Made by a program: the position numbers and the translations under genes | Part shown: one piece after another, positions 1 to 64,000 of the stretch | Position numbering within the stretch: position 1 is the first letter of the stretch | Layout of the letters: every line of letters starts with the position of its first letter | The notes under the pieces: generated by a model | Told to the model about the DNA's origin: nothing | Databases searched by the model: none | The model's input: the letters and a program-made list of their open reading frames with translations, nothing else | Origin: Candidatus Woesearchaeota archaeon | GTDB taxonomy: Archaea; Nanobdellota; Nanobdellia; Woesearchaeales; JAGLXL01 | Assembly (NCBI GenBank): GCA_030640025.1 | Contig: DAOWKC010000002.1 | Span: forward strand, 68,029-132,028 | Length of the DNA: 64,000 nt | Reading direction: 5' to 3'

Positions 1-2365
1 TTATGCTATGTCTGTTATTGTAGGCCGTGCGCTGCCAGATGTTCGGGATGGTTTGAAGCCAGTTCATCGAAGAATTCTTTTTGCCATGCAGCAAATGGGC
101 ATGTTTCATAATAAATCTTTTAAGAAATCAGCGCGTATTGTGGGGGAAGTTTTAGGTAAATATCATCCACACGGTGATACAGCTGTTTATGATGCCATGG
201 TGAGGATGACCCAAGATTTTTCTTTAAGATATCCATTAGTCCAGGGACAAGGTAATTTTGGAAGCATAGATGGTGATAATGCAGCTGCGATGAGGTATAC
301 AGAAGCAAGATTAAAGAAATTAGCAGAAGAGATGCTGCAAGATATTGACAAGGAAACAGTTGATTTCAAAGATAATTTTGATGGTTCGTTGAAAGAGCCA
401 ACTGTTTTGCCAAGCAAAGTCCCAAATTTACTAATCAATGGTTCAACTGGAATTGCAGTGGGTATGGCAACTAATGTTCCGCCGCATAATTTGAAAGAAG
501 TGGCTAATGGAGTTATGGCAGTGATTGAAAATCCTGAGATTTCTGTTGAAGAATTAATGGAGAAGATTCCTGGTCCTGATTTTCCAACTGGAGCCCAGAT
601 TATAGGCAGGTCAGGAATTAAAGATGCTTACACCACGGGGCGGGGCAAATTAACAGTCAAAGGTGTGGCTGAAGTTGAAGAAGATAAAATTATTGTTTCT
701 GAAATTCCATATATGGTCAACAAGGCAATGTTAATTGAACATATTGCTGATTTAGTTAAGGACAGAAAAATTGAAGGGATTAGAAATATTAGAGATGAAT
801 CTGATCGAGATGGAATCAGAGTTGTAATTGAATTAAAACAAGGGGCTGACAGTGAAGTTGTTTTGAATCAATTGTATAAATATAGTAGGATGAGAGTGAC
901 GTTTGGGATTTATTTGTTGGCTTTGGTTAATAATGAACCAAAGTTATTGAGTTTACGAGGGATGTTAAAGCATTTTGTCAAGCACAGACGAGAAGTTGTT
1001 CGAAGAAAAACGCAATTTGATTTGAAAAAAGCAGAGGAAAGAGCTCATGTTTTAGAAGGTTTGATTGTGGCAATCAATAATATTGATGAAGTAATTCCAG
1101 GCATTAGAAAAAGCAGGACAGTGGAAGACGCCAAGAATTTCTTGATGAGCAACTACAGTTTGACTGAAATACAGGCTAAAGCTATTCTTGATATGAGATT
1201 GCAGAAGCTGGCTTCACTTGAGCAGGAGAAGACAAAGAAAGAACATGATGACTTATTGGTTTTGATCAAGGATTTGAAAGAGATTTTAGATGATGAGAAA
1301 GAGATTTTAGGAATTATTAAGGAAGAGTTAAGAGAGTTGATTTCAAAGTATGGAGATGAAAGAAGAACTGTGATTCAAGAACAAGAAGAAAGGCAATTTG
1401 ATGTTGAGGAGTTAATCAAAGAAGAAGATATGGTGGTGACAATTACACATTCTGGTTATATCAAAAGGCTGCCAATCGGTGTTTACAAGACGCAACGGAG
1501 AGGAGGCAAAGGAGTTAAGGCGGCCGGCACTAAGGAAGAGGATTTTGTTGAAGATTTATTTGTAGCTTCAACTCACAGTTACTTATTATTTTTTACAAAT
1601 AAAGGGCAATTGCATTGGCTAAAGGTTTATGATATTCCAACTGGCGGCCGAGGAGCCAAAGGCAGACCAGTGGTTAATTTAATTGGTTTGAGAGAAGGCG
1701 AGAGGATAACAGCAGTTGTTCCAGTTCGCGAATTTAAGGAAGGGAATTATTTAGTCATGGGAACTAAGAAAGGTGTGGTTAAAAAGAGTTCGTTAATGGA
1801 TTTCAGCAGGCCCCGTAGAGGAGGTATCAGAGCGATTAGTTTTGATGAAGGTGATGAGTTGATTGGAGTGGTGATGACTGACGGCAATAAGCAGATTATC
1901 ATGGCGACCCGGAATGGGATTGCCAGCAGATTTAAAGAAAGTGATTTGAGGGCAATAGGCAGAACTGCTCGAGGTGTGCGAGGCATTAGATTAAGGGCAG
2001 ATGATTATGTAGTGGGAATGTGTATGGCTGAAGATGATAAGTCATTATTGACTGTAACTGAAAAAGGTTTTGGTAAAAGAAGTAGGGTAGCAGATTATAG
2101 ATTGATTAATCGGGGTGGTAAAGGAGTTATTAATTTGAAAATTACTGAGAAAAATGGTAAGGTAATAGCGATTAAATCAGTAAATGACAGTGATCAGTTG
2201 ATGTTTATTTCAAAACACGGAATTGCTATTAGGATGAAAGCAGATAGTATTTCAGTGATTGGCAGAGCAACACAAGGTGTAAGGATAATGAAATTAGGTG
2301 AAGGAGACAAAGTCATGGCAGTGGCCAGAATTATTTTTGAAAATGGTCAAGACCAAAATAATTGA
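1..2365 (+). CDS. gyrA: DNA gyrase subunit A, 5'-truncated by window edge (reading frame continues upstream of the Met at 8)
   Basis: Translation contains canonical GyrA motifs ([28 protein letters not shown]) followed by C-terminal beta-pinwheel repeats. The frame is open from nt 2 and the protein lacks the usual ~30 N-terminal residues. Confidence 0.9.
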
Positions 2366-2732
2366 ACTTTTGGATTTGATTGAAAAGGACATGGAGTTGA
2401 GTCCTTGGTCTAGAAAATTGACTTTAAAGGAACAGCACCAATGGTTTTTAGATGAAGTTGAAGAATTGAAAGAAGCATTGGGCAAAGAAGACATGAAAAA
2501 TTACGGTGAAGAGCTGGGAGATGCGCTTTGGGATTTGTTGAAATTAATGGTGATTGCTGAAAAAGAAGGGGTAGGAAAGGCCAGGGATATGGTTGAGAAT
2601 ATTAGAAAGAAGATTAGCACTCGAAAACCTCATTTGACAAATGGAAAGGAGCTGACAGCAGAAGAAGAAGAAAAACAATGGCATGAAATAAAGGCTAAGG
2701 AGAAAAATGAAGGCTCTGGCAATAACAGATAA
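2343..2732 (+). CDS. MazG-like nucleoside triphosphate pyrophosphohydrolase
   Basis: EExxE...[13 protein letters not shown] motif pattern typical of MazG/NTP-PPase all-alpha fold. Start chosen at the internal Met (MVKTK), which overlaps the gyrA stop. Confidence 0.5.
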
Positions 2733-3762
2733 AGGTTTGGAAGATATTTCTTTGTTAGAGATTAAAGAGTTTTTAGGTGTTAAGGGGGAGGTGGTTGATT
2801 CTGGTGTTATTTTTGATTTTAAGAAATTAGAAGATTTGTATTTGTTGTGTTATAAAGGTCAATCTGTTTTTAAGGTTTTAAATTTGATTGATAATTTTAA
2901 GGTTAAGAAAAATTTGATTAAAGAAGTGAAAGCAAGAGTTAAGAAAATTGATTTTTCTAAATATTTGGGGAAAGGGCAGAAGTTTGCGGTGCGATGCTGG
3001 CGGAGGAAAAATGAAATTTCACGAGGAGAAGTTGAGCAGGAAGTTGGTTCAGTGATTCCAGGCAGAGTTGATTTAGAAAAACCTGATGTTAGGTTTTTTG
3101 TTTTTGTTAATGGTTTAGAGGTTTATTTTGGAATTGATGTTTCTGGTCGAGATTTGAGTGAGAGGGAGTACAAGATATTTTCACATCCGCATTCTTTGAA
3201 AGGGCCAGTGGCTTATGGTTTAGTTCGTCTGAGTGGTTGGAGTGGTAAAAAGGTTCTTTTGAATTGTTTTTGCAAGAGCGGCGAGATTGGAATTGAAGCA
3301 GCTTTGTTTGGCAATGGTTTATCGGTGAATTATTATCAGAAAGAAAAGATGGGTTTTGATTTTGATTTTGAAAAGTTTGATAAAAAAAAGAAAGTCAAAT
3401 TAAAGATTCATTGTGTTGACAGTGATTTTAGAAGTTTATCGGCAACAAAGAAAAATGCCAAGATTGCCGGAGTGGCTAAAGAAGTGCAGGTTTCTAAAAC
3501 TTCAGTTGGGGATTTGGATGTTAAGTTTAAGAAAGAGACGGTTGATTGTTTGGCTTGCCAAGTCATTAAAGTCGAGGAAGGAAATCAAGTTAAGGAGTTG
3601 TTTTACCAGGCAGAATTTATTTTGAAAGGAAAATTAGTAATCTTATGCCGGGAGAAAGATAATTTTGATTCTTTGGCTAAAGTTCATAAATTTAAAAAAG
3701 TTGAAGAACGTATTATTGAAAGAGGAGGAATTAATTACAAGGTTTTGGTCTACTCAAAATGA
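2707..3762 (+). CDS. THUMP-domain RNA methyltransferase-like protein (Trm14/RlmL-like; SAM motif degenerate)
   Basis: N-terminal THUMP-like region ([22 protein letters not shown]...) is followed by a Rossmann-like segment (LLNCFCKSGEIGIEAA, similar to LDPFCGSGT). Inferred from motif resemblance only. Confidence 0.45.
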   Translation: MKALAITDKGLEDISLLEIKEFLGVKGEVVDSGVIFDFKKLEDLYLLCYKGQSVFKVLNLIDNFKVKKNLIKEVKARVKKIDFSKYLGKGQKFAVRCWRRKNEISRGEVEQEVGSVIPGRVDLEKPDVRFFVFVNGLEVYFGIDVSGRDLSEREYKIFSHPHSLKGPVAYGLVRLSGWSGKKVLLNCFCKSGEIGIEAALFGNGLSVNYYQKEKMGFDFDFEKFDKKKKVKLKIHCVDSDFRSLSATKKNAKIAGVAKEVQVSKTSVGDLDVKFKKETVDCLACQVIKVEEGNQVKELFYQAEFILKGKLVILCREKDNFDSLAKVHKFKKVEERIIERGGINYKVLVYSK

Positions 3763-4352
3763 TTTTGAACAAATTTCGCAAGGATGTTCTGAATAGTTCT
3801 ATTCAAGATATTAAAAGAAGTTTGAGGGAAGTCAATCAAATGGTTTCTAAGGATAATGAAGATTATATGATGCGAATTAATTCTTTGGTCAATAATATGG
3901 TGAACTCAAAGAATGAGAGAAGGGACAGGCAGGAGATATTGAAACTGGCTGAAAGACTTTCTGAGAGAAAGATTAGACTGCCAGGTGAAATTTTAGATGA
4001 GGTCAAAGCTGATTTAGAGGAGATTGACAAGTGTTTAGAGAATAATTGTCTTCGGAGTGCGGTGGTGTTGTGTGGTAGGGTATTGGAAACTGCTTTGCAT
4101 AGGAAGTATTATGAAGCAACTGGCAATGATTTGCTGGAGAAAGCGCCAGGGATTGGTCTGGGCAAAGTGATTGCCAAGTTATCAGAGGCCAATGTTGCGT
4201 TGGATCCAGGTTTGACACAACAAATACATTTAGTAAATCAGATTCGGGTTTTTTCTGTTCACAAGAAGAAAGGAGTTTTTCGTCCATCTCGGGAGCAGGC
4301 TGAGGCCATGGTTCTTTATACTAAAGATGTGTTGAGGAAGTTGTTTGGATAG
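3759..4352 (+). CDS. hypothetical protein with C-terminal DUF4145-like domain
   Basis: C-terminal pattern VVLCGRVLETALH...KVIAKL...IHLVNQIRVFSVHKK resembles DUF4145 (C-terminal domain of some type I restriction HsdR/Abi proteins). The N-terminal half is coiled-coil-like. Confidence 0.4.
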   Translation: MILNKFRKDVLNSSIQDIKRSLREVNQMVSKDNEDYMMRINSLVNNMVNSKNERRDRQEILKLAERLSERKIRLPGEILDEVKADLEEIDKCLENNCLRSAVVLCGRVLETALHRKYYEATGNDLLEKAPGIGLGKVIAKLSEANVALDPGLTQQIHLVNQIRVFSVHKKKGVFRPSREQAEAMVLYTKDVLRKLFG

Positions 4353-4620
4353 AATGAAACATTGGAATTATTTTGATTTTAGTAGACCAGACAGAAAAAT
4401 TTACAAAATCCGTTCTGATGGTTGTTTAATGAGAGTTTTAGATTCAGAAAAAGTTTCTTTGAGTTTTGAAGAAGTTAGAAATGCTCTATCTCCAGATCCA
4501 GAACTGGGATATGAAAGAATAGATGAATTATTTAAACAAAAACATCCTCAAGATGAAAGAGACCAAAAAGAGCTTTCGAAAGAAGAACAAAGTGAATTAG
4601 AAAGAACTGTTTTTAGTTAA
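4345..4620 (+). CDS. hypothetical small acidic protein
   Basis: 91-aa ORF overlapping the stop of the upstream gene by 8 nt. No recognisable motif. Confidence 0.3.
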   Translation: MDRMKHWNYFDFSRPDRKIYKIRSDGCLMRVLDSEKVSLSFEEVRNALSPDPELGYERIDELFKQKHPQDERDQKELSKEEQSELERTVFS

Positions 4621-5073
4621 GGAGGTTGATTGTTGGTCTAATTCTCTGTCTGGATTACACAAACAATCTTGATTACCTAAATATTTTTGGACATCGAGAT
4701 CACGTAAATAATTCTCTGTGTATCCTAATGAGGGGGCGAGATACCCGAGATTATGCCATCTTTTTAATGAAAACAATCTAATTCCCATTGCTTGTCCAAC
4801 CTCACTTCTTGATTGTCCCTGTCTTAAACGGTAATCTATTTCCCAGGCGTCTTTGGCGATTCGTTCTTCGTCAACATTAAAAAATTGATCATTACATTTA
4901 ACTAAATCGGTGATGAATTGATTTCTATATTTTGGATCACAATTTAAAATTGTTTCTTTCAGTGTTTTAGTATCTCCTAATAAGACTGCTTGGTGACCTT
5001 GAGTATAAAGATTTAATCCAATTTTATGAGAGTAATGTTCCATTCTCTTTTCAACGATTCCATTGATATTCAT
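4597..5073 (-). CDS. hypothetical protein with C-terminal helix-turn-helix (transposase/terminase-small-subunit-like HTH)
   Basis: Segment RQGQSRSEVGQAMGIRLFSLKRW fits the G-S-x-EIA-x-LG-x-TV-RW HTH pattern. Start placed at MNINGIVEKR; the longer ORF extends to 5106. Confidence 0.35.
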   Translation of the reverse strand: MNINGIVEKRMEHYSHKIGLNLYTQGHQAVLLGDTKTLKETILNCDPKYRNQFITDLVKCNDQFFNVDEERIAKDAWEIDYRLRQGQSRSEVGQAMGIRLFSLKRWHNLGYLAPSLGYTENYLRDLDVQKYLGNQDCLCNPDRELDQQSTSLTKNSSF

Positions 5074-5314
5074 TTTATCCACAACTAGTTCTTTTTGACA
5101 AAGCAATTCTGTCTAGTTCAGGGTAAACTAAATCAATTAATCCTACAAGGCCCATTAAGGTGAGATAGACTAAACCTAAACTAATGAATTTGATTGGATT
5201 TTGCATTTTTATCACTTAAGCATGGTTATATTTAGTAATATATAGAAGTTTGTTCTTATTTTTGGTTAATTTACGAAATATTTAAATATAAATTTGGTTT
5301 ATTGTCTTTTTATC

Positions 5315-6295
5315 ATGGTTAATTTGGACAAAAAGGACTGGAAGATATTGTATCATCTGACTGAGAATGCTCGGCAGAGCCATTCTCAATTAGCCCGAAA
5401 AGTGGGGCTAAGTAAGAATGCAGTTACTTATAGGATTGAAAGACTGAAGAAAAAAGGAATAATCACTGGATTTTTTACCATCCTTAATCATGAACTGATG
5501 GGCTTTAGTTTTTATGAGGTCTTGTTGAAATTTAATTACAGGAAAGAGGATGAGAAAAAAGTGAAGGAATATCTACAAAAACATCCGAATACTCTGGCTA
5601 TAGATCAAGTTTCTGGTGAATGGAATGTAATGGTGGAATATGGCTGTAGAAATATCGAAGAGTTTTATGAATGCTTAGATGATTTGAAGGATAAAATGTC
5701 AGCTTATTTAGATTCCTTTGAAACTCATCTAGTTTTAAAACCATTAGTAGTAGAACAACTGCCGATTGATGTTTATAAAAAAATGGGTGTGAAAAAGAAG
5801 AGAAAGCCTTTTTTGTTGTTGAGGAAAAAAGAAAAGGTTGATGAATTGGATAGGAAATTGTTGTTTGAATTAGATAAAGACTGTACTGCGCCGCTTTATG
5901 TTTTGGGTGAGAAATTAAAAGTAACGTCTGAGACAGTGGCGAGCAGGATTAAGAAATTGATGAAAAAGAAGATTATTGTTAAATTTACGGCTCAGATTAA
6001 TTTAAAGGCCTTGGGTTATGAGGTTGTGGTTGTTAAGATGAGTTTAAGGAACCTGACTAAGGAGAAAGAAAATATTTTGTCGAGATATATTAAAAATCAT
6101 CCAAGAGTAAGGTATGCTTTTTTAGGAGGGACAAAACCTGAAGTGTTTATTTATTTAGCAGTGGAAAATGCAAAAGAGTTAAATGATTTTTTGAGAGAAG
6201 TCAAGGAGAAACATTTTGAGATTATTGTGAATCAAAGTTATTTATGGACAACAGCCATGTGGAAGTATGATTTGTTTCCTAAAGGGATGGTTTAG
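5315..6295 (+). CDS. Lrp/AsnC-family transcriptional regulator, tandem duplicated (two HTH+RAM units)
   Basis: Two repeats of the HTH_AsnC pattern (DKKDWKILYHLTENARQSHSQLARKVGLSKNAVTYRIERL and LDRKLLFELDKDCTAPLYVLGEKLKVTSETVASRIKKL). Each is followed by a RAM-like domain. Confidence 0.7.
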   Translation: MVNLDKKDWKILYHLTENARQSHSQLARKVGLSKNAVTYRIERLKKKGIITGFFTILNHELMGFSFYEVLLKFNYRKEDEKKVKEYLQKHPNTLAIDQVSGEWNVMVEYGCRNIEEFYECLDDLKDKMSAYLDSFETHLVLKPLVVEQLPIDVYKKMGVKKKRKPFLLLRKKEKVDELDRKLLFELDKDCTAPLYVLGEKLKVTSETVASRIKKLMKKKIIVKFTAQINLKALGYEVVVVKMSLRNLTKEKENILSRYIKNHPRVRYAFLGGTKPEVFIYLAVENAKELNDFLREVKEKHFEIIVNQSYLWTTAMWKYDLFPKGMV

Positions 6296-6334
6296 GGAAA
6301 AGTTTATATATACCTAATTTTGATGTGTTTAATT

Positions 6335-6672
6335 GGTAGGGGCGGTTTTAGCTGACGGTAAACATTTGTTTGCTGAGGAAAGTCCACCCACCAAAAGTTG
6401 AGTTTTTTTATGAAAGCTTAACTGGAAGAAAGTCACTCTCGGAAGAGAGAGGGAGAAATCCCTGGCTCTGGCTCAGAAACGACACGTCCATGAACGAGGA
6501 TGAAAATGGCGAAGGTCTCTGAAAAGGGACTGAGTTAACCCGTAGACGTTGTTCATGGGAACGATGAAACGGCGAAACCCTGACTGGTGCAAGTCATTAA
6601 GACGCTTAGTAGAATGCTAAATGGCCTGTCTGATTACAGAGGCTAACAAAAGGTGGCTTATCCCGCCCTACC
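6335..6672 (+). ncRNA. rnpB: RNase P RNA
   Basis: Universal CR-I motif GAGGAAAGTCC at 6375-6385 and the conserved ACAAAAGGTGGCTTATCCCGCCC 3' region. 5' GGTAGGGGCGG pairs with 3' CCGCCCTACC to form the P1 helix. Lies in a non-coding gap. Confidence 0.75.
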
Positions 6673-6685
6673 AACCTTACTTAAA

Positions 6686-6859
6686 ATGGGAAAAGATGAC
6701 AAAATCAGGATGCCTTCGGGCATGGGTGGAATTACCCGTTATTTTGATGAATATCAAAGCAAGTTTGAATTCTCACCAGGACTAGTGATTGTTCTGTGTA
6801 TTATTGTCATGGTGATTGTACTGGTACTACATTTCTTTGGAAAAGGTTTGTTGAGTTAA
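6686..6859 (+). CDS. secG: preprotein translocase Sec61-beta (archaeal SecG)
   Basis: GGITRYFDE motif followed by a single C-terminal TM helix (VIVLCIIVMVIVLVLHFFG), as in archaeal Sec61beta. Start moved to the internal Met so it does not overlap the RNase P RNA. Confidence 0.65.
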   Translation: MGKDDKIRMPSGMGGITRYFDEYQSKFEFSPGLVIVLCIIVMVIVLVLHFFGKGLLS

Positions 6860-6953
6860 TTTTTTAGTTATAATCTTCTTTTGGGGATGTGGTTTTGACA
6901 TTATCTTGGACAAGGTGGAAATATTTATAAGTAACAAAAAATTCCAATCAAAT

Positions 6954-7322
6954 ATGAAAAATAAAATAATAATCGCAATTATGTTTCTTATGGCAGTAGG
7001 AATCCTGATTATTGGCTGTACTAAATCAGGGTTTGACTGGGAAGATAAAGGCGATGGTACTTGGACTAAGACTGATTTGGCGTGCATGACACAAGGGGCA
7101 TTAACTTATACTTGTGTGAGCAATTGTTATGAAAACAAAGAAGTTCAATTGCAGAATATGGAAGGAACCTATAATGTTTGGGATTTAGGTTATGACCTAA
7201 GCGAGAGTTTGGTTATTGAAAAAACAAAAACAAACACAGGAGTAGATGTTATTTGCTTTGATCAAGGTTGTTTTCCTTACGCAGACGAGCAAGAAGCCTG
7301 GACGGTAGTATGCCCTACATGA
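6954..7322 (+). CDS. small Cys-rich secreted lipoprotein (signal peptide + IIGC lipobox)
   Basis: MKNKIIIAIMFLMAVGILIIGC signal/lipobox-like N-terminus. 10 Cys in a ~100-aa mature part. Confidence 0.4.
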   Translation: MKNKIIIAIMFLMAVGILIIGCTKSGFDWEDKGDGTWTKTDLACMTQGALTYTCVSNCYENKEVQLQNMEGTYNVWDLGYDLSESLVIEKTKTNTGVDVICFDQGCFPYADEQEAWTVVCPT

Positions 7323-7434
7323 TAATCTTTTAGTGCGCTTTGTCAACTGCGCATAAGCTAGTCTTTGAAGGCTTGTCCAGTGCAGGTTGTGCTTTAGAAA
7401 TCTTTTTATATGGGCTTTCTTTTTGATTAATATT

Positions 7435-7776
7435 ATGTTTCCTGGCATGAATCCTCGGAAGATGCAGCAGATGATGAAAAAGATGGGTATGCAGCAGCAG
7501 GAAATCCCAGCCATTGAAGTGATTATCAAAACAGAAGATAAAGAAATTGTGATTACCGAGCCTTCGGTCAGCAAAGTCAACATGATGGGACAAGAAACTT
7601 TTCAGATTTCAGGGCAAATCCATGAAAGAGAAATTTCTTCTGAACCAAATATTTCTGAAGATGATGTTAAAACTGTGATGGAGCAGGCTGAATGTTCTGA
7701 AGATGAAGCTAAGCAAGCTTTAGAAGAAACATCCGGGGATCTGGCTGAAGCCATATTGAAGCTTAAAAAGCAATAA
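7435..7776 (+). CDS. nac: nascent polypeptide-associated complex alpha subunit (NAC + UBA domains)
   Basis: MFPGMNPRKMQQMMKKMGM N-terminus, NAC-domain core, and C-terminal UBA-like EDEAKQALEETSGDLAEAILKL. Confidence 0.8.
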   Translation: MFPGMNPRKMQQMMKKMGMQQQEIPAIEVIIKTEDKEIVITEPSVSKVNMMGQETFQISGQIHEREISSEPNISEDDVKTVMEQAECSEDEAKQALEETSGDLAEAILKLKKQ

Positions 7777-7809
7777 ATTTAATATATTTCTTTGATATTT
7801 ATTATTACT

Positions 7810-8295
7810 ATGGAGAAGTTTCAAGTGTTGAGGGAGGAGGCTTTAGACAATCTCAAAAAAGCGGATCATATGTTGACAATAACATATCCGATGATAGGAG
7901 ATACCAGAATATTATTGAATGTGGCTGATAATATCTTCTTGTCTTTAACCAAGGCGATGAGTTCAGTTGTTTTTCATGACAGGTTGTTCAAATATATTCC
8001 CTCATTTAATGATAATTTTGAAGGCAAATTCTTGGTTTTTAAGGATAAATGTATGAGGAGGCATAAGATTGACTTGCAATATGCCAAATTAATGCAGGAA
8101 ATCAAGGAAATCATCATGTTGCACAAACAAAGCCCAGTTGAATTCAAAAGAAAGGACAGATTTGTGATTTGCACTGAGAACTATAGGATGATTGCCATCA
8201 CAGTCAATATGCTGAAAGATTATCTCAAAAAAACCAAAGAGTTTATATCTATTGTACAGTTAATCACGAGAAAAAATGAAGGAATCTTTAGCTGA
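7810..8295 (+). CDS. hypothetical protein (paralog of next gene)
   Basis: No known motif. Shares an L-x-E-A-x3-LK-x3-H...D-x3-L-x-N pattern with the adjacent ORF. Confidence 0.35.
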   Translation: MEKFQVLREEALDNLKKADHMLTITYPMIGDTRILLNVADNIFLSLTKAMSSVVFHDRLFKYIPSFNDNFEGKFLVFKDKCMRRHKIDLQYAKLMQEIKEIIMLHKQSPVEFKRKDRFVICTENYRMIAITVNMLKDYLKKTKEFISIVQLITRKNEGIFS

Positions 8296-8743
8296 AGCCA
8301 AGGAAGAATTGAAAAGAATTGAACATATCATCTATGTCAGTCTGAAATATACCCGGACAGTTGATGTGTTAAGAAATGCTTTGAACCGATTAGTGAGTAT
8401 GTTTGATTTCTTAATTGACGCTTTAGTGGCGTATGCAAAAAAAGAGAAGAAGTTTAAGAAAATTCCTAAAACCCCTCGGTTGAAAGTAGAATTGGTTCGC
8501 GAAGCTTTTGAAGAAGATGAAAGAATTTTATGGTATATGAATTTTTATATTTTCTTAAGAGATATTTTAAAGGCAAAATTTACCAAGAGAGAGGAATACC
8601 GAAGACATGTTACTATGGTGGCTGAATTATGGAACAGAACAGTAGATGTTAATATTGACACTTTAGAAGATAATCTTTTGGTGATAGCCAAAGAGTTCAT
8701 GGAATACAGCGAAATTCTTTTAGGTTTTAAGGAAAAAGAATAA
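8276..8743 (+). CDS. hypothetical protein (paralog of previous gene)
   Basis: Overlaps the previous ORF by 20 nt. Similar N-terminal helix pattern (LAEAKEELKRIEHIIYVSLKYTRTVDVLRNALNRL). Confidence 0.35.
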   Translation: MKESLAEAKEELKRIEHIIYVSLKYTRTVDVLRNALNRLVSMFDFLIDALVAYAKKEKKFKKIPKTPRLKVELVREAFEEDERILWYMNFYIFLRDILKAKFTKREEYRRHVTMVAELWNRTVDVNIDTLEDNLLVIAKEFMEYSEILLGFKEKE

Positions 8744-8768
8744 AAAGCTTGAAAGATTTCTTATTCAA

Positions 8769-9281
8769 ATGGCAAAAAAGAAGAAGGTGAAAAGGAGACG
8801 TAAGATTTCTACTCCCAAAAAAGAATGGACAACAAGGAGATTAGAAAAAGCAGAAAAAATACTGACAACAACTCAGGTGCATGAGCCTTTTTTTAGCCAG
8901 ATTGTTTTTTGGTCTGCTATTTTAGTGATTGTGATTGGGAATTTGATTATGTCGATTGCTTTAATTCCTTTTCTGACTGTTTTGAATAAGTGGTTTTTAG
9001 ATGTGATTATTGTTGTTTTGGCTTTGGTAATGGGGATCTTGTTTAATTTTTTGATAACTAATATTGGTCATTTAGACAGGCACCATCATGTTTTGGCTTT
9101 AGTGATTGTGCCGTTGATTGCTTTGGCCAATGTGATTTTTGTGGTAATAATGGCCAACCAGATTATTGCTGGGATTGAGATAGTGGATATCAGGCATAAT
9201 CCATGGTTGATGGGTATTTTGTATGGGGTTGCTTTTGTGCTGCCATATATATTCTATAATGTGAGAAAAGTTTATAAGTAA
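8769..9281 (+). CDS. hypothetical membrane protein (K/R-rich N-terminus, 4 TM helices)
   Basis: MAKKKKVKRRRK N-terminus followed by four strongly hydrophobic segments. Confidence 0.45.
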   Translation: MAKKKKVKRRRKISTPKKEWTTRRLEKAEKILTTTQVHEPFFSQIVFWSAILVIVIGNLIMSIALIPFLTVLNKWFLDVIIVVLALVMGILFNFLITNIGHLDRHHHVLALVIVPLIALANVIFVVIMANQIIAGIEIVDIRHNPWLMGILYGVAFVLPYIFYNVRKVYK

Positions 9282-9302
9282 TTTAGGGTAAGAAGTTCTT
9301 GC

Positions 9303-9421
9303 GGCGGTAGTCGTATAAAATTACGGAAAAAAAGTCCGTAAGGTACATCGGTTAGTATTCAAGCCTGTGGTCATTTATTGGCAGCCAGCTTGAGGACGGG
9401 GTTCGATTCCCCGCTACCGCC
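9303..9421 (+). tRNA. tRNA-His (anticodon GUG) with two predicted introns: ~30 nt near positions 9/10 (9313-9342) and 16 nt at the canonical 37/38 site (9371-9386)
   Basis: Acceptor GCGGTAG (9304-9310) pairs with CTACCGC (9414-9420). T-arm is CGGGG-TTCGATT-CCCCG. D-arm is GTAC-ATCGGTTA-GTAT with A14, G18G19 and A21. Anticodon stem CAAGC/GCTTG pairs perfectly, with loop CU-GUG-GA after removing a 16-nt insert. G-1 (9303) and C73 are His identity elements. An oligo-T run follows. Confidence 0.55.
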
Positions 9422-9427
9422 CTTTTT

Positions 9428-9811
9428 TTATAATCGAGAACTTCCGTTTAATTTTTTTTTAACAAATTCTTTTATTTTGTGATCCTCTTCAGTATGATCA
9501 CTATAAGGCAAACCCAAATGCCAATTAAAATGAGGTTCGTCGCCTACAGAAAGAAATTCATCTTTAATCCTTCCATGTACTACACACCTTAATCGGTAAA
9601 CATCATAAAATCCACAGTATCCCACTTCTATTCTTGTTGCACGACTAGTAAATCCAATAGCTGTATCAAAATGAGCACCAATAGAAGAACTATTTGGGTG
9701 GTTATCTCTCTCATAACTAGGATGAACTTTGAACCACTTTTCTACTCTATTTGATAATTCCACAGTGTCCCTTAATTGTACAGTTCCTATTGTTTGTTTC
9801 ATTTTAATCAA
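9428..9811 (-). CDS. hypothetical protein (possible Vsr/DUF559-like endonuclease fold, very uncertain)
   Basis: 127-aa ORF immediately downstream of the tRNA on the opposite strand. Only weak resemblance of YRLRCVVHG...DE to Vsr/DUF559 motifs. Confidence 0.3.
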   Translation of the reverse strand: MIKMKQTIGTVQLRDTVELSNRVEKWFKVHPSYERDNHPNSSSIGAHFDTAIGFTSRATRIEVGYCGFYDVYRLRCVVHGRIKDEFLSVGDEPHFNWHLGLPYSDHTEEDHKIKEFVKKKLNGSSRL

Positions 9812-10115
9812 AGTAATGAGATTATTTATTCTTTATAAAAGTTTTGTTATTTACTACTCTTGAGATGTAAGGATAATTGATTTCGAGCAAAACCAACGAA
9901 AAATTGTGCCAATTTCCCGATTACTAACGTAAGCTTTATAAACAACCTGCTTCTTTTTCAAAAATACTCATGGAAGTATTTAAGTTGATTAGATACTATT
10001 AAACAAGCCTGAAAAGTAGTTTCCTGTGTGTGACTGGAAATTTCTGAAAGGAACTTCATCAAAAGGCTTATTTTGACTGCAAAGTCAAGTCTAGATAATA
10101 AGCCTTCTAGAAACT

Positions 10116-11072
10116 ATGCCAACCAAGAGATCACCAAGAAAAGGAACATTGCAGTTTTGGCCTAGAAGAAAGGCTAAAAAGGAATTAGCTCGAGTTAGAT
10201 ATTGGAATAGAACAAAAGAAGCTAAGCCCTTGGGATTTATTGGCTATAAAGCAGGCATGCTTCATATTCTGGCGATTGACAACCGGCCGAAATCTTTGTC
10301 AAAAGATGAAGAGATTAGTTTGCCGGTAACTGTGATTGAATGTCCGGCCATGAAGGTGGCAGGCATTAATTTCTATCAACATGATTACAAGGGTTTGATG
10401 CTGCGTTCTACTGTTTTATCACAAGATCTTGACAAGGAATTGGCAAGAAAAATAATTCTACCAAAAAAAATCAATAAAAAAATTGAAGATGTTAAGGAAT
10501 TTGACGAAGTTAGATTATTAGTTTATACTCAACCAAAATTAATTGCAGCTTTAGGCAAGAAACCAAAAATTGGAGAGATTGCTTTAGGCGGCACAAAAGA
10601 AGAACAATTGAAATTTGCCCAGGAAAAATTAGGCAAAGAAATTATGGTGGAAGAAGTTTTCAAAGAAGGTAATTTAGTTGATATTCATGCGGTGACAACT
10701 GGAAAAGGTTTCCAGGGTCCGGTCAAGAGGCATGGGGTTGAATTAAGAAGTCATAAATCAGAAAAAGCCAGAAGAGGCAATATCAGAGGAGCTTGGACAG
10801 GAACTCCGATGTGGACTGTGCCTCATTCAGGCAAGATGGGTTATCATTTGAGAACGGAATTAAACAAATGGTTATTGAAAATCGGGAAAAAAGGAGAAGA
10901 AGTCACTCCCAAAAGCGGATTTAATCGATATGGATTAGTTAAGAATGATTATGTTTTATTGAAGGGATCTATTCCAGGACCAAGGAAAAGAGTTGTAACT
11001 TTAACCGAGGCAATCAGGCCAAATGCCAAAGTGCCAAAAGAAGCACCGCAGATTAGGTATATACTAAAATGA
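10116..11072 (+). CDS. rpl3: ribosomal protein uL3
   Basis: Archaeal L3 signature (FQGPVKRHG, W..TP). First gene of the conserved cluster. Confidence 0.9.
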   Translation: MPTKRSPRKGTLQFWPRRKAKKELARVRYWNRTKEAKPLGFIGYKAGMLHILAIDNRPKSLSKDEEISLPVTVIECPAMKVAGINFYQHDYKGLMLRSTVLSQDLDKELARKIILPKKINKKIEDVKEFDEVRLLVYTQPKLIAALGKKPKIGEIALGGTKEEQLKFAQEKLGKEIMVEEVFKEGNLVDIHAVTTGKGFQGPVKRHGVELRSHKSEKARRGNIRGAWTGTPMWTVPHSGKMGYHLRTELNKWLLKIGKKGEEVTPKSGFNRYGLVKNDYVLLKGSIPGPRKRVVTLTEAIRPNAKVPKEAPQIRYILK

Positions 11073-11875
11073 AGCTAGCAATTTTTGATTTGGAAAAGAA
11101 GAAGAAAAGTGAAAAGGAACTGCCTAATCAGTTTAACGAGGAAATCAGACCTGATTTAATCAAAAGAGCGGTTTTAGCTCTGCAAAGTTCTTCAAGACAG
11201 AGGTATGGTGTTGATCCAAGAGCTGGGAAAAAGGTTTCAGCTGATTTGAGCAAGAGGAGGAGAAAATACAGGGGCATGTATGGCCATGGTATTTCAAGAA
11301 TACCAAGAAAGATTCTGTCAAGACGCGGAACACAATTTAATTGGGAGGGTGCTTTTGCTCCGGGAACACGGGGCGGCAGACAAGCTCACCCGCCAAAGGC
11401 TGAAAAGAACTGGGAAAAGAAAATCAACAAAAAAGAAAGGAGAAAAGCAATTAGAAGTGCAATGGCAGCTACTTTAGTTAATGATTTAGTTAAGGAAAGA
11501 GGACATTTGATTCCTGAGGATTATCCATTTGTGATTGATAATAAAATTGAAAGTTTAGATAAAACAAAAGTTGTCAAGGATTTGTTAAAGAAATTAGGTT
11601 TTGATAATGAACTGGAGAGAGGCAGCAAGAAAAAAGTCAGAGCTGGCAAAGGCAAGATGAGAGGGAGAAAATACAAGAAAAAGACCAGTTTGTTGATTGT
11701 AGTAGGAAATGATTGTAAATTATTGAAAACAGGAAAAAATATTCCTGGGATTGATATTGTTAAAGTCAAGGAACTTAATGCTGAAATGTTGGCTCCGGGA
11801 GCAGCAATTGGCAGAGCCACTTTATGGAGCGAAAATTCAATTGAAAAACTCAACAAGGAGAAGTTATTTGCTTAA
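11069..11875 (+). CDS. rpl4: ribosomal protein uL4
   Basis: L4/L1e family. Start overlaps the L3 stop by 4 nt; position in cluster. Confidence 0.85.
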
Positions 11876-11876
11876 A

Positions 11877-12134
11877 ATGGATCCACACAAAATTGTCAAA
11901 TTTCCATTGTCAACAGAAAAAAGTATCAGACTGATGGAAAGGGAAAACAAATTGATCTTTGTGGTAGATATGAAAGCAAAAAAAAGTGAAATCAAGAAAG
12001 CAATTGAGGATTTGTTTAAAGTAAAGGTAACTAAAGTTAATACTTTGCTGGCTGGCAATGAAAAAAGAGCTTATGTTAAATTAAGCATGGAGAATCCAGC
12101 TATTGATATTGCAACTGAATTAGGTCTGATGTGA
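11877..12134 (+). CDS. rpl23: ribosomal protein uL23
   Basis: [31 protein letters not shown]... L23 family. Start at the internal Met right after the L4 stop. Confidence 0.85.
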
Positions 12135-12160
12135 TGAAAATGAAACATTTTCAGCATGCC

Positions 12161-12181
12161 AAAAATCCGGAGGATTTTTTA
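12161..12181 (+). terminator. hairpin + T-tract in L23-L2 spacer
   Basis: AAAAATCC-GGA-GGATTTTT 8-bp stem followed by T. Preceded by palindrome GAAAATG-AAA-CATTTTC (12135-12152). Confidence 0.3.
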
Positions 12182-12188
12182 GCATAAG

Positions 12189-12896
12189 ATGGGAAAAAGA
12201 TTACTTCAACAAAGACGGGGAAGAGGAACAAGTAATTTCAGGTCTCCTGGTTTTAAGTACAAAGGGAGAGCCAAACATAGACAATTGAGCAAAGAAGTGA
12301 GAGGAAAGATTGTTGATTTAATTGACTGCCCAGGACACAGCGCGCCTCTAGCTAAAATTACTTATGAAGATGGCCAAGCTTGCTTGACAATTGCACCAGA
12401 AGGAATTGCAGTAGGTGATACTGTAACAGTGGGTGGCGAAGCCAAGCCAGGTAATTTGTTTACTCTGAAAGATATTCCTGAAGGAGCTTTGGTTTTTAAT
12501 ATTGAATTGCAGCCAGGTGACGGCGGCAAGTTTGTCAGAAGCAGCGGAACTTTTGCCAAGGTTGTGGCCAAAACACCAAGTGGAGTAACAGTAAAACTGC
12601 CTTCAAAAAAAGAAAAAACTTTTTTCCCAGAATGCCGGGCTTGTATTGGAGTAGTAGCGGGTGGCGGAAGACCTGAAAAGTTCTTCTTAAAAGCAGGAAC
12701 AAAATATTATCACATGAAAGCTAAGAATAAGATTTATCCTCATGTTCAGGGTATTAGTATGAATGCAGTGGCTCACCCATTCGGCAGTAAGAGCTCACAT
12801 ATCAAAGGTCGACCAACTCAGAGTTCACGGCATGACCCACCTGGAAGAAAGGTTGGTAAGATTGCTCCTAGAAGAACTGGTCGGAGGAAGAGATAA
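12189..12896 (+). CDS. rpl2: ribosomal protein uL2
   Basis: L2 signature (GGGRPEKFFLKAGTKYYHMKAKNK, H-G-G-R...). Confidence 0.9.
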   Translation: MGKRLLQQRRGRGTSNFRSPGFKYKGRAKHRQLSKEVRGKIVDLIDCPGHSAPLAKITYEDGQACLTIAPEGIAVGDTVTVGGEAKPGNLFTLKDIPEGALVFNIELQPGDGGKFVRSSGTFAKVVAKTPSGVTVKLPSKKEKTFFPECRACIGVVAGGGRPEKFFLKAGTKYYHMKAKNKIYPHVQGISMNAVAHPFGSKSSHIKGRPTQSSRHDPPGRKVGKIAPRRTGRRKR

Positions 12897-13279
12897 TGGC
12901 AAAAAAAGAACTCAAATGGCGAGGTAAAAACTTAGAAGAAGCAAAAAAAATGGATTTAAAAGATTTTACACTTTTACTTCCAGCTAGAAAAAAGAGAGCT
13001 TTGAAAAGAGGATTTACTGAAAAGGAAAAGAAATTATTGAAGAAGATTGAAAGAGGGGACAAGACAATCAAAACTCACTGTCGAAGCATGATCATCATTC
13101 CTCAAATGTTAGGCAAAGTATTTTTAGTTTATACTGGCAAGGAATTTGCCCAAGTCAGAGTAGAATTAGAAATGTTAGGACATAGATTAGGAGAATTTGC
13201 CTTAACTAGGAAAAGCGTAGCACACAATGCTCCGGGTGTAGGAGCAACAAGAAGCAGTGCTGCTGTCTCAGTCAAATAA
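12896..13279 (+). CDS. rps19: ribosomal protein uS19
   Basis: S19 signature (THCRSMIIIPQMLGKVFLVYTGKEF). Confidence 0.9.
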   Translation: MAKKELKWRGKNLEEAKKMDLKDFTLLLPARKKRALKRGFTEKEKKLLKKIERGDKTIKTHCRSMIIIPQMLGKVFLVYTGKEFAQVRVELEMLGHRLGEFALTRKSVAHNAPGVGATRSSAAVSVK

Positions 13280-13282
13280 ATA

Positions 13283-14035
13283 ATGAAAAATAAATACTCA
13301 ACACAAGTGGAAGGAGAAACAGCCAAGGTTTTGGGTAAAGACCTGACTATTTCCAAAAAACATAGTGTTGAGATTTGCCGTTTTATTAGAAAGAAAAAGT
13401 TGAGTAAGGCTAAGGAATTATTGAACAAAGTATTGAAAAAAGAAATTGCAGTGCCTTATCGAAAACATACTTGGAATTTAGCCCATAAAAAAAGCACTCA
13501 AGGGCCAGGCAGATATCCAATAAAAGCAGTAAAGGCAATATTGGGATTACTTGAATCTGTAGAAGCCAATGCCCAGTTCAAAGGCATGAATACTGGCAAT
13601 TTAGTTATTGAACATATTAATGCCCATCAAGCGTCAAGACCATGGCATTTTGGCCGTCAGAGAAGAAGAAAAATGAAGAGGGCCCATGTGGAGATTATTG
13701 TCAAGGAAGGAGTAAAGACACGTGGAGGCAAAGCTACTGAGCGAGACAAGCTCGCTGGTACCACTGAACGTGGCTCTGGTGCCCCTAAAGGGGAAAAGGC
13801 TGAAGAAAAGCTAAAGAAAGAGGAACCAAAGGTTTCAGAGGCACGAGAAGGCAAGCCTTCGGTGAACAAGGAAACTTCAAAGAAGTTTCCGGTTTCCCAA
13901 AAATCGCAAAGCGATTTTTCAGGATCTCAGAAAACTAAAGTTTCTGAGACTCCTAAAAAAGAAGTTAAGGAAGATATCGGAACTAACGTTCCGGAACCTC
14001 CTAAAGAAGGAGTTAAGAAGGTTGATAAAAAATGA
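13283..14035 (+). CDS. rpl22: ribosomal protein uL22 with ~95-aa K/E/P-rich C-terminal extension
   Basis: L22 core is followed by a low-complexity tail containing the shared SGAPKGEKA and VPEPPKEGVK modules. Confidence 0.85.
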   Translation: MKNKYSTQVEGETAKVLGKDLTISKKHSVEICRFIRKKKLSKAKELLNKVLKKEIAVPYRKHTWNLAHKKSTQGPGRYPIKAVKAILGLLESVEANAQFKGMNTGNLVIEHINAHQASRPWHFGRQRRRKMKRAHVEIIVKEGVKTRGGKATERDKLAGTTERGSGAPKGEKAEEKLKKEEPKVSEAREGKPSVNKETSKKFPVSQKSQSDFSGSQKTKVSETPKKEVKEDIGTNVPEPPKEGVKKVDKK

Positions 14036-14943
14036 TGGAAAGAAATTTCGTGGCTGAAAAATTAAAGGAATTCCAGATAGAAGAATTTGTTTCAAAGAAA
14101 CTGAACAGAGTCGGACATTCACATACAGTGATGAAGAAGACTCCTTTGGGTGAAAAAATTATAATTCATGCCAGCCGGCCTGGTTTAGTTGTTGGCAGAC
14201 AAGGCGGCAATATCAAAGAGTTGACCAAACAATTGAAAAAAGAGTTTAATTTAGAAAATCCTCAAATTGAAATCCAAGAAGTTGAAAATATTTTCTTGGA
14301 TCCTGAAATTGTAGCTGAAAGAATTGCCAATTCCCTAGAAAGATTTGGCACAACCCGTTTCAAGGGTGTGGGCCACAAAATGATGGAGAAGGTTTTAGAA
14401 GCAGGGGCTTTAGGTATAGAAATTATCATGTCAGGAAAGATTCCTGGGGCACGAGCAAGATCATGGAGATTTTATCAAGGTTATTTGAAAAAGTGCGGCG
14501 ACATGGCAATGATGGGAGTCAAAAAATCCTGCAAAACTGCTTTGTTGAAAACTGGTATTATTGGAATCAGAGTCAGGATTATGCCACCTGAGTTAAAAGA
14601 GCAAGAAGAAATTAGATTAAAGAAAGAAGAAGAGATCATTGAAGAAATCAAAGAAGTACAGAGAGGCGAAGCCTCTGGTACCCCTAAAGGGGAGCCGAAA
14701 AAGGCCAAGAAGAAGAGAACTAAAAAAAAGAAAGAGACTAAGAAAGTAGACAAGAAAGAAGTTAATGTAGAAAAAGTTGTTGAAGAGGAGAAAGAAGAAG
14801 CGGCTGAAGAAAAACAAGAAGATATCAAAACTGAGGTACTTGAAAATGAAACATTTTCGGTACCTCCTAAGGAGGTTCCGGAACCTTCTGATGAAGGAGT
14901 AAAAGAAGTGCCAAAGGCTGAAGAAACTAAGGAAAAACAATGA
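14032..14943 (+). CDS. rps3: ribosomal protein uS3 (KH domain) with ~90-aa K/E-rich C-terminal extension
   Basis: KH domain and S3 C-domain. Tail contains the shared QRGEASGTPKGE and VPEPSDEGVK modules. Confidence 0.9.
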   Translation: MMERNFVAEKLKEFQIEEFVSKKLNRVGHSHTVMKKTPLGEKIIIHASRPGLVVGRQGGNIKELTKQLKKEFNLENPQIEIQEVENIFLDPEIVAERIANSLERFGTTRFKGVGHKMMEKVLEAGALGIEIIMSGKIPGARARSWRFYQGYLKKCGDMAMMGVKKSCKTALLKTGIIGIRVRIMPPELKEQEEIRLKKEEEIIEEIKEVQRGEASGTPKGEPKKAKKKRTKKKKETKKVDKKEVNVEKVVEEEKEEAAEEKQEDIKTEVLENETFSVPPKEVPEPSDEGVKEVPKAEETKEKQ

Positions 14944-15161
14944 AAAGAAAAGAAATCAAGTCGGTGCCAAAAGGCGAATTAGAAAACAAATTAATAGAGT
15001 TAAAAAGGGAATTAATGAAACAAAATGCTCAAATCAGGATCGGCACCACGCCAACCAATCCAGGAAAAGTCAAACAAATGAAAAAATTAATTGCTAAAAT
15101 TCATACTCAACTCAAAAAAACAGAAGCTAAACCAGCTTCGAGTAAGAATGTGGAGGTATAA
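14940..15161 (+). CDS. rpl29: ribosomal protein uL29
   Basis: Short coiled-coil protein (LENKLIELKRELMKQNAQ) at the L29 position. Confidence 0.8.
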   Translation: MKRKEIKSVPKGELENKLIELKRELMKQNAQIRIGTTPTNPGKVKQMKKLIAKIHTQLKKTEAKPASSKNVEV

Positions 15162-15469
15162 TGTCAGAAGTTTGCCAAGATTGCGGTTTACCAAAAGATC
15201 TATGTGTTTGTGAAACCATTGCCAAAGAACAGCAAAAAATCGAAGTGACTACCGAGAAAAGAAAATTCGGAAAGATCTACACCATCATTAAGGTGCAGGA
15301 TACAGGTAGCCTTGATATGGGGGATTTAACCAAAAAACTAAAGGCGAAGTTTGCGTGCGGCGGAACATACAAAGAAGGACAAATTGAACTTCAAGGAAAT
15401 CATAAAAACAATGCCAAGCGAGCGTTGCTGGGAATGGGCTTTTCAGAAGAAACCATAGAAATTCAATGA
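15161..15469 (+). CDS. translation initiation factor SUI1 (aSUI1/eIF1 family)
   Basis: SUI1 fold motifs (KRKFGKIYTIIKVQD...FACGGTYKEGQIELQGNH). Conserved position after L29 in archaea. Confidence 0.8.
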   Translation: MSEVCQDCGLPKDLCVCETIAKEQQKIEVTTEKRKFGKIYTIIKVQDTGSLDMGDLTKKLKAKFACGGTYKEGQIELQGNHKNNAKRALLGMGFSEETIEIQ

Positions 15470-15492
15470 ATTTCAGGGTTCCAAAATCCTCA

Positions 15493-15515
15493 AAAATCAC
15501 AAAAGTGATTTTTGG
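15493..15515 (+). terminator. hairpin + T-tract between SUI1 and Rpp29 genes
   Basis: AAAATCAC-AAAA-GTGATTTT perfect 8-bp stem followed by TTT. Confidence 0.3.
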
Positions 15516-15592
15516 GACACTAGAAATTTGTCAAACAAATTTTTAAGTGTTTCAAAGAAATTTTGAGAACCATAGAAATCAAGTAAAACCAA

Positions 15593-15832
15593 ATGAAAAC
15601 CAACACCTACCCTGAAGAAATAATTGGTAAAACCATTGAAGTGGTGGAATCAAAAAATTCCAGTGATGTTGGAATCAGGGGTAAAATCATTGATGAAACC
15701 AAAAAAACAATTTTGGTGAAAACCAAAAAAGGCGAAAAACGGTTGTTGAAGAGCAACATTACATTCACAATCAATCATCAAAACATCAAAGGTAAAAATT
15801 TACTCAAAAGGTCTGAAGAAAGAATAAAATGA
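15593..15832 (+). CDS. rnp1: RNase P protein subunit Rpp29 (Rnp1/Pop4)
   Basis: EEIIGKTIEVVESKNSSDVGIRGKIIDETKKTILVKT matches the Rpp29 Sm-like core. Conserved position before S17. Confidence 0.75.
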   Translation: MKTNTYPEEIIGKTIEVVESKNSSDVGIRGKIIDETKKTILVKTKKGEKRLLKSNITFTINHQNIKGKNLLKRSEERIK

Positions 15833-16164
15833 AAGAAAAGAAAGTTGGATTGGGTTTAGAAAGCCCAAAGGAAAAGTGCACGGACAAAAAATGTCCATTC
15901 CATGGAGAAATCAATATCAAACCAGAGACTTTTGTAGGCAAAGTCATTAAGATGGATGTCAGCAGAACAGCAACGATTGAATGGATCAGGAATGTTGAAG
16001 TGAGAAAGTATGAAAGAAAGGCAAAGAAAGTGAGTAAATTAAGAGTGCACAATCCACCCTGCTTGAAAGTTAAAGTAGGTGATGAAGTAATGGTAGCCAA
16101 GACCAGACCAATGAGCAAAACTAAAAATTTTGTTATAGTCAAAATCATAAAAAAGGCTGAATAA
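15829..16164 (+). CDS. rps17: ribosomal protein uS17
   Basis: CTDKKCPFHGEINIK... archaeal S17 N-terminus. Confidence 0.85.
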   Translation: MKEKKVGLGLESPKEKCTDKKCPFHGEINIKPETFVGKVIKMDVSRTATIEWIRNVEVRKYERKAKKVSKLRVHNPPCLKVKVGDEVMVAKTRPMSKTKNFVIVKIIKKAE

Positions 16165-16166
16165 AA

Positions 16167-16568
16167 ATGAAAGCAATTAAAGCAAAAGTAACCAGGGGAT
16201 TGCCTGTGAATTCAAGGGTAGCAACTTGTGATAACTCTGGGGCTAAAATATTGAAGATTTTTTCAGTCAAAAGACACAAAACAGTCAAAGGCAGACTGCA
16301 AGCAGCTGGAGTAGGTGATTTAGTCATGGCTTCAGTTAAGAAGGGGAAGCCAGAAATGAAAAAACAGGTTGTTTTGGCAGTAATTGTCAGGCAGAAAAAA
16401 GAATATTTGAGACCAAACGGCATGAGGATTAAATTTGAAGATAATGCGGCAGTAGTTGTTAAGGATGACGCGGGCAATCCAAAAGGAACTTTGCTGAAAG
16501 GTCCGATTGCCAAAGAAGCCTGCGAAAGATGGCCAGGGATTGCGAAATTGGCCAGTATTGTGGTGTAA
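16167..16568 (+). CDS. rpl14: ribosomal protein uL14
   Basis: L14 signature (CDNSGAKILKIFSVK...). Confidence 0.9.
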   Translation: MKAIKAKVTRGLPVNSRVATCDNSGAKILKIFSVKRHKTVKGRLQAAGVGDLVMASVKKGKPEMKKQVVLAVIVRQKKEYLRPNGMRIKFEDNAAVVVKDDAGNPKGTLLKGPIAKEACERWPGIAKLASIVV

Positions 16569-16570
16569 AG

Positions 16571-16954
16571 ATGAGAAAGTTTTCAAAAGCATGGAAAGGA
16601 AGCAAGAAACCAAGGAAGCAGCACAAATACAGAGCGAAAGCTCCTTTGCATTTGAGGAAGAATTTGGTTTCAATTCATTTGAGCAAAGATTTAATCAAAA
16701 AATACGGCAAAAGAAATGTCCCGGTCAGAAAAGGGGATAAGGTTAAGATTTTGAGAGGGCAATTCAGAAAAAAAGAAGGCAAGATTGAAAGAATTGACAG
16801 GAAATCGTACAAGGTTTATATTACTGGAATTGAACTGGTCAAGAAGGAAGGGAGCAAGGTCTTGAAGTCACTTGACCCTTCAAATTTAACCATTGTGGAT
16901 TTAGACCTAGAAGACAGAAAAAGAAAAGCTAAATTGGAGACAAAGAAAAAATGA
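16571..16954 (+). CDS. rpl24: ribosomal protein uL24 (KOW)
   Basis: KOW motif (VRKGDKVKILRGQFRKKEGKI). Start at the internal Met after the L14 stop. Confidence 0.85.
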   Translation: MRKFSKAWKGSKKPRKQHKYRAKAPLHLRKNLVSIHLSKDLIKKYGKRNVPVRKGDKVKILRGQFRKKEGKIERIDRKSYKVYITGIELVKKEGSKVLKSLDPSNLTIVDLDLEDRKRKAKLETKKK

Positions 16955-17628
16955 AAGGTTATCTAAAAAGAAACTACACACCGGCAACATGGCTGATACG
17001 CAGAAAGGAGAAGAAATTCATAATCAAACCAAATCCAGGAGCTCATGCTATGGAATTTGGCCTGCCACTTAATATTGTGTTAAAGGATTTAGGTTACGGT
17101 AAAACAAGCAGAGATGTGAGGAATATTTTGCATAAGAAAGATGTTTTAGTTGACGGCAAGAAAAGAAAAGATCCAAAATATATTATCGGGATAATGGATG
17201 TTTTGAGTTTTCCTGAAGTTAAGAAAAATTATAGAATAATTTTAGATAAAAAGGGAAGATTAATTGTCAAAGAGATTAGTGAAGAAGAAAGCAAGGTTAA
17301 AATCAGTAAAGTAGTGGGCAAGACAGTTTTAGGCAAAGGAAAAATACAATTGAATTTGCATGACGGCAAGAATATTTTGACTGAGACTAAAGCCAAAGTA
17401 GGAGATTCCTTGCTATTGGAACTGCCAAGCTTAAAGATCAAGGAAGTTTTGGAATTGAAAAAGGGAGCCCAGATTTATTTATTGAAAGGAAATCGCGCAG
17501 GCAGCCAAGGTGTGCTACAGGAAATTGAAGGAAAGAAGATTATCTTTGAAAAAGACAAAGAAAAAATTGAAACTTCGAAAGCTTATGCTTTAGTAATTGG
17601 CGGCAAGATCAAGATTGAAAATGACTGA
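16951..17628 (+). CDS. rps4e: ribosomal protein eS4
   Basis: S4e family (KGYLKRNYTPATWLIRRKEKKFIIKPNPGAHA). Confidence 0.9.
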   Translation: MKGYLKRNYTPATWLIRRKEKKFIIKPNPGAHAMEFGLPLNIVLKDLGYGKTSRDVRNILHKKDVLVDGKKRKDPKYIIGIMDVLSFPEVKKNYRIILDKKGRLIVKEISEEESKVKISKVVGKTVLGKGKIQLNLHDGKNILTETKAKVGDSLLLELPSLKIKEVLELKKGAQIYLLKGNRAGSQGVLQEIEGKKIIFEKDKEKIETSKAYALVIGGKIKIEND

Positions 17629-18154
17629 AAACTCAATGAGAAAAATTCGGATCGAGAAAGTGACCCTGAATGTTGGGGTTGGCAAAGATGAAGATAAATT
17701 GAAGAAGGGGAAAAAATTATTGAAAATGATCACTGGAGTTGAAGCAGTCAATACAACTACTCAAAAAAGAATTCCTGGATGGGGATTGAGACCGGGATTG
17801 TCAATTGGCTGTAAAATAACCTTGAGGCACAAAAAAGCAATTGAAATTTTGAAAAATTTACTGGAAGCCAAAGACAATATGTTAAGTTTAAATAATTTTG
17901 ATGACCAGGGCAATCTAGCTTTTGGTATTGCAGAATATATTGATATTCCAGGCCTTAAATACGACCCAGAAATCAAGATTATGGGTTTGGAAGTGGCAGT
18001 AACTTTGGAAAGACCGGGATTTAGAATCAAAAGAAGAAGAATCCAAAAGAAAAAGATTCCCAAAACCCATGTTATGGCAAAAGAAGAAAGTGTTGAATTT
18101 ATGAAAAAAGAATTTAATCTGAAAATTGAGGAGGAAGAAGATGACAACGAGTGA
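17621..18154 (+). CDS. rpl5: ribosomal protein uL5
   Basis: L5 family ([12 protein letters not shown]...). Confidence 0.85.
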
Positions 18155-18371
18155 TTATAAAAAAGCATTTACGCAATTGAAAGCCAAACCAGTGAAGTTA
18201 GCTAAATTTTTGAAGCATAATAAGCCAAAAGAAAGAAGTTGCGGAAAATCCTTGAGAAAATGCAAGCGATGCGGCAGACACGGCGGCCATATCAGAAAAT
18301 ATGGAGTGGGCTTGTGCAGACAATGCTTTAGAGAAATTGGTTTAGATTTGGGGTTTAAAAAATTCAGCTGA
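18126..18371 (+). CDS. rps14: ribosomal protein uS14 (zinc-binding type)
   Basis: [32 protein letters not shown] zinc-ribbon S14 signature. The true start may be the Met at 18141. Confidence 0.85.
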
Positions 18372-18430
18372 GGTTAAAAAAATATGAAAATCAAAAATTT
18401 TCAATTGTTAAAAACTAGGAGGTTTTCAAC

Positions 18431-18823
18431 ATGACTTTAAATGATCCATTAGCAAACATATTATCAAAAATCGTGAACGCAGAAAAAATCGGAAGAAAGG
18501 TCTGTTTAGCCAAACCAGCCTCAAAAGAAATCCAAAAGATTTTGACGATTTTAAATGCTCATGGTTATCTAGGCAAATTCAAAGTAATTGAAGACGGCAA
18601 AGGCGGTGTTTTAGAGATTAATTTACTGGGCAATGTCAATAAATGCGGCGTCATCAAGCCTCGCTTTAGTACAAAGTATGTTGATTTAGAAAAATGGGAA
18701 AAAAGATATTTGCCAGCCAAGGATTTTGGTATTATTATTATTTCAACTCCTAAGGGTTATTTAACCCATTTTGAAGCAAGAGAAAAGAAAACTGGAGGAA
18801 AATTAATCGCTTACTGTTATTAA
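18431..18823 (+). CDS. rps8: ribosomal protein uS8
   Basis: S8 family (DPLANILSKIVNAEKIGRK...). Confidence 0.9.
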   Translation: MTLNDPLANILSKIVNAEKIGRKVCLAKPASKEIQKILTILNAHGYLGKFKVIEDGKGGVLEINLLGNVNKCGVIKPRFSTKYVDLEKWEKRYLPAKDFGIIIISTPKGYLTHFEAREKKTGGKLIAYCY

Positions 18824-18824
18824 C

Positions 18825-19367
18825 ATGAAATCAGACATTAAAGAAGGGCTGGCTTGGCCAGAAGGTGTGGAAGTTAAGTATGAAAAAGGTATTTTAATAG
18901 TTAAAGGACCAAAAGGAGAAGTAAAGAGGAGGCTGTTAGATCCTCGAATTAAAATTGAAGTTAAGGATAAGGTCTTGCTTGAGAGTCTGAAGGCAACCAA
19001 AAGGGAAAAAAGAATGTTGTATACTTTTCATTCACATATCAGAAATATGTTCAAGGGAGTAACAGAAGGCCATGTTTATGAATTAAAGATTTGCTCAGGC
19101 CACTTTCCAATGAATGTTTCAGTAGCTGGCAATGAATTTTTGATTAAGAATTTTTTAGGGGAGAACAGCCCAAGGAAAATAACAATCAAAGAAAGCGTCA
19201 AAGTGGCGGTGGAAGGAGACAAGGTCAAGGTAGAAGGAATTGATAAGGAATTAACTGCCCAGACAGCTGCCAGCATTGAACTGTTGACAGTGGTGAGGGG
19301 CCGAGACAGAAGAATTTTTCAAGACGGAATTTATATTACCAATAAGGACGGCAAGGAATTAAAATGA
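18825..19367 (+). CDS. rpl6: ribosomal protein uL6
   Basis: L6 two-domain pattern at the conserved position. Confidence 0.85.
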   Translation: MKSDIKEGLAWPEGVEVKYEKGILIVKGPKGEVKRRLLDPRIKIEVKDKVLLESLKATKREKRMLYTFHSHIRNMFKGVTEGHVYELKICSGHFPMNVSVAGNEFLIKNFLGENSPRKITIKESVKVAVEGDKVKVEGIDKELTAQTAASIELLTVVRGRDRRIFQDGIYITNKDGKELK

Positions 19368-19948
19368 GCAAAGAAAATTTATTGAAAGTGCGGGCGATGA
19401 AAAAGAAGAAACAGCCAGTTTTTAGAAGACAAGAGATTACTAAAAAGAAAAAAACAAGGAATAATCCAAGCTGGAGAAGGCCAAAGGGCATCCAATCAAA
19501 ATTAAGATTAAATAAAAAAGGGCATGAAGCCAAACCAAGAAAAGGCTGGGGCTCACCTAAAGAAGTAAGGGGTTTGCATAAATCTGGATTAAATTTTGTT
19601 TTAGTCTGCAGTTTTAATGATTTAAATAATCTGAAAAAAGAAGAAGATGGTGTAGTGATCGGCAGTAAAGTCGGCAAAAGAAAAAAATTAGATTTGATTA
19701 AAAAAGCTGAAGAAAAAGGTTTGCAGATTTTGAATATTAGAGATACAAAAGCTTTTGTTGAGAAAGTCAAGAAAGAAAGAGAAGAATCAAAAAAGAGGAG
19801 TGAAGAAAGAAAGACTAAAGCAGAGAAAAGCAAGAAAAAAGCCAAGCCAAAGGAAGCAAAGAAAGAAACAAAAGAAGAAGTGAATGAAGAAGACAAGAAG
19901 AAAGAAGATAAAAAGGAAAAAGATAAAATTTTGACTAAGAAGAGCTAA
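19364..19948 (+). CDS. rpl32e: ribosomal protein eL32 with ~60-aa K/E-rich C-terminal extension
   Basis: L32e core (KQPVFRRQEITKKKKTRNNPSWRRPKGIQSKLR) plus a lysine/glutamate tail. Confidence 0.85.
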   Translation: MSKENLLKVRAMKKKKQPVFRRQEITKKKKTRNNPSWRRPKGIQSKLRLNKKGHEAKPRKGWGSPKEVRGLHKSGLNFVLVCSFNDLNNLKKEEDGVVIGSKVGKRKKLDLIKKAEEKGLQILNIRDTKAFVEKVKKEREESKKRSEERKTKAEKSKKKAKPKEAKKETKEEVNEEDKKKEDKKEKDKILTKKS

Positions 19949-19949
19949 A

Positions 19950-20411
19950 ATGGAATTAAAAAATCAAAAAAGGTTAGCTGCGGAAATTTTGAAATGTTCA
20001 ACCAAGAAGATTCACTTTGATCCTGAAAATCTGGGTGATATCCAAGAAGCAATCACCAGAGCAGATATTAAATCCTTGATTAATCAGGGAATTATTTCAG
20101 TTAAGAAAAAAGGTTATAATTCAAGAGTACGGGCAAGAAAAATTTTGAGACAAAAGAGAAAGGGCAGCCGGAGAGGAGCAGGAAGCAGAAAAGGAAGCAA
20201 GTATGCAAGATTAGGGAAGAAAGAAGCCTGGATGTCCAAAATCAGAGCTCAAAGAGAACTTTTGAAAAAATTAAGAGACCGTGAGATGATTGAGAAAAAA
20301 ACCTATCGAGATTTATATTTGAAAGCCAAAGGCGGCTTTTTCAGAAATAAAAGACACATTAAGTTGTATATGGAAGAACATAAACTATTGAAAGATGAGA
20401 AAAAAGCCTAA
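19950..20411 (+). CDS. rpl19e: ribosomal protein eL19
   Basis: L19e family (KRLAAEILKCSTKKIHFDPE...). Confidence 0.85.
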   Translation: MELKNQKRLAAEILKCSTKKIHFDPENLGDIQEAITRADIKSLINQGIISVKKKGYNSRVRARKILRQKRKGSRRGAGSRKGSKYARLGKKEAWMSKIRAQRELLKKLRDREMIEKKTYRDLYLKAKGGFFRNKRHIKLYMEEHKLLKDEKKA

Positions 20412-20883
20412 AGTAGTAGCATTCAGAAGAGTAAGACAAGGAAAAACTGATTACCGGAAACGGTTGAAGTTTTTATCAGCTGGCAAACCAAGGTTAGTTA
20501 TTAGAGTAACTTTGAGTAAGATTATTGGCCAGATTATTGGCTATAATCCAGAAGGCGACAAGGTTTTAGCAGGATTGAGCTCCCAAGCTTTGGAGAAATT
20601 AGGTTGGCAAGGAAGCAAGAAAAATCTGCCAGCAGCTTATTTGACTGGATATTTATTGGCTAAAGAAGCAGTGAAAAAAGGTGTTAAAGAAGTTATTTTA
20701 GATATTGGTTTTAAGCCGTCGATTAAGGGCAATAAAATTTATGCTTGTGTAGCTGGAGCAATTGAAGGTGGTTTAGGAATTAATTGTGATAAGGAAATGC
20801 TGCCAGCAGAAGACAGGATTAAAGGCAAACACATTAAACCGGAAATTGAAAAAATGTTTGAAGAGGTTAAAAAGAAGATCTAA
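20395..20883 (+). CDS. rpl18: ribosomal protein uL18
   Basis: L18/L5e family (RRVRQGKTDYRKRLKFL...). Confidence 0.85.
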   Translation: MRKKPKVVAFRRVRQGKTDYRKRLKFLSAGKPRLVIRVTLSKIIGQIIGYNPEGDKVLAGLSSQALEKLGWQGSKKNLPAAYLTGYLLAKEAVKKGVKEVILDIGFKPSIKGNKIYACVAGAIEGGLGINCDKEMLPAEDRIKGKHIKPEIEKMFEEVKKKI

Positions 20884-20884
20884 A

Positions 20885-21709
20885 ATGGAAAAGGAAAAAC
20901 TACCTGACAAGGAAGAGAGCAAAAGAGAATCAGACCAGGAAGCAGAAGAGTTAGAAGAAAAAGAAATTGTTGAACCAGAAAAAAAGGTTGAGGTAGAAAA
21001 AACACCAACTGAAGTTTTGAAAGAGGGCTGGAAGCCAAAAACTGAACTGGGCAAGAAGGTTTTATCAGGTGGAATTACTGATATTGATGAGATTTTAGAC
21101 CGGGGTAAATTAATCTTAGAACCTGAAATTGTAGAGGTCTTGCTGCCTGAATTGGAAAATGATTTGTTATTGGTTGGTCAGTCGAGAGGTAAGTTTGGCG
21201 GTGGACAGCGGAGAATTTTCAAACAAACACAGAAAAAAACCCCAGAAGGAAATAAGATTTCATTTACAACTTATGCTATTGTAGGCAATAATAATGGTTA
21301 TATTGGCTTGGGCTGGGGCAAGAGCAATGAAACAGTTCCAGCTCGTGATAAAGCGAATAGGGAAGCAAAATTAAGTATTAAAAAAATCAGAAGAGGCTGC
21401 GGAAGCTGGTTGTGCGGATGTAAGAATCCACATTCAATTCCATTTAAGGTTAAGGGTAAAAGTGGATCAGTCATTGTTGAGTTGATACCAGCACCAAAGG
21501 GCAAGGGTTTGATTATTGAAGAAGAATGCGGCAAGATGCTAAAATTAGCAGGCATTAATGATGTTTTTTGTAAAACAACCGGGAAAACCAAAACAAAGAT
21601 TAATTTAGTCAGAGCTTGTTTTAATGCTTTGAAAAATTTGATGGAAGTTAAAGCTAATCCTAATTTTTCCCCGAATGTGGGATTGATGGAAGGGAAGGTA
21701 AAACAATGA
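20885..21709 (+). CDS. rps5: ribosomal protein uS5 with K/E-rich N-terminal extension
   Basis: S5 dsRBD and C-domain (GKFGGGQRRIFKQTQ...). Start at the Met after the L18 stop. Confidence 0.85.
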   Translation: MEKEKLPDKEESKRESDQEAEELEEKEIVEPEKKVEVEKTPTEVLKEGWKPKTELGKKVLSGGITDIDEILDRGKLILEPEIVEVLLPELENDLLLVGQSRGKFGGGQRRIFKQTQKKTPEGNKISFTTYAIVGNNNGYIGLGWGKSNETVPARDKANREAKLSIKKIRRGCGSWLCGCKNPHSIPFKVKGKSGSVIVELIPAPKGKGLIIEEECGKMLKLAGINDVFCKTTGKTKTKINLVRACFNALKNLMEVKANPNFSPNVGLMEGKVKQ

Positions 21710-22053
21710 CTAAAACAGCTGTTATTTTAATCAGGAGCAAGATTGGATTCACTCAAGGAGTTAAAGATACCTTGAAGATGTTGGGCTTTAGAAGAAAAAA
21801 TAATTGTGTGATTTTAGAGGCAAAACCTGAATTAAAAGGTATGATTATTAAAGTAAAAGATTTAGTAACTTGGGGTGAAGTAAGCGAAGAAACTTTGAAA
21901 GAAATGGAAAAAAGGAAGAAAGGTAAAGTGTATTTTTTGCATCCTCCTCGGAAAGGTTTTGGAAGAAAGGGAATCAAAGTACCGTTTAAAGTAGGCGGTG
22001 GATTAGGTTATCGGGGAGATAAGATTAATGATTTGATCAAGAGGATGTTATAA
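21706..22053 (+). CDS. rpl30: ribosomal protein uL30
   Basis: L30 ferredoxin-like fold (AVILIRSKIGFTQGVKDTLKMLGFRRKNNCVILE). Confidence 0.85.
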   Translation: MTKTAVILIRSKIGFTQGVKDTLKMLGFRRKNNCVILEAKPELKGMIIKVKDLVTWGEVSEETLKEMEKRKKGKVYFLHPPRKGFGRKGIKVPFKVGGGLGYRGDKINDLIKRML

Positions 22054-22604
22054 TGGTTGTTGGTAAAAGAAATAAGCGGAGCAGGTATCGCGGAAGCCAC
22101 ACTCATGGCGGCGGAGCCAAGAAGAAGAGGAGAGGAGCTGGCAATCGAGGAGGCCGAGGCAGAGGTGGTTTTGGTAAGAGAGGCCAGCAGAGGATGCCGA
22201 CTGCTCAAGCGCGCAAGGAGAAGTTAGGCAAAAGGGGATTTATTCATCATGGTGTTAAAAAGGATTTGAAAGGTATTAATTTAGGTGATTTTAGTAGATT
22301 GTTGGAGAAAGGTTTGGTTAAAAATGAAGGAGTTGTTGATTTAAATAAATTAGGTTATAAATTACTAAGCAGCGGAGATATCAAAGTTAAAATTCAAGTT
22401 AAAGGCCAGGTTTCCAAAAAGGCTGAAGAAAAAATTATTAAAGCTGGCGGCGAAGTTTTGAAAGAAGCACAGAGAGGCAAAGCCTCTGGTGCCCCTGAAG
22501 GGGAGAAGAAAGTTTCAGAGACACGTGAAGGCGAGCCTCTGGCACCACGTAAAGTGGCTTCAGTGCCTCGCAAGGAGGAGCCTAAAGGTGAAAAAGAACA
22601 ATGA
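22053..22604 (+). CDS. rpl15: ribosomal protein uL15 with ~45-aa C-terminal extension
   Basis: L15 G/R-rich N-terminus. Tail contains the shared QRGKASGAPEGE and KVSETREGEP modules. Confidence 0.85.
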   Translation: MVVGKRNKRSRYRGSHTHGGGAKKKRRGAGNRGGRGRGGFGKRGQQRMPTAQARKEKLGKRGFIHHGVKKDLKGINLGDFSRLLEKGLVKNEGVVDLNKLGYKLLSSGDIKVKIQVKGQVSKKAEEKIIKAGGEVLKEAQRGKASGAPEGEKKVSETREGEPLAPRKVASVPRKEEPKGEKEQ

Positions 22605-23995
22605 GTTTCCTAGATGATTTATTAGCAAATCTGCCCGAAGTCAAGGGGCCAATGCAAAAAAGGCTTTCTTTTAAAGAGAAATTAAAATGGACTTTAGTTG
22701 TTCTCTTGTTGTTTTTTATTATGGGTTTGGTGCCTTTGTTTGGTTTAGGACAAAATGCTCTGCAGCAATTTGAATTTTTATCAATTATCTTAGGTGCTTC
22801 ATTTGGGAGTATTTTATCTTTAGGTATTGGGCCAATTGTAACTGCATCCATTGTTTTGCAATTGTTAAGCGGCTCCGGCATTATGAAGCTGGACCTGACT
22901 TCCCCAGACGGAAGAAAAAGATTTCAAGGACTGCAGAAGGTTTTGTCGATATTTTTTATTGTTTTTGAAGCAGGGATTTATGTTTTTATGGGTGGTTTGG
23001 CGCCAGCAGCGGAATTGGCAGGAACAAGTTTGTTTTTTCAAATAGAGTTGATATTAGTTTTTCAACTTATTTTAGGCGGCATCTTGATTATGTTTATGGA
23101 TGAAGTTGTTTCAAAATGGGGTTTTGGTTCTGGACTTTCTTTGTTTATTGCAGCAGGTGTTTCACAGCAGATTTTCTTAAGAGCGTTGAATCCCTTGCCA
23201 AGTCCATTAAATCCAGAAATTGCTTCAGGAGCGATTCCAGCATTATTTCAATCCTTGACTAGCGGGGATCCAGTAACAGCTGGTCTGCAGATAGCAGCTT
23301 TGGTAAGCACGATTGTAGTTTTCTTGATTGTAGTTTACACGCAGTCAATGAAGGTTGAGATTCCCTTGTCCTTTGGTCGAGTGCGAGGCCATGGGATTAG
23401 ATGGCCATTGAATTTTTTCTATACTTCAAATATTCCAGTAATTTTAGTGGCAGCTTTGTTAGCTAATGTTCAGTTATGGGCGCGATTAGTTGAGAGATGG
23501 ATTGGCCATGCAACTTTTTTAGGCGGCTTTAGCGGCAATACAGCAGTAACCGGGTTAGCAGCCTGGATTAATTCACCAGATATTGTAGGGACTTTAATTA
23601 AAGGCGGTTTAAGGTTGGCAGATATTGGCCAAGCAGGGATTTATGTTTTGATAATGGTAGCTGGTTCAATTGTATTTTCAATATTTTGGATGCAGACAGC
23701 AAATATGGATGCGCGTTCACAAGCAAATCAAATCATGTCATCTGGTCTGCAGATTCCTGGTTTCAGGCGTGATCCTCGGGTTTTAGAAAGTATTTTGAAA
23801 AGATATATCTGGCCATTAACAGTAATGGGTGGAGCAGCAGTTGGTTTAGTGGCAGCTTTAGCTGATTTAACTGGGGCTTTGTCGCGAGGAACTGGTATTT
23901 TGCTGGCAGTCATGATTGTTTACAAGTTATATGAAGAGATTGCCAAGCAGCACATGATGGACATGCATCCAATGATGCGTAAATTCATGGAATGA
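22601..23995 (+). CDS. secY: preprotein translocase SecY
   Basis: 10-TM SecY with conserved segments. Conserved position after L15. Confidence 0.9.
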   Translation: MSFLDDLLANLPEVKGPMQKRLSFKEKLKWTLVVLLLFFIMGLVPLFGLGQNALQQFEFLSIILGASFGSILSLGIGPIVTASIVLQLLSGSGIMKLDLTSPDGRKRFQGLQKVLSIFFIVFEAGIYVFMGGLAPAAELAGTSLFFQIELILVFQLILGGILIMFMDEVVSKWGFGSGLSLFIAAGVSQQIFLRALNPLPSPLNPEIASGAIPALFQSLTSGDPVTAGLQIAALVSTIVVFLIVVYTQSMKVEIPLSFGRVRGHGIRWPLNFFYTSNIPVILVAALLANVQLWARLVERWIGHATFLGGFSGNTAVTGLAAWINSPDIVGTLIKGGLRLADIGQAGIYVLIMVAGSIVFSIFWMQTANMDARSQANQIMSSGLQIPGFRRDPRVLESILKRYIWPLTVMGGAAVGLVAALADLTGALSRGTGILLAVMIVYKLYEEIAKQHMMDMHPMMRKFME

Positions 23996-24133
23996 ATTTA
24001 CGTAGAAAATCTCTAAAAAGATTTTCGTGTGTAAATTTATGGGGTAATCTTTATAAATGAGGGTTAAACTGAGTTAAAATATGAAAATTTCCTTGAAATT
24101 TTCAAGGTTTAAAAACCAGAGGTCTTCAAACAA

Positions 24134-24895
24134 ATGGGATTTTTCGGCAGTTTATTGGATCCGGTATTGAACCCCTTGCTGGGTTTAGGGCCAATCTGGG
24201 CTCTTTTGGTTATTTCAATAATTATTTCTCTGTTAGTTACTTTGGTCTATAAGTTTGCAACTAACCAAGAAAAGATGAAGGAATTAAAGTTAGAGATGAA
24301 AGCAAGCCAGAAGCAAATGAAAGAACTGAAGAATGAGCCAGAGAAAGTGATGGTGATGCAGAAAGAATCCATGAAGAAAAATATGGAATACATGAAGCAT
24401 AGTTTTAAAGCAACTTTGATTACTTTATTGCCGATTTTAATTGTTTTTGGCTGGATGCAGGCGCATTTGGCTTTTATGCCGATTATGCCAGGTGATGAAT
24501 TTACTATTACCACAAGCTTTATTGAAGATTTAGAAGGTGAGGTTGAGATTGTCTTGCCAGAACAAATTGAAAATTTAGGTGAAGATAAACAAGAAGTTAA
24601 AGGTGATGTGGTATGGGGGTTAAAGGCTTTGGAAGAGGGCAGTTATTTTATTGATTTTAAGAATAAAAGAAAGGTGGTTTCAAAAGAAGTTATAGTGAGT
24701 GAGAGTTTGGAATATGCTGAACAGATTGAAGATAAATGGAAAAAAACATTTGGAGTGATTAAAATTGATTATCAGAAAATGACTCCGTTAGGTGAGTTTG
24801 ATATCTTGGGCTGGCAGCCAGGATGGTTAGCTTTATATATTATCTTTTCACTGGTCTTTAGCATGTCTTTGCGAAAGATATTGAGGTTATACTAA
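24134..24895 (+). CDS. DUF106-family membrane protein (archaeal YidC/Oxa1/EMC3-like insertase)
   Basis: Three-TM topology with a coiled-coil cytoplasmic loop (KMKELKLEMKASQKQMKEL). Position after secY, as in other archaea. Confidence 0.6.
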   Translation: MGFFGSLLDPVLNPLLGLGPIWALLVISIIISLLVTLVYKFATNQEKMKELKLEMKASQKQMKELKNEPEKVMVMQKESMKKNMEYMKHSFKATLITLLPILIVFGWMQAHLAFMPIMPGDEFTITTSFIEDLEGEVEIVLPEQIENLGEDKQEVKGDVVWGLKALEEGSYFIDFKNKRKVVSKEVIVSESLEYAEQIEDKWKKTFGVIKIDYQKMTPLGEFDILGWQPGWLALYIIFSLVFSMSLRKILRLY

Positions 24896-24896
24896 A

Positions 24897-25217
24897 ATGG
24901 TAGGAGTTCAGAAAAAATCAAAATTCAAGAAAGTTGACAGGGGGGGTCGTTTTGGCAGATTTAAGTCTAGGCAAAGCAGAAGAATGGTTTCAACTAAAGT
25001 GCCAGGCGGTCGAACTGTAGTTCATTTCAAAGAGAAGCAGCCTTCAAAAGCTAAATGTGGTGGCTGCGGCAAGGTTTTGGCTGGAGTTGCCCGAGCAAGA
25101 CCTCATAAGATGAGAAAAATGGCTAAGACCAAGAAAAGGCCGACTCGCCCATATGGCGGTAATTTATGTTCACCATGTATGAGAAAGAAGATTTTAGCAG
25201 GTGTTCGAAATGTTTGA
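24897..25217 (+). CDS. rpl34e: ribosomal protein eL34
   Basis: VPGGRTVVHFKEKQPSKAKCGGCGKVLAGV...RPYGGNLCSPC matches the L34e zinc-ribbon pattern. Confidence 0.8.
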   Translation: MVGVQKKSKFKKVDRGGRFGRFKSRQSRRMVSTKVPGGRTVVHFKEKQPSKAKCGGCGKVLAGVARARPHKMRKMAKTKKRPTRPYGGNLCSPCMRKKILAGVRNV

Positions 25218-25590
25218 AGTAGGAAGAATGTGCGTTAAGATTGCTGGCAGAGATGCTGGCAAGAAATGTGTGATAGTTGATGTTATTGATGAGAATCATG
25301 TGATGATTGATGGTGAGACTCGACGTCGTAAGTGTAATGTTCAACACTTGGAAGTTTTGGAGCAAGTAATTAAGATTAAGAAAGGGGCTTCTCATGATGA
25401 AGTTGTTAAGGAGTTTGAGAAATTAGGTTTGAAGGCTCTGGTAACTAAGAAAAAGGCTAAGACTGAAAGGCCTAGAAAGGTTAGGAAGAAGAAAGTAAAG
25501 CCTGTTGAAGAGAAAAAAGAAACTGAGAAGCCTAAAGAAGAGAAAACAGAGACTAAAGAAGAAGTAAAGGCTGAAGAAGAAAAAAAATGA
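25201..25590 (+). CDS. rpl14e: ribosomal protein eL14 (KOW) with K/E-rich tail
   Basis: VGRMCVKIAGRDAGKKCVIVDVIDENHVMIDG KOW-like L14e pattern plus a K/E tail. Confidence 0.7.
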   Translation: MFEMFEVGRMCVKIAGRDAGKKCVIVDVIDENHVMIDGETRRRKCNVQHLEVLEQVIKIKKGASHDEVVKEFEKLGLKALVTKKKAKTERPRKVRKKKVKPVEEKKETEKPKEEKTETKEEVKAEEEKK

Positions 25591-26219
25591 CTGAATTGAT
25601 TTACTATCAAGATCAGTATAAAAAAGAGATTGAGGCTAAAGTTCTTAAAATTGAGGGCAATCGAATTCTTTTAGACAAAACAATTTTTATTCCACAAACT
25701 AATACAGAACCAGGAGATTTTGGGAAAATAAATAATATGAGAATTGTAGGTTCTAAAAAAGATGGCAATGATGTTTGGCATATTATTCCAAAACAAACTC
25801 CATTTGAGGTGGATGAAACAGTAAAACTCGAGTTGGATTGGAATAAAAGATTGGCGGCGATGAGATTGCATTCAGCACTTCATTTATTGGCTGGGCCTTT
25901 TGATAAAAACTTTGGAAAAAGACCAGTGGCAGGAACTGTAAAGGGAAATCAAGCGGATTTAGTTTTTAAGGAAGAGGTCTCAGATGAAATTATTAATAAA
26001 TCTTTAGAACAAGCAAACAAAGATATAGAAATGGGTTTAGAAATTAAGAGTTATTGGGATGAAAAACGTGAAGGATTTAGATGGACACAAGTTGGAGAAT
26101 ACATACCAATTCCAGATGGTGGACTTCATGTTAAAAATACCAAGGAAATTGGAAAGATTAGTTTTGTTAGTAAAGAGATGGAAGAAGGAAAACAAAAAGT
26201 TACTATTTCTGTTGAATGA
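25587..26219 (+). CDS. AlaX-like tRNA editing protein (aaRS class II editing/second additional domain)
   Basis: HSALHLL (HxxxH) and later GGLHV motifs resemble the AlaX/ThrRS editing domain. Confidence 0.5.
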   Translation: MTELIYYQDQYKKEIEAKVLKIEGNRILLDKTIFIPQTNTEPGDFGKINNMRIVGSKKDGNDVWHIIPKQTPFEVDETVKLELDWNKRLAAMRLHSALHLLAGPFDKNFGKRPVAGTVKGNQADLVFKEEVSDEIINKSLEQANKDIEMGLEIKSYWDEKREGFRWTQVGEYIPIPDGGLHVKNTKEIGKISFVSKEMEEGKQKVTISVE

Positions 26220-26223
26220 TGAT

Positions 26224-27870
26224 TTATTTTATAAATTCAAATAATTCAGTCAAATTGATTTCTAAAGCTGTAACAGGCATGGTGAGTTCCCAGTTTTTAA
26301 GAACTTCAGGACTGATTTCTCCAATGTAAGCGAGTTTTTTGTCTTGGACTGAGATACGGCCAACACGGCCTGGGATGAAACTGGAGTGTTCGGTTTCTTC
26401 GATGGTATATTCTTTGTCTAAAGTGTGGAAAAAAGCATCCATGATTTGTTTGATTTCTGTATAATCTGTTTTTTCATGACAAAGTAGGATAGAAACTCGT
26501 TGATATTCTTTAACGCCTGTTTCAGTTTCCTTGTCTTTTTTGAAAACAGTGCCGATTTCAAAGATGTTTTGGGGATAATCATGATGTTGGTTTTCAGAGA
26601 GGACTTTTAATCCACTGGGAATGAGCCAGTTTCTGAGATGATTGTAATCACCAAGAGCATTTTTGAGTGGAATAGGTGGATAATCTAAATTCATTTTTTG
26701 ATTTAATTCTTCTTTTGACAAGAGGTGGTATGATTTAGTTTCTTGGAGTTTGAAGCCGACAAGAATGTTTCTGACTTTGATAAGGAATTTTTGAAAAGGA
26801 TCTTCCTGGCCAATAGTGGCGACACTAGGTATTTCCGGCTCGAAGTTTTCATAGCCATAAGCAATGGCAATATCTTCGACTAAATCAATGGGGTGGAGGA
26901 CATCAGCACGGTAAGCAGGAACAAGAGCTTTTTTGTCTTGGTAGCCGTAGCCCATGGCTTCGAGATATTTTTGTAATTGTTTTTCATCCAGGTCAAGGCC
27001 GAGGATTTTGTTAACATAGTTTAGAGAAATTTTCATTTCTTCTGGCTCGAGATTAGGTGAGAGGCAAGTTGTTCTGGGGTAATGAAGTTCTAAAGAATTG
27101 ATTTCACCGCCCATGTCAGCCAGAGCAGTGACGATAATGTTGAGGCATTTTCTTAAGACATTGTAATCAAAACCAGAACATTCAATAAAGACATCTTTGG
27201 TTTGTTCTGAAATTTTGCCAGTTAAATGAGAGTTAATGATTGGCGGCAGGCTGAGGATTTGGTCGTTGGCATCAATAAAGATGGGGAATTTTTCCAAGCC
27301 CTCCAAGAGGTGGCCATAGTCTCTGCCGGTTTTGTGTTGTGATAGAATCTGTAAAGCGGTCATTTCTCGGTCTGATTCTAAAGGTTGAAATTTGATTTGA
27401 TCTGGTTCTCGGGCCAGGTAACGGATTGGGAATTGAATTTTTTCTAAAGGATAGACTCCGATGGCACATTTTTTTCTATTTCGGCCATAAGTGATGTGGA
27501 GTTTTTCCTGGATTTGGATAATCTCTTTGATGTTTTCATCGTTGAATTTGAGATTTTTGACCACAGCACAGGCAGTATATGGTCGGATGTTGGTGACAGA
27601 CGGTTCGATAATGACTCGGTCAGTAGTTTTAGTGACTGGGTAAGGTCTTAAGCCAGGTTTGACTCCAATAAATGAGGAGAAAGCACGGGCAAAGCCTTGT
27701 TCTGAAAGCAGGTCTGGTCTGTTGGGAAAGATTTCAACTATGATTTCATTTTCATTGACTTCTTCGAGGTCAGTGCCAAGCATGGAGATGCGGTCTTGGA
27801 GCTGTTCATCTGGTAATTTCTTGCCGACAAGCATTTCAAAGACTTTTCTGTTTAAGGTTATGCTGGGCAT
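26224..27870 (-). CDS. pheT: phenylalanyl-tRNA synthetase beta subunit (archaeal type)
   Basis: B3/4 and B5 domain patterns. Size (548 aa) and adjacency to pheS. Confidence 0.85.
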   Translation of the reverse strand: MPSITLNRKVFEMLVGKKLPDEQLQDRISMLGTDLEEVNENEIIVEIFPNRPDLLSEQGFARAFSSFIGVKPGLRPYPVTKTTDRVIIEPSVTNIRPYTACAVVKNLKFNDENIKEIIQIQEKLHITYGRNRKKCAIGVYPLEKIQFPIRYLAREPDQIKFQPLESDREMTALQILSQHKTGRDYGHLLEGLEKFPIFIDANDQILSLPPIINSHLTGKISEQTKDVFIECSGFDYNVLRKCLNIIVTALADMGGEINSLELHYPRTTCLSPNLEPEEMKISLNYVNKILGLDLDEKQLQKYLEAMGYGYQDKKALVPAYRADVLHPIDLVEDIAIAYGYENFEPEIPSVATIGQEDPFQKFLIKVRNILVGFKLQETKSYHLLSKEELNQKMNLDYPPIPLKNALGDYNHLRNWLIPSGLKVLSENQHHDYPQNIFEIGTVFKKDKETETGVKEYQRVSILLCHEKTDYTEIKQIMDAFFHTLDKEYTIEETEHSSFIPGRVGRISVQDKKLAYIGEISPEVLKNWELTMPVTALEINLTELFEFIK

Positions 27871-27980
27871 TTTTTATTTGTTTGAAAACCTCCAGTTTTT
27901 AAACACAAAGAAATGCTTTACATTTCTTGTGTCCCAAAAATCTTTGATTTTTCTGGACACTGAAAATTTTTTCAAAATTT

Positions 27981-29504
27981 TCATTTCAACCAGGTTTTTA
28001 TTTCTCTTAATTGTTTGAGATTATTTTTGTAAAGGTCACGAATATCTTTTATTTTCCAATATTCGGAAATAATTCTACCCATTCCCTGACCCCAGGCGAG
28101 GACCGGGCATTCAAAGCCCAGTAAAGGTTGGGTGACTTCAGGACGGAAGATACCAGCGCCGCCTAATTCAATCCATTCTTTTTTAACTGGATGGAAGACG
28201 TCAACTTCAATTGATGGTTCAGTGTAAGGGAAATGAGCCGGCCGCATTCTAACATCGGTGTAACCCATTTTTTTGTAAAATTCTTTAAGGTAACCTTTGA
28301 GATGTTTGAGATTAGCGTTGGGGTCGACGACGATGCCCTCGACCTGGTAGAATTCAAAGAGGTGTTTCCAATCTAAGGTTTCATTTCTAAAAACTTTGGC
28401 AACTGAAAAGAATTTGGCTGGCAAATCTTCTTTTTTTAATTGGGACAGGGTTTGAGCACTTAAGACTGTGGTATGGGTCCTTAAGAGAAGTTGCTTTGAT
28501 TCTTGTTCTGAGAACTGGTACTGCCAACCTTTGCTGCCAGTCTTGCCACCGTTTTCATGGACAGCTTTAATTTTAGGATAAAGTTCTTTTGGCAGAGAGC
28601 CTTGGGCTGGGTCTTGAAGATAAAAAGTGTCCTGCATTTCTCTGGCAGGATGGTCTTGAGGTACGAATAAAGAATCAAGGTCCCAGAAAGCAGTCTGGAC
28701 TAAGGAACCGGTCATTTCTTGGAAACCCATTTCTAACCATATTTTTTTGATGTAATCAACGGCTTCGGTAACAAAATGTTTTCGGCCAAAAGATGTTTGG
28801 GGGACATCGGCTTGGAGGTCATAATGGCGGAATTTTTTATTTTTCCAAGATTGGGTTTTGAGCATTGAAGACGTAAGGCGGTTAAGGACTTCTTCGTCTG
28901 ATATTTTTTGCTGGGTGAGTTGCTGGCCAAGTTTGGTGAGTTCGATGGTGCGTTCGGTGGAGTCCTCTATTTTGAGAATGTTTTTTCTTTTCTTTAATTG
29001 TTCAAAAGCAAATTTTTCTTCTTCTTGGAGCCGTTCTAAATCAAGAGGGAATTGTTTTTTGAGGAATTTTTCTTCTAAGGATTCTTTTTCGATGAATTTT
29101 TTACCTTGTTCAGTGATGTTGATCTTGCCGTCTTTGATTTCAATGGCAACTTTTTGTCTGAGAATACCAAGAATGGAGTTGAATTCTCCTGGATTGAGTT
29201 TTGATTTTTCCTGGAGTTGTTTGATAGTAAGAGGTTGTTCTTTGACAAGGTTCAGAATTAATTTTTCTGGTAATCCTTCCTGGAGGTATTTTTGGCCGTT
29301 TTGGTCTAGAGTAATAACTTTCTTTTTGTCTGTTTTGATTTCAAGGATATCTTTGTTTTTCAACCACTGTAAAGCACGCATGACTTCGACTTCTTGGAGG
29401 TTTGATTTTTTGACTAATTCTGGGAAGGATTTTTCTGTTTGGAGCAAAGGGACTATTTTTCTCTCTAAGGGATCAAGCATATCAATCAGTTTTTTCAATT
29501 CCAT
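27981..29504 (-). CDS. pheS: phenylalanyl-tRNA synthetase alpha subunit
   Basis: Class II aaRS motifs 2/3 (FRPE..., GxGxGxxR) with N-terminal winged-helix repeats. Confidence 0.9.
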   Translation of the reverse strand: MELKKLIDMLDPLERKIVPLLQTEKSFPELVKKSNLQEVEVMRALQWLKNKDILEIKTDKKKVITLDQNGQKYLQEGLPEKLILNLVKEQPLTIKQLQEKSKLNPGEFNSILGILRQKVAIEIKDGKINITEQGKKFIEKESLEEKFLKKQFPLDLERLQEEEKFAFEQLKKRKNILKIEDSTERTIELTKLGQQLTQQKISDEEVLNRLTSSMLKTQSWKNKKFRHYDLQADVPQTSFGRKHFVTEAVDYIKKIWLEMGFQEMTGSLVQTAFWDLDSLFVPQDHPAREMQDTFYLQDPAQGSLPKELYPKIKAVHENGGKTGSKGWQYQFSEQESKQLLLRTHTTVLSAQTLSQLKKEDLPAKFFSVAKVFRNETLDWKHLFEFYQVEGIVVDPNANLKHLKGYLKEFYKKMGYTDVRMRPAHFPYTEPSIEVDVFHPVKKEWIELGGAGIFRPEVTQPLLGFECPVLAWGQGMGRIISEYWKIKDIRDLYKNNLKQLREIKTWLK

Positions 29505-29632
29505 GGAGAATAAAAAATTGAGTTTTCTTTATAAAAGTAACGAGAAAATTGAAATAATTTTCTCTGATTTCAAAATTAATTTTGAAATAACAAGAAAAAT
29601 GAGAAAAAGAAAATGGCAAAAAAGAAAAATAA

Positions 29633-30451
29633 TTATTTGAGGAATTTTTCAGCTGGCTTCATATCTGACCAATTAGAGTTGAAAAGATCTTCAACAGCTG
29701 AAGCAAAAAAAGGTGTATTGACCCAGATACCAACATCATAAGTTGGATGGACATCCTGGTCGTCAAGCACCATAAAGGTCAAGTCTTTGCCATCAACAAT
29801 GCAGAATCGAGCTTTAACATGATTGACATGCCTGATATCGGCAATGCCTTTCATTTCTTTGACAGCTGATTTAGCTTCTTTGGTGATTGGAGCAGCAATC
29901 CTGATTTGGACGCCTTTTTTCTTAACAGCTTCAAGAGTTGATTTGAGGCCTTCGATTTTTCTTAAAAGACCTTGAGTAGTGGTCATGAGGGTAACACTTT
30001 TCTTGGCGTTTTTGATAGCGAGGTCGAGGTGATTATAGAGATTATGCCGGCCTCTGAGCGCACCAGAAAGTTCTGATGGTTCAACTAGTTCTATACCTTG
30101 GGTGTGTAGAGTTTCGAGTTCACCAAGAACTTCTGAATTTTTAAGACTGTCGAGACGTTTGACTTTTTCTTCTGCATTGAAGCGCATGTTTTTCTTGACG
30201 CGTTCAACAACTTCGGAAGGAGGCACAGTGAGGTATTTGATAGGTTTACCAATCTTGGCAATGACAAAACCTTTTTTCTCCAAGCTTTCCAGAACGTCGT
30301 AACTTCTGGATCTGGGAACATTGGCAATATCAGAAAGTTCACCGGCTGTAGAAACACCTCTTGAAAGTAAAGCAGCCCATAACTTTACCTCGTAAAGATT
30401 AAGATCAAAATATCGTCTTAATTTGCTTAAAAATTCTTCTTTGACAATCAT
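29633..30451 (-). CDS. TrmB-family transcriptional regulator
   Basis: N-terminal LYEVKLWAALLSRGVSTAGELSDIANVPRSRSYDVLESLEKKGFV wHTH typical of TrmB. C-terminal sugar-binding-like domain. Confidence 0.7.
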   Translation of the reverse strand: MIVKEEFLSKLRRYFDLNLYEVKLWAALLSRGVSTAGELSDIANVPRSRSYDVLESLEKKGFVIAKIGKPIKYLTVPPSEVVERVKKNMRFNAEEKVKRLDSLKNSEVLGELETLHTQGIELVEPSELSGALRGRHNLYNHLDLAIKNAKKSVTLMTTTQGLLRKIEGLKSTLEAVKKKGVQIRIAAPITKEAKSAVKEMKGIADIRHVNHVKARFCIVDGKDLTFMVLDDQDVHPTYDVGIWVNTPFFASAVEDLFNSNWSDMKPAEKFLK

Positions 30452-30610
30452 TTAACACACCCCTCCTCTTTTTTTGGATTAATTTAAATTTGTTACTACA
30501 ATGGAAGTAATTACTACTACTATTAAAATGTTACTATTTTTAAATTTTTTGTATTTGGAATATACTGAAAGGGAAATAGATGTTTGAACTTTTATTTTCC
30601 TTTGGTATGC

Positions 30611-32542
30611 TCAAAGGGATATTCTTCTCTTTAGTATATTGGTTTGAATCTTATGTTTGATGTCTTCTACACATTGAGGGTTTTTGAGAGTAGAAAGATT
30701 GCCGAGTGGTTTTTTCTTGATAAGATTTTTGAGGATGCGTCTCATAATTTTACCGCTGCGGGTCTTAGGAAGATCTTTAACAAAAATGATGATTTTAGGG
30801 CGGGCGATAGGGCCAATTGATTTTTCAACTTGTTTAATAACCTGTTTTTTAAGTTGTTCTGAAGGTTTTGATTTAGTGATTATAAAAGCGAGAGGAACTT
30901 CGCCTTTGATTTTATCTGGGAGAGCAATGACAGCAGCTTCAACAACTTGGGGGTGTTCAGTAATAGCATTTTCAAGTTCAGCAGTGGCCAAGCGGTGACC
31001 AGCTACTTTCATGATATCATCTGTCCGACCAGTGATGCGAAAGTATTTTTTTTGAGTATAAAGAGCGCCGTCTTTGGTGTAAAAATAATTTTTACATTTA
31101 CTCCAATATTCCTGACGATAACGTTTGGGGTTGTTGAGAATTCCCCTAAGCATACCTGGAGCAAATGGTGAAACTTGGACAAGATATCCTTCTTTGGCTT
31201 CGTGGCAGTCTTCATCAATAATTTTGTGACCGGTGCCAGGGAAGCTGAGGCCAGCAACAGTCGGGATAAAAGGACCTAAAGAAGGGAGGGTGGTGATCAT
31301 GTGGCCGCCAGTTTCTGTCTGCCACCAAGTATCGATGATGGGGCAGCGTTTTTTTCCAAGGTGATTAAAGAACCACATCCAAGCTTCATGATTGATAGGC
31401 TCGCCAACAGTGCCGAGGATTCTGAGGGAAGAGAGGTTGTATTTTTGAGGCCATTTTTCTCCAGCTTTGATGGCCATGCGAATAGCAGTGGGAGCAGTGT
31501 AAAAAATAGTGACTTGATATTTTTCAATGATTTGCCACCAACGTCCGCAATCTGGATAGTCAGGAGTGCCCTCGTAAATGATAATGGTGCCGGCATTGAG
31601 AAGAGGACCATAACAATTGTAAGTGTGGCCAGTAATCCAGCCAACATCAGCAGTACACCAGAAGATGTCATTTTCATGGAGGTCGAAACTAAGTCGGGTG
31701 GTGGTGGAAGCATAAGTGAGATAGCCGCCATGCGTATGGATGATACCTTTGGGCTGGCCAGTAGTACCACTAGTATAAAGGATGAAAAGAATATCTTCGC
31801 TGTCCATGGATTCAGGAGGGCATTCTCGAGGAACTTGTTTTTTGAGCTGGTGCCACCAGAATTGATTCTTTTTTAATTTGGGTTTGAGATTAGCTCGGTT
31901 AATAACCAAGGTTTTGATTTTATTTGAAATAGCCTGGTCAGCTTTTTCTTTGAGATTAATGATTTTGCCTCTTCTAAAGTAACCATCGCAGGTAATAAGG
32001 AATTTTGATTTGGCGTCTTTGATTCGTTGTTTTAATGATTCAGAAGAGAAGGCAGAAAAAACCACTGAATGGGGAGCGCCAAGGCGGGAGCAGGCCAGCA
32101 GGGCAATTTGGACTTCTGGAATCATGGGCAAGTAAATTGTAACAAAGTCGCCTTTTTTGACTCCAAGTTTTTTAAGGGTGTTGGCCATGAGGTTGACTTC
32201 TTGGTAGAGTTGCTGATAAGTAAGGGTTTGGGGTTTGCCTTTTTCTGGTTCCCAGATAAGGGCAGGTTTGTTTTTGTTTTTGGCGAGATGGCGGTCGAGG
32301 CAATTGTAAGAAGCATTAAGTTTGCCTTTGAGGAACCATTTGAAATAAGGAAGTTTTTCCTGGTAAATCTCTTGCCAAGGTTTAAACCAGTGGAGTTGTT
32401 TTGATTCTTCTGCCCAGAATTTTAATGGAGGTTTTTTGTAGATAGAAGGAGAGGAAATCCAAGCTTTTTTCTTTAATTCTTTTGAGGGCCACCAGATCTC
32501 TTTTTGGGGGTCTTTTTTGACCCACTTAATTTTTTTTACCAT
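30611..32542 (-). CDS. acs: acetyl-CoA synthetase (AMP-forming)
   Basis: AMP-binding motif YTSGTTGQPKG, WWQTETG, and C-terminal PKTRSGKIMRR. Confidence 0.9.
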   Translation of the reverse strand: MVKKIKWVKKDPQKEIWWPSKELKKKAWISSPSIYKKPPLKFWAEESKQLHWFKPWQEIYQEKLPYFKWFLKGKLNASYNCLDRHLAKNKNKPALIWEPEKGKPQTLTYQQLYQEVNLMANTLKKLGVKKGDFVTIYLPMIPEVQIALLACSRLGAPHSVVFSAFSSESLKQRIKDAKSKFLITCDGYFRRGKIINLKEKADQAISNKIKTLVINRANLKPKLKKNQFWWHQLKKQVPRECPPESMDSEDILFILYTSGTTGQPKGIIHTHGGYLTYASTTTRLSFDLHENDIFWCTADVGWITGHTYNCYGPLLNAGTIIIYEGTPDYPDCGRWWQIIEKYQVTIFYTAPTAIRMAIKAGEKWPQKYNLSSLRILGTVGEPINHEAWMWFFNHLGKKRCPIIDTWWQTETGGHMITTLPSLGPFIPTVAGLSFPGTGHKIIDEDCHEAKEGYLVQVSPFAPGMLRGILNNPKRYRQEYWSKCKNYFYTKDGALYTQKKYFRITGRTDDIMKVAGHRLATAELENAITEHPQVVEAAVIALPDKIKGEVPLAFIITKSKPSEQLKKQVIKQVEKSIGPIARPKIIIFVKDLPKTRSGKIMRRILKNLIKKKPLGNLSTLKNPQCVEDIKHKIQTNILKRRISL

Positions 32543-33597
32543 TCTAGTTTGAATCTCAAGATGGCAGCAATGCCGCCAAGGCCTTTAAGTTTTTGACCAG
32601 CTTCGTGTTCTGAGGAAATAATGTGAATGTTGCCTTTGGTTTGGTCGGTGGTTTTCATTAAGTAATCTAGTTTATCATAATTTTCTTTTTGCCGGTATTC
32701 TTGGATAAGTTTGTCAAGGATGAGAAGTTTTTCAGCAGCGCCAGCTTCAACTGCTTTTTTGGTTTCCCGATAGCCATAGGCCGCGAGATGATTTTTTGAG
32801 ATTTGGGTAAGGAGTTCCTCGACAAGTTTGGTTTCTTCTGCTAAATGGGAATTTTTAAGAGCTTGTTTTAATTCGGGTCTTTTAAGGACTTCATTAAGGG
32901 CTGATTCCTTGGCAGAAGAGCAAGTAGCTGAGACGATTTTCTTTTTGATTTTTTCATCGGTGACTAATTTGAGGAGGTCTTCTTTGTAAAAAGCAGGGCT
33001 GGCTAGGATAATGTTTTCTGGGTTGTAACGTTGGTTATATTCCTTGAGGGCTTTGATGATTTCCTGATAAAAGTTGCCTCTGGTTAAGGCACGTTTTTCT
33101 TTTTTAGCAACGTCGCCGTGGAGTTCAGTTAAGATTTGATAACCGTAATGTTTAGAGAGGGCAATAATAGCATCTTCCCGGTCAAAAAGGCAGATGAGAA
33201 AAATGTATTTTTTTTGGGTTGATTCTTTTAATTTTTGTTTTTGGTAGCTGAGCCATTTTTCTTTTTCAATGGTGATTTCGGTGTTTTCCTCGATGTTAAA
33301 GGTGTGGTAGCTGCCCCTGGGCAGGTCATCGGGGCCCTGGGTGATTTTGCCACTGATTCTGAGGATATTAGAATGGGGGCTGAATTCTATTTTTTCAACC
33401 TGGATTTGGAGGAAGACTGGTTTTCGAGTGACTTTTTGAGTACGTTCATCCGGTCCTGTTTTTTTTATTTTTCTCAAGGTTTTGCCTTTGATGTGATCTT
33501 TGGGGTCGATTAAGTGGCTTAAATACCAAAGATCGTCCAGAGTTTCAATTTTTATTTTAACCTGACCTTTTTTGAAGTCAGAATGGATAATTTTCAT
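32536..33597 (-). CDS. pelA: Pelota/Dom34 mRNA surveillance factor
   Basis: eRF1-like three-domain pattern. Size 353 aa. Confidence 0.8.
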   Translation of the reverse strand: MKIIHSDFKKGQVKIKIETLDDLWYLSHLIDPKDHIKGKTLRKIKKTGPDERTQKVTRKPVFLQIQVEKIEFSPHSNILRISGKITQGPDDLPRGSYHTFNIEENTEITIEKEKWLSYQKQKLKESTQKKYIFLICLFDREDAIIALSKHYGYQILTELHGDVAKKEKRALTRGNFYQEIIKALKEYNQRYNPENIILASPAFYKEDLLKLVTDEKIKKKIVSATCSSAKESALNEVLKRPELKQALKNSHLAEETKLVEELLTQISKNHLAAYGYRETKKAVEAGAAEKLLILDKLIQEYRQKENYDKLDYLMKTTDQTKGNIHIISSEHEAGQKLKGLGGIAAILRFKLEW

Positions 33598-33653
33598 AAA
33601 TAGGGAAGAATGATTAGATATTAAAAAAACTTTGTTTTTTCAAGTATAAATGT

Positions 33654-33731
33654 CAAGAATTTTTTGAAAAATTCTTGAGCATGATCAGGATTTTAAACAG
33701 GAAAATCCTGACATTTCAGGAAATTTTATAA
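33654..33731 (+). promoter_or_regulatory. promoter region with two perfect palindromes and a TATA-like box (TTTTATAAA at 33724-33732) ~25 nt upstream of a probable leaderless start at 33756
   Basis: The first palindrome is CAAGAATTTTTTGAAAAATTCTTG (33654-33677). The second is TCAGGATTTT-N7-AAAATCCTGA (33685-33711). A/T TATA-like element with purine-rich BRE-like sequence just upstream. Confidence 0.45.
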
Positions 33732-33755
33732 ATGACAAAGTTTTCTGTAGAATTG

Positions 33756-34946
33756 ATGAGAAGGAATAAAAGAGGTCAAGCTTCGGCAGCCGCAGCATTG
33801 ATTGCGATAATTGCTGCTTTGATTGTTCTATACATACTTTTTATTCCGCCATCTGAAAGAGCTAAGATTTTAGAAGGTGACGGATTAAATGGTGAAACTG
33901 GAATTGGGGTGAGTGTGGTAGAAGAGAATGAGACTTTGCTGCTAGAGAGTCCTGGTCGGATTGATTTTTTAAGTCAAAAAACAGTTGACCATGCAGTGCC
34001 CACGACGCATGTGTTTACGCGGACAGAAGGACTGGTTTTAGAGAAAAAGGCTTCTCTTTATATTAAAAAATCTCTATTTAGTTCAAAACAAGAAAATGTT
34101 TCGTTTAGGATTAGTGATTTGGTTAATACAGAAAATATTTTGTTGAGTGGGGTGGTGAAAGAAGGCCAAGGTAGATTGATGATTTTCTTGAATGAAAATG
34201 AAATTTATAATTCTGAGGTTAGGGGAAATATTCCGGCAATTGAATTGCCAAGGAGATTATTGAAGACGGACAATACTTTATTGTTTAAGGTTTCTTCACC
34301 AGGGGCTGCTTTCTGGAGAACAAATGAATATAGTCTAGAAAATGTTCAAGTGGCAGCTGATGTGACCAGTATAGAAGCCCAGTCAAGCAGAAGCTTGTTT
34401 TTGGTTTCAGCAACTGAGAAAAATAATTTAGATAGAGTTGCTTTGAAATTTGAACCTGACTGCACTAGGGATTCAGGCAGGCTTGATGTTTATATTAATG
34501 AGTATAATATTTATTCTGCAGTGCCTGATTGCGGCGGCGGAAGACTGAAATTAGAATTTTCACCAGCTTATTTGAGGATTGGAGAGAATGAACTAATCTT
34601 TAGGATTGGTTCTGGTGATTATTATTTGGACCACATTGCGATTCAATCTGAATTAAAAACAATTGATTTCCCGGTTTATTATTTTGAGCTTTCAGATGAA
34701 GAATTTACAGATGTTGAAGAAGGTGATTCTCAAGTAGTTTTAAGATTGAGTTTTATTGATTATATTGAGGAGAAAAGAGGAGAGATCATCTTAAACGGCC
34801 ATTTAAGTGGTTTTGACACCAAGGAATTAAGCTGGGAAACAGATGTTTCTGATGACATAGTCAGAGGTAATAATGGTGTGCAAATCAGGCCAAGGAAGAC
34901 TTTGGATATACGGGAATTAGAAGTTATTTTGGCTCCTTCTGAGTAA
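33756..34946 (+). CDS. secreted protein with class III (type IV pilin-like) signal peptide
   Basis: N-terminus MRRNKRG-QASAAAALIAIIAALIVLYILF has a short basic region, a G-Q putative prepilin peptidase site and a hydrophobic helix. The ORF track starts at 33732, but the TATA position favours the Met at 33756. Confidence 0.5.
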   Translation: MRRNKRGQASAAAALIAIIAALIVLYILFIPPSERAKILEGDGLNGETGIGVSVVEENETLLLESPGRIDFLSQKTVDHAVPTTHVFTRTEGLVLEKKASLYIKKSLFSSKQENVSFRISDLVNTENILLSGVVKEGQGRLMIFLNENEIYNSEVRGNIPAIELPRRLLKTDNTLLFKVSSPGAAFWRTNEYSLENVQVAADVTSIEAQSSRSLFLVSATEKNNLDRVALKFEPDCTRDSGRLDVYINEYNIYSAVPDCGGGRLKLEFSPAYLRIGENELIFRIGSGDYYLDHIAIQSELKTIDFPVYYFELSDEEFTDVEEGDSQVVLRLSFIDYIEEKRGEIILNGHLSGFDTKELSWETDVSDDIVRGNNGVQIRPRKTLDIRELEVILAPSE

Positions 34947-35117
34947 GACAGCGAAAAACAAGTTTTGCTGGGGTTTTTTAGCAAAAACCTTACGAAAATC
35001 AGAGATGCTCAGAAGCAAGCTTCTGGCACCAACTTTGTTGGTTTTCTAAGTTTTACTTTTGGAAGCAAAACTTTTTAAAGAATAAAGGTTTAGTTTTAGT
35101 TATTAAAAGAGGTTGGA

Positions 35118-37004
35118 ATGGCTAAATTAAGCAAAGAAGAAAGGAGGGAGATGGAGAGCGCAGAGTTACAAAGAAGAGCTAAAGCAGGTACAGCAAGTGA
35201 AGCAGAGAAAGAACGTTTAAAAGAAACGATTGCAAAAAAGAAAAGAGCTCAAGCACGACCAGCGCCTTCTCCAAAACCTGCTCCAACACCAAGTGCTCCT
35301 TCAACACCTGCTCCAAGCACGCCGGCTCCGACACCAGCTCAAGCTAAAGAAAGTTACTGGAAAAGGATGAGGGCTGGAGAAAGGCTTGGATCTGCAGCCG
35401 GCGGTATAAGGGATATTGGTAGTGGACTTTTAGGGCTTGGTGCAGGAGGAGCTGAAAAAGCAGCATCTTTGCCTGAAAGCTGGTTTATTTTATTAGTTCT
35501 TTTAGGAGCATTAGGGTCTATTTTCAAACGTTATATGGGTTATAACCCCGCTACTTATTTATCATTTTCAATTATTTTATTGGTTATTTTCTTGATGACA
35601 GTGAGGCATAACAAGACTTATGTGATTATAGTCCTGGTTACTTTTTTTATTGATACTTTTGGGACTCAGCTGCCGTTGTATTCCTTGCCAGACATGGTGA
35701 GTTTTATCAAAGGTTTTCTGGCTTTTGCCAATGTTTTCAGCTGGTTTTTCTTATCTTTGATTTTATTTTGGTTAAACTATTCTAAACTCCAAGAGGAAGG
35801 CAAGGAGACGTCTTGGCTGGGTTGGATAATTGTAGTGGGGACCTTTTTGTTGCTGATTTTTTACACGGTGCCGGCCCTAAAGAATACTTTACAAACACAC
35901 ACTGATTATTTTGGGATAGCTGAAGAACAATATGAAGAAGTTAAGGAAATTACTCAAGCTCGAGTTGAGGAGTGGAAAGAAGTTTATTATCGATTTGGCT
36001 GTTCATTGAGCCAACCGATGGATATTGAAGAGTGTACGATGAGGAAAATAGCAGAGGTGAGATGCAAGCCCTTTAAGGATGCGGGTGAAACAAAGAAGTA
36101 TGAAGAATGTATAAAAACTGAGATGGGATTAGGAGTGGCAGTGACAGGAATAGTTGACCCAGTGATGGATGAACCATTAGAATTAGTTTGGGAGCAAGGC
36201 CCAGAATTTGGAAAAACTGAAATTTTTTTAGTAGGTGTGCCAACTTTTACAGCTAAATTAAAAGTAAAAAATCCGAGAAAAGATAGATTAGATTTGAAAT
36301 TGAGTTGTAGTTTTGCTGATTTGGTTGATAAGGAAAATGTGAGCGGGTCTATTTTTTCAACTTTAGGCGAGGATTTTACTTTTGAAGAAAAATCAAAGGA
36401 AATTGAAGTGGTTTGTTCTCCACTAGAGATTTTAGAAGCAGGTAAAAGATACAGAGTAACTTATGAAGTAGAGTTGGTTGATTTTTCAACCAAGTCCAAA
36501 CTCCAGATGTTGTTTATTGGCGGAGGAAAGAAAGACAAGATAAAAAGGATGTTTAAGTCTGATTATTTTTTAGCTGGAAAATCAAGAGCGGCCAAGGATT
36601 TGGCGAGATTGAATTTAGACATGGGGAAAGAAGGTTATATTGAGGGTGTTGATGTGATTCAACTGGCATCTTCAGTTGAAAATATCGGTGGGGGAGAAAT
36701 TACTAATGTAAAAAAGGTTGAGATTGATTTGCTGGCGCCAGGCATTGGTGTTAATGATTTAGTCAAGACGCAACCTTGTACTTTAGAGGGTGAAACAACT
36801 TTATCAATTCATCCCCAGGTAATTTTGTCCCAAAAAAGACAAAAAGTAATTTTAGGGGGGGTATGTTTTTTAAGGTTAGGGAGTGCTTTAAAAAATCCAG
36901 AAGAATTTTTGAAAGTGGTGGAATTTCATGGCGATTTAGTTTATTCGTATCAGACTAAAGGTGAATTTTTTACTCCAACAATTAAAGTGGTGGGAACAGG
37001 ATGA
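35118..37004 (+). CDS. large membrane protein (cytoplasmic coiled-coil N-terminus, Pro/Ala/Thr-rich linker, 5 TM helices, ~380-aa extracytoplasmic Cys-containing domain)
   Basis: Hydrophobic segments at ~aa 120-250. PAPSPKPAPTPSAPSTPAPSTPAPTP linker. No catalytic motifs recognised. Confidence 0.5.
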   Translation: MAKLSKEERREMESAELQRRAKAGTASEAEKERLKETIAKKKRAQARPAPSPKPAPTPSAPSTPAPSTPAPTPAQAKESYWKRMRAGERLGSAAGGIRDIGSGLLGLGAGGAEKAASLPESWFILLVLLGALGSIFKRYMGYNPATYLSFSIILLVIFLMTVRHNKTYVIIVLVTFFIDTFGTQLPLYSLPDMVSFIKGFLAFANVFSWFFLSLILFWLNYSKLQEEGKETSWLGWIIVVGTFLLLIFYTVPALKNTLQTHTDYFGIAEEQYEEVKEITQARVEEWKEVYYRFGCSLSQPMDIEECTMRKIAEVRCKPFKDAGETKKYEECIKTEMGLGVAVTGIVDPVMDEPLELVWEQGPEFGKTEIFLVGVPTFTAKLKVKNPRKDRLDLKLSCSFADLVDKENVSGSIFSTLGEDFTFEEKSKEIEVVCSPLEILEAGKRYRVTYEVELVDFSTKSKLQMLFIGGGKKDKIKRMFKSDYFLAGKSRAAKDLARLNLDMGKEGYIEGVDVIQLASSVENIGGGEITNVKKVEIDLLAPGIGVNDLVKTQPCTLEGETTLSIHPQVILSQKRQKVILGGVCFLRLGSALKNPEEFLKVVEFHGDLVYSYQTKGEFFTPTIKVVGTG

Positions 37005-37873
37005 AAAAAATAATTTGTTTGGTTTTGATTGGAATGATTTTTTTAGTTGGTTGTGATACTTTGGGTTCGTTTTTTGGAGAAACAGAAAGAGCTAAGTTTG
37101 TAGATTATAAAAAAGGGATAAGTGGTTTAGAAATTGGAAGTGTGGAGGGCCTGCCGCCAAGTGAACTTTATGAAGGGGGTAATTTTAAAATTGCAGCCAA
37201 ACTGCAAAATAAAGGCGGTTATGATCTTCAAAGAGGAACAATTGAAATTGCTGGTTTTGATAGAAGATATATTGTTTTAAACCAGGAACCAAAAAGAGAT
37301 TTGCCGCCAATTGCAGGAAAAAGTATAACCGGCACTGAGGGAGGATTTTATATTGAAGAATTTGACGGGCAGGTTCTGAGGCGTTTGGATAAGGCAAGGG
37401 AATATGAGGCCAATTATTACCTAGTAGCTACTTATGATTATCGTTCAGAAGCAAAAACAGATGTTTGTATTAATACAAATCTTTATTCAGATTTGAGATT
37501 ATCTGAAGACAGCTGCAAGCCAGAAGAAAGCATTAGTTTGGGGGGCCAAGGAGCACCAATCTCAATCACCAAAGTTGAAGAAGTGATTGTGCCTGAAGGT
37601 GACAGAACCAGGATTGTTTTTAGACTTTATTTGAAAAATAAAGGGGATGGAGTCTTAACCAGTCCAATAACTATTGAAGAAGTGAAATTATCCAATCAAA
37701 GGTTGAGTTGTGAGCAAAGTTTCTTGGAGTTGGAGGAAGAAGATAATGTAGTGGTTTGTGTTGCTTATGAAAATCAACCAGCAAATTATATAACTCCTTT
37801 TTATGCAGCAATAAGCTACACTTATCAAATTGTAGAGCAAAATAGTTTTACGATTAAAGGCATAAAGGTTTAG
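37001..37873 (+). CDS. lipoprotein, family paralog 1 (LVGC lipobox)
   Basis: MKKIICLVLIGMIFLVGC signal + lipobox. Shared motifs TEGGF and GGQGAPISI with the next two genes. Confidence 0.55.
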   Translation: MKKIICLVLIGMIFLVGCDTLGSFFGETERAKFVDYKKGISGLEIGSVEGLPPSELYEGGNFKIAAKLQNKGGYDLQRGTIEIAGFDRRYIVLNQEPKRDLPPIAGKSITGTEGGFYIEEFDGQVLRRLDKAREYEANYYLVATYDYRSEAKTDVCINTNLYSDLRLSEDSCKPEESISLGGQGAPISITKVEEVIVPEGDRTRIVFRLYLKNKGDGVLTSPITIEEVKLSNQRLSCEQSFLELEEEDNVVVCVAYENQPANYITPFYAAISYTYQIVEQNSFTIKGIKV

Positions 37874-37911
37874 AAAGATTTATATAAAAAATAAGTCTTA
37901 TTTTGGTTATT

Positions 37912-38841
37912 ATGAAAAGATGGTGGATAGGATTAATGTTGAGTATATTGTTGGTAGGTTGTCAACCATTAGTTGGTGGAGGAGAGACGCCTGAAGAAAC
38001 AAGTGGTTTATCTCGATATGCTCGTTCTGGTTTTCAAGGTTTAGATATGCGATTTATCCAAGACCTACCGCCAAATTCATTGTGGGATGTGGCTGAATTA
38101 GTAATTGTTAACGAATTAAAGAATGTCGGCTCTTATAATATTGAGGCAGATAAGTGTTTTATTGAAGTGAGTGGGATTGACAGGAATATTGTCAGGAATT
38201 TACAGCCAGGTATTCGTCAATCTTGTGATGATATTGAAGGGAAGAGTGTTTATAATACTGAAGGTGGTTTTAACCAGATTGAATTTCAATCAGCCAGTAT
38301 TATCTTGCCTGAAGGAGTTGACAGATATGCTCCTAATATTGTTTTAAGCGCCTGTTATAATTATAAAACAATAGCCAGCCCCCAAGTTTGCATTGATCCT
38401 GGATTTTATCAATTGACCTCAGAACAGAAATCCTGTCAAGTAAGGGATGTGCCTTTAGGTGGAGGTCAAGGTGCGCCGGTTTCAGTTGATAATGTCAAAG
38501 TGGATATGGTGGGGCAGAAAGCTATTTTTCAATTGGATATCAGCAATACAGGCCCAGGAAGAGTGGTCTCACCAAGAGCTGCTTTAAATCAATGTCCTGG
38601 CAATATGAGATATGATGATTTTGATGAAGTTGGATTTATTATTTCTTTATCAGGAGAATTCCCTGAAAAATGCACGCCAAGTGATCATTTAGTTAGGTTA
38701 ACTAATAATAAAGGAAAGGTATTCTGTACTTTTAATGTTGGAAGTACAGCTGCTTATGAAGCTCCTTTGAATATTGAATTGAATTATAAATATTTACAAT
38801 CAATCTCCAAGAAAGTTGAGATTGTTAAAACTCCGAGTTGA
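37912..38841 (+). CDS. lipoprotein, family paralog 2 (LVGC lipobox)
   Basis: MKRWWIGLMLSILLVGC. Shared motifs NTEGGF and GGGQGAPVSV. Confidence 0.55.
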   Translation: MKRWWIGLMLSILLVGCQPLVGGGETPEETSGLSRYARSGFQGLDMRFIQDLPPNSLWDVAELVIVNELKNVGSYNIEADKCFIEVSGIDRNIVRNLQPGIRQSCDDIEGKSVYNTEGGFNQIEFQSASIILPEGVDRYAPNIVLSACYNYKTIASPQVCIDPGFYQLTSEQKSCQVRDVPLGGGQGAPVSVDNVKVDMVGQKAIFQLDISNTGPGRVVSPRAALNQCPGNMRYDDFDEVGFIISLSGEFPEKCTPSDHLVRLTNNKGKVFCTFNVGSTAAYEAPLNIELNYKYLQSISKKVEIVKTPS

Positions 38842-38854
38842 GGTACTGAGAAAA

Positions 38855-39772
38855 ATGAAAAAAATTATTTTAGGTTTGGTTTTGATTGTGGTTTTATTTT
38901 TAGCTGGCTGTGGTGATGATGATGAAGGAGGCGCCCAAGTAGGTTCTGTTTTTGAAGGCGGTTCTCAAGGCATAGTGGCAAGTTTTGAGCCTTTTGGGAT
39001 CCAAGAAGAAGGTGTTTATGTAATTTATGACACTGAGAATTTTCCAATTGAAGTGAATGTCAAAAATAAAGGGGAAGAAGATATTGCAGCAGGTGATTTG
39101 GTGGTTAAGTTGAAAGGGATTAACTTAAATGATTTTGAAAACATTCCAGCAGCAATAAAAAGTAATGAAAGAATGATTGAAAAGGTCTCTGAATTTAATA
39201 GAGAAGGTGGTGAAGAGATTATTGATTTTACTCCGCTTTCTGAAGCTGCTAAGTACAAGCACTCAATCACTGGATTTTATCAGCCAGATATTTTTGCAAC
39301 AATTGAGTACAAGTATAAAACAAGAGTAATTGTGCCTAAGGTTTGTTTTAAAGAAGATTTAAATGATGAAAGTGTTTGTGATGTTAAGGAGAGCAAGGAT
39401 GTTTTTGTTTCTGGCGCACCAATTTTAGTCAAGTCAGTAAAAGAAGATTCAGCAGGCAGAGGTGTGATGATCTTGACATTTGAAATTGAAAATGCTGGCG
39501 GCGGCAAAGTAACTAAAGTTGGTGAAGCATTTGACTTGAGATATGGACAGCTGGCCTTTAACATGAAAACTGACCCGGGAATGTGGGAATGCAGAAGTGC
39601 AGGCAAAATAAATGAAGCAAGATTAATTGACGGGAAAGCAACAGTGATTTGTAGATTAAAAGAAGCGCTGCCAGCTGGAACTTTGTATACCAAGCAAATT
39701 GAGTTGGAATTAAGTTATGTTTATCGATCAGTAATGTCAGAAAGTATAAGAATTAAGGAGAGTTTGAGTTAA
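38855..39772 (+). CDS. lipoprotein, family paralog 3 (LAGC lipobox)
   Basis: MKKIILGLVLIVVLFLAGC. Weaker versions of the shared motifs (REGGEE, SGAPILV). Confidence 0.5.
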   Translation: MKKIILGLVLIVVLFLAGCGDDDEGGAQVGSVFEGGSQGIVASFEPFGIQEEGVYVIYDTENFPIEVNVKNKGEEDIAAGDLVVKLKGINLNDFENIPAAIKSNERMIEKVSEFNREGGEEIIDFTPLSEAAKYKHSITGFYQPDIFATIEYKYKTRVIVPKVCFKEDLNDESVCDVKESKDVFVSGAPILVKSVKEDSAGRGVMILTFEIENAGGGKVTKVGEAFDLRYGQLAFNMKTDPGMWECRSAGKINEARLIDGKATVICRLKEALPAGTLYTKQIELELSYVYRSVMSESIRIKESLS

Positions 39773-42638
39773 GAACAAAAGCAAGGAAAGCTTCGAGTTG
39801 GACAAATTCGTCTGAGCCTTCCACCATTCTAAATTCTATTTCACCACAGTGAGTTATAAGCTTGACTTTTAATTGGTCTGGTATTTCGAGATTCCAGATT
39901 TCTCTTTGGATTTGTTTGATGATGTCGAGGCCAGAGAGGCCGTGCTGGAGCATAGTGTCAATGAGTTTGTTTCGTGAAGGGATAAATTGTTGATTTAAAG
40001 CGAGGTTAAGGACTTCTTTGATTTCTTTGGGCTTGGCAGCAGAAACCATAGAATAAATGTCCTCTGGGGCGATAGACTCTCCTTTTGGTTTTACAGCAAA
40101 GCAGCTTTGCATAATATTTGTTAATTTCCGACAATCTCCATTAGAAACTTCAATTAATGCTTTTTTGACGTGAGGAAGAACAGACTGTTGAAATTCTCCC
40201 CCTTCTTCCTTGGCAATTTTTTCAATCACTTTAGAAATATCTTCTTCTTTAAGCGGTTTAAAATGAAAAACTGCACAACGAGATTGAATAGGATCGATTA
40301 TTTTGGATGAGTAATTACAATTATGAGAAACGAAACCATTGGTGATAAAATTATGGTCTTTTTGGCAGGTTATGTCCATAACCAATTCTTCATCAACTTC
40401 TTTTATTTCATCGATTTCATTGATGAAGAGGGTGCTGTTGAATTTATAATTTTTGATCCACTCATCAAAAATGATAAATTTACTTCTAGGAAGATGGACA
40501 TCTTTTCCTTTTCTTTGGTTGGCAACAAAATCAAGGGTAACATCATATTCTTTAGCAATCACCCCGATTGATTTGCCAGAATTTGTTTGAGTAAGTATTA
40601 ATTTTGATTTTTCCTTCCAAGAATTGATTAAATGGTATTTATGACGCAAATATTCTGCTGATAACTTTGCTAATCTTATTTTGTATGTTTCATAAGCATA
40701 TCCTATTTGAGAAAAAAACTTGAAGAGGTTATGATTATTGGGTTTTATTACTAAGCCAAAAGTTAATACTGGAATATTGTCTCTTTTTCTTATTTCTTTT
40801 CTGTCGATGATTTTGATGTAAGTTTCTACTTCGAACTCTTCAAACAGATTAGAAAGTTCTTGATAAAAATTAATCATTGATATTTTGAGATAAATTGATT
40901 TATTTTGTCTAAGTAGAATTGCCTCAAAATTCATTTTTTTACAATGGGGTTTATCAGCATCACAACCAAACAAAGCTCTTAAGAATTCTCGTTTGACGAA
41001 TTTTGTGCCTTTTTTAATAAACTCCGGTACAGTATAGGGAGTTATTGTTTTATCTCCTTTTGGGATACCAAAAAATTGCAAAAGTAATGACAAAGGTCTG
41101 GAATCAAGCGTAAACGAGGTTGTTGTTCCTACAAATTCTCTTCCTCGGATTATATTTTTTAAAGTGACTGACTTAATTTTTGAGTAATTGGAGTGCTTTA
41201 AAATGTCTAAGTCTTTCATTACTTCTTTTAATGCTTCTCGATTACCAGAAAAATGAAGCCTGATGCTATTACGGACGAGATGGCCATCTCCTAACATAAA
41301 ACCACAGATTCTTGTCAAAGCTCCAATTTTTTCAATATCATTGAAAGTTATATCTAACAATTCTTTTCTTTTAAGTTCGCCAAGAACTCTGTCAATTCGG
41401 CCTCTAAAAATTGTTGAATCAATTGATTCCCTAACAGCTGAATAGGATATTTTGAGATTAAATTCTTTTTCTATGATTTTTCTGATATCCATATCATTTC
41501 TGAGAGTTATTGGCTCTGAATTAGTGATTAAAAAAGAGTGGGTTTTTTTGTTGATAATTCTTTTGATATAACCTTTTTTCACTAAAGAAAGAAGGAGGTA
41601 ATTTGTTCCCATACGAGTGAGACATAATTTTTCTTGTAATTTTTTTCTTGTGATTTGGTGGTTTTGTTTGATTAAGTTATAGAGTTCAAACTCTCTTTCT
41701 GTCAGCCCCTTATCTTCTTTTATTATCTTTCTTAATTCTTCTATTTTTTGAATGATTTTTTCTTTTTCAGTTGATTTAAGTCTTCTAAACCTTGAAGCCG
41801 TTTCAATTGTTTCTAAACCATCCTGCTCTTCCGTGGTAGAAAGGAATTTTATAAATTTATCAAGATCAATAATTTTGTTAGAATTGTCTTCAACTGGTGT
41901 TCCTTCAAGATGTGGATGGATCAATAAGTTATCTTCTTTTGTTATCTTACCTGCCTCTTTCCAACCATCGATTGTCAGAAGTTGGTGGTCGTCTGTGACT
42001 TTAATCTTCTTTCCAGTCATGGTAGTTATTTCAAGTACTTTTTTGCCAATTAATCTAGGGGGGAGTTTAACGGCAGCTAAAACAAGGTCTTTTTTAGTTG
42101 AATCTCTATTTTTTGAAATATTTTGGATGTGTATTTGCCCGGTTTTATGTTCATATTGATCAATAAATTTTTCTATCATAATCTCTCTTTCTTGTGGTAA
42201 AAGAATTTTTGTATCAGGAGTAACACAGGCCAGAACAAAACGGCAGGTTTTGGTGTAATTTTCCATAGTTCTTCTTAGAGCCTGCTGAGCTTCTTTGGTT
42301 AAGGCGTCTGATTCGTCCAAGTAAATGATTTTGAAAGGGACGTCTCCAATGGCTTTGGTGCGGGCAAAGTCTTTGACTTTGTTTCTGACTATATCGATGC
42401 CGCGTTCGTCAGAAGCATTTAATTCAAGAAAGTTTTGATGCCAGCTACCTTGGAAAAGCTGCTTGGCAATGACTAAGGCTAAGGAGGTTTTACCAACTCC
42501 AGCCGGTCCTGAGAAAAGAAGATGAGGCATATTTTTTTGCTGGACAAAGGCTTCTATTCGTTTAACTATTTCATTCTGGCCATAAACATCTGAGAAATTT
42601 TCAGGCCTGTACTTTTCAGTCCACATTGCAGGGGTCAT
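39753..42638 (-). CDS. rfcS: replication factor C small subunit containing one 636-aa intein
   Basis: Exteins total 325 aa with Walker A GPAGVGKTS, DEAD-like YLDESD and SRC motif (IQSRCAVFHF). The insertion splits the sequence between RFVLA and CNYSSKII. Confidence 0.9.
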   Translation of the reverse strand: MTPAMWTEKYRPENFSDVYGQNEIVKRIEAFVQQKNMPHLLFSGPAGVGKTSLALVIAKQLFQGSWHQNFLELNASDERGIDIVRNKVKDFARTKAIGDVPFKIIYLDESDALTKEAQQALRRTMENYTKTCRFVLACVTPDTKILLPQEREIMIEKFIDQYEHKTGQIHIQNISKNRDSTKKDLVLAAVKLPPRLIGKKVLEITTMTGKKIKVTDDHQLLTIDGWKEAGKITKEDNLLIHPHLEGTPVEDNSNKIIDLDKFIKFLSTTEEQDGLETIETASRFRRLKSTEKEKIIQKIEELRKIIKEDKGLTEREFELYNLIKQNHQITRKKLQEKLCLTRMGTNYLLLSLVKKGYIKRIINKKTHSFLITNSEPITLRNDMDIRKIIEKEFNLKISYSAVRESIDSTIFRGRIDRVLGELKRKELLDITFNDIEKIGALTRICGFMLGDGHLVRNSIRLHFSGNREALKEVMKDLDILKHSNYSKIKSVTLKNIIRGREFVGTTTSFTLDSRPLSLLLQFFGIPKGDKTITPYTVPEFIKKGTKFVKREFLRALFGCDADKPHCKKMNFEAILLRQNKSIYLKISMINFYQELSNLFEEFEVETYIKIIDRKEIRKRDNIPVLTFGLVIKPNNHNLFKFFSQIGYAYETYKIRLAKLSAEYLRHKYHLINSWKEKSKLILTQTNSGKSIGVIAKEYDVTLDFVANQRKGKDVHLPRSKFIIFDEWIKNYKFNSTLFINEIDEIKEVDEELVMDITCQKDHNFITNGFVSHNCNYSSKIIDPIQSRCAVFHFKPLKEEDISKVIEKIAKEEGGEFQQSVLPHVKKALIEVSNGDCRKLTNIMQSCFAVKPKGESIAPEDIYSMVSAAKPKEIKEVLNLALNQQFIPSRNKLIDTMLQHGLSGLDIIKQIQREIWNLEIPDQLKVKLITHCGEIEFRMVEGSDEFVQLEAFLAFVLNSNSP
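40320..42227 (-). mobile_element. intein (Cys...His-Asn, +1 Cys) with LAGLIDADG homing endonuclease domain, inside rfcS
   Basis: Begins CVTPDTKILL directly after extein RFVLA. Ends GFVSHN followed by C. Contains a LAGLIDADG-type block ICGFMLGDGHL. Confidence 0.8.
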
Positions 42639-42678
42639 GCTAATTCAGAACAGCGGGTCATATAAATAGTTTATTGAA

Positions 42679-42945
42679 TTACACAATATCTTCTTCAGAA
42701 ACGACCATATAGTCGCCAATAGCAATTACTGCTGAAAAAGGTATGAGAATGTTGTTTTCTTTGTCTTTTTCGAGTTCTAGTTTTTCAGTGTAAGATGTTG
42801 GGCTTTTTAGAACTAAATGGATTAATTCTCCAGAACGAACTTCAAAAATAATATCTCCGACTTCACCGAAGCGTTTCCCTGTTTTGCTCACTACTGTTTT
42901 GCCGACCAAATCTTTGGAAAATTTTTTTTCTTTATCTTCAGCCAT
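42679..42945 (-). CDS. PRC-barrel domain protein
   Basis: LVGKTVVSKTGKRFGEVGDIIFEVRSGELIHLVL pattern typical of PRC barrel. Confidence 0.6.
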   Translation of the reverse strand: MAEDKEKKFSKDLVGKTVVSKTGKRFGEVGDIIFEVRSGELIHLVLKSPTSYTEKLELEKDKENNILIPFSAVIAIGDYMVVSEEDIV

Positions 42946-43048
42946 GATAAACCCCTCTATTTTCTTATGTTTAATTAATAGGGGGGTGATATATAAAGTT
43001 TTCTGTGGGGGTTTATCTATTTAAAAAGAAAGTTTTATTAAGAGGATT

Positions 43049-43645
43049 TTGTTATTTGACTATATGGCAAAGAAAGCAAAGAAAAAGGCTAAGAAAGTTG
43101 AGAAGAAAGTGATAAAGAAGAAAGTTAAGGGAGTTTTAGATAGAGACAGAATTATTACTGAAGACAGTGATGCGGCTCGCGAGTTTTATGCTCAAAGCAG
43201 GTTTGGCAGTATTTTAGAAGGAGAAGGAAAAGTACAGCTTTCTTTACTTGAAGGACTTTTTTTGTTTGAAGCTGGAAAGCTTGAGATTAAATCTAGTAAT
43301 GGTAGGAAATTGTCTTATGAAAGTTTTTTGAAGAAAGCTAAAAAAGTGGCGCCTAATTTTTGGGTCAGGTATTGTGTTTTTAAGGATATTAGGAATCGTG
43401 GGTATATTATTAAGACAGCTTTGAAGTTTGGAGCTGATTTTAGGGTTTATGATCGGGGGGTTAAGCCAGGTGAAGATCATGCCAGGTGGGTGATTTATCC
43501 GGTGCATGAAAGCGAGTATTTGACTTGGTATGAGTTTGCAGCTAAGAACAGGGTGGCCCATAGTACTCGTAAAAGGTTATTAATTGGAATTGTTGATGAT
43601 GAAGGCGACGTGACCTATTACGAAATTAGATGGATGCGACCATAA
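43049..43645 (+). CDS. endA: tRNA-splicing endonuclease (EndA) with K-rich N-terminal extension
   Basis: Catalytic C-terminal domain motifs KFGADFRVYDRG...DHARWVIYPV (Tyr/His/Lys triad region). Confidence 0.75.
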   Translation: MLFDYMAKKAKKKAKKVEKKVIKKKVKGVLDRDRIITEDSDAAREFYAQSRFGSILEGEGKVQLSLLEGLFLFEAGKLEIKSSNGRKLSYESFLKKAKKVAPNFWVRYCVFKDIRNRGYIIKTALKFGADFRVYDRGVKPGEDHARWVIYPVHESEYLTWYEFAAKNRVAHSTRKRLLIGIVDDEGDVTYYEIRWMRP

Positions 43646-43677
43646 ACTATTTATATCTGCTTTGTTGCTGAATTCTT

Positions 43678-44652
43678 ATGTCGAGAGAAGATAGGATTAT
43701 AGAGTTCATGCGCAGAGAAGGACCATTGTTGCCGAATAAACTGGCTCGATTTCTTGGGACAGATTTGATTATTGCAGGAGCTCACCTATCTGAATTGTCA
43801 GCTAATAAGAAAGTTAAAGTGACTAATTTAAAGATTGGTGGGGGGAGTCCGATTTATTATCTGCCAGGGCAGGAAGAGAAATTATTAATGTTTTATGATG
43901 AGTTGAATGGCAAAGATAAAGTTAGTTTTGATTTGTTGAAAGGGGAGAAAGTATTGTGTGATAAGGATTTGGATCCTTTGACTCGGGTTTCTTTGAGAAA
44001 TATCAAGGATTTTGCCAAACCACTTGAAGTTAATTTGAATGGCGGCAAGGAAATATTTTGGAAATGGTATTTGATTAAGAATGAGGAAGCTGGTGTTTTG
44101 ATTAAGGAATTGTTGAAACCCAAACCAGAACCAGTTAAGGAAGAGCCGAAGCTTGAGGAGAAAAAACCGGAACCGAAACCTGTTAAAGAAATACCTAAGA
44201 TTGAAAAACCTAAACCAGTAGTAAAAGAAAAACCAGTTCAAAAAGAAATTAAAAAAGAAGAGCCTTCGCCAAAACCAGTAGAAAAACAGATTGTTCTAGA
44301 AAAACTAGAGATTAGGCCAAAACCAAAAAAAGAAATCCAGAGTGATTTTTTTGAGAAAGTTAAGAATTATCTGGATTTGAAAAATATTAAAATTGTGGAG
44401 CATGAAGTATTGAGGAAGACTGAAATTAATTTGATTTTAAGTGTGCCGACGGCAATTGGTGAGATTTTGTATTACGGGAAAGCAAAGGCTAAGAAAAAAT
44501 GTAATGACAAAGATGTTTCATCTGCTTTTTTAGAAGGCCAGATGAAAAAACTGCCGGCTTTATTTTTGTACAGTGGAGAGATGACCAAGAAAGCTGAAGA
44601 GATGTTAGGACAAGATATATTTAAAAACTTAATTCTTTTACACCTTGACTAA
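43678..44652 (+). CDS. hypothetical winged-helix protein with Pro/Glu/Lys-rich repeat linker
   Basis: N-terminal wH-like domain (RIIEFMRREGPLLPNKLARFLGTDLIIAGAHLSEL). Central KPEPVKEEPKLEEKKPEPKPVKE repeats. Uncharacterised C-terminal domain. Confidence 0.4.
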   Translation: MSREDRIIEFMRREGPLLPNKLARFLGTDLIIAGAHLSELSANKKVKVTNLKIGGGSPIYYLPGQEEKLLMFYDELNGKDKVSFDLLKGEKVLCDKDLDPLTRVSLRNIKDFAKPLEVNLNGGKEIFWKWYLIKNEEAGVLIKELLKPKPEPVKEEPKLEEKKPEPKPVKEIPKIEKPKPVVKEKPVQKEIKKEEPSPKPVEKQIVLEKLEIRPKPKKEIQSDFFEKVKNYLDLKNIKIVEHEVLRKTEINLILSVPTAIGEILYYGKAKAKKKCNDKDVSSAFLEGQMKKLPALFLYSGEMTKKAEEMLGQDIFKNLILLHLD

Positions 44653-45683
44653 TGGGAATTAAATTAAAGGATTTGGCAACGATTGAAGAGATTAGTTTAG
44701 ATAAATTAAAAGGTAAGGTATTAGCAGTTGATACCCATAATATTTTGTATCAGTTTTTGACAACGATTAGGCAGAGGGATGGAAGTTTGTTGATTGATAG
44801 TAAAGGCAGGGTGACTTCTCATTTGAATGGTTTATTTTATCGGACGACTAGGTTGATGCAGCAAGGATTGAAACTGGCTTTTATTTTTGACGGCAAACCA
44901 CCAGAGATCAAGAGTCAAGAGTTGGAGAAAAGAAAGGTACGTAAGATTGAGGCTAAGGCTAAGTTTGAAGCGGCTAAAGAGAGGGGAGAAGAAGCAGAGA
45001 TGAGAAAGTATGCAGCTAGGACAACTAGGTTGACGCAAGAAATGATTGATGAAAGCAAGAAATTGTTGAAGATTTTAGGATTGCCAGTGATTCAAGCACC
45101 TTCTGAAGGTGAGGCACAAGCCGGGCAGATGGTTAAAGATGGTAAAGCGTGGGCGGTTGTTTCCCAAGATTTTGATAATTTATTGTTTGGCTGTCCTCGG
45201 GTTGTTAGGAATCTGTCTGTTGAAGGCAGGAAGAAGAAAATTGGGTCTTTAGGATGGCAGGTGGTGAAGCCAGAATTGATTTCACTTTCTGAGACATTGA
45301 ATAATTTGGGAATCGACCAAGAACAGTTAATTGTTTTGGGAATTTTGGTTGGTACGGATTATAATGTTGGAGGAGTGCCCGGGATTGGACCTAAGAAAGC
45401 GTTGAAGCTAGTGAAGGAAGTTAAGGATTTTGATGAGATTTTTGAAAAGGTAGAGTGGAGCAAGTATTTTAAGGTTGAATGGAAAGAAATTTTTTATACG
45501 ATTAAAAAGATGCCTGTTTCAAAAGATTATTCTTTGAAATGGGGAAAAGTTGATGTTGAGAAATTACGGGCGTTTTTAGTAGATGATTATGAATTTTCTG
45601 GAGAACGAGTTGACAATCAGATTAAGAACTGGCTGAAAGAAAAAGAAGGCCAGAAACAGAAAGGGTTAGGAGAATGGGCTTAG
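44652..45683 (+). CDS. fen: flap endonuclease FEN-1
   Basis: XPG-N/XPG-I motifs (AVDTHNILYQFL, GLPVIQAPSEGEAQ) and H3TH. Confidence 0.9.
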   Translation: MGIKLKDLATIEEISLDKLKGKVLAVDTHNILYQFLTTIRQRDGSLLIDSKGRVTSHLNGLFYRTTRLMQQGLKLAFIFDGKPPEIKSQELEKRKVRKIEAKAKFEAAKERGEEAEMRKYAARTTRLTQEMIDESKKLLKILGLPVIQAPSEGEAQAGQMVKDGKAWAVVSQDFDNLLFGCPRVVRNLSVEGRKKKIGSLGWQVVKPELISLSETLNNLGIDQEQLIVLGILVGTDYNVGGVPGIGPKKALKLVKEVKDFDEIFEKVEWSKYFKVEWKEIFYTIKKMPVSKDYSLKWGKVDVEKLRAFLVDDYEFSGERVDNQIKNWLKEKEGQKQKGLGEWA

Positions 45684-46684
45684 TTGTTAAAGTCAAGGTC
45701 GAGGAAGCAGAGAAAGTTAGGAATTATTTGAAGGGGAAAGGATGGTTAGATACTGATTATAAAATTGAGAAAGAAAGTAATTTTATTTTTATTCCAGTAA
45801 CAGAAAAATTAAAAAAATATAAAGTTATGGAAAGAAAATTAAAGAAAACAAAAAGAGAAAAAACAATTGTTGAGATGTTGAAAGGGAAGTTGAATTCTTC
45901 AGAATTGAATTTATTACCGCGGACTTTTGAAGAAGTGGGCGATATTTTAGTTTTAGAGTTAGAGAGAGGGTTGGAGAAAAAGAAAAAGGTAATTGGAGGG
46001 GCTTATTTGAAGAAGTATAAACAAATTAAAACTGTTTTGAAGAAGAAAGTTGAGCATTCTGGTGAATATCGATTGCGGAAATTAGAATGGTTGGCAGGGG
46101 AAAAGAAAAAAGAAACTTTGTACAAGGAAAATGGGGTTTCTTTAAAAGTTAATTTAGAAAAAGTCTATTTTAGTTCTAAGTCAGCTGGTGAGAGATTAAG
46201 AATTGCTAAATTGGTTAAAGATGGTGAAGAAGTTTTAGTGATGTTTAGTGGGTGTGCGCCTTTTCCTTTGGTAATTGCCAGGAATAGTTCTGTAAAGGAA
46301 GTTGTAGGTGTGGAGTTAAATCCTGATGGTCATAAATCAGGAGAGGAAAATGTGAAATTAAATCGGCTTTGGGGTCGGGTAAAGTTGTACCAAGGGGATG
46401 TAAGGAAGGTTGTGCCTAAATTGAAAAGGAAGTTTGATCGAGTAGTGATGCCGCTGCCTAAGACTGGAGAGAAGTTTTTAGATGTGGCTTTGAAAGTTGT
46501 TAAAGATAAAGGAATGGTGCATTTGTATGCATTCTTGGGTGAGGAGAATTTTGATTCGGATAGGAAGAAGGTTTTGGGGATTTGTAAGAAGTTGGGGAAA
46601 AAATGTAGAGTGGTTGATTTTAGAAAATGTGGGGCGTTTGCGCCAGGTGTTTTTAGAGTGGTTTATGATTTGAGAATTGGGTAA
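45674..46684 (+). CDS. Trm5/Taw2-family tRNA methyltransferase (class I SAM MTase, Met-10+ like)
   Basis: VLVMFSGCAPFPLVIA...VVGVELNPD matches the Trm5 SAM-binding and NPPY-like region. Confidence 0.6.
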   Translation: MGLVVKVKVEEAEKVRNYLKGKGWLDTDYKIEKESNFIFIPVTEKLKKYKVMERKLKKTKREKTIVEMLKGKLNSSELNLLPRTFEEVGDILVLELERGLEKKKKVIGGAYLKKYKQIKTVLKKKVEHSGEYRLRKLEWLAGEKKKETLYKENGVSLKVNLEKVYFSSKSAGERLRIAKLVKDGEEVLVMFSGCAPFPLVIARNSSVKEVVGVELNPDGHKSGEENVKLNRLWGRVKLYQGDVRKVVPKLKRKFDRVVMPLPKTGEKFLDVALKVVKDKGMVHLYAFLGEENFDSDRKKVLGICKKLGKKCRVVDFRKCGAFAPGVFRVVYDLRIG

Positions 46685-46723
46685 AGTTTATATAGTGCTG
46701 AGCTAAATTTATTCTTAAGTGCA

Positions 46724-46785
46724 ACACGCGATGACTGAGTGAACACCAGACCCAAGATGGGATACGGATGTAACTGCTGAGCGTG
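46724..46785 (+). ncRNA. candidate C/D-box sRNA
   Basis: Intergenic ~60-nt unit with a terminal stem CACGC...GCGTG (46725-46729 with 46781-46785). C-box-like GCGATGA at the 5' end and a D box CTGA (46777-46780) immediately before the 3' stem. Internal CTGA and ATG-rich C'-like elements. Confidence 0.3.
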
Positions 46786-46806
46786 CACAAATTTTCTAGA
46801 AATATT

Positions 46807-47943
46807 TTATCCAAAGAAACTCATATCTTCTTCTAAGTCGTGTTTTTGTTTGACTTTGTCTATGGCTTTGAGGAGGTCTTGTTTTTTAATAGTGATGCGG
46901 TTTTCTCTGATGGCAAAATAGCCAGCTTCAGTGGCCACAGCCCGAATTTCTGCTCCTGCAAATTCATCCATGAGCTTGATGATTTTTTTCAAGTCAATGG
47001 ATTTGTTTAGTTTCATGGATTGGGTGTGGATCTTGAAGATTTCCAAGCGGCCTTGCTCGTTTGGGACATCAACATGGATTAATCTGTCGAGACGGCCGGG
47101 CCTGAGAATAGCTGGATCAAGGATGTCTTTCCTATTGGTGGCGCCGATGATTTTGACATTGCCTAAGGGTTTGAAGCCATCGAGTTCAGCCAGCAATTGC
47201 ATAAAAGTACGATTAACTTCTCTTTCACCAGAGGTGCCGATTTCCATTCTTTTACCAGCCAAAGCATCAAGTTCATCAATAAAAATAATAGCTGGTGCTT
47301 TTTTTCTAGCGAGTTCGAAAATTTCTTTGACTAGTTTAGCACCTTCACCAATAAACTTCTGGACAAGTTCTGAAGCAACAACTTCGATAAAGGTAGCATG
47401 AGTTGAATTAGCAACGGCTTTGGCCAACAATGTTTTACCTGTGCCGGGTGGTCCATGAAGCAAAATACCTTTAGGTGGTGTGATGCCAACTTTTTTGAAT
47501 AATTGTGGTTTTAACAAAGGAAGTTCGATGACTTCCTTGACTTCGAGAATAGTATCTTGGAGACCACCAACTTGTGACCAAGTTTGTTTTGGTTTTTCTA
47601 TGATAACATATTGTTCAACTGAGAATTTTTTAGTGAGGGGTGATTTTTTGATAATGTTAAGGTTTTTTTGTTCAACTAAAACCTGGTCGCCGGGTTTTAA
47701 AGGTTCGCAATCTGAGGCGATATTGCAAAGGAATTTATTGCCGTTAGGGATATTGATAATAGCTTGGTTTTTGTTGATAACAGAATGGACTTCACAAACC
47801 ATTAAAGAAGGTGTTTTTAATCGTTTGAGTTCTTCTTCTAAACGGTTGATATATTCTTTTAAAGTTTGGTTTTCATCTTCTGACTGGTTATTTTGGGTGG
47901 TGTATGAGAATAGTACTTTGTCGAGCTTGTTTTTAGTTGGCAT
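46807..47943 (-). CDS. pan: proteasome-activating nucleotidase (PAN, AAA+ ATPase)
   Basis: N-terminal coiled coil, OB domain, Walker A GILLHGPPGTGKTLLAKA, Walker B IIFIDELDA, C-terminal HbYX-like end. Confidence 0.9.
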   Translation of the reverse strand: MPTKNKLDKVLFSYTTQNNQSEDENQTLKEYINRLEEELKRLKTPSLMVCEVHSVINKNQAIINIPNGNKFLCNIASDCEPLKPGDQVLVEQKNLNIIKKSPLTKKFSVEQYVIIEKPKQTWSQVGGLQDTILEVKEVIELPLLKPQLFKKVGITPPKGILLHGPPGTGKTLLAKAVANSTHATFIEVVASELVQKFIGEGAKLVKEIFELARKKAPAIIFIDELDALAGKRMEIGTSGEREVNRTFMQLLAELDGFKPLGNVKIIGATNRKDILDPAILRPGRLDRLIHVDVPNEQGRLEIFKIHTQSMKLNKSIDLKKIIKLMDEFAGAEIRAVATEAGYFAIRENRITIKKQDLLKAIDKVKQKHDLEEDMSFFG

Positions 47944-48064
47944 AAAGAGAAACGGTAATTAGTTATTTATAAGCTTTTGGGAAAATTGATTTTAAAAAGT
48001 TCCTATTTTTAAGCCTATTTTAATCTGTTCTTTTGATTGTTTATTTCATTTATTAAAAGAATAA

Positions 48065-48262
48065 TCACTTACTCAAGTCTTCGACTTCTTTATCTCCTAT
48101 CACGTCTGTGATAGATCTTTTTTTATCTCCTAACTCTATCCAAACTATTTCAGATTCCTTTGGAAAGCAAGGTTTTCCTATGTATTGTCCAGGTTTATAA
48201 GTTTCACAATTTTCAAGAACTTCCTCTGGAATTCCATCAGACCAACTATATCTATTTTCCAT
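48065..48262 (-). CDS. hypothetical small protein
   Basis: 65-aa ORF with no motif. Kept only as a possible gene. Confidence 0.2.
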   Translation of the reverse strand: MENRYSWSDGIPEEVLENCETYKPGQYIGKPCFPKESEIVWIELGDKKRSITDVIGDKEVEDLSK

Positions 48263-48413
48263 ATTAAATCCATCTCTCTTATTTTCCTACTTTAATATTT
48301 CTTGGTATGGTTTCTCTATCTAAATCAGCCATAATAAATCCGTATGGGTGGGGATATAAAAAGTTTTTGTTTTTAGCATATAAACACCCTTTCATTCCTC
48401 ACAGTCATTGAGA

Positions 48414-49124
48414 CTATTTCCTTTTAGAAAAAATAAACAATTTTCTGGGAGATTTAGTCAAAATTTGGGTTTTTTTGCCTAAGTAGACAGTATCTTCAAT
48501 GCGGATGCCAAAGTTATTTTTCTTGTAAAGGCCTGGTTCAATGGTAATAATGTCGCCGAATTTGGCTTTGTCTTTGGAATGTGGTGAGATTTTGGGTTTT
48601 TGGTGGATTTTGCGGCCAAGGCCATGGCCTAGGGTGTGTTTGAAGTATTTTTGATATGGTTGAAGCTGGGTTCGAGCATAAATATCGAGATCTTTGTAAG
48701 GTTGACCAATTTTGATTCTTTTAAGGCAGTTTTGTTGGGTTTTAAGGACTAGGTTGTAAAGTTTTAGGTCTTGTTTTTTTGGTTTTCCAATAAAGAGGGT
48801 TCTGGTCATGTCGGAACAAAAACCTTTGTATTTGACGCCAAAATCGATGATAGTAAAGCCAGAAAGTTTGTGTTTTTTAGGGTAATGATGGATATGGTGG
48901 TGGTTGCGTTCAGAAGCAACAATCATAGGAAAGGCTGGTTTAAGGCTTTTTTTTTTGATTTCGTTTAAAATAAAATCAGCTACTTCTATTTCGGTTTTAA
49001 AATGAAAGTTTTTGATAAGTTTATTAAAAATTTGGTCTGTTGCTTGGCAGGCTTTTTTAACATATTTAAGCTTCATATTTCCGATAAGATTATAAAAGTT
49101 AATAACTTTTTCTAAAGGATGCAA
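48414..49124 (-). CDS. M24-family metallopeptidase (methionine aminopeptidase-like pita-bread fold)
   Basis: Metal-ligand pattern DFGVKYKGFCSDMTRT, HTLGHGLGRKIHQKP, DIITIEPG, IRIEDTV. Confidence 0.7.
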   Translation of the reverse strand: MHPLEKVINFYNLIGNMKLKYVKKACQATDQIFNKLIKNFHFKTEIEVADFILNEIKKKSLKPAFPMIVASERNHHHIHHYPKKHKLSGFTIIDFGVKYKGFCSDMTRTLFIGKPKKQDLKLYNLVLKTQQNCLKRIKIGQPYKDLDIYARTQLQPYQKYFKHTLGHGLGRKIHQKPKISPHSKDKAKFGDIITIEPGLYKKNNFGIRIEDTVYLGKKTQILTKSPRKLFIFSKRK

Positions 49125-50327
49125 AAGTTCAAGTTAAAGAACGGTCTGACAGTAGTTTATGTCAAAAAACCTGGGGCTTCGGTAGCTGTTGAAGTTTTAG
49201 TCAAAGTGGGTTCTAATAATGAGAAAAATGATGTATTGGGGGTATCACATTTTATTGAACATATGGTTTTTGAGGCGACCAAGAAAAAAAGCAGCAGCAG
49301 GGAAATTGCCAATCAAATAGAAGGGGTTGGCGGTGAATTAAATGCCTATACTTCCAACGAAAGGACGTGTTATTATGTTAAGATTCCTAAGAAATATTTT
49401 GACAGGGCTTTGAATGTGCTTAGTGATATTTTACAGAACCCTTTGTTTAGAGAGGAAGATATCAAAAAACAAATGAAAATTATTTTGAAAGAAGTGGGTC
49501 TAGTTACAGATGAACCAAGATTTCATCAGTGGATTTTGTTCAGCAAGGTTTTGTTTAAGAAGCATCCAGCAAAAAATCCAGCTTATGGAACTATAGAGAC
49601 AGTCAAATCAATGACTAAAAAACAAATCTTAGATTATTATAAAAAATATTACCAGCCAAACAACATGGTTGTTTCAGTGGTGGGTGAAGTGAAGAATTTG
49701 AAGAAGAAATTAGAAAATAAATTTGTAATGGGAAAAGGTAAAGGTATAAAAGAAATAATTGTGAAAGAACCAAGGCAGAAAAAAATAAGAGTAATCAAAG
49801 AAAGGAGAAAGATAGCTAATACCTATATGGTTTTTGGTTATCAAACAGCAACCAGAAACCGAAAAGATAGTTATGTTTTGGATGTGATTGATGCAATTTT
49901 AGGGAGAGGACAAAGCGGCTGGATGTTTGATACCATTAGGTCGCAGTATGGTTTGGCTTATGAGGTGGGTGTGCAGCATGTGGCTGAAAATGAGTATGGG
50001 TTTTTTGGTGTTCACTTAAGCACTGACAAGAAGAAGATTGATTTAGTCAAGAAATTGATTTTTGAAGTTTTTGAGCGGTTGAAAAATATTTCTGAAGATG
50101 ATCTAAAGGAAGCTAAAGAATATCTAGAAGGTAATTTTTTATTAGAGAATGAGGACACACAAAAGACAGCAGACAATTTAGTTAATTGGGAGCAGTTGAC
50201 TAAAGCAGAAGATTTTTTTAATTATATCAAAAAGATTAGGAAGATCAGCAGAAATGACATTAAAAAAGTGGTTGAAAAATATTTTACTAAGAATTATTGT
50301 TTGGCTGTGGTAGAAGGACAAGCATAA
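49119..50327 (+). CDS. M16-family zinc peptidase (insulinase-like)
   Basis: Inverted zinc motif HFIEHMVFE (HxxEH) near the N-terminus. 402 aa. Confidence 0.8.
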   Translation: MQKFKLKNGLTVVYVKKPGASVAVEVLVKVGSNNEKNDVLGVSHFIEHMVFEATKKKSSSREIANQIEGVGGELNAYTSNERTCYYVKIPKKYFDRALNVLSDILQNPLFREEDIKKQMKIILKEVGLVTDEPRFHQWILFSKVLFKKHPAKNPAYGTIETVKSMTKKQILDYYKKYYQPNNMVVSVVGEVKNLKKKLENKFVMGKGKGIKEIIVKEPRQKKIRVIKERRKIANTYMVFGYQTATRNRKDSYVLDVIDAILGRGQSGWMFDTIRSQYGLAYEVGVQHVAENEYGFFGVHLSTDKKKIDLVKKLIFEVFERLKNISEDDLKEAKEYLEGNFLLENEDTQKTADNLVNWEQLTKAEDFFNYIKKIRKISRNDIKKVVEKYFTKNYCLAVVEGQA

Positions 50328-51337
50328 GCTGCTTTGGAAAGTTTTTCTAATTCTGTTTTTTTGTCTTGGAAAGGTTTGAGGAGTAAGTTGATTTCTTTGG
50401 CCAAGGCAATTTTGAGATCGAGTGGGTGGAGTTGTTTGGCTTTGTAATCTTTTTCTAATTCCAGGTGGGTTTTATAGGTTAAATTGCCACCCCATTTTTC
50501 TGGGCGTTCGATGGTGAATTTTTTATTTTGGTCTTGTTTGATGACCATAATGACGTGTTCGAGGAAGGCCAGAACGCCATTTTCTTCGATGACGCCTTCT
50601 TTACAATAGGCGCTTTTGATTTTATTTTGGACTGTTTTTTCGTCATCTAAGAGGTCTATTTTTGATTTTGGGTCTGAGGCAGACATTTTCTTGCCGATTA
50701 ATCCTGGGATTAAAGGGGTCATAACTTCGATCCTGGGTTTGTAGCCAATTTTGGGGTGGTTTTCTCTGGCAAACATAAGAATTTTTCTTTGGTCGAGGCC
50801 GCCATATTGGATGTCAACGCCGAGGTATTCTTCGTCTAGCATTTGCATGATGGGGTAGATGAGGCCGGCTAGTTTGGGGTTGTCTCCAAACTTAACTACT
50901 TCGGCAGCAGCGCGTTTGCAGTCATTGATTGAAGTTTGGGTAGAGACTCTTAAAACATCGTAGAAGTAATCGGCATTTTTTTGGAATTTTGAACCTTTAA
51001 CCATTTCAAAATTTTTAATGTCAGCGCCAATAGCTTTGAACATTAAAGGGATAACTTTTTCATAATATTTGAAACGCTTTTCTAATAAGTCCCAAGGAGT
51101 GCCGTCTAATGCACCATGGAAATCAGCTAAAAGAAGTTTAACTTTAAAGCCAGCTTTGAGAAAGTCAGCTAGTTTGAGGACCCAGAGAAAGTAGCCGAGG
51201 TGTGGTCTTCCGGTTATAGCGGTTCCTAAGTAGACAGCTGGTTTTTTCTTTTCTTTGAAGAGTTTTTTGAGTTCATCTTCAGTGACGATTTCGACTGTAT
51301 TACGTTTGATGAGATTGAATTTTTCTTCTGGTGTCAT
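50294..51337 (-). CDS. tyrS: tyrosyl-tRNA synthetase (archaeal type)
   Basis: IKRNT, PHLGY (HIGH variant), IYPIMQ, KMSAS (KMSKS), ERPEKWGG. These are close to the archaeal TyrRS pattern. Confidence 0.85.
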   Translation of the reverse strand: MTPEEKFNLIKRNTVEIVTEDELKKLFKEKKKPAVYLGTAITGRPHLGYFLWVLKLADFLKAGFKVKLLLADFHGALDGTPWDLLEKRFKYYEKVIPLMFKAIGADIKNFEMVKGSKFQKNADYFYDVLRVSTQTSINDCKRAAAEVVKFGDNPKLAGLIYPIMQMLDEEYLGVDIQYGGLDQRKILMFARENHPKIGYKPRIEVMTPLIPGLIGKKMSASDPKSKIDLLDDEKTVQNKIKSAYCKEGVIEENGVLAFLEHVIMVIKQDQNKKFTIERPEKWGGNLTYKTHLELEKDYKAKQLHPLDLKIALAKEINLLLKPFQDKKTELEKLSKAAYACPSTTAKQ

Positions 51338-51465
51338 AATACGGTAGAAAAGAACAGGATATAAAAAAGTTATGGAAATTATTGGAAATTTCCAAACTTA
51401 AAAATTAAAAATTTTGTAAGTTTTGGTGGGAAAGATTAATAAATTGATATGGTTTAATTTAGGTC

Positions 51466-52356
51466 ATGCAAATACAATTTTTAGGGACTGGGTGTATGAT
51501 GCCAACCAAAACAAGGAATTTGGCAGGAGTTTTACTTAGTTATAAGGCTGAAAATATTATATTTGATTGCGGCGAAGGAACTCAAAGGCAGTTAAAGATT
51601 GCTGGAGTGAAGCCAGGGAAAATTACTAAAATTTTAATCAGCCATTGGCATGGTGATCATGTTTTGGGTTTACCGGGTTTGCTGCAGACTTTTTCAGCGA
51701 GTGAATACCAAGGTGTTTTGGAGATTTTTGGGCCCCTAGGCAGTAAGAAGTTTTTTGAACACATGATGAAAGGTTTTGCAGTCAAGGAAATAGTTGATTA
51801 TAGACTGACTGAGGTTGAATCTGGGAAGTTTTTTGAAAATGATGATTTTTATTTAGAAGCCTTGCCAATGAAACACGGGGCGCCTTGTTTGGGTTATGCT
51901 TTTATTGAAAAGAACAGAAGAAGAATTGAAATGAAAAAGGCGCGGAAGCTTGGTTTGAAAGAAGGGCCTGTTTTGGGGAAGTTGCAGAGGGGGCAGACAG
52001 TTAGTTTTAAAGGGAAGAAAATCAAGCCAGATGATGTTGGTTTTGTGGTTGGTGGGAGCAAGGTGGTTTATATTACTGATACAGAGCCATGCAGCAATGC
52101 AGTGAAGTTAGCTCAAGACGCTGATCTTTTGATTATGGAAGCGACTTATGCTTCTGATTTGCAAGCCAAGGCTGATGAATATGGTCATTTGACTGCTAAG
52201 GATTCTGGTATGATTGCAAATCAAGCTGGTGTTAAGAAATTAGTTTTGACGCATTTTTCACAGAGATATAAAAGTGGAAAGATTTTAGAAGAGGATGCAC
52301 GGCAAGTGTTTGATAATACTGAGGCGGCTGAAGATTTTATGAAGATTAGGTTATAA
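51466..52356 (+). CDS. rnz: ribonuclease Z (tRNA 3'-processing, metallo-beta-lactamase)
   Basis: HxHxDH motif (ISHWHGDHVLGLPGLL). Short-form RNase Z size. Confidence 0.8.
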   Translation: MQIQFLGTGCMMPTKTRNLAGVLLSYKAENIIFDCGEGTQRQLKIAGVKPGKITKILISHWHGDHVLGLPGLLQTFSASEYQGVLEIFGPLGSKKFFEHMMKGFAVKEIVDYRLTEVESGKFFENDDFYLEALPMKHGAPCLGYAFIEKNRRRIEMKKARKLGLKEGPVLGKLQRGQTVSFKGKKIKPDDVGFVVGGSKVVYITDTEPCSNAVKLAQDADLLIMEATYASDLQAKADEYGHLTAKDSGMIANQAGVKKLVLTHFSQRYKSGKILEEDARQVFDNTEAAEDFMKIRL

Positions 52357-52413
52357 CACGAGAAAACGCAAGGTATTTTCAGTGTGCCAAAATTCATGAG
52401 GTGAATTTTAAGC

Positions 52414-52806
52414 ATGTCACGCAAATCCAAAGGTATTAACGCAGAAAGGGAATTGGTTCATTTATTCCAGCAAAATGGGTGGAGTTCAGTTCGGATTGCT
52501 GGAAGCGGGAGTTCTAAGTATCCTAGTCCAGATGTTTTGGCAAGCAATGCTTTGAGGAGAGTGGCAATTGAATGCAAAACATTAACAAGAACTAAGAAGT
52601 ACTTTTCTAGTGAGGATATTGAGCAGTTAAAGGAATTTTCACGTAAATTTGGCACAGAAAGCTGGATAGGAATTAGATTTAAGGGAATGCCTTGGTATTT
52701 CTTGAGTTTGGAGGATTTGGAGGTCACAGGTAAAAATATGGCTATTTCTGTTGTTTTAGCTCAAAGAAAAGGTCTGAAATTCGAAGAATTGATTGAAAGG
52801 TGTTGA
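52414..52806 (+). CDS. hjc: Holliday junction resolvase Hjc
   Basis: GINAERELVHLFQQNGWSSVRIAGSG...PDVLA...AIECK matches the PD-(D/E)xK pattern of Hjc. Confidence 0.8.
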   Translation: MSRKSKGINAERELVHLFQQNGWSSVRIAGSGSSKYPSPDVLASNALRRVAIECKTLTRTKKYFSSEDIEQLKEFSRKFGTESWIGIRFKGMPWYFLSLEDLEVTGKNMAISVVLAQRKGLKFEELIERC

Positions 52807-52861
52807 GCGAAAGTTTTAAAAAGGTGTTGTTACGTAATATGGGGTTTGTTTAGGAGAAAAC

Positions 52862-53368
52862 ATGAGATTAACAGAAAAAAAGATTGAAGAAGTCGTTAAA
52901 TACGCAGTTGGCAATGATGTGCTTAAATTGGTTAAAAAATTGTCTAAAAAGGACAATATTTCTGAATTTAAGCTGGCTGATCAACTTAAAGAAGATATTA
53001 AGAGAGTCAGGAACATGCTTTATCGTCTTTATGAGTTAAATTTGGTTTCTTTTAACAGGAAAAAGGACAAGAAAAAAGGATGGTATATTTATTCTTGGAC
53101 ATTTAAAAAAGACCAGATTAAGTATTTATATCACAAAATAAAGAAAGAGAGGCTGGATAAGCTGCAAGAAACATTAGAATACGAGCAAAAAGAACAATAT
53201 TTTATCTGCCCTGACAATTGTGTGAGGTTAAATTTTGATCAAGCTGTTAATTTTGAATTTAGATGTCCTGAATGTAATAAATTAGTTTCACAAGAGGATT
53301 TAAGCAAAAGAATTGAGGAAATCAAAAAAGAAGTTAAAGAATTGAAAAAAGAATTGGCAAAAATCTAA
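52862..53368 (+). CDS. tfe: transcription factor E (TFE/TFIIE-alpha homolog)
   Basis: N-terminal winged helix plus zinc ribbon (CPDNC...CPECN). Confidence 0.75.
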   Translation: MRLTEKKIEEVVKYAVGNDVLKLVKKLSKKDNISEFKLADQLKEDIKRVRNMLYRLYELNLVSFNRKKDKKKGWYIYSWTFKKDQIKYLYHKIKKERLDKLQETLEYEQKEQYFICPDNCVRLNFDQAVNFEFRCPECNKLVSQEDLSKRIEEIKKEVKELKKELAKI

Positions 53369-53369
53369 A

Positions 53370-53567
53370 TTAACGTTTTCTTTTGGATAATATCTTTTTC
53401 TCGGTTTTGAGGACTTGCCGAGTCATTTTTTGGAGGTTTTCTTCCATGCCAGCAATTCTTCTTTCTAAAACAACCAAAACCCTTAAAGAATAAACAATAG
53501 CAGCGAGAGTGCCAATAATAATCGCTAAGGTAAATTCAGCAACAGATAAGCCAACCATTTTTTTCAC
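53370..53567 (-). CDS. hypothetical small membrane protein
   Basis: Single TM helix followed by a basic C-terminus. Confidence 0.3.
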   Translation of the reverse strand: MKKMVGLSVAEFTLAIIIGTLAAIVYSLRVLVVLERRIAGMEENLQKMTRQVLKTEKKILSKRKR

Positions 53568-53569
53568 CT

Positions 53570-54011
53570 CTATTTGAAATTTAGTAATAAGTTAAGTATA
53601 ATTAAAATCTATTTAAATGTTTTTGTTGTTTGTTTTGGTGTTTGGGTTGAATTTAAGTTAAAATAGTGTGAGACCTTGGTTTCCTGTGGAGATTTTGGTT
53701 GTGGTTGGGTTTGGTGTGGGGTTTTTTGTTTTATTTATATTATAAAATGGTTATTTTATATTATATATATTACAGTAAATAAAAACATTGTATTATTATA
53801 TTATTTACTATATTGAAAATAATTATATAATATGATATATCGTCGATAAAAATTTTTATTTGTTTATTTAAAAATGTATTTTAGATTATATATTTTCTAA
53901 TATGGTTTTGAAGATTTTCATTTTTCAAATTGAAATAATTTATAAAGAAGGCGGTATTCCAAAAAAACAAAGGAAGTTCCATAAGAAAGGTTAGGGTCAG
54001 CCCGGGGGAAG
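53570..54011. other. predicted chromosomal replication origin (oriC): ORB-like box + G-rich tract, AT-rich DUE, second ORB-like box + G-string, directly upstream of orc1/cdc6
   Basis: The first ORB-like box is GTTTCCTGTGGAG (53679-53691), followed by a G/T-rich tract (53697-53725). A >85% A+T stretch runs 53730-53935. The second box is GTTCCATAAGAAAGG (53976-53990) with G-string CCCGGGGG (54001-54008). Largest non-coding gap in the window. Confidence 0.6.
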
Positions 54012-55223
54012 GTGTTTGAAATGAAGAAGTTCAACAGGTTTTTTGACGAGTTTTTAAAAAAAGAACCTTTATTCTTGAATAAAGAGGTTTTGCAATCGTT
54101 TTATACTCCTGATGACATCTCTCACAGGGACAGCCAAATTAAGGAAGTGGCCAATGTTCTGGCTCCGGCCCTGAGAATGGAAAGTCCTTCTAATCTTTTT
54201 ATTTACGGCAAAACCGGTTCTGGAAAAACATTGGTGACTAGATATGTGACAAGTTTAATGAAAAAAACAGCTGAAAAAAACAAAATCAATTTGAAGGTTT
54301 TTTATTTGAACTGTAAATTAAAAAAAGTGGCTGACACAGAATACCGCTTGATGGCGCAGTTAGCTAAAGAATTTGGCAAGGCGGTGCCTTCAACCGGCCT
54401 GCCGACAGACGAGGTTTATACCATCTTTTATGAAGCGCTTGACAGCCAAGAACAATTGTTTATTTTAATTCTCGATGAGATAGACCAATTAGTTAAAAAA
54501 GCTGGTGATGACATTCTTTATAATTTAACCAGAATCAACGCCGAATTAAAGAAATCAAAACTATCAATTATTGGAATTTCTAATGATTTGGTTTTTGTTG
54601 ATAGTTTAGATCCTAGAGTAAAAAGCAGTCTGTCTGAAGAAGAAGTCTTATTCCCCCCTTACAATGCTTTACAAATCCAGGACATTCTCAAAAAAAGATC
54701 AACCAAAGCATTCAAAAAAAATACTGTGGCTGCTGGAGTGATTGAAAAATGTTCAGCTTACGCGGCAAGAGAACACGGTGACGCCAGAAGAGCCTTAGAA
54801 TTAATGAGGGTGGCTGGTGAATTAGCAGAAAGACAATGCTTGGAAAAAATTGAGATAAAACATATTGATGAGGCAGAAGAGAAAATCGAAAGGGACAGGG
54901 TTTTGGACATTACTCTGAATCAACCCAAACAATTTCAAGTAGTACTCTATGCGATTGTTTTACTTTCTGAAAAAAGGAGAAATATTTTCACAGGAGAGAT
55001 TTATGAAATTTACAAAAAAATCTGTTCTGAGATTAAATTAAGGCCTTTGACACAGAGAAGAGTTTCAGATATGCTGGCAGAATTAGATATGATGGGGATT
55101 ATTAATGCTAAAATAATTTCCAAAGGCAGATACGGGAGAACAAGAGAAATTACTTTGTCAATTGCTCAGTCAACTATCCCAAAGATCAAAGAAGTTCTGG
55201 ATAAGTCTTTTGGTTTAAAATAA
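54012..55223 (+). CDS. cdc6: Orc1/Cdc6 replication initiator
   Basis: AAA+ Walker A YGKTGSGKT, Walker B ILDEID, and C-terminal winged helix. Confidence 0.9.
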   Translation: MFEMKKFNRFFDEFLKKEPLFLNKEVLQSFYTPDDISHRDSQIKEVANVLAPALRMESPSNLFIYGKTGSGKTLVTRYVTSLMKKTAEKNKINLKVFYLNCKLKKVADTEYRLMAQLAKEFGKAVPSTGLPTDEVYTIFYEALDSQEQLFILILDEIDQLVKKAGDDILYNLTRINAELKKSKLSIIGISNDLVFVDSLDPRVKSSLSEEEVLFPPYNALQIQDILKKRSTKAFKKNTVAAGVIEKCSAYAAREHGDARRALELMRVAGELAERQCLEKIEIKHIDEAEEKIERDRVLDITLNQPKQFQVVLYAIVLLSEKRRNIFTGEIYEIYKKICSEIKLRPLTQRRVSDMLAELDMMGIINAKIISKGRYGRTREITLSIAQSTIPKIKEVLDKSFGLK

Positions 55224-55225
55224 AA

Positions 55226-56770
55226 ATGATTACTCAGGAAGTGATAGGGGATTTGTTTAAGAAAAAGATATTGTTAAGCAGAGATATTTCACAGGGTAGG
55301 TTGAGTTTTAAAGAGTTATCAATCATAGAAATCCCCGATAATTTTTTAGTCTTAAATAAAGACAATTTTTCTTTGTTAAAGAGAGACAAGACAATTAACT
55401 GGCAAAGTTTTGACGGCTTAAGGACGAGCTTTGAATTGGGAAATGAGGACGATTATTTAAATTTTTTATCTAGTTTAGAAGAAGAGAAAATTGAAGTGAT
55501 TAAAGATTCTAATTCTCGAGTTGATGTTATCCAAATGTATAAAAAAAAGACTAAAAAATATGAAGTGCAGGATTTTGTGAGATATTTTATCAAGCGTTAT
55601 AAAGGAATTGAAGCGATTTTAAGGAACAGGCAGGAGTTACAGGAAGTAATTTCAATTAATCGTCTGCTACAGAAGAGAGAAAAAGAAAATGTTTCAATTA
55701 TTGGTTTGGTGTCAGAAAAAAATATAACCAAGAACGGCAATGTTTTATTGAAGATTGAGGATTTGACTGGTTTGATTAATGTTTTAGTGAGCAAAAATAA
55801 AGGAGAGCTCTTCCAGCAAGCTAAAAATATCGTCCTTGATGAAGTAATTGGAGTGGTGGGTGTTTGCGGCGACAAAATTGTTTTTGTTAATTCAGTAATC
55901 TGGCCAGATATACCTTTGACTCAAGAATTAAAAAAAGCACAAGAGGATGTTTTTGTTTTGGTCTTATCTGATTTGCATGTGGGTTCGACTAATTTTTTAC
56001 CAGAAGAATTTAACCGTTTTTTGAAATGGATCAGAGGGGAGATGGGTGATGAAAAACAAAAAGAACTGGCCAGCAAGGTAAAATATATTTTTATTTGTGG
56101 TGATTTGGTTGATGGTGTGGGAATTTATCCAAACCAAGATTCTGAATTGGTGATCAAGGATATTTACCAACAATATGAGGAATGCGCCAGGTTGTTGAAA
56201 CAGATTCCTTCTCAGATTAAATTGATTATTGGTCCGGGAAATCACGATGCTTTGCGACTGGCTGAGCCACAGCCAGAACTGCCTAAGGATTTTGCCAAGG
56301 CACTTTATGAACTGCCAAATGCAACCTTTATCAGTAATCCAGCAACAGTAAAGATCCATGAGCAAGAAGGTTTTAGTGGTTTTGATGTCTTGGTTTATCA
56401 CGGCTATAGTTTTGATTTTTATTATACTGAAGTTGAAAGTTTAAGGATGGGTGGAGCAATGGACAAACCTTATTTAATCACTAAATTTTTATTGAAGAGG
56501 AGACATCTAGCGCCGACACATACTTCAACTCTTTATATTCCTGATATTGAGGAAGACCCATTGATTATCAACAAGTTGCCTGATTTTATTTTGACCGGCC
56601 ACATCCATAAACCAGGGGTGGCTAATTACAAAAATATCACAATTGTAGCAGGCAGCTGCTGGCAAAGCAAAACAAGTTTTCAAGAAAAAGTAGGGCATGA
56701 GCCAGAGCCAGGTAAGGTACCTTTAATTAATTTGAAAACACGAGAAATTAAAATTTTAAAATTTATGTAA
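55226..56770 (+). CDS. polB: DNA polymerase II (PolD) small subunit DP1
   Basis: Calcineurin-like phosphoesterase motifs (VLSDLHVGS, GDLVDG, GPGNHD, GHIH). Confidence 0.85.
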   Translation: MITQEVIGDLFKKKILLSRDISQGRLSFKELSIIEIPDNFLVLNKDNFSLLKRDKTINWQSFDGLRTSFELGNEDDYLNFLSSLEEEKIEVIKDSNSRVDVIQMYKKKTKKYEVQDFVRYFIKRYKGIEAILRNRQELQEVISINRLLQKREKENVSIIGLVSEKNITKNGNVLLKIEDLTGLINVLVSKNKGELFQQAKNIVLDEVIGVVGVCGDKIVFVNSVIWPDIPLTQELKKAQEDVFVLVLSDLHVGSTNFLPEEFNRFLKWIRGEMGDEKQKELASKVKYIFICGDLVDGVGIYPNQDSELVIKDIYQQYEECARLLKQIPSQIKLIIGPGNHDALRLAEPQPELPKDFAKALYELPNATFISNPATVKIHEQEGFSGFDVLVYHGYSFDFYYTEVESLRMGGAMDKPYLITKFLLKRRHLAPTHTSTLYIPDIEEDPLIINKLPDFILTGHIHKPGVANYKNITIVAGSCWQSKTSFQEKVGHEPEPGKVPLINLKTREIKILKFM

Positions 56771-56773
56771 AAA

Positions 56774-59700
56774 ATGGAAGCAAGCCCTGAGATGGATAAA
56801 TATTTTGAAGGAATAGAGAAAGAAACCTTAAGAGTTCACGAGGTCGCTGAAAAAGCCAGAAAAATAAATTTAGACCCAGAGGATAAGGTTGATATTCCCC
56901 TGGCCAAAAATATGGCAGAAAGAGTCGAGGGTTTGATTTCTTCTGTAGCTCCTAAATTAAGGGGTTCAGGCATGACCCAACGAATCAGAGAGTTAGAAGA
57001 AGAATTTGGTTTGTTGGATTGGAGAGTTGGTTTGAAAATTGCCGAGGAAGTTGCCAAGGAAAAGTTTTGTCAATTTGAGAATAAAGTAGAAGCAATGGAG
57101 GTGGGCATCAGAGTAGGTTTTGCTTATTTGACTTTGGGAATTGTTTCTGCGCCATTAGAAGGTTTTGTGGGTTTGAAGATTAAAAAAAGACAAGATGGTG
57201 GGGAATATTTTTCAGTTAGTTATGCAGGCCCGGTTAGGGGAGCTGGCGGAACAGCAGCAGCAACTTCAGTAATCTTATCTGATTATGTCAGGAGAGTAAT
57301 GGGCTATCAGCTTTATGATCCAAGTGAAGAAGAAGTTAATCGTTATGTAACTGAGATAAGGGATTATCATGAGAGGGTAACTAATCTACAATATTATCCT
57401 TCTGAAGAAGAATTGAGATTTTTAGCTAACCATATTCCAGTAGAAATTAACGGTGACCCAACTGAAAAATTTGAAGTTTCAAATTACAAAGATTTGCCTC
57501 GGGTGGAGACAAACAGAATTAGGGGAGGACTTTGTTTAGTCATGGCAGAAGGAGTAGCTCAGAAAGCACCTAAACTTTGGAAGAGATTAGGTAAGTGGGG
57601 GGATGAATTGGGTTTAGATTGGGGTTTTTTAAAAGAATTTTTAGATTTACAGAAGAGTGTTAAGGCCAGGAAGGAGAAAAAAATTGAAGGAAAAGGAATC
57701 CGGCCAAATTACACTTTTATTGCGGATTTGGTGGCAGGGAGGCCGATATTGACACATCCTTTGCGTCATGGTGGTTTTAGACTGAGATATGGAAGAGCCA
57801 GGGTTTCTGGTTTTTCAGCAACTTGTTTGCATCCAATGACTTTGTTTGTTTTGAATAAATATATTGCAATTGGAACCCAATTAAAGGTAGAGAGGCCGGG
57901 CAAGGCAACAGTTATTACTATCTGTGATTCAATTGAAGGGCCAATTGTGAAATTAAAAAATGGCTCTGTTTTGCGGTTAGCCGGGTTGGTGGAGTCAAAG
58001 GACATTTTAGAACAAATTGAAGAAATTATTTATTTGGGTGATATTTTGATTTCTTATGGTGATTTTTCTGAAAATGGCCATAAATTAGTGCCAGCTGGTT
58101 ATTGCGAGGAATGGTGGATTCAAGAGCTGGAAAAAGCAATGGTGGAAACTTTTGGCAGTATTGATATAGAGAAATTATCAGAGATGGTAGGTGTTGAGAA
58201 AGAGGAATTGGAGAAAATATGGGATGATTCGATGTTGCGGCCTAAATGGGGGGTGGCTTTGAAGATTTCAAAGGAAATGAAGGTTCCTTTATATCCTGGC
58301 TACACTTATTTTTGGCAGGCAGTTAATTTAGAGGAATTTAAAGAATTTTTAAATTGGATAATCAATGCAGAGGTAGAGAAGGGAGATGAGGGGGTGGTAA
58401 AGTTAATCTTGCCTTTGAAAGATTCTTCTTCGGCTAAGAGAGTTCTGGAGTTAATTGGAGTAGCTCATGTGGTGGCTGGCAATGAATATGTGGTAGTGGA
58501 GAAAGGAGAGGCTCAGGCTCTTTATAGTATTTTAGGATTAAATGATGTTGATGTGATTAAGGAAAAAGTAGAAGGCAGCAGCGATGTTTTAGAGGCAGTC
58601 AATAACTTGTCTGGATTAGTGGTGAGAGACAAAGGCGGGACTTTTATTGGAGCAAGGATGGGGAGGCCTGAGAAAAGCAAGATGAGAAAATTAGTGGGTA
58701 GCCCTCAAGTTTTGTTTCCAGTGGGCCAGGAGGGGGATCGGCTGCGGTCTTTTCAATCTGCTTTAGAGGCAGGCAAAATCAGAGCCGACTTTCCTTTGTT
58801 TTTTTGTGAAAAGTGCCAGAAAAAGACTATTTATCCTTCTTGTGAAATTTGCAATGGAAAAAATAAAGAGGTTTATTTTTGCAGAGTTTGCGGTGAAACC
58901 GACAAAAAAGAGTGTAAGCACGGCGAAGATAAGGAATTTAAGAAAAATGAGAGATTCAAAAAAGATGATTTAGATATCAAATATTATTTTGATAAGGCCT
59001 TGGCGAAGCTGGAGATGAGGACTTATCCTGATTTGATTAAAGGTGTCAGAGGAACATCCAATAAAGACCATGTCATTGAAAATTTAGTTAAAGGGATTTT
59101 AAGAGCCAAACATGATATTTATGTCAACAAAGACGGGACAACCAGGTATGACATGACAGAGCTGCCGTTGACTCATTTTAAACCAGTTGAGATAGGAACT
59201 TCAGTTGAAAAGTTGAAGGAACTGGGTTATGAAAAAGATATCAAGGGGAGGGAATTGGTTGATGGAGAACAGGTAGTGGAAATTAAACCCCAAGATATTA
59301 TTTTGCCCGGAGTAACTTCTTTAGATGAATCGGCTAAGAAGGTTTTGTTTAGAGTAAGTAAATTTATTGATGATTTATTAGAAGGATTATATGGTTTAGA
59401 GCCCTTTTATAATTTGGAGAGGGAGGATGATTTAGTGGGTCATGTGGTAGTAGGGTTGGCACCACATATTTCGGCTGGTTTGATGGGAAGGATAATTGGA
59501 TTTTCTTCTGCTCAAGGTTGTTATGCCCATCCTCTTTGGCATGCTGGTTTACGCCGGGATTGTGATGGCGATGAAAATTGTGTAATCTTGTTGCTAGATT
59601 GTTTTTTGAATTTTTCCAGACAGTTTTTGCCAGATATGAGGGGTTCAAGGACAATGGACAGTCCTTTGGTTTTGACGTCCCGTTTGATTCCTTCTGAAGT

Positions 59701-60310
59701 TGATGACCAAGCCCATGGTTTGGATATTGTTTGGAGTTATCCTTTGGAATTGTATGAAGGGGCTTTGGAATTCAAGAATCCTTGGGATATTTCAGTTGAG
59801 CAGATTAAGAATCGACTGGGAGATGAGAAGCAATATGAGAAAATGGGTTTTACTCATCAAACTACTAATATCAACTCAGGTGTGGTTTGTTCTGCTTATA
59901 AAACAATCCCAACCATGGAAGACAAATTAAAAGGGCAAATGGAATTAGCTCGGCGAATTCGGGCAGTGGAAACAAATGATGTGGCTCGTTTGGTGATTGA
60001 AAAACATTTTTTAAAAGATATTAAAGGGAATTTACGTAAGTTTAGTATGCAGCAATTTAGATGTGTGAAATGTAATGAGAAATTCAGGAGGCCGCCATTA
60101 TCAGGGGTTTGTAGGTGTGGGGGAAAGATTTTGTTTACAATTTCAGAAGGCTCGATTGTGAAATATTTAGAGCCGAGTTTGTCGTTGGCGCGTCAATTTG
60201 AAGTGGGACCTTATTTGCGGCAGACTCTGGATTTGTTGAAATCCAGGATTGAAGGTTTGTTTGGCAAGGATAAGGAAAGGCAAGAGACGATGGGTGCTTG
60301 GTTTGGTTGA
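56774..60310 (+). CDS. polC: DNA polymerase II (PolD) large subunit DP2
   Basis: 1178 aa. Cys clusters (CEKCQKK...CEIC...CRVCG and CVKCNEKFRRPPLSGVCRCGG) plus double-psi beta-barrel catalytic region. No intein. Confidence 0.9.
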   Translation: MEASPEMDKYFEGIEKETLRVHEVAEKARKINLDPEDKVDIPLAKNMAERVEGLISSVAPKLRGSGMTQRIRELEEEFGLLDWRVGLKIAEEVAKEKFCQFENKVEAMEVGIRVGFAYLTLGIVSAPLEGFVGLKIKKRQDGGEYFSVSYAGPVRGAGGTAAATSVILSDYVRRVMGYQLYDPSEEEVNRYVTEIRDYHERVTNLQYYPSEEELRFLANHIPVEINGDPTEKFEVSNYKDLPRVETNRIRGGLCLVMAEGVAQKAPKLWKRLGKWGDELGLDWGFLKEFLDLQKSVKARKEKKIEGKGIRPNYTFIADLVAGRPILTHPLRHGGFRLRYGRARVSGFSATCLHPMTLFVLNKYIAIGTQLKVERPGKATVITICDSIEGPIVKLKNGSVLRLAGLVESKDILEQIEEIIYLGDILISYGDFSENGHKLVPAGYCEEWWIQELEKAMVETFGSIDIEKLSEMVGVEKEELEKIWDDSMLRPKWGVALKISKEMKVPLYPGYTYFWQAVNLEEFKEFLNWIINAEVEKGDEGVVKLILPLKDSSSAKRVLELIGVAHVVAGNEYVVVEKGEAQALYSILGLNDVDVIKEKVEGSSDVLEAVNNLSGLVVRDKGGTFIGARMGRPEKSKMRKLVGSPQVLFPVGQEGDRLRSFQSALEAGKIRADFPLFFCEKCQKKTIYPSCEICNGKNKEVYFCRVCGETDKKECKHGEDKEFKKNERFKKDDLDIKYYFDKALAKLEMRTYPDLIKGVRGTSNKDHVIENLVKGILRAKHDIYVNKDGTTRYDMTELPLTHFKPVEIGTSVEKLKELGYEKDIKGRELVDGEQVVEIKPQDIILPGVTSLDESAKKVLFRVSKFIDDLLEGLYGLEPFYNLEREDDLVGHVVVGLAPHISAGLMGRIIGFSSAQGCYAHPLWHAGLRRDCDGDENCVILLLDCFLNFSRQFLPDMRGSRTMDSPLVLTSRLIPSEVDDQAHGLDIVWSYPLELYEGALEFKNPWDISVEQIKNRLGDEKQYEKMGFTHQTTNINSGVVCSAYKTIPTMEDKLKGQMELARRIRAVETNDVARLVIEKHFLKDIKGNLRKFSMQQFRCVKCNEKFRRPPLSGVCRCGGKILFTISEGSIVKYLEPSLSLARQFEVGPYLRQTLDLLKSRIEGLFGKDKERQETMGAWFG

Positions 60311-60616
60311 TTATTCTCCTCTAACTAAAAGAATTTGAGCATGAGGAATGTTTTGGATTCTGATGATGTGTTTTTCTTCAGCAAGGTTAAGTTTTTTCAT
60401 GAGTTTGAGGCTCTGTTCACCAACGAGGTTGATGATGTAAACACCTTTGATTAATTTTTTGATTTCCTGTTCGGTGGCTTCTTCTCCTTGGTAGAAATCA
60501 GTGGTTAAGTCGAGTTGTTTGTTGCCTTCTTCAAATTTTTTTCCGAGAAGTTCTTGGTCACAAAGAGCAAGTATTTTTTGGCCTTCTGAATTTCGATGAA
60601 CTTTGGCAAGAATCAT
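60311..60616 (-). CDS. DUF424-family protein
   Basis: MILAKVHRNSEGQKILALCDQELLGKKFEEGNKQLDL pattern. Commonly adjacent to aIF2-beta in archaea. Confidence 0.5.
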   Translation of the reverse strand: MILAKVHRNSEGQKILALCDQELLGKKFEEGNKQLDLTTDFYQGEEATEQEIKKLIKGVYIINLVGEQSLKLMKKLNLAEEKHIIRIQNIPHAQILLVRGE

Positions 60617-60617
60617 T

Positions 60618-61025
60618 TTAAATGTTTTTGATAATATGTTCTGCTCCGCAAGCCTGACATTTGAGATACTGAGCATCTTTTTTGGAAATGATTTTAGTAT
60701 CTGGTTTGCCGCATTCATGGCAGAGAACAAATTCAGAAGCATATTGCTTGATTTTTTTATTGATTAAAGAAGCAGGAACTTTAGTGCCGAGAATAAGGCG
60801 GTCGCCAACATATTTACCCGGAGTGGCCAGTTCTCTGAGAATATATTTGAGCATATGTTCAGGATCACGGTTAAGATTTTTAGCAATTTTTTTGAAATTT
60901 CCTAAAATAGTTTTATTGCCTTCGATATGGCCTTTGATTTTTTCTATTTGAAACCTTTCTGAACTGCCGACTGTTTCAGGCAGCTCAGATTGAGCCTTTT
61001 TCAAGAGTTGTTTGTAATCCTTCAT
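60618..61025 (-). CDS. eif2b: translation initiation factor aIF2 beta subunit
   Basis: Zinc ribbon CHECGKPDTKII...CQACGA and eIF2beta core. Confidence 0.85.
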   Translation of the reverse strand: MKDYKQLLKKAQSELPETVGSSERFQIEKIKGHIEGNKTILGNFKKIAKNLNRDPEHMLKYILRELATPGKYVGDRLILGTKVPASLINKKIKQYASEFVLCHECGKPDTKIISKKDAQYLKCQACGAEHIIKNI

Positions 61026-61120
61026 ATTAGTGTTTGAGAAAGCGGTTATTTAAAAAGATTTCTTATTTTTAGGTTAAAATTTCCGTAACTTTTATAAAAA
61101 TATGAAGAATAATTTAACTT

Positions 61121-61969
61121 ATGGTTTTAGAATCTTTACTTAATCCTTTTAAAGCAAAAAAGAAGCCGTGGGAGACATTTGTCGCAGGAGCCCTTTATGC
61201 CACGATTGCTTTGTTTTTGTCATTTTGGGTTTTTCAAGAGTATTCCAGCTTAATTATGGTTTTTTTGATTACTCTAGCTTGTGTGCCTTTTCTTTATTTT
61301 ACTATAAAAACAGAAGAAGAATTGGGAGCCACAACAATAAGCAATGTAAGGTTATTGCGGGAACACGGCAAGGTTTTTTTGTTTTTGATTTTGTTGTTCT
61401 TAGGTTTTTCTTTGACATTAACTTTTTGGTATGTTTTTTTACCTGAAAAAATGGTGGCGATTTTGTTTTCTTCTCAATCACAAACAATTGTTAATATTAA
61501 TAACCAGATTTCTGGAAATCTAGCTAATTTTGATGTGTTTCTTAAGATTTTATTGAACAATGTGAGAGTTTTGATCTTTTGTATTTTATTTGCTTTTTTA
61601 TACGGGGTAGGAGCAATTTTTATCTTAACTTGGAATGCTTCAGTAATAGCAGCAGCTATGGGAAATTTTATTAGAAAAAACTTGGCTCATTATGCAACCA
61701 GCGCCGGTTTTGGAAAAGTAGCCGGTTATTTCCATATTTTTTCGATTGGTTTATTGAGATATTCTTTACATGGTATACCTGAGATACTGGCTTATTTTGT
61801 AGGCGGCCTGGCTGGGGGGATTATATCAGTGGCAGTGATCAAAAAAGATTTTTTAGGTGAGAAAAGAGAGCGAATTATTTTTGATTCTTCTGAATTAATT
61901 TTAATTGCCTTGGGGATATTATTTGTGGCAGCATTACTGGAAGTTTATGTAACTCCTTTTTTATTCTGA
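61121..61969 (+). CDS. SpoIIM/DUF95-family membrane protein
   Basis: 6-TM protein with the DUF95-like HGIPEILAYFVGGLAGG motif. Confidence 0.5.
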   Translation: MVLESLLNPFKAKKKPWETFVAGALYATIALFLSFWVFQEYSSLIMVFLITLACVPFLYFTIKTEEELGATTISNVRLLREHGKVFLFLILLFLGFSLTLTFWYVFLPEKMVAILFSSQSQTIVNINNQISGNLANFDVFLKILLNNVRVLIFCILFAFLYGVGAIFILTWNASVIAAAMGNFIRKNLAHYATSAGFGKVAGYFHIFSIGLLRYSLHGIPEILAYFVGGLAGGIISVAVIKKDFLGEKRERIIFDSSELILIALGILFVAALLEVYVTPFLF

Positions 61970-62059
61970 GAAAAGAATACTTTTATTTTGAGGTTTGGGT
62001 ATTCTTTTCTGGACGACCTACTCCTAATTAGATACCCTAACATTTATGTTGGGAGTAGG

Positions 62060-62731
62060 TCATTTTAGAATTTTAATTTTGCCGGGAGTGATTTCAAAGA
62101 TTTCTCCTTCTTTGAGAAGGCTTTCAACTAATTCTTCACAGTTAGGAAGAGTAGATTGTTTAATTAAGTCATCAACATTAACACCCTCGCCTTGATCTAG
62201 TTTTTTGATTAAGTTAAGAAGATTTTCATAAGGGGCGAGAGGGGTTTCTTCTGGAGAAGTCTTTGACTTCTCTAGACCCTCATCACTTTCGCTCTGAGGT
62301 TCAATTTTTTCCTCTGTGACTTTTGCTTGTTGGGGTTGGGATTTTTGGAATTCTATTTTTCTGACCTGAATCCACTTGGGGTTTTTTATTTTTTTAATAA
62401 TTTCTGGCATGAGATATTTTTCTTGATTGAATTCTCTGATTTTGGCGATGACGAGGATAATATCGCCGATTTCAGGCAGCGGGGTTTTGAGAGGTTCAAA
62501 GATTCTAGCAGTAATCTGGCCAGTGCCATCATCTAAGAGAAGGTTGGTGGATTGTTCTTGAGTTTGGCTGATGAGAGTGGCAATGAGATTAACTCTGGAA
62601 ACTTTTTGATTATTTTGCGTGAGAAGATAATTAGGATTCCAGCCTTCTTGTTGGTGATAAGTACCTTGAAGAATATCCTTAATTTGAATTTTATGAGCTA
62701 TTTGACGTTTTTGGGATTCTTGGTTTTCCAT
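62060..62731 (-). CDS. RPA-like OB-fold ssDNA-binding protein with C-terminal winged helix (RPA32-like)
   Basis: OB-fold pattern VSRVNLIATLISQ...LLLDDGTGQITARIFE. Acidic linker. C-terminal wH-like NLLNLIKKLDQGEGVNVDDLIK. Confidence 0.5.
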   Translation of the reverse strand: MENQESQKRQIAHKIQIKDILQGTYHQQEGWNPNYLLTQNNQKVSRVNLIATLISQTQEQSTNLLLDDGTGQITARIFEPLKTPLPEIGDIILVIAKIREFNQEKYLMPEIIKKIKNPKWIQVRKIEFQKSQPQQAKVTEEKIEPQSESDEGLEKSKTSPEETPLAPYENLLNLIKKLDQGEGVNVDDLIKQSTLPNCEELVESLLKEGEIFEITPGKIKILK

Positions 62732-62847
62732 AGAATTTTGAGGGATTTAGTGATTTATATAATTTTATGTGGTGGGGGATAATTAATGATGTTAAGGCTA
62801 ATAATAAAAAGAATAATATAGAAACCGTCCCGAAAGAGGAAGAGTGC

Positions 62848-64000
62848 TCAAATCTTTTGGACGAATGATCTCCGTGGCTCGAATAAATCACCCGACCTTT
62901 TCAGTTTTTCGATTGTTTCTTCTACTTCATCTTCTTGCAATCCTTGTTCACGAGCAGCCTCGACAATATCATTGATAGGGATGGTTTTACCAATTCTGTT
63001 TTCCAAGTCGCTGATGATTTCCTTGACAACCCCAATTTTATTCCTTTGTTTAGCACTAATACCTGAGCCGATTAAGTCAATGTCAATCTGGCCGGTTTCC
63101 TGATCTTTGGCAACCTGGCCAAGACAGAATTCGAGGAGTTCGATAGCTCGGCGGGCATCTTTTCGAGTGACTTTATCTGAGAACCTGAGTTTAGCTGAGC
63201 CTTCAGAGAGCCTGGTGAGGGCTTCTAATTGACGAGCAGTAATGGGAATAGTGCGGACGCCTTCTTCTTGTTCGCCGCGATTACGCATTTCAACATAATA
63301 GTCTTTAATTTCGTTGAAGGCTTGATCAGTGATTTTGGGCTGAATTTTTTGGCGGGCATAAGCAATATATTTTCTTAATAATTGAGTTGGGATTTCACCT
63401 TCTCCCTGATCTGGTTTTTGGTGAAGACCAAGAATGTGTTTAGCCAGGGCCTCATCTCTTGTTCGATCAGGTAAATCTTTGATTGCGAAAATTAAATCAA
63501 AACGATTGATTAAAGTAACGGGGAGTTCAATTTGTTTGACAAGATTATCATAAAGGTCAAAACGCCCAAATTTAGGATTAGCAGCTGCTAAGACGGTTGT
63601 TTCTGCTCTGAGAGTAGCCTGGATGTTGGCTTTGGAAATAGATACAGATTGCTGCTCTAAGGCTTCGTGCATGGCACCGCTGTCTTCTTTAGACATTTTA
63701 TCTAATTCGTCGATCATAACAAAACCTTTGTTAGCAAGAACAAGAGCGCCTGCTTCTAAAGACCAACCACCAAGAAATTCATCACGGACAACTGCAGCAG
63801 TAAGGCCGGCTCCAGAAACGCCTTTGCCAGTAACATAACGGGCTTTAGGTGCGACTAGAACTGCTCTTTTAAGTAACTGTGATTTACCAGATCCCGGATC
63901 ACCAATCAAAAGAATGTGCATGTCTCCTCTACTGACTACACCATCTGGTCGCTGTTTACGTACGCCTCCGGCAAGCTGAAGAAGGAGCGCTTCTTTGATT
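62848..64000 (-). CDS. mcm: MCM replicative helicase, 3' portion (gene continues beyond window end)
   Basis: Walker A ILLIGDPGSGKSQLLK, Walker B/sensor IDELDKM, arginine finger SRFDLIF, C-terminal wH. The frame stays open upstream of the Met at 63921 (KEALLLQLAGG). Confidence 0.9.
   Translation of the reverse strand, partial: IKEALLLQLAGGVRKQRPDGVVSRGDMHILLIGDPGSGKSQLLKRAVLVAPKARYVTGKGVSGAGLTAAVVRDEFLGGWSLEAGALVLANKGFVMIDELDKMSKEDSGAMHEALEQQSVSISKANIQATLRAETTVLAAANPKFGRFDLYDNLVKQIELPVTLINRFDLIFAIKDLPDRTRDEALAKHILGLHQKPDQGEGEIPTQLLRKYIAYARQKIQPKITDQAFNEIKDYYVEMRNRGEQEEGVRTIPITARQLEALTRLSEGSAKLRFSDKVTRKDARRAIELLEFCLGQVAKDQETGQIDIDLIGSGISAKQRNKIGVVKEIISDLENRIGKTIPINDIVEAAREQGLQEDEVEETIEKLKRSGDLFEPRRSFVQKI

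Follow-up and report, generated by a model that had tools for sequence, protein, structure and literature searches.

The 64,000-nucleotide stretch of DNA analysed here (hereafter the window) carries, on its forward strand at 9303–9421, a tRNA-His(GUG) gene that is split by two inserts, and this gene is real. Its first intron, 9319–9348, belongs to the D-loop; it starts six bases further downstream than the initial annotation had it and is non-canonical in position only. Its second is at the canonical position 37/38. From the sequence we judge it very probable that this is a functional gene of the single-copy type in a DPANN archaeon, with a precursor of ~120 nt from which two introns are spliced by protein.

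Identity and detection of the tRNA-His gene

The window is archaeal and AT-rich (~36% GC), its GC skew is positive in every 4-kb bin from 1 to 64000 (0.14 to 0.43, with no sign change), and the host is labelled ‘Nanoarchaeota archaeon’ at NCBI, its relatives carrying the label Woesearchaeota. ARAGORN found no tRNA in the intact 64 kb, with or without its intron option, and at a lowered threshold it returned spurious matches alone, with introns hundreds of nt long. Rfam at the gathering score found RNase P RNA only and no tRNA in the whole window, and in E-value mode no tRNA beyond the one at this locus, where the score of the Rfam tRNA model is 24.6 bits (gathering score 29), from a local match (9341–9416) that lacks the acceptor stem and skips 19 nt of the anticodon loop. 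A hand-written scan for a T-arm followed by an acceptor strand, with its complement needed upstream, gave a single candidate, at 9397, with GCGGTAG 93 nt upstream, and no other tRNA candidate on either strand of the window.

When the two inserts proposed by the initial annotation were deleted, ARAGORN called a 74 nt tRNA-His(gtg) with an 8-bp acceptor stem that includes G-1:C73, and so the identity proposed there, a tRNA-His(GUG) with G-1, C73 and the anticodon stem CAAGC/GCUUG, was borne out. Of its two introns, the need to remove two inserts to obtain a cloverleaf and the position of one of them at 37/38 both held, and the site given for the other did not (below). Table 1 lists the revised coordinates. 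The strand CAAGC of exon 2 is the 5′ side of the anticodon stem, and exon 3 supplies its 3′ side (GCUUG) and the 3′ side of the acceptor stem (CUACCGC); with 9371–9386 removed, the 5-bp stem carries a 7-nt loop, C32 U33 G34 U35 G36 G37 A38. G9303 pairs with C9421 as G-1:C73, a pair of bases that every complete orthologue also has, and the gene encodes no CCA.

Table 1. Features of the tRNA-His locus and of the processing genes in the window. BHB, bulge-helix-bulge; BHB 1 is the motif at intron 1; a vertical stroke in the text, or a slash after ‘predicted cut’ here, marks where cleavage is predicted.
Feature	Positions	Strand	Remarks
Archaeal RNase P RNA	6335–6672	+	Rfam RF00373, 144.7 bits; presumed 5′ maturation leaving G-1
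TATA-box-like element TTTATAA	9271–9277	+	Putative promoter; ends 26 nt upstream of G-1
tRNA-His(GUG) gene, G-1 to C73	9303–9421	+	Precursor 119 nt, spliced 73 nt
Exon 1	9303–9318	+	G-1, acceptor GCGGUAG, U8 C9, D-stem 5′ strand GUAU, A14 A15
Exon strand of helix H, BHB 1	9313–9316	+	GUAU, tRNA positions 10–13; pairs with GUAC 9343–9346
5′ bulge, BHB 1	9317–9319	+	AA then A; predicted cut 9318/9319
Intron 1, D-loop, between A15 and C16	9319–9348	+	30 nt; BHB, deletion scan, shuffles, MAFFT gap
Hairpin h′, BHB 1	9321–9341	+	UUACGGA/UCCGUAA (9321–9327/9335–9341), loop AAAAAAG
Intron strand of H and 3′ bulge, BHB 1	9343–9349	+	GUAC (9343–9346) and AU then C (9347–9349); predicted cut 9348/9349
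Exon 2	9349–9370	+	C16 G18 G19 U20 U20a A21, D-stem 3′ strand GUAU, U26, CAAGC, C32 U33 G34 U35 G36 G37
Intron 2, position 37/38 (G37 to A38)	9371–9386	+	16 nt; strict BHB
Exon 3	9387–9421	+	A38, GCUUG, variable loop AGGA, T arm CGGGG-UUCGAUU-CCCCG, CUACCGC, C73
Run of seven T	9423–9429	+	Likely archaeal transcription stop
EndA, tRNA-splicing endonuclease	43064–43645	+	193 aa from ATG; Pfam and PDB matches

The sequence of the locus is identical in an ENA metagenome scaffold (scaffold_3 of ERZ23498665), in the Logan assembly of SRR13892600 and in NCBI MAG GCA_023132895.1 (contig JAGLXL010000002.1). At least two of these assemblies are from one sample; since all three are identical, an assembly error is unlikely. 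Upstream, a block AAA(G/A)TTTATAAGT is kept at equal distance in the syntenic orthologues described below, and a T-run also follows the tRNA gene in orthologues. The RNase P RNA gene lies 2.6 kb upstream of the tRNA-His gene.

Bulge-helix-bulge motifs at the two introns

For intron 1, an exhaustive search over cut sites gave a 3-4-3 BHB motif only with cuts after 9318 and 9348, where it is near-perfect. The cleavage geometry assumed, in which the 4-nt exon strand of helix H is followed by two bulge nucleotides and then by the cut, fits all ten canonical 37/38 introns that we compared (those of nine orthologues and of the window), nine of them with four out of four H pairs. At intron 1 helix H is likewise complete (G9313-C9346, U9314-A9345, A9315-U9344 and U9316-G9343). 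The flanking helix h joins 9308–9312 to 9350–9354 in 5 bp, of which C9-G18 and U8-G19, nearest the bulge, are free of competition from the acceptor stem and the other three compete with it. The hairpin that the initial annotation had seen inside the first insert is real (7 bp, TTACGGA/TCCGTAA in the DNA); it forms h′, with pair probabilities of 0.81–0.97, and is preceded by an A9320-G9342 mismatch. The strict hBHBh′ form, with both flanking helices, is thus present at intron 1 with its revised boundaries as well as at intron 2, and the relaxed hBH, HBh′ or BHL form, which calls for a broad-specificity EndA, is not what intron 1 has, both of its 3-nt bulges being intact. When intron 1 was shuffled with the cuts held fixed, H = 4 was obtained in 3% of shuffles; a shuffle that combined H = 4 with an h′ of 7 bp or more occurred in 1 of 100,000. 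The revised cuts predict a mature D arm GUAU-AACGGUUA-GUAU, which is the D arm of the closest orthologues, and a spliced product that reads ...GUCGUAUAACGGUUAG... over the exon junction.

The 16-nt insert at 37/38 is exactly where the initial annotation had it, and the BHB search gives a strict motif there. Its helix H is formed by C32-U35, CUGU (9365–9368), with GCAG (9381–9384) in 4 bp; the bulges are GG|U (G36 G37|U) and CC|A (CC|A38), 3 nt each; h is 7 bp long, being extended by the anticodon stem, and h′ is 2 bp long. Only 0.18% of shuffles match this motif (P = 0.0018). Intron 2 is homologous to the 13–15 nt introns of orthologues, visibly so when aligned with its 13-nt counterpart in the nearest species representatives (UCAUUUAUUGGCAGCC / AC---UAUUGGUAGAA).

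Processing would then proceed as follows. Transcription from the TATA-box promoter would give the precursor, in which GUAC, at the intron 1 3′ end, would take the place of the mature partner in pairing with the D-stem 5′ strand G10-U13, so that h (9308–9312/9350–9354), H (9313–9316/9343–9346) and h′ (9321–9327/9335–9341) make up a helix-bulge-helix-bulge-helix unit, and at intron 2 its GCAG would pair likewise with C32-U35. EndA (43064–43645) would cut within the 3-nt bulges, after 9318, 9348, 9370 and 9386, and an RtcB-type ligase would join the three exons; RNase P would trim the leader, leaving the encoded G-1, and CCA would be added. The precursor has a minimum free energy (MFE) of -45.5 kcal/mol versus -42.8 kcal/mol with both H helices enforced, which places the BHB conformer 2.7 kcal/mol above the MFE. 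The ensemble pair probability is ~0.26 for H of intron 1 and ~0.03 for H of intron 2, and helix H does not appear in the MFE folds of the precursor and of mini-substrates. As an argument against the BHB this is weak, because the undisputed canonical intron 2 fails in the same way, and folding thus decides neither for nor against the motif.

Orthologues, origin of intron 1 and alternative readings

When GTDB species representatives were scanned for 3′ halves of tRNA-His, 31 loci were obtained, nearly all of them in Woesearchaeota, Pacearchaeota or Nanoarchaeota MAGs. Six of the 31 have a 37/38 intron (13–23 nt), and none of the 30 that reach the 5′ half has an insert in that half (the remaining locus, L058, is cut by the locus end). 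No D-loop intron was present in any of ~45 orthologous tRNA-His genes, that of the closest relative included, and a metagenome scan for tRNA-His with an insert of 15–45 nt at the same D-loop site gave no matches. A first scan of viral contigs with a loose 3′-half pattern gave 40 loci; the pattern was too loose and was then tightened.

The gene order orf167-orf155-mem170-tRNA-His-L3 operon (mem170 being a 170-aa membrane protein) is kept in L068, L075 and L082, with L3 protein 82% identical, and also in six loci that were fetched through homologues of orf155 (L084, 91% identical in orf155; L088, 85%; L086 and L087, 83%; L089 and L090, 81%). In the window the ribosomal-protein operon begins with L3 at 10116, and the space between it and the tRNA-His gene is filled by a 127-aa ORF (9428–9811, minus strand) that matches nothing significantly in Pfam and is missing from L068, L075 and L082, where the spacer is ~200 nt; in the loci found later the spacer is ~300–400 nt. 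This ORF may be an insertion beside the tRNA gene. The L084 locus (ENA ZHEN22-1 scaffold_107046, 1903–1990 and downstream) has a 150-aa plus-strand ORF just after tRNA-His, at the site where the ORF in the window is on the opposite strand, and the region 3′ of tRNA-His appears to vary between strains.

Exon 1 is identical to the first 16 nt of the orthologues L068, L075, L082, L084 and L086–L088, and the tRNA 5′ half of the syntenic loci, GGCGGTAGTCGTATAACGGTTAGTAT, is that of the revised spliced product. The tRNA starts GGCGGTAGTCGTATAACGG(T/C)TAGTAT in seven of the nine syntenic loci, and in six of these seven the 26-nt start is identical to the revised spliced product, L088 being one base off (GGCTAG); the D-loop of L089 reads AAUGGUUA. 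Relative to orthologues the window copy shows compensatory changes at 31:39 (C-G vs A-T) and 49:65 (C-G vs G-C), which imply that the tRNA is under selection, and these changes, together with the kept TTTATAA box and T-run, indicate from sequence that the window copy is a functional gene.

In L084, the closest relative found, the sole intron is one of 15 nt at 37/38. Since the orthologues have no D-loop intron, the most parsimonious reading is that this species-level lineage acquired intron 1 recently, in a gene that already had the older intron at 37/38. A positional orthologue in a sister lineage (L089:3544–3647 and L090:1374–1477, in JGI Ga0248667_100036 and Ga0248668_10105) has no 37/38 intron, which was lost or was never present there, and carries instead a T-arm insert of 29–31 nt near 53/54 with a strong BHB-like fold. 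In one register this insert has H = 4, h = 4 and h′ = 9, and H = 3 when a 7-nt T-loop is restored; the best BHB register leaves two extra A in the T-loop. Orthologous tRNA-His genes in close relatives thus have introns at three positions (15/16 + 37/38; 37/38 only; ~53/54 only). Searches for further copies of intron 1, in the window with up to 3 mismatches and in ~690 kb of related loci with blastn-short, gave none. A 116-nt tRNA-like gene in L079 (Ga0114923_10107747), with an acceptor stem as in tRNA-His, resembled a second case of a 5′ intron; ARAGORN calls it Ile(UAU) only after two deletions (~30 nt near positions 5–10 and a 15-nt insert at 31/32), and no BHB was found for its 5′ insert.

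Could the gene instead be a decaying pseudogene, inactivated by the 30-nt insert, with another tRNA-His at work elsewhere? Among the orthologues examined, only this genome has the D-loop insert, and the EndA lacks the loops that are known to aid D-loop introns (PMC3241643), as such a reading would have it. A random insert, however, would not be expected to give a 3-4-3 BHB in precisely the register that restores the ancestral sequence (P ~1e-5), all exon positions are compatible with a cloverleaf and include compensatory changes, promoter and terminator are intact, and the locus is the conserved syntenic site of tRNA-His. Small DPANN genomes, moreover, usually have one gene per isoacceptor, and this locus is probably the cell's only tRNA-His. 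We therefore regard a pseudogene as quite improbable, and a functional gene with two spliced introns as the better reading.

There remains the register of intron 1. The initial annotation had placed it at 9313–9342, directly after U8/N9, and because GTA is repeated this interval can slide by up to 3 nt, to 9316–9345, so that the intron would lie after U8/N9 or inside the D-stem 5′ strand (positions 9/10 to 12/13). Such an intron would give GUAC-AUCGGUUA-GUAU as the mature D arm and ...GUCGUACAUCGGUUAG... as the junction; ARAGORN accepts this cloverleaf, and C13-G22 is a better pair than U13-G22. No BHB could be drawn in any of the four equivalent registers, even leniently (3/4 H pairs and a 2-bp flanking helix). 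The annotation had made the absence of such a motif at either junction its test, and this, applied to 9313–9342, would wrongly reject intron 1: the strict BHB is present at 37/38 and at 9319–9348. In a deletion scan (starts 9304–9361, lengths 0–45 nt), for which an HMM was trained on 22 orthologues without introns, the closest ones being excluded, 9319–9348 was best with 67.2 bits, followed by 9318–9347 (66.1 bits), 9313–9342 (64.9 bits, 2.3 below the best) and 9320–9347 (60.4 bits); because the margins are small (1–2 bits to the runners-up) the scan is supportive and not decisive alone. The register 9318–9347, with the product ...GUAUAUCGG..., has no BHB, and 9320–9347 (H = 3/4, h = 6, h′ = 7) gives a 10-nt D-loop that is absent from all orthologues; both were rejected. 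MAFFT alignment with the syntenic orthologues puts a 30-nt gap at exactly 9319–9348 and not where the annotation had the insert. The earlier register also predicts CAU at 13–15, which occurs in 0 of the ~45 orthologues, as against the UAA of the revised product, which is found in the nine closest syntenic orthologues (GUAU-AAYGGYUA; L090 has U at 19). An intron at 9313–9342, or at one of its equivalents, is hence extremely unlikely; a spliced junction reading ...GUACAUCGG... would be at odds with the revised boundaries. It is just as hard to credit that the 30-nt insert is retained as an extra hairpin arm that enlarges the D-loop while the 37/38 intron alone is spliced, since, although its stable 7-bp hairpin dominates (pair probability >0.8) and the nearest-neighbour (NN) model does not favour helix H, its bulges, 4-bp spacer and register match an EndA substrate exactly, the extra arm would move G18 and G19 away from their T-loop partners, and we know of no tRNA with a 38-nt D-loop.

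The splicing endonuclease and known multi-intron tRNAs

The ORF at 43049–43645, proposed by the initial annotation to be the splicing endonuclease, has turned out to be just that: it has both EndA domains in Pfam (tRNA_int_endo_N, PF02778, and tRNA_int_endo, PF01974) and matches 3iey_A (2.5e-37) and 1a79 (7.4e-37) in the PDB, the best structural matches being M. jannaschii EndA and the alpha subunit from N. equitans. Although the mechanical ORF opens with TTG at 43049, the protein probably starts at ATG 43064; NCBI has an identical protein of 193 aa under the name tRNA-intron lyase [Nanoarchaeota archaeon]. A Tyr/His/Lys triad is aligned, whose residues we take to be the catalytic ones by way of M. 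jannaschii EndA. Nearby on the minus strand (39753–42638) is a gene for the replication factor C (RFC) small subunit, 961 aa long, in which a large insert with a LAGLIDADG-like GFMLGDGHL, ending ...VSHNC, parts the P-loop region from the C-terminal RFC part; from its sequence this insert looks like an intein.

EndA aligns end to end with M. jannaschii EndA with three 1-residue gaps only, and this alignment shows no insertion of the size of the Crenarchaea-specific loop (CSL). Also absent is the 6-residue Lys/Arg-rich insertion that N. equitans has between the catalytic Tyr and His. All 120 of the closest homologues have the M. jannaschii-like 9-residue Tyr-His spacing, and none has the N. equitans-type insertion, which would correspond to the ‘L3’ of the literature (PMC3239211, PMC5829648). 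EndA of the window thus has none of the published loops that widen specificity (CSL/L1, ASL/L2 and L3). A tblastn search of the 64-kb window found no EndA paralogue or second subunit. At its N-terminus (43064–43129) EndA has 22 residues rich in lysine, MAKKAKKKAKKVEKKVIKKKVK, which precede the domain whose alignment begins at residue 1 of 1a79, the M. jannaschii EndA chain, and a lysine-rich N-terminal tail of 17–90 aa is present in 120 of the 120 closest homologues (P0121–P0240).

In A. pernix and M. kandleri, introns of the D-loop undergo splicing in vivo (PMC3241643, PMC5829648). Loop-less EndAs cut such introns poorly in vitro, for which steric hindrance by the folded tRNA core has been blamed (PMC3241643, PMC5829648), and the loop-less EndA of A. 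fulgidus hardly cut a strict BHB D-loop intron in vitro (PMC3241643). In the precursor considered here the D-stem 5′ strand is tied up in the BHB conformer, so that the tRNA core cannot fold while the motif exists, and the unfolded core may relieve this hindrance of EndA. That the clade handles D-loop, T-arm and 37/38 introns with a loop-less EndA whose lysine-rich tail (MAKKAKKKAKK...) constitutes a fourth, independent route to tolerance of introns at non-canonical positions is a speculative and rather doubtful proposal.

Multi-intron tRNAs have been described in Thermoproteales, M. kandleri and ARMAN and are suspected in other DPANN (PMC4033280, PMC3239211, PMC5829648), and the present gene belongs to this known class. 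The M. kandleri tRNA-Glu(UUC), with a canonical intron and a relaxed HBh′ D-loop intron (2018, PMC5829648), is one of its two closest precedents and resembles it in having two introns, at 37/38 and in the D-loop, and a host EndA without CSL or ASL loops. It differs in amino-acid identity and in phylum, in its relaxed D-loop motif where the window has both bulges in a 3-4-3 arrangement, and in its EndA, an (alpha-beta)2 heterotetramer where the window encodes a single alpha-type protein like the M. jannaschii alpha4 enzyme. Aeropyrum pernix pre-tRNA-Thr2(UGU), the other close precedent, also has a strict BHB intron in its D-loop, which is cut in vitro by APE-EndA (Hirata et al. 2011, PMC3241643) and whose removal needs no guide RNA or extra factor; that case is crenarchaeal, with a single intron, and cleavage there depends on the Crenarchaea-specific loop (K44), whereas the EndA of the window has no insertion of such size. 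The multi-intron tRNAs of Thermoproteales (Sugahara et al. 2008, Fujishima et al. 2010, reviewed in PMC4033280) likewise have more than one intron in a tRNA, at non-canonical positions, with lineage-specific introns gained rapidly among close relatives, but these are TACK archaea with an (alpha-beta)2 EndA that has the CSL, and in them different tRNAs carry similar introns, which points to transposition, whereas we found no second copy of intron 1 in the window or in the ~690 kb of related loci. ARMAN-2 (Micrarchaeota, DPANN), with tRNA introns at 53/54 and 59/60 (Fujishima et al. 2011, PMC3239211), is alike in being a DPANN host with non-canonical intron positions, and the T-arm intron of L089/L090 is near 53/54 as well; its EndA is a three-unit epsilon2 enzyme with the ASL loop, where that of the window is a single 193-aa unit. 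What sets the present gene apart from these precedents is its strict 3-4-3 D-loop motif, its host with a loop-less, M. jannaschii-like EndA and its demonstrably recent origin.

Since ARAGORN and, at the gathering threshold, Rfam miss the gene, a genome annotated in this way would appear to lack tRNA-His. Kaneta et al. suspected disrupted, hidden tRNA genes behind the incomplete tRNA sets of DPANN archaea (PMC5829648), and the tRNA-His described here is a gene of that kind. The corrected boundaries matter for the design of probes and for models of the mature tRNA. The recent gain of the D-loop intron and the three intron positions in sister lineages suggest that turnover of the Thermoproteales type also takes place in a DPANN clade with a loop-less EndA, in mild conflict with the in vitro data on D-loop introns, and the syntenic series of presence and absence could serve to date the gain of a strict BHB intron and to study how such a gain comes about.

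Follow-up and report, generated by a model that had tools for sequence, protein, structure and literature searches.

The stretch of DNA analyzed here (the window, 64,000 nt) contains a ribosomal-protein operon of a member of the Woesearchaeota (DPANN), in which short palindromic modules are shared among the genes for uL22, uS3 and uL15. Sequence comparisons lead us to favor, with modest confidence, the view that a recent process, confined to this lineage and acting on DNA, made these modules by creating short palindromes and copying them. The best reading is that, in this lineage of tiny DPANN archaea, hairpin modules were recently copied in frame into three ribosomal-protein C-terminal tails and into the gaps between genes; the archaeal modules resemble the GC-rich palindromes that invade the yeast mitochondrial S3 gene.

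The three host genes, taken from a list of open reading frames, lie on the plus strand and encode uL22 (250 aa, 13283-14035; Pfam PF00237, conserved domain at residues 18-141), uS3 (303 aa, 14032-14943; Pfam KH and S3_C domains, residues 16-183) and uL15 (183 aa, 22053-22604; Pfam domain ending at residue 135). Every module copy is located C-terminal of these domains, within the tails of L22 (109 aa, 13706-14035, behind PF00237), S3 (14590-14943, behind S3_C) and L15 (48 aa, 22458-22604). In relatives, uL22 has 163-203 aa, uS3 has 267-277 aa, and the nearest relative has an L15 tail of 21 aa, other relatives one of 3-7 aa.

An earlier note proposed that a block of ~45 nt is common to the S3 and L15 tails, that its second half recurs in L22, and that two further modules are shared, all of which is borne out here, with the coordinates of the modules shifted by 1-2 nt from those first proposed. 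Module 1 is 91% identical (41/45 nt; blastn-short E 6e-12) between S3 (14650-14694, encoding KEVQRGEASGTPKGE) and L15 (22461-22505, located by pattern match and alignment). Its 21-nt core, CTCTGGTRCCCCTRAAGGGGA, matches three times (13774-13794 in L22, 14673-14693 and 22484-22504), where shuffles predict 0, and a 35-nt degenerate version of the module matches twice, compared to 0.00 expected from 100 dinucleotide shuffles. In S3, module 1 consists of hairpin A (AGAGGC-GAA-GCCTCT, 14662-14676), GGTACC and hairpin B (CCCC-TAAA-GGGG, 14681-14692); the L15 copy has the same perfect stems with loops AAA (22473-22487) and TGAA (22492-22503), and the L22 core has hairpin B alone (CCCC-TAAA-GGGG, 13782-13793). 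Module 2 is shared by L22 (13829-13860, GTTTCAGAGGCACGAGAAGGCAAGCCT..., with hairpin GAAGGC-AA-GCCTTC at 13847-13860) and L15, with 24/27 identical nucleotides between 13832-13858 and 22512-22538. Module 3 is shared by L22 (13970-14013) and S3, with 23/26 identical nucleotides between 13988-14013 and 14875-14900, and its L22 copy contains hairpin CGGAAC-TAAC-GTTCCG (13978-13993), the palindrome GTTCCGGAAC and CCTCC-TAAAGAA-GGAG(T). The previously noted GGTTCC/GGAACC pairing is likewise a perfect hairpin.

Tails rich in K and E codons yield many weak repeats and metagenome-assembled genomes can be chimeric, so chance similarity or an assembly artefact had to be considered, but this explanation is barely credible. 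The K/E-rich low-complexity repeat families of the same window reach only 60-73% identity, which separates the modules from low-complexity noise; the modules are GC-rich instead of K/E-rich, and shuffles predict 0 matches. The copies are spread over three genes 0.9-8.7 kb apart and therefore do not derive from a local tandem duplication. In addition, an independent assembly of SRR13892600 reads (Logan, L037) is identical to the window over 13739-22558, and partial module sets occur in independent samples (L035 and L036, below). Chance and assembly artefact were rejected on these grounds.

Other features indicate that the similarity resides in the nucleotides and not in a convergent peptide, as the earlier note had argued. 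The S3 and L15 copies of module 1 differ at four positions, all of them nonsynonymous (0 synonymous) and outside the stems, and module 2 reuses the GCCTCTGG of module 1 in a different reading frame (module similarity P=0.0005). Given these properties, it is very improbable that the modules serve to add a short functional peptide (xQRGxASG[AT]PxGE and others) to ribosomal proteins, e.g. to dock a partner. The same peptide does occur in the same frame in three tails, and a similar one, AQKSKISGTPE, is found in RNase P p29 of the relative L004; however, the motif is missing from all relatives, a search of 5.8 billion proteins found it in this clade only, and the modules are poorly adapted in codon usage. 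The inserted DNA has a GC content of 0.41-0.59 and a codon adaptation of 0.51-0.57, whereas the operon genes have 0.37 and 0.62-0.80.

The L22 tail outside the shared modules is likewise a string of perfect hairpins, which the earlier note missed; the tail contains 6 hairpins of at least 6 bp, compared to 0.38 expected. An in-frame 96-nt insertion absent from L004 and L005 (block 1, 13717-13812) includes the module-1 core plus hairpins AGCGAG-ACAAG-CTCGCT (13740-13756) and CCAC-TGAAC-GTGG. A hairpin search also revealed three successive perfect 9-bp hairpins at 13870-13949: GGAAACTTC-AAA-GAAGTTTCC (13870-13890), AAAAATCGC-AAA-GCGATTTTT (13899-13919) and TCTCAGAAA-ACTAAAG-TTTCTGAGA (13925-13949). 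Only about five hairpins with stems of 9 bp or more occur in the ~59 kb of coding DNA, these three among them. In S3, a distal insertion with the module 3 copy (14821-14900, from hairpin and repeat searches and comparison with relatives) contains GAAAATG-AAA-CATTTTC (14842-14858), ACCTCC-TAA-GGAGGT (14862-14876) and a perfect 14-nt palindrome, AGGTTCCGGAACCT (14873-14886). In L15, module 2 is part of an insertion at 22508-22581 that contains CCAC-GTAAA-GTGG and CCTC-GCAAG-GAGG and is bordered by an imperfect 13-nt repeat, CTGAAGGGGAGAA and CTAAAGGTGAAAA.

The close relatives (81-92% nucleotide identity) lack the modules, and their L22, S3 and L15 proteins are shorter by 76-79, 26-36 and 27 residues, respectively; the modules are thus lineage-specific insertions, a point absent from the earlier note. 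Comparison with L005 (81% nucleotide identity over 14.7 kb) shows ~14 insertions of 13 nt or more in the operon of the window and no deletion there; compared to L004 (92.5% nucleotide identity), the window has six coding insertions and one 117-nt spacer insertion. The S3 copy of module 1 is missing from L004, L005, L006 and L008. The modules were found in 0 of 27 metagenome loci and, among the matches listed, in none of 120 S3 and 120 L22 homologues, apart from two L22 relatives with partial sets. These relatives come from independent samples: L035 (ERR11809036) has hairpins h4-h6 and lacks h7-h8, and L036 (JGI 3300076656) has module 3 only. Because they carry different subsets, each L22 module appears to be a separate recent in-frame gain or loss, with the direction of change at individual hairpins read against few outgroups. 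L004 has its own 57-nt cassette between S19 and L22, and its p29 gene carries an in-frame insertion of 54 nt with two hairpins.

Coding indels that distinguish the window from L004 are all multiples of three (7/7; 96, 99, 33, 24, 21 and 69 nt, plus the 54 nt in L004 p29), compared to 1/5 of the intergenic ones, and the reading frame has 0 stop codons versus 1-16 in the other frames. This pattern is best read as selection for translation, in which the tails would be translated through the modules and the peptides would be by-products.

Cassettes of hairpins, about 50-120 nt long, were gained at four gene junctions in the same lineage as the tail modules, another feature missed previously. Spacers at these junctions are 54, 123, 59 and 138 nt in the window and 0-11 nt in ~30 relatives. 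Between L23 and L2 (54 nt versus 0-1 nt in most relatives), a derived 53-nt cassette on the plus strand (12132-12184) contains TGAAAATG-AAA-CATTTTCA followed by AAAAATCC-GGA-GGATTTTT, which bears GGAGG. The other derived insertions, also on the plus strand, are a 117-nt multi-hairpin segment between SUI1 and RNase P p29 (15451-15567) with an exact 12-nt flanking direct repeat, AACCATAGAAAT; a 49-nt cassette with two hairpins and a Shine-Dalgarno (SD) motif between S14 and S8 (18382-18430, by comparison with relatives); and hairpin insertions after SecY (23979-24030 and 24070-24122, within 23976-24122, by comparison with relatives and hairpin search). The SUI1 stop codon is spanned by a snap-back hairpin, GAAATTC-AAT-GAATTTC, and that of SecY by one of 11 bp, CGTAAATTCAT-GGA-ATGAATTTACG (23978-24002); both are made from the duplicated gene end (for SecY, 23976-23990 and 24028-24042). 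GGAGG in the intergenic cassettes precedes start codons by 8-14 nt. Cassettes built alike recur in more distant Woesearchaeota (L020, L013), so this intergenic part, at least, may be functional.

Folding bears on the earlier suggestion that the modules could double as sites of RNA processing or attenuation. Tails of L22 and S3 in the window fold more stably than dinucleotide shuffles (z of -4.99 and -3.85) or codon shuffles (-6.6 and -3.9), and tails of 36 relatives have z between -2.1 and +1.8, so the hairpin excess is specific to this genome. The antisense strand folds about as well as the sense strand. Close and distant relatives all lack the hairpins, so no RNA function is conserved; a processing or attenuation role was not established, and an RNA function is no more than possible. 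One could propose that the hairpins are selected features of the polycistronic mRNA, positioned shortly before the cistron that follows (S3, L29, SecY), where they would sequester SD-like purine runs (CCTC/GAGG, ACCTCC/GGAGGT) for translational coupling, or serve in processing or stability, and that they spread through usefulness. The anti-SD/SD-like sequence of many stems, the placement of GGAGG before starts and the recurrence of the design in Woesearchaeota are in line with this proposal, as are A-rich sense-strand loops in genes of both strands and a CCTC-TGAA-GAGG hairpin in L005 that lies 11 nt upstream of the SecY ATG with GAGG in its 3' arm. Stems are also preserved by paired changes: between the window and L035, three pairs in two helices are altered on both sides and one stem is extended symmetrically by 3+3 nt, and the first two 9-bp hairpins of L22 persist in L035 despite such changes. 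This count of 3 pairs comes from two or three sequences, and a shuffle control equalled the observed score in 14/500 cases. Paired stem changes would follow from selection on an RNA stem, and stems kept perfect in this way count for the DNA-level process too; template switching is documented to yield perfect stems and multi-base compensatory changes in one event (PMC8794818). We consider the selected-structure proposal rather unlikely, since tail hairpins occur in no relative even at 92.5% nucleotide identity, pointing to no conserved function at these sites, and since more than 10 sites gained hairpins together in one lineage, which a mutational burst fits better than parallel adaptation. In addition, most L22 hairpins are 80-300 nt from the S3 start, the stems are perfect Watson-Crick helices with almost no G-U pairs, and an Rfam search gave no family match.

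The earlier idea of a small in-frame, structured repeat family with gene-conversion-like spread among ribosomal-protein tails is supported. Hairpin B of L15 is orthologous to the native CCTC-TGAA-GAGG of L005 L15 (16/19 nt match the end of the L005 tail, P=0.0016), the paired stem change being CCTC/GAGG to CCCC/GGGG, and this orthology suggests L15 as the donor, with S3 and L22 as recipients. Several insertions are bordered by direct repeats (12/12, 13/15, 14/16 and 15/16 nt, all with P ≤ 0.007), including the 3' part of L22 module 3 (14003-14018), which repeats the core/tail junction at 13703-13718 (14/16, P=0.0035); such repeats were absent or not significant at L23-L2, S14-S8, the second SecY insertion, the S3 distal insertion and L004 p29.

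Flanking repeats could also reflect a non-autonomous mobile element (REP, MITE or RPE-like mini-palindrome) moved by a transposase or tyrosine recombinase encoded elsewhere, with in-frame insertion arising through chance and selection. Presence/absence polymorphism at differing sites in sister genomes, including L004 p29, fits such an element, as do copies in unrelated contexts: 14841-14858 in S3 is an exact 18-nt copy of the L23-L2 intergenic hairpin at 12135-12152, and related cassettes occur at 15507-15527 and 27922-27942. Nevertheless, a mobile element is less probable still than selected RNA structures. Any one module has just 2-3 copies in the ~78 kb of readable sequence of the source genome (window plus flanks) to which our copy counts refer, the modules vary in sequence and length, and the repeats at the insertion borders are long and of no uniform length (12-16 nt), unlike a fixed target duplication. 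Terminal inverted repeats and a GTAG/CGTC tag are absent, gene annotation of the window and flanks shows no transposase, hairpin B of L15 is native to a relative, and module 1 had no match in viral contigs and a single bacterial match, taken as chance, in 185,579 species genomes.

Replication-type template switching or ectopic gene conversion that makes and copies palindromes, which disordered tails tolerate, is therefore our best reading. In this model, a nascent strand would switch template during replication or repair, by snapping back onto itself or onto the opposite strand, or by ectopic invasion via a few bases of K/E-codon microhomology. Short inverted copies would thus be added to form perfect hairpins, often with 12-16 nt of target duplicated on both sides. 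Gene junctions would acquire a hairpin spacer of 50-120 nt, often with a GGAGG ribosome-binding motif, and within genes selection would spare an insertion only if it keeps the frame, has no stop codon and lies in a disordered tail free of constraint (L22, S3 and L15 here; the C-terminal part of p29 in the sister genome). Module 1 was most likely born in the L15 tail around the native hairpin that lies shortly before the SecY start; S3 would then have received a copy of 45 nt, and L22 one of 21 nt.

One feature speaks against this reading: in genes of either strand, most hairpin loops are A-rich in the sense orientation, which hints at an RNA-level or orientation constraint.

The window comes from a Woesearchaeota MAG chromosome (DPANN; NCBI name 'Nanoarchaeota'; GC 36.6%), and its sequence is also present under GCA_023132895.1 and ENA scaffold ZHAN22-2_scaffold_3. 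It contains an archaeal ribosomal-protein operon (10116-25590) that runs from L3 through L15 and SecY to L34e and L14e. The conserved domains assigned by Pfam cover residues 18-141 of uL22, 16-183 of uS3 and up to 135 of uL15, and the tails C-terminal to them are 109, about 117 and 48 residues long, so all of the repeated modules are confined to these tails. The near-identical modules that the earlier note had described in the L22, S3 and L15 tails are present, at coordinates corrected by 1-2 nt, and every hairpin it named was perfect on inspection. Module 1, which includes hairpins A (AGAGGC-RAA-GCCTCT) and B (CCCC-TRAA-GGGG), is a 45-nt block of S3 (14650-14694) and L15 (22461-22505) that is 91% identical by local alignment (E about 6e-12 within the window). 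Its 35-nt degenerate form has two matches in the window (14659-14693 and 22470-22504) and its 21-nt core has three (13774-13794 in L22, 14673-14693 and 22484-22504), against 0.00 expected from dinucleotide shuffles for either pattern. The two copies of module 2 (13832-13858 and 22512-22538) and of module 3 (13988-14013 and 14875-14900) agree at 24 of 27 and 23 of 26 positions, respectively. Since true K/E low-complexity repeats in the window reach only 60-73% identity, the modules lie above the level of such low complexity, and an independent Logan assembly of the same run (SRR13892600) is identical to the window over 13739-22558; chance similarity or artefact is excluded. The Logan contig begins inside the L22 tail (13739) and stops inside the L15 tail (22558), and de Bruijn-graph assemblies apparently break at the palindromic or repeated modules. 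Two other similarities were rejected as copied DNA: a 16-nt stretch (AAAAGGCTGAAGAAAA) that the L22 tail has in common with the L15 core encodes a K-A-E-E-K string that recurs in many loci, and the GAAGGAGTAAA part of module 3 is ancestral in both genes (at the L22 core/tail junction and in the S3 tail of L005, a close relative's locus).

Close relatives were found through an S3 homologue search and contig look-ups. The locus L004 (GCA_019322575.1) has 92.5% nucleotide identity to the window over 3.6 kb, and L005, L006 and L007 have 81% over 14.7 kb. In these relatives L22 is 174 or 171 aa long, S3 is 267 or 277 aa and L15 is 156 aa, compared with 250, 303 and 183 aa in the window, and the extra residues are exactly the module-bearing stretches; the S3 gene of L004 is without the module despite a core that is 99% identical. 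Modules were found in 0 of 27 further metagenome loci, and there were no carriers among the listed S3 and L22 homologues. A tail-peptide search added just two carriers, each of them the L22 protein of a near relative: P0122 (locus L035) has equivalents of the L22-tail hairpins h4-h6 and lacks h7, h8 and module 1, and P0123 (locus L036) has module 3 only. These partial sets indicate that the modules are separate indels, mosaic among sister strains. By this comparison the modules are recent insertions, with the polarity of some events set by few outgroups. The tail-peptide search, run with the concatenated peptides against 5.8 billion proteins, returned this clade only and no other host proteins, and no module-core pattern was found in viral contigs. 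An exact-pattern scan for the module core in 185,579 species genomes, of which the source genome is evidently not a representative, gave one bacterial match, which was read as chance. As a separate observation, a survey of tail lengths (loci L008-L034, proteins P0004-P0241) showed that K/E-rich C-terminal tails of hugely variable length are general in Woesearchaeota (6-73 aa in uL22, 51 to about 140 aa in uS3), and that a uL15 tail is found in the window's immediate clade only.

The S3 and L15 copies of module 1 differ at four sites (14657, 14668, 14680 and 14686), which lie in the leader, two loops and the GGTRCC spacer, and all four differences are nonsynonymous, with 0 synonymous. Module 2 is related to module 1 (P = 0.0005 versus shuffles), and because its loop is one base shorter, the common GCCTCTGG is read in another frame: module 1 has Ala-Ser-Gly there, and module 2 has Pro-Leu or Pro-Ser. 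The proposal that the modules encode a functional peptide motif is contradicted by this substitution pattern and frame change, and the earlier view that the identity is at the DNA level, not that of convergent peptides, is upheld by the same observations. The inserted DNA has a GC content of 0.41-0.59 (0.59 in module 1, 0.55 in the L15 tail) versus 0.37 for the operon, and a codon index of 0.51-0.57, below that of all 28 operon genes (0.62-0.80) and of other K/E tails (0.70-0.79). The seven coding indels that distinguish the window from L004 all have lengths divisible by three (7/7), and the reading frame has 0 stop codons compared with 1-16 in the other two frames; to judge from these features, the tails are evidently translated through the modules.

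Within 254 nt, the L22 tail has six perfect hairpins with stems of 6 bp or more, versus 0.38 expected from codon shuffles, and these include three consecutive 9-bp stems (13870-13949), a size reached by only about five hairpins across the window's 59 kb of coding sequence. Folding z-scores for L22, S3 and L15 are -4.99, -3.85 and -1.80 against dinucleotide shuffles and -6.6, -3.9 and -1.3 against codon shuffles, and those of relatives' tails (n=36) range from -2.1 to +1.8; the unusual tail structure is found in this genome only. Hairpin density is 8.4 per kb in intergenic DNA versus 2.3 per kb in coding DNA. Stem register shifts between copies of a two-hairpin module, and a stem in the RNase P p29 gene of L004 is centred 1 nt off, so a covariance model with a fixed consensus structure would be artificial. 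A search of both strands of 9000-26000 against Rfam 15, with E values up to 1 admitted, had no match at the modules and three sub-threshold matches, all elsewhere, and a scan for bacterial-type promoters and terminators, which was uninformative, flagged hairpin A of module 1 on the antisense strand only. The p29 gene of the window itself contains overlapping palindromes (15698-15728; ACCAAAA-AAACAA-TTTTGGT and TTTTGGT-GAAA-ACCAAAA) in a stretch (KKTILVKTKK) that is conserved as protein in relatives, unlike the tail hairpins.

Comparison with relatives also shows how individual stems have changed. Hairpin h5 is GGAAAC(TTC)-AAA-(GAA)GTTTCC in the window and GGAGAC-AAA-GTCTCC in L035, the former being longer by a symmetric 3+3 nt (TTC/GAA), and h6 is AAAAATCGC-AAA-GCGATTTTT in the window and AGAAATCC-CAAAA-GGATTTCT in L035; in this small sample of two or three sequences, three pairs changed on both sides and 0 on one side. 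Hairpin B of L15 (CCCC-TGAA-GGGG) is orthologous to CCTC-TGAA-GAGG at the L15 gene end of L005 (16 of 19 identical, P = 0.0016), and CCTC/GAGG became CCCC/GGGG by a paired change. This orthology points to a native L15 copy, and L15 is therefore the probable source from which the 45 nt in S3 and the 21 nt in L22 were copied.

Insertions in this lineage extend beyond the three tails, since an operon-wide comparison with L005 identified about 14 insertions of at least 13 nt in the window and no deletion. Those at gene junctions are 53 nt between L23 and L2 (12132-12184), 117 nt between SUI1 and p29 (15451-15567), 49 nt between S14 and S8 (18382-18430), and 52 and 53 nt after SecY (23979-24030 and 24070-24122). 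The corresponding spacers are 0-11 nt in about 30 relatives, so the window's junction insertions are derived. The insertions at these four junctions are hairpin cassettes, with a design in which a TGAAAAT...ATTTTCA hairpin is followed by an A-rich/GGAGG hairpin and then ATG, and cassettes of the same design lie at other junctions in the more distant Woesearchaeota loci L020 and L013. The L23-L2 spacer hairpin recurs as an exact copy of 18 nt in the S3 tail (14841-14858). L004 has insertions that are absent from the window, namely a 57-nt cassette in the S19/L22 gap and a 54-nt, in-frame, two-hairpin insertion in p29 (L004:2552-2605, near window position 15784) that adds the peptide AQKSKISGTPETRSVSKR, giving a p29 of 97 aa versus 79 aa. 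This peptide resembles module 1, with a marginal nucleotide P of 0.02-0.11, and as the likeness is only suggestive the p29 insertion was not accepted as a family member. In the window, a leader cassette, GTTTAAAAAC[C/T](A)GGAGGT[C/T]TTCAAAC(AA)ATG, is found directly 5' of three unrelated start codons in gene orientation (24107-24135, plus strand; 27876-27904, minus strand; 18408-18429, plus strand), and a second repeated unit, GATTTTTGGGACAC[T/A]AGAAAT, is common to 15507-15527 and 27922-27942. Together, these constitute an intergenic repeat family of hairpin and Shine-Dalgarno (SD) units.

Several of the insertions are flanked by direct repeats of their target: SUI1-p29 (15451-15462 and 15568-15579; 12/12, P 0.002), the SecY 3' end (23976-23990 and 24028-24042; 13/15, P 0.007), the L22 tail (13703-13718 and 14003-14018; 14/16, P 0.0035) and the S19-L22 cassette of L004 (L004 432-447 and 491-506; 15/16, P 0.0025). 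The repeat that flanks the L15 insertion is weaker (10/13), and flanking direct repeats were absent at several insertions examined. At SecY and SUI1, the downstream repeat copy is the ancestral gene end, now non-coding, and the upstream copy is directly followed by its own reverse complement, which forms hairpins of 11 bp and 7 bp across the stop codon. The SecY end reads CGTAAATTCAT then ATGAATTTACG and the SUI1 end reads GAAATTC then GAATTTC, the 5' arms being ancestral coding sequence. A 14-nt perfect palindrome, AGGTTCCGGAACCT, lies at the junction of the distal S3 insertion.

Insertions with flanking repeats could signify a classical mobile element, an explanation that is disfavoured by the low copy number (only 2-3 copies per module within about 78 kb of genome read), by heterogeneous units, by variable flanking repeats, by the lack of REP tags and of terminal inverted repeats, and by the native origin of the L15 copy; there was no transposase among the annotated genes in the about 78 kb read. 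The account that we favour, with moderate confidence, is a lineage-specific burst of template-switch or gene-conversion-type events, which would have created small palindromes and then copied them, with selection retaining only in-frame, stop-free insertions at permissive sites, that is, in disordered tails and gene junctions. Known products of replication-associated template switching are reverse complements of adjacent sequence, stems that grow symmetrically, paired changes of several bases and ectopic copies flanked by microhomology (PMC8794818; for coding sequence, PMC8604942). Such mutations also create and maintain hairpins and, inside coding sequence, homogenise inverted-repeat arms (PMC8794818; PMC8604942). 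Like these products, the SecY and SUI1 ends of the window have perfect stems that are the reverse complement of adjacent pre-existing sequence, and clustered multi-base 'compensatory' changes that keep pairing, together with symmetric stem growth, are seen in the small sample available from the window. Unlike the scattered single events in those reports, the window has a dense burst in one lineage (about 14 insertions in 15 kb), and in addition shows target duplications of 12-16 nt and ectopic copying from gene to gene over 1-9 kb.

The main rival to the palindrome burst is that the hairpins are selected mRNA structures, acting in translational coupling, SD sequestration or processing. The paired changes in stems, the anti-SD/SD composition of many stems, the L005 hairpin that adjoins the SecY start and loops that are A-rich on the sense strand are all in keeping with such a role; against it, the tail hairpins are absent from every relative, more than 10 sites gained hairpins simultaneously, stems are perfectly Watson-Crick, and sense and antisense strands are of similar stability. 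The two readings are compatible rather than exclusive, and it may well be that the intergenic SD cassettes were co-opted.

Among known systems, the closest parallel, drawn as an analogy, is with the GC clusters of yeast mitochondrial var1 (uS3m, an S3 homologue), in which optional, in-frame, GC-rich palindromic clusters cause strain polymorphism, and which are also intergenic, mutate mainly in loops, merge or shuffle and are tied to gene conversion (PMC8811140). Like these clusters, the window's modules are short GC-rich palindromes in AT-rich DNA (0.59 in module 1 versus 0.37), are mostly intergenic and also in frame in a ribosomal protein gene (S3 in both), are optional between close strains and concentrate substitutions in loops. 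The differences are that the window is an archaeal chromosome and not a fungal mitochondrion, that its modules are shorter (15-45 nt) and heterogeneous with many AT-rich companion hairpins, that flanking duplications are 12-16 nt, and that three ribosomal proteins are affected. The ends of yeast GC clusters characteristically carry AG/TAG direct repeats, which are interpreted as duplications of the target site; an AG at both module ends is uninformative here, since the module flanks are purine-rich (..AAG / ..GAG). A second comparison is with the Rickettsia palindromic elements (RPE), reportedly described by Ogata et al. in 2000. RPE are palindromic repeats of about 100-150 bp in defined families of tens of copies, which are in frame in housekeeping genes, translated, tolerated at permissive surface sites and polymorphic between related genomes, and to our knowledge they are confined to Rickettsia. 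The window likewise has palindromic repeats inserted in frame in protein-coding genes, with units of only 15-55 nt, 2-3 copies each in about 78 kb, and a DPANN host. RPE are also mentioned in PMC1779305 and PMC1458961.

Other families have single features in common with the window's modules only. REP/BIME/REPIN sequences, mobilised by RAYT transposases, are 20-40-nt palindromes, often paired, that lie between operon genes and occasionally inside genes and are transcribed as RNA hairpins (PMC3733652); in contrast, the window's modules have leaders of GYACAG or RCACGW without a GTAG or CGTC tag, there is no high-copy conserved family or RAYT in the about 78 kb read, the host is an archaeon and the tail modules lie inside genes. 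Unlike MITEs, the insertions are chains of internal hairpins with no common termini, and their flanking repeats of 12 to 16 nt, absent at several sites, are not a short duplication of fixed length. Sponge mitochondria have undergone recurrent lineage-specific invasions by hairpin elements that are structurally similar and compositionally divergent (PMC2800124), and Nematomorpha mitochondria contain perfect inverted repeats of up to 284 bp in translated genes, with both arms encoding conserved protein (PMC6649704). Both are organelle genomes, and the arms in the window, unlike those of Nematomorpha, encode unconstrained tail sequence. PARCELs are also coding DNA with dyad symmetry, mobile within and between genomes, and consist of a 25-residue amphipathic motif, tandemly arrayed in ORFs for membrane or surface proteins (PMC2996958); neither this motif nor a tandem array was found in the tail translations, and the genes concerned here are not of that kind. 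As the modules fail at least one defining feature of each family, they are a member of none, and the literature searched contained no account of insertions like these in the ribosomal-protein genes of archaea.

In this streamlined DPANN genome, essential, conserved ribosomal-protein genes have gained tens of residues rapidly via palindrome-forming insertions, which sister genomes at 81-92% identity serve to date, providing an archaeal chromosomal counterpart to yeast var1/uS3 GC-cluster polymorphism and Rickettsia RPEs. By analogy, this suggests a general rule in which hairpin DNA would find permissive landing sites where an AT-rich reduced genome is combined with disordered ribosomal-protein tails. 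Filled and empty sites, flanking duplications and snap-back hairpins across stop codons together give a compact natural data set against which template-switch models can be tested, for the birth of hairpins as well as for 'compensatory' evolution. There are practical implications as well, since tails and spacers of this kind disrupt assemblies, add to the length of ribosomal proteins and can lead alignments of phylogenomic markers astray. A more tentative idea, which we consider rather doubtful, is that a hitherto undescribed process of 'duplicative hairpin insertion' is active in this lineage, either as mutator-like template switching or as a new mini-element with 12-16-nt target duplications. 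If so, this process would quickly build intercistronic hairpin/Shine-Dalgarno cassettes, rewrite gene 3' ends and lengthen essential proteins by peptide born from inverted copies of their own codons, so that in a reduced archaeal genome both protein and regulatory sequence would arise de novo through palindrome formation.

Three other features of the window were observed. ARAGORN reported no tRNA in the whole 64-kb window, and 9303-9420 (plus strand) combines an acceptor-like stem (GGCGGTAG... / ...CTACCGCC) with a canonical T-arm (GGGGTTCGATTCCCC); it is probably a tRNA gene that contains an intron or is atypical in some other way, of a kind that is common in DPANN archaea. A very AT-rich intergenic region of 460 nt with direct and inverted repeats (53560-54019) lies immediately upstream of Cdc6/Orc1 (54012-55223) and of the small and large PolD subunits (55226-60310), and is a candidate replication origin. 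On the minus strand, 39753-42638 is a 961-aa replication factor C / AAA+ ORF that contains an intein (Pfam Intein_splicing in the contig annotation).

Follow-up and report, generated by a model that had tools for sequence, protein, structure and literature searches.

A predicted oriC1-type replication origin upstream of orc1 and polD in a woesearchaeal archaeon whose strand bias continues across it

Sulfolobus solfataricus and Aeropyrum pernix replicate from two or three origins and encode several Orc1 paralogues, and the Pyrococcus chromosome shows a switch of GC skew at oriC. The minimal oriC1 of Haloarcula hispanica has been delimited by experiment and consists of an AT-rich region with two inverted ORBs; no ORB and none of the G-strings at the ORB ends is dispensable, the AAA+ domain reads the G-string, and an additional inverted repeat, rich in G and lying immediately inside the ORBs, acts as an enhancer (PMC3936714). 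The 22-mer TCTCCACAGGAAACGGAGGGGT has been published (PMC5376975), and in the initiator, the Gly-Leu of the initiator-specific motif (ISM) and the Arg helix of the winged helix (wH) have been identified as DNA contacts (PMC3089459). Of 224 archaeal genomes, only 18 show a skew pattern of the bacterial type (PMC7111523). In the DPANN archaeon Candidatus Forterrea (Diapherotrites), the predicted origin adjoins cdc6 and the cumulative GC skew has an extremum there (PMC5905446), while the bacterial CPR Microgenomates (order UBA1400) show monotonic GC skew over the whole chromosome, with 29.8% C vs. 15.0% G (PMC7143001).

Here we describe a locus in 64 kb of woesearchaeal DNA (the window, meaning the whole stretch analysed), where the original prediction placed a replication origin with ORB-like boxes in the gap upstream of orc1/cdc6 (Table 1). 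The gap (53568–54011) extends from the edge of a small minus-strand ORF to the orc1 start and is, as had been stated, the largest of the window: two longer ORF-free stretches are both occupied, that at 6296–6905 by RNase P RNA and that at 47944–48413 by a 66-codon ORF read from the sequence. The anticipated stretch of about 200 bp with more than 85% A+T is also present. Positions 53729–53928 have 88.5% A+T vs. 77.5% in the next-best 200-bp segment of the 64 kb and a mean of 63.4% for the window, and the wider element at 53722–53971 has 86.4%. Nearly all relatives have a 150-bp segment with 80–99% A+T located 250–600 bp upstream of orc1, and the element is kept even in those with 54–61% G+C, i.e. 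regardless of genomic G+C. Apart from the RNase P RNA, no Rfam family matched the window at gathering score, none matched 53300–54100 at E ≤ 1, and no tRNA was found in the gap.

Table 1. Features of the candidate origin and its surroundings, in window coordinates
Feature	Position	Strand	Remarks
Small conserved ORF, 62–65 aa, one hydrophobic helix	53370..53567	-	Left bound of gap; transcription points away from the origin
Conserved block AAGTATAATTAAA..TTATTTAAATGTTT	53597..53623		Invariant columns in three-genome alignment
ORB-L, 5'-TCTCCACAGGAAAC-CAA-GGTCTCAC-3'	53668..53692	-	Top window match to lineage matrix; includes box 1
GT-rich, C-free inner flank, ORB-L to AT-rich core	53692..53727	+	Read from sequence; the "G-rich tract" of the original prediction
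AT-rich duplex-unwinding element (DUE)	53722..53971		Core 53729–53928; Far more AT-rich than any other stretch of the window
Degenerate palindrome copy TTTACTATATTGAAAA	53804..53819		Near DUE middle; 2 mismatches to lineage palindrome TTTCTATATAGAAA
Conserved block AATTGAAATAATTTATAAAGAAG with putative TATA box TTTATAAA (53939–53946)	53928..53950	+	Nearly invariant in three-genome alignment
ORB-R, GTTCCATAAGAAAG-GTTA-GGGTCAGCC	53976..54002	+	Second-best window match; includes box 2; between putative TATA box and orc1 start codon
orc1/cdc6, Orc1-1/ORC1-type initiator	54021..55223 (54012 if GTG start)	+	Pfam Cdc6_C, Cdc6_lid, AAA; ATG start at 54021
PolD small subunit DP1	55226..56770	+	Pfam DNA_pol_E_B, Metallophos, OB fold; 2 bases after orc1
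PolD large subunit DP2	56774..60310	+	Pfam PolC_DP2 N-terminal, central and catalytic domains, E-values 1e-89 to 1e-123

The genes directly after the gap are those expected, Orc1/Cdc6 and the PolD subunits DP1 and DP2 (Pfam). The proposed Pyrococcus-like synteny, oriC–cdc6–dp1–dp2, is found as described (PMC1904270), and the same order is kept in four relatives (L001, L004, L085 and L086). Among solved structures, this Orc1 comes closest to S. solfataricus Orc1-1 (2QBY_A, 2.4e-108) and to A. pernix ORC1 (2V1U_A, 2.8e-97), both of them crystallised in the ORB-bound state; Orc1-3 and ORC2 follow at 1.6e-43 and 2.7e-12. Its DNA-contact motifs are conserved, among them VPSTGLP with the ISM Gly-Leu, TQRRVSD in the wH helix, and GRYGRTRE in the wing. 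The ENA scaffold and a Logan contig of this organism share the junction with three relatives, which makes a misassembly unlikely. The AATTGAAATAATTTATAAAGAAG block resembles the archaeal TATA consensus and lies some 75 bp upstream of the orc1 ATG, and is the probable promoter of orc1–polD. At the other end of the gap, the small ORF had no Pfam match; a gene is called at the equivalent place in L001, L004, and the source scaffold, its start and Shine–Dalgarno block CATTTTTTTCACCTC are conserved, and the block about 45–55 bp upstream of its start is, by position, probably its TATA-containing promoter. A scan for bacterial promoters and terminators was uninformative, the host being an archaeon.

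The ORBs became apparent only by cross-species comparison, and a de novo repeat search inside the gap returned AT-rich chance pairs and no ORB-like family. Our comparison set consisted of about 85 related loci from Woesearchaeota/Nanoarchaeota, in which the lineage ORB consensus is TTCCATAGGAAAT-GAA-GGGGTG. Using a position weight matrix built from the origins of other species only, we scanned both strands of the window (128 kb of strand) and found ORB-L ranked first, at 26.4 bits, and ORB-R second, at 16.6 bits, the third match reaching 10.8 bits. Among 100 Markov-simulated windows, the maximum score averaged 11.5 bits and peaked at 24.2, so that ORB-L exceeded all of them, and matches of at least 16.6 bits occurred 0.13 times per simulation. 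The two ORBs contain the two boxes of the original prediction, GTTTCCTGTGGAG at 53679–53691 and GTTCCATAAGAAAGG at 53976–53990, and the claim that these flank the AT-rich stretch is borne out: ORB-L (minus) and ORB-R (plus) form an inverted pair on either side of the DUE, 286 bp apart and with the G-strings facing outward. The G-string of ORB-L is degenerate, GGTCTC instead of GGGGT; as for ORB-R, this genome has a weak copy, its G-string offset by 1 nt. In L001 and L004 the ORB-L block GTGAGACCTTGGTTTCnTGTGGA is kept, as is TTCCATAgGAAA..GGGT at ORB-R, there scoring 26.5 and 28.0 bits, respectively.

Two further claims about the boxes fared less well. G-rich tracts had been reported after both of them, and on the plus strand G-rich sequence does follow each, at 53692–53727 and, as AGGGTC...GGGGG, at 53993–54008. 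The first tract is not the G-string of its box, however, since the conserved ORB at box 1 reads on the minus strand, from 53692 down to 53668, and places the G-string equivalent to the left of the box. The sequence of this inner flank is not conserved in close relatives (L004); lineage-wide, the 40-nt flanks of ORBs that face the DUE are A/C-rich on the ORB strand, and thus G/T-rich on the opposite one, with C exceeding G in 82 flanks vs. 42. The boxes had also been regarded as diverged and for that reason informative on Orc1 recognition. This view is contradicted by the conserved contact motifs of Orc1 and by ORB-L itself, whose first 14 nt equal the start of TCTCCACAGGAAACGGAGGGGT, which we take to be A. 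pernix ORB4 crystallised with ORC1 (duplex in 2V1U). It is equally contradicted by the lineage consensus TTCCATAGGAAATGAAGGGGT, which is close to ORB1 of P. furiosus, TTCCAGTGGAAATGAAACTCTGGGGGG, the reverse complement of a published oligo (PMC1904270).

The layout of the element recurs in sequences that otherwise cannot be aligned. The order of a minus-strand ORB, DNA with at least 85% A+T, a plus-strand ORB, and orc1 was found in 61 of the 68 related loci scored, and the distance between ORB-L and ORB-R equals the lineage median. Most relatives have the minus-strand ORB at the equivalent distal position and the plus-strand ORB 25–220 bp upstream of orc1; many have a third, minus-strand ORB overlapping the interval from TATA to ATG. 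In the 500 bp preceding orc1 there are about 2.3 ORB matches per locus vs. 0.00–0.10 per 500 bp over most of the surrounding ±10 kb, with 0.32 in the adjoining bin from -1000 to -500. In an alignment of three close genomes, the gap has diverged except for the ORBs, the TATA block, and a block in the middle of the DUE, TATTTACTATATTGAAAATAAT, kept in L001 and L004. With at most one mismatch, the palindrome TTTCTATATAGAAA occurs in 41 of 69 loci vs. 1 of 69 composition-matched shuffles, at a median position of 0.475 of the interval between the ORBs. A literature search returned nothing on these motifs in an origin context.

Additional ORB clusters were considered and rejected. Within dp1 (55226–56770) no matrix match reached 10 bits, and a Pyrococcus-style cluster in dp1/dp2 was discarded: DP2 holds five weak core matches and only one full-length match (10.8 bits), relatives show no enrichment, and only 7 of about 82 have one ORB match at +2.0 to +2.5 kb. 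Three core-only matches at 48153–48269 all fall within the 66-codon minus-strand ORF and are therefore read as chance; in the window as a whole, 18 core-only matches score above 9 bits, and most of these lie in genes. In a metagenome scan with the exact-consensus ORB 21-mer, most matches lacked orc1, the scan being confounded by a coding motif: at least 44 of 120 matches belong to a gene in which the 21-mer codes for the peptide SIGNEGV, with (TDRQ)n after it.

The strand composition does not support the predicted origin. The GC-skew check, run over 83 kb, showed no extremum in or around the element. Measured at four-fold degenerate sites, the skew has a strand-specific component of +0.48 left of the element and +0.46 right of it, and G exceeds C on the plus strand in both gene orientations from -10 kb to +72.7 kb (window coordinates) with no change of sign. 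Gene-strand bias does not flip either, with 53 plus- and 23 minus-strand genes on the left and 9 and 5 on the right, and a block of plus-strand genes at 10–24 kb, including those for ribosomal proteins L3, L4, L23, and L2 and for SecY, would meet a leftward fork head-on. Six relatives (L004, L007/L086, L064, L080, L084, and L085) show strong skew of the same sign on both sides of the orc1 origin, and among strongly skewed relatives the skew takes either sign relative to orc1. Over 39 loci the right-minus-left skew has a mean difference of 0.017 (Wilcoxon p = 0.89); apparent switches in L014, L073, and L050 were set aside as mostly gene-orientation effects, and a true change of polarity at the origin is seen in L020 only. 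Searches for distant points on the scaffold gave no second reference: an LTD-domain protein returned no paralogue on the same contig, GyrA matched the source contigs but gave no further point on any of the other long, skewed contigs, and there were no dispersed repeats usable as DNA probes. A literature search found nothing on GC skew in Woesearchaeota.

Judged by its sequence, the element is an ordinary oriC1-type module of a kind already known: it combines an AT-rich DUE, two ORBs with dyad core and G-string inverted around it, and a neighbouring initiator gene of the Orc1-1 clade with the ISM and wH motifs. We take 53668–54002 to be a probable Orc1-dependent replication origin module. The architecture of ORBs and DUE, the adjacency to the initiator gene, and the conservation in relatives thus speak for the origin proposed in the original prediction, and the missing skew inversion speaks against it. 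Although the skew is strong, no compositional polarity switch occurs at the element; such a switch is supportive rather than defining for archaeal origins, as many verified ones lack it. In the mechanism we propose, the Orc1 whose gene comes directly downstream, ahead of those for the two PolD subunits, would be the expected reader of both ORBs. An ATP-bound monomer would sit on each ORB, with the winged helix on the TTCCA..GGAAA dyad and the AAA+ ISM towards the G-string side; binding would bend and underwind the DNA, MCM would be recruited onto the AT-rich DNA between the ORBs, and the site would presumably fire in vivo. With ORB-R situated downstream of the putative TATA box and ahead of the orc1 ATG, Orc1 bound there probably also represses the orc1–dp1–dp2 operon.

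The local strand composition speaks against ordinary symmetric firing in both directions: either fork divergence is not symmetric at the element, or the origin that sets the skew sits elsewhere. In the latter case, the ORBs would be a real Orc1-binding cluster at a dormant or minor origin serving mainly as an autoregulatory orc1–polD promoter region, and the skew-setting forks would start elsewhere and cross the element from left to right. The uniform skew over 83 kb fits this, the six strongly skewed relatives look as if the locus were placed arbitrarily within a replichore, the ORB between TATA box and start codon and the third ORB of many relatives suit a regulatory role, and Haloferax mediterranei has documented dormant origins linked to orc1 (PMC4595724). 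Nevertheless, a 250-bp stretch exceeding 85% A+T, with a conserved palindrome at its centre and retained in relatives with high G+C, goes far beyond what autoregulation needs, and the 83 kb examined contain no second ORB cluster, AT-rich candidate, or initiator; we regard a dormant origin as possible but unlikely.

A firing Orc1 origin within a strand that is G-rich throughout could alternatively mean that a single fork does essentially all the copying of the chromosome, either by unidirectional theta replication or with origin and terminus side by side. This would apply to the source archaeon and the six relatives listed above (in L085, its 868-kb contig), and we put it forward as a doubtful, speculative reading. 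That the gap is just an AT-rich divergent promoter region with two chance matches to the ORB pattern is highly improbable and, on the comparative data, effectively refuted: intergenic DNA is AT-rich anyway in a genome of 37% G+C, short TCC-N-GGA patterns are common, and the exact 21-mer also occurs within a coding motif, but the full-length ORBs are the two best matches of the window with ORB-L above every simulation, 61 of 68 species show the inverted layout, the spacing, and the AT-rich core again, and the phylogenetic footprints coincide exactly with the boxes.

The origin call itself is routine and its value practical. For a large uncultivated DPANN lineage, it defines an ORB consensus, an inverted layout, a spacing of about 290 bp, and a palindrome in the middle of the DUE; the module can anchor genome starts, accounts for the many MAG contigs that break just upstream of orc1, and provides defined substrates for the biochemistry of Orc1 and MCM. 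Of more interest is the conflict: the origin is of textbook type, and the strand bias, although very strong, takes no account of it. Should the bias never invert genome-wide, these archaea would replicate asymmetrically; to our knowledge, asymmetric replication is not known for any cellular archaeal chromosome. If it does invert elsewhere, the deeply conserved orc1-linked origin would not be the one that replicates the chromosome.

Among known systems, the locus shares with oriC of Pyrococcus abyssi and P. furiosus the order of origin, orc1/cdc6, dp1, and dp2 and the long ORBs arranged as an inverted repeat around AT-rich DNA (Pyrococcus ORB1 and ORB2). Pyrococcus has mini-ORBs, whereas here there are two ORBs without an array of 13-bp mini-ORBs; the spacer from GAA to the G-string is shorter than in Pyrococcus, the second ORB or mini-ORB cluster that Thermococcales-type loci carry inside dp1 is absent, and the skew, which switches at oriC in Pyrococcus, does not switch here. 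The initiators of S. solfataricus and A. pernix oriC1 (2QBY, 2V1U) are the most similar to the Orc1 described here and have the same ISM and wH contact motifs. At the level of the ORB, TTCCAGTGGAAATGAAACTCTGGGGGG of P. furiosus is close to the lineage consensus TTCCATAGGAAATGAAGGGGTG (PMC1904270), and ORB-L opens as the 22-mer TCTCCACAGGAAACGGAGGGGT does (PMC5376975). The inner GT-rich flank is a positional analogue of H. hispanica's inverted repeat rich in G; here it is a tendency in composition instead of a perfect repeat, one-sided in the window, and the extended G-strings of the halophile type are absent. Forterrea, also a DPANN archaeon, has its skew switch by cdc6, whereas here the skew runs straight through. 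The one-fork reading, if true, would give an archaeal counterpart to the monotonic skew of Microgenomates. Those are bacteria with complete genomes, compared here with 83 kb of an archaeon in which a switch elsewhere is possible; both are small-genome, episymbiont-type organisms with a strong G/C disparity between strands (here 23.2% G vs. 13.4% C) and a skew that is unrelated to gene orientation and does not invert where expected.

The module at 53668-54002 (hereafter the element), in the AT-rich gap upstream of the orc1–polD genes, is, by every sequence criterion, an oriC1-type origin module, and we consider it probable that it functions as an Orc1-dependent origin. As originally predicted, Pfam searches identified the genes for Orc1/Cdc6, PolD DP1 and PolD DP2 directly downstream of the gap; those upstream encode TFE-alpha, Hjc, an RNase Z-like protein and a class I (Trp/Tyr-type) tRNA synthetase, and other replication genes within the window encode MCM, GyrA and an intein-containing RFC small subunit. 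The window also holds a plus-strand operon (33732-39772) of five proteins without a Pfam match, three of them tandem paralogues with 26–33% identity (37001-37873, 37903-38841 and 38816-39772). Names given to homologues of its Orc1 and GyrA assign the organism to the DPANN Woesearchaeota/Nanoarchaeota. A 583,524-bp ENA scaffold includes the window, and other assemblies of the same organism have contigs of 635,759 and 221,781 bp (GCA_023132895.1).

Features of the element and of other loci in the window
Feature	Coordinates	Strand	Remarks
Small ORF	53370-53567	minus	left border of gap
ORB-L (origin recognition box)	53666-53694	minus	26.4 bits, weight matrix
Conserved block GTGAGACCTTGGTTTCnTGTGGA	53668-53690		three-gap alignment
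Conserved mid-gap block TATTTACTATATTGAAAATAAT			three-gap alignment
Conserved block CGTCGATA			three-gap alignment
Palindrome, degenerate copy	53804-53819		AT-rich region
Conserved block AATTGAAATAATTTATAAAGAAG			three-gap alignment; includes TATA box
ORB-R (origin recognition box)	53974-54002	plus	16.6 bits, weight matrix
Conserved block TTCCATAgGAAA..GGGT	53977-54000		three-gap alignment
orc1 start	GTG 54012 or ATG 54021	plus	ATG 54021 is the choice of gene callers
DNA gyrase subunit A	8-2365	plus	811 aa in full, start just left of window
Archaeal RNase P RNA	6335-6672	plus	144.7 bits
RFC small subunit	39753-42638	minus	intein-interrupted; Pfam Intein_splicing at residues 149-773

In two close relatives, with Orc1 87% and 82% identical, the gene order is unchanged and the gap is about 450 bp long; alignment of the three gaps revealed conserved blocks within otherwise diverged sequence. 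Using a weight matrix trained without the window and these two relatives, we searched the 64 kb on either strand: ORB-L and ORB-R ranked first and second, and the next match reached 10.8 bits. One hundred Markov simulations of the window gave a mean maximum of 11.5 bits and a highest of 24.2. The boxes predicted to flank the AT-rich stretch are real ORBs, although it took the comparison with relatives to read them correctly. The assignment of a G-rich tract following box 1 as its G-string did not hold: the box is part of an opposite-strand ORB, 5'-TCTCCACAGGAAAC-CAA-GGTCTCAC, so that the G-string equivalent lies to its left, and the GT-rich tract at 53692-53727 is inner flank, showing no sequence conservation in the three-gap alignment. 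The tract fits a lineage-wide tendency: on the ORB strand, the 40 nt next to the ORB, toward the unwinding element, are rich in A and C, with more C than G in 82 flanks vs. 42.

Scanning one genome per species, we collected 80 further orc1 loci (identity 62–73%), and k-mer enrichment and mismatch searches of the regions upstream of orc1 gave the lineage ORB TTCCATAGGAAAT-GAA-GGGGTG. The distal ORB is on the minus strand, 300–800 bp upstream of orc1, and the proximal one on the plus strand, 25–220 bp upstream; the pair is therefore inverted, with the G-strings facing outward from the AT-rich core. The order minus-ORB, at least 85% A+T, plus-ORB and orc1 was found in 61 of the 68 loci with enough upstream sequence, and the median ORB spacing, 286 bp, is exactly that of the window. 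The 500 bp preceding orc1 held about 2.3 ORB matches per locus, whereas most of the ±10 kb held 0.00–0.10 per 500 bp and the neighboring −1000 to −500 bin 0.32; the contrast is partly built in, as the matrix was trained on the same 500-bp upstream region.

The predicted AT-rich stretch was confirmed as the window maximum, with 88.5% A+T at 53729-53928 and 86.4% at 53722-53971; the runner-up 200-bp segment has 77.5% and the window on average 63.4%. Relatives with genomes of 54–61% G+C still retain the AT-rich element. Near its midpoint, about halfway between the ORBs, a 14-bp palindrome, TTTCTATATAGAAA, was present in 41 of 69 loci vs. 1 of 69 composition-matched shuffles. It might be an AT-rich variant of an Orc1 half-site, a cruciform or melting nucleus, or a bidirectional TATA element; our literature search found no description of it. 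Fifteen of the 80 MAG contigs break off inside the AT-rich region, 100–330 bp upstream of orc1 (L005, L006, L016, L017, L024, L026, L031, L032, L040, L054, L065, L072, L075, L076 and L078), so that assemblies of DPANN metagenome bins are often broken at such origins.

ORB-R lies after the conserved TATA block and before the orc1 ATG, and many relatives have instead a third, minus-strand ORB overlapping the TATA-to-ATG interval. The repeated occurrence of an ORB between promoter and start codon suggests that Orc1 may autoregulate the orc1–polD operon. The third ORB-like element lies over a TATA-like box (e.g., TTCCAGAGGAAATGTAGGTTTATAAA), 8–36 bp upstream of the orc1 match, in L011, L012, L013, L020, L033, L034, L053 and other loci; this suggests promoter occlusion by Orc1 where orc1 transcripts are short or leaderless.

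Many metagenomic contigs that lack orc1 also carry the exact ORB consensus. An origin is therefore diagnosed not by ORB-like strings alone but by the combination of the inverted pair, the AT-rich core and adjacency to orc1. At least 44 of 120 exact-consensus matches fall in one conserved gene, in which the 21-mer codes for SIGNEGV; next come a (CAGA)n tract, translated as (TDRQ)n, and a wHTH domain at the C-terminus. Present at L113 6073-6753, L188 5410-6075, L164 5357-5923 and 40 or more further loci, this DPANN gene encodes about 190–280 aa, with an N-terminal coiled-coil-like region and the (TDRQ)n-type low-complexity linker. On two long contigs, L113 and L135, the gene and orc1 lie on opposite sides of the origin, the gene 1.5 kb away from it. 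In L092, L101, L138 and L141, isolated consensus ORBs sit amid iteron-like repeats of TGAGAC/GTCTCA with orc1 absent nearby, and may be mobile-element origins using a host-type Orc1. Within the window, a 470-bp stretch (47944-48413) separates the genes of a PAN-like AAA ATPase and an M24 peptidase and contains a 66-codon minus-strand ORF (about 48065-48265) holding three weak ORB-core matches; in the close relative L004, the same two genes are just 15 bp apart.

The boxes had been described as diverged from the canonical motif, which they are not to any notable degree: the lineage consensus is close to P. furiosus ORB1 (the oligo of PMC1904270, reverse-complemented), and the first 14 nt of ORB-L are identical to a 22-mer in PMC5376975. 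The window's Orc1 most resembles S. solfataricus Orc1-1 and A. pernix ORC1. We take the 22-mer to be the A. pernix ORB4 duplex. The Orc1 protein retains the Gly-Leu of the initiator-specific motif and the Arg of the winged-helix domain helix, which are important in ORB binding (PMC3089459).

The skew check proposed with the original prediction gave no inversion at the element. The plus strand has 23.2% G and 13.4% C, and its third-position skew is positive in genes of either orientation, which marks it as a property of the strand rather than of coding direction. Measured at four-fold sites left and right of the element, the skew was +0.18 and +0.23 in plus genes and +0.78 and +0.69 in minus genes, with a strand component of +0.48 and +0.46 and a coding-strand effect of about −0.3 and −0.23. 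The sign stayed constant over 83 kb, comprising the window and its source-scaffold extensions (10 kb left, L087; 8.7 kb right, L089), in which 70% of genes are on the plus strand. The gene-strand bias does not flip at the element either (left, 53 plus and 23 minus; right, 9 plus and 5 minus), and a large block of plus-strand genes at 10–24 kb, among them those for ribosomal proteins L3, L4, L23 and L2 and SecY, is oriented toward it. The skew was likewise strong and of one sign to the left and right of the orc1 origin in L004, L007/L086, L064, L080, L084 and L085, the last an 868-kb JGI contig with 16.2% G and 24.5% C. Most other relatives showed a coding-strand effect only, L020 was the single relative with an origin-type switch, and across 39 loci the skew did not change systematically from left to right (mean right-minus-left difference 0.017, p = 0.89). 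The literature we searched held no description of such strand-wide skew in Woesearchaeota.

If the element had fired symmetrically in both directions throughout evolutionary time, these composition data would be difficult to explain. Genomes with 82–87% Orc1 identity have the gene arrangement in common, a divergence that we take to be long enough for synonymous sites to re-equilibrate. One explanation, which we regard as somewhat unlikely, is that the origin setting the skew lies elsewhere and the module at the element is minor, dormant or mainly regulatory; the sign of the bias relative to orc1, positive in some strongly skewed relatives and negative in others, matches this slightly better, whereas the strongly conserved unwinding element better matches firing at the element. 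Asymmetric or one-way replication from the element is an unlikely reading. The bias could also have a cause other than fork direction, to which we attach no probability and for which we know of no mechanism.

An Orc1-dependent origin at the element, which we favor, would differ in its skew from that of the DPANN archaeon Forterrea, where a classical switch adjoins cdc6 (PMC5905446). The skew, followed here over 83 kb, is similar in size to the monotonic whole-chromosome skew of CPR Microgenomates, for which unidirectional replication or origin–terminus proximity has been proposed (PMC7143001).
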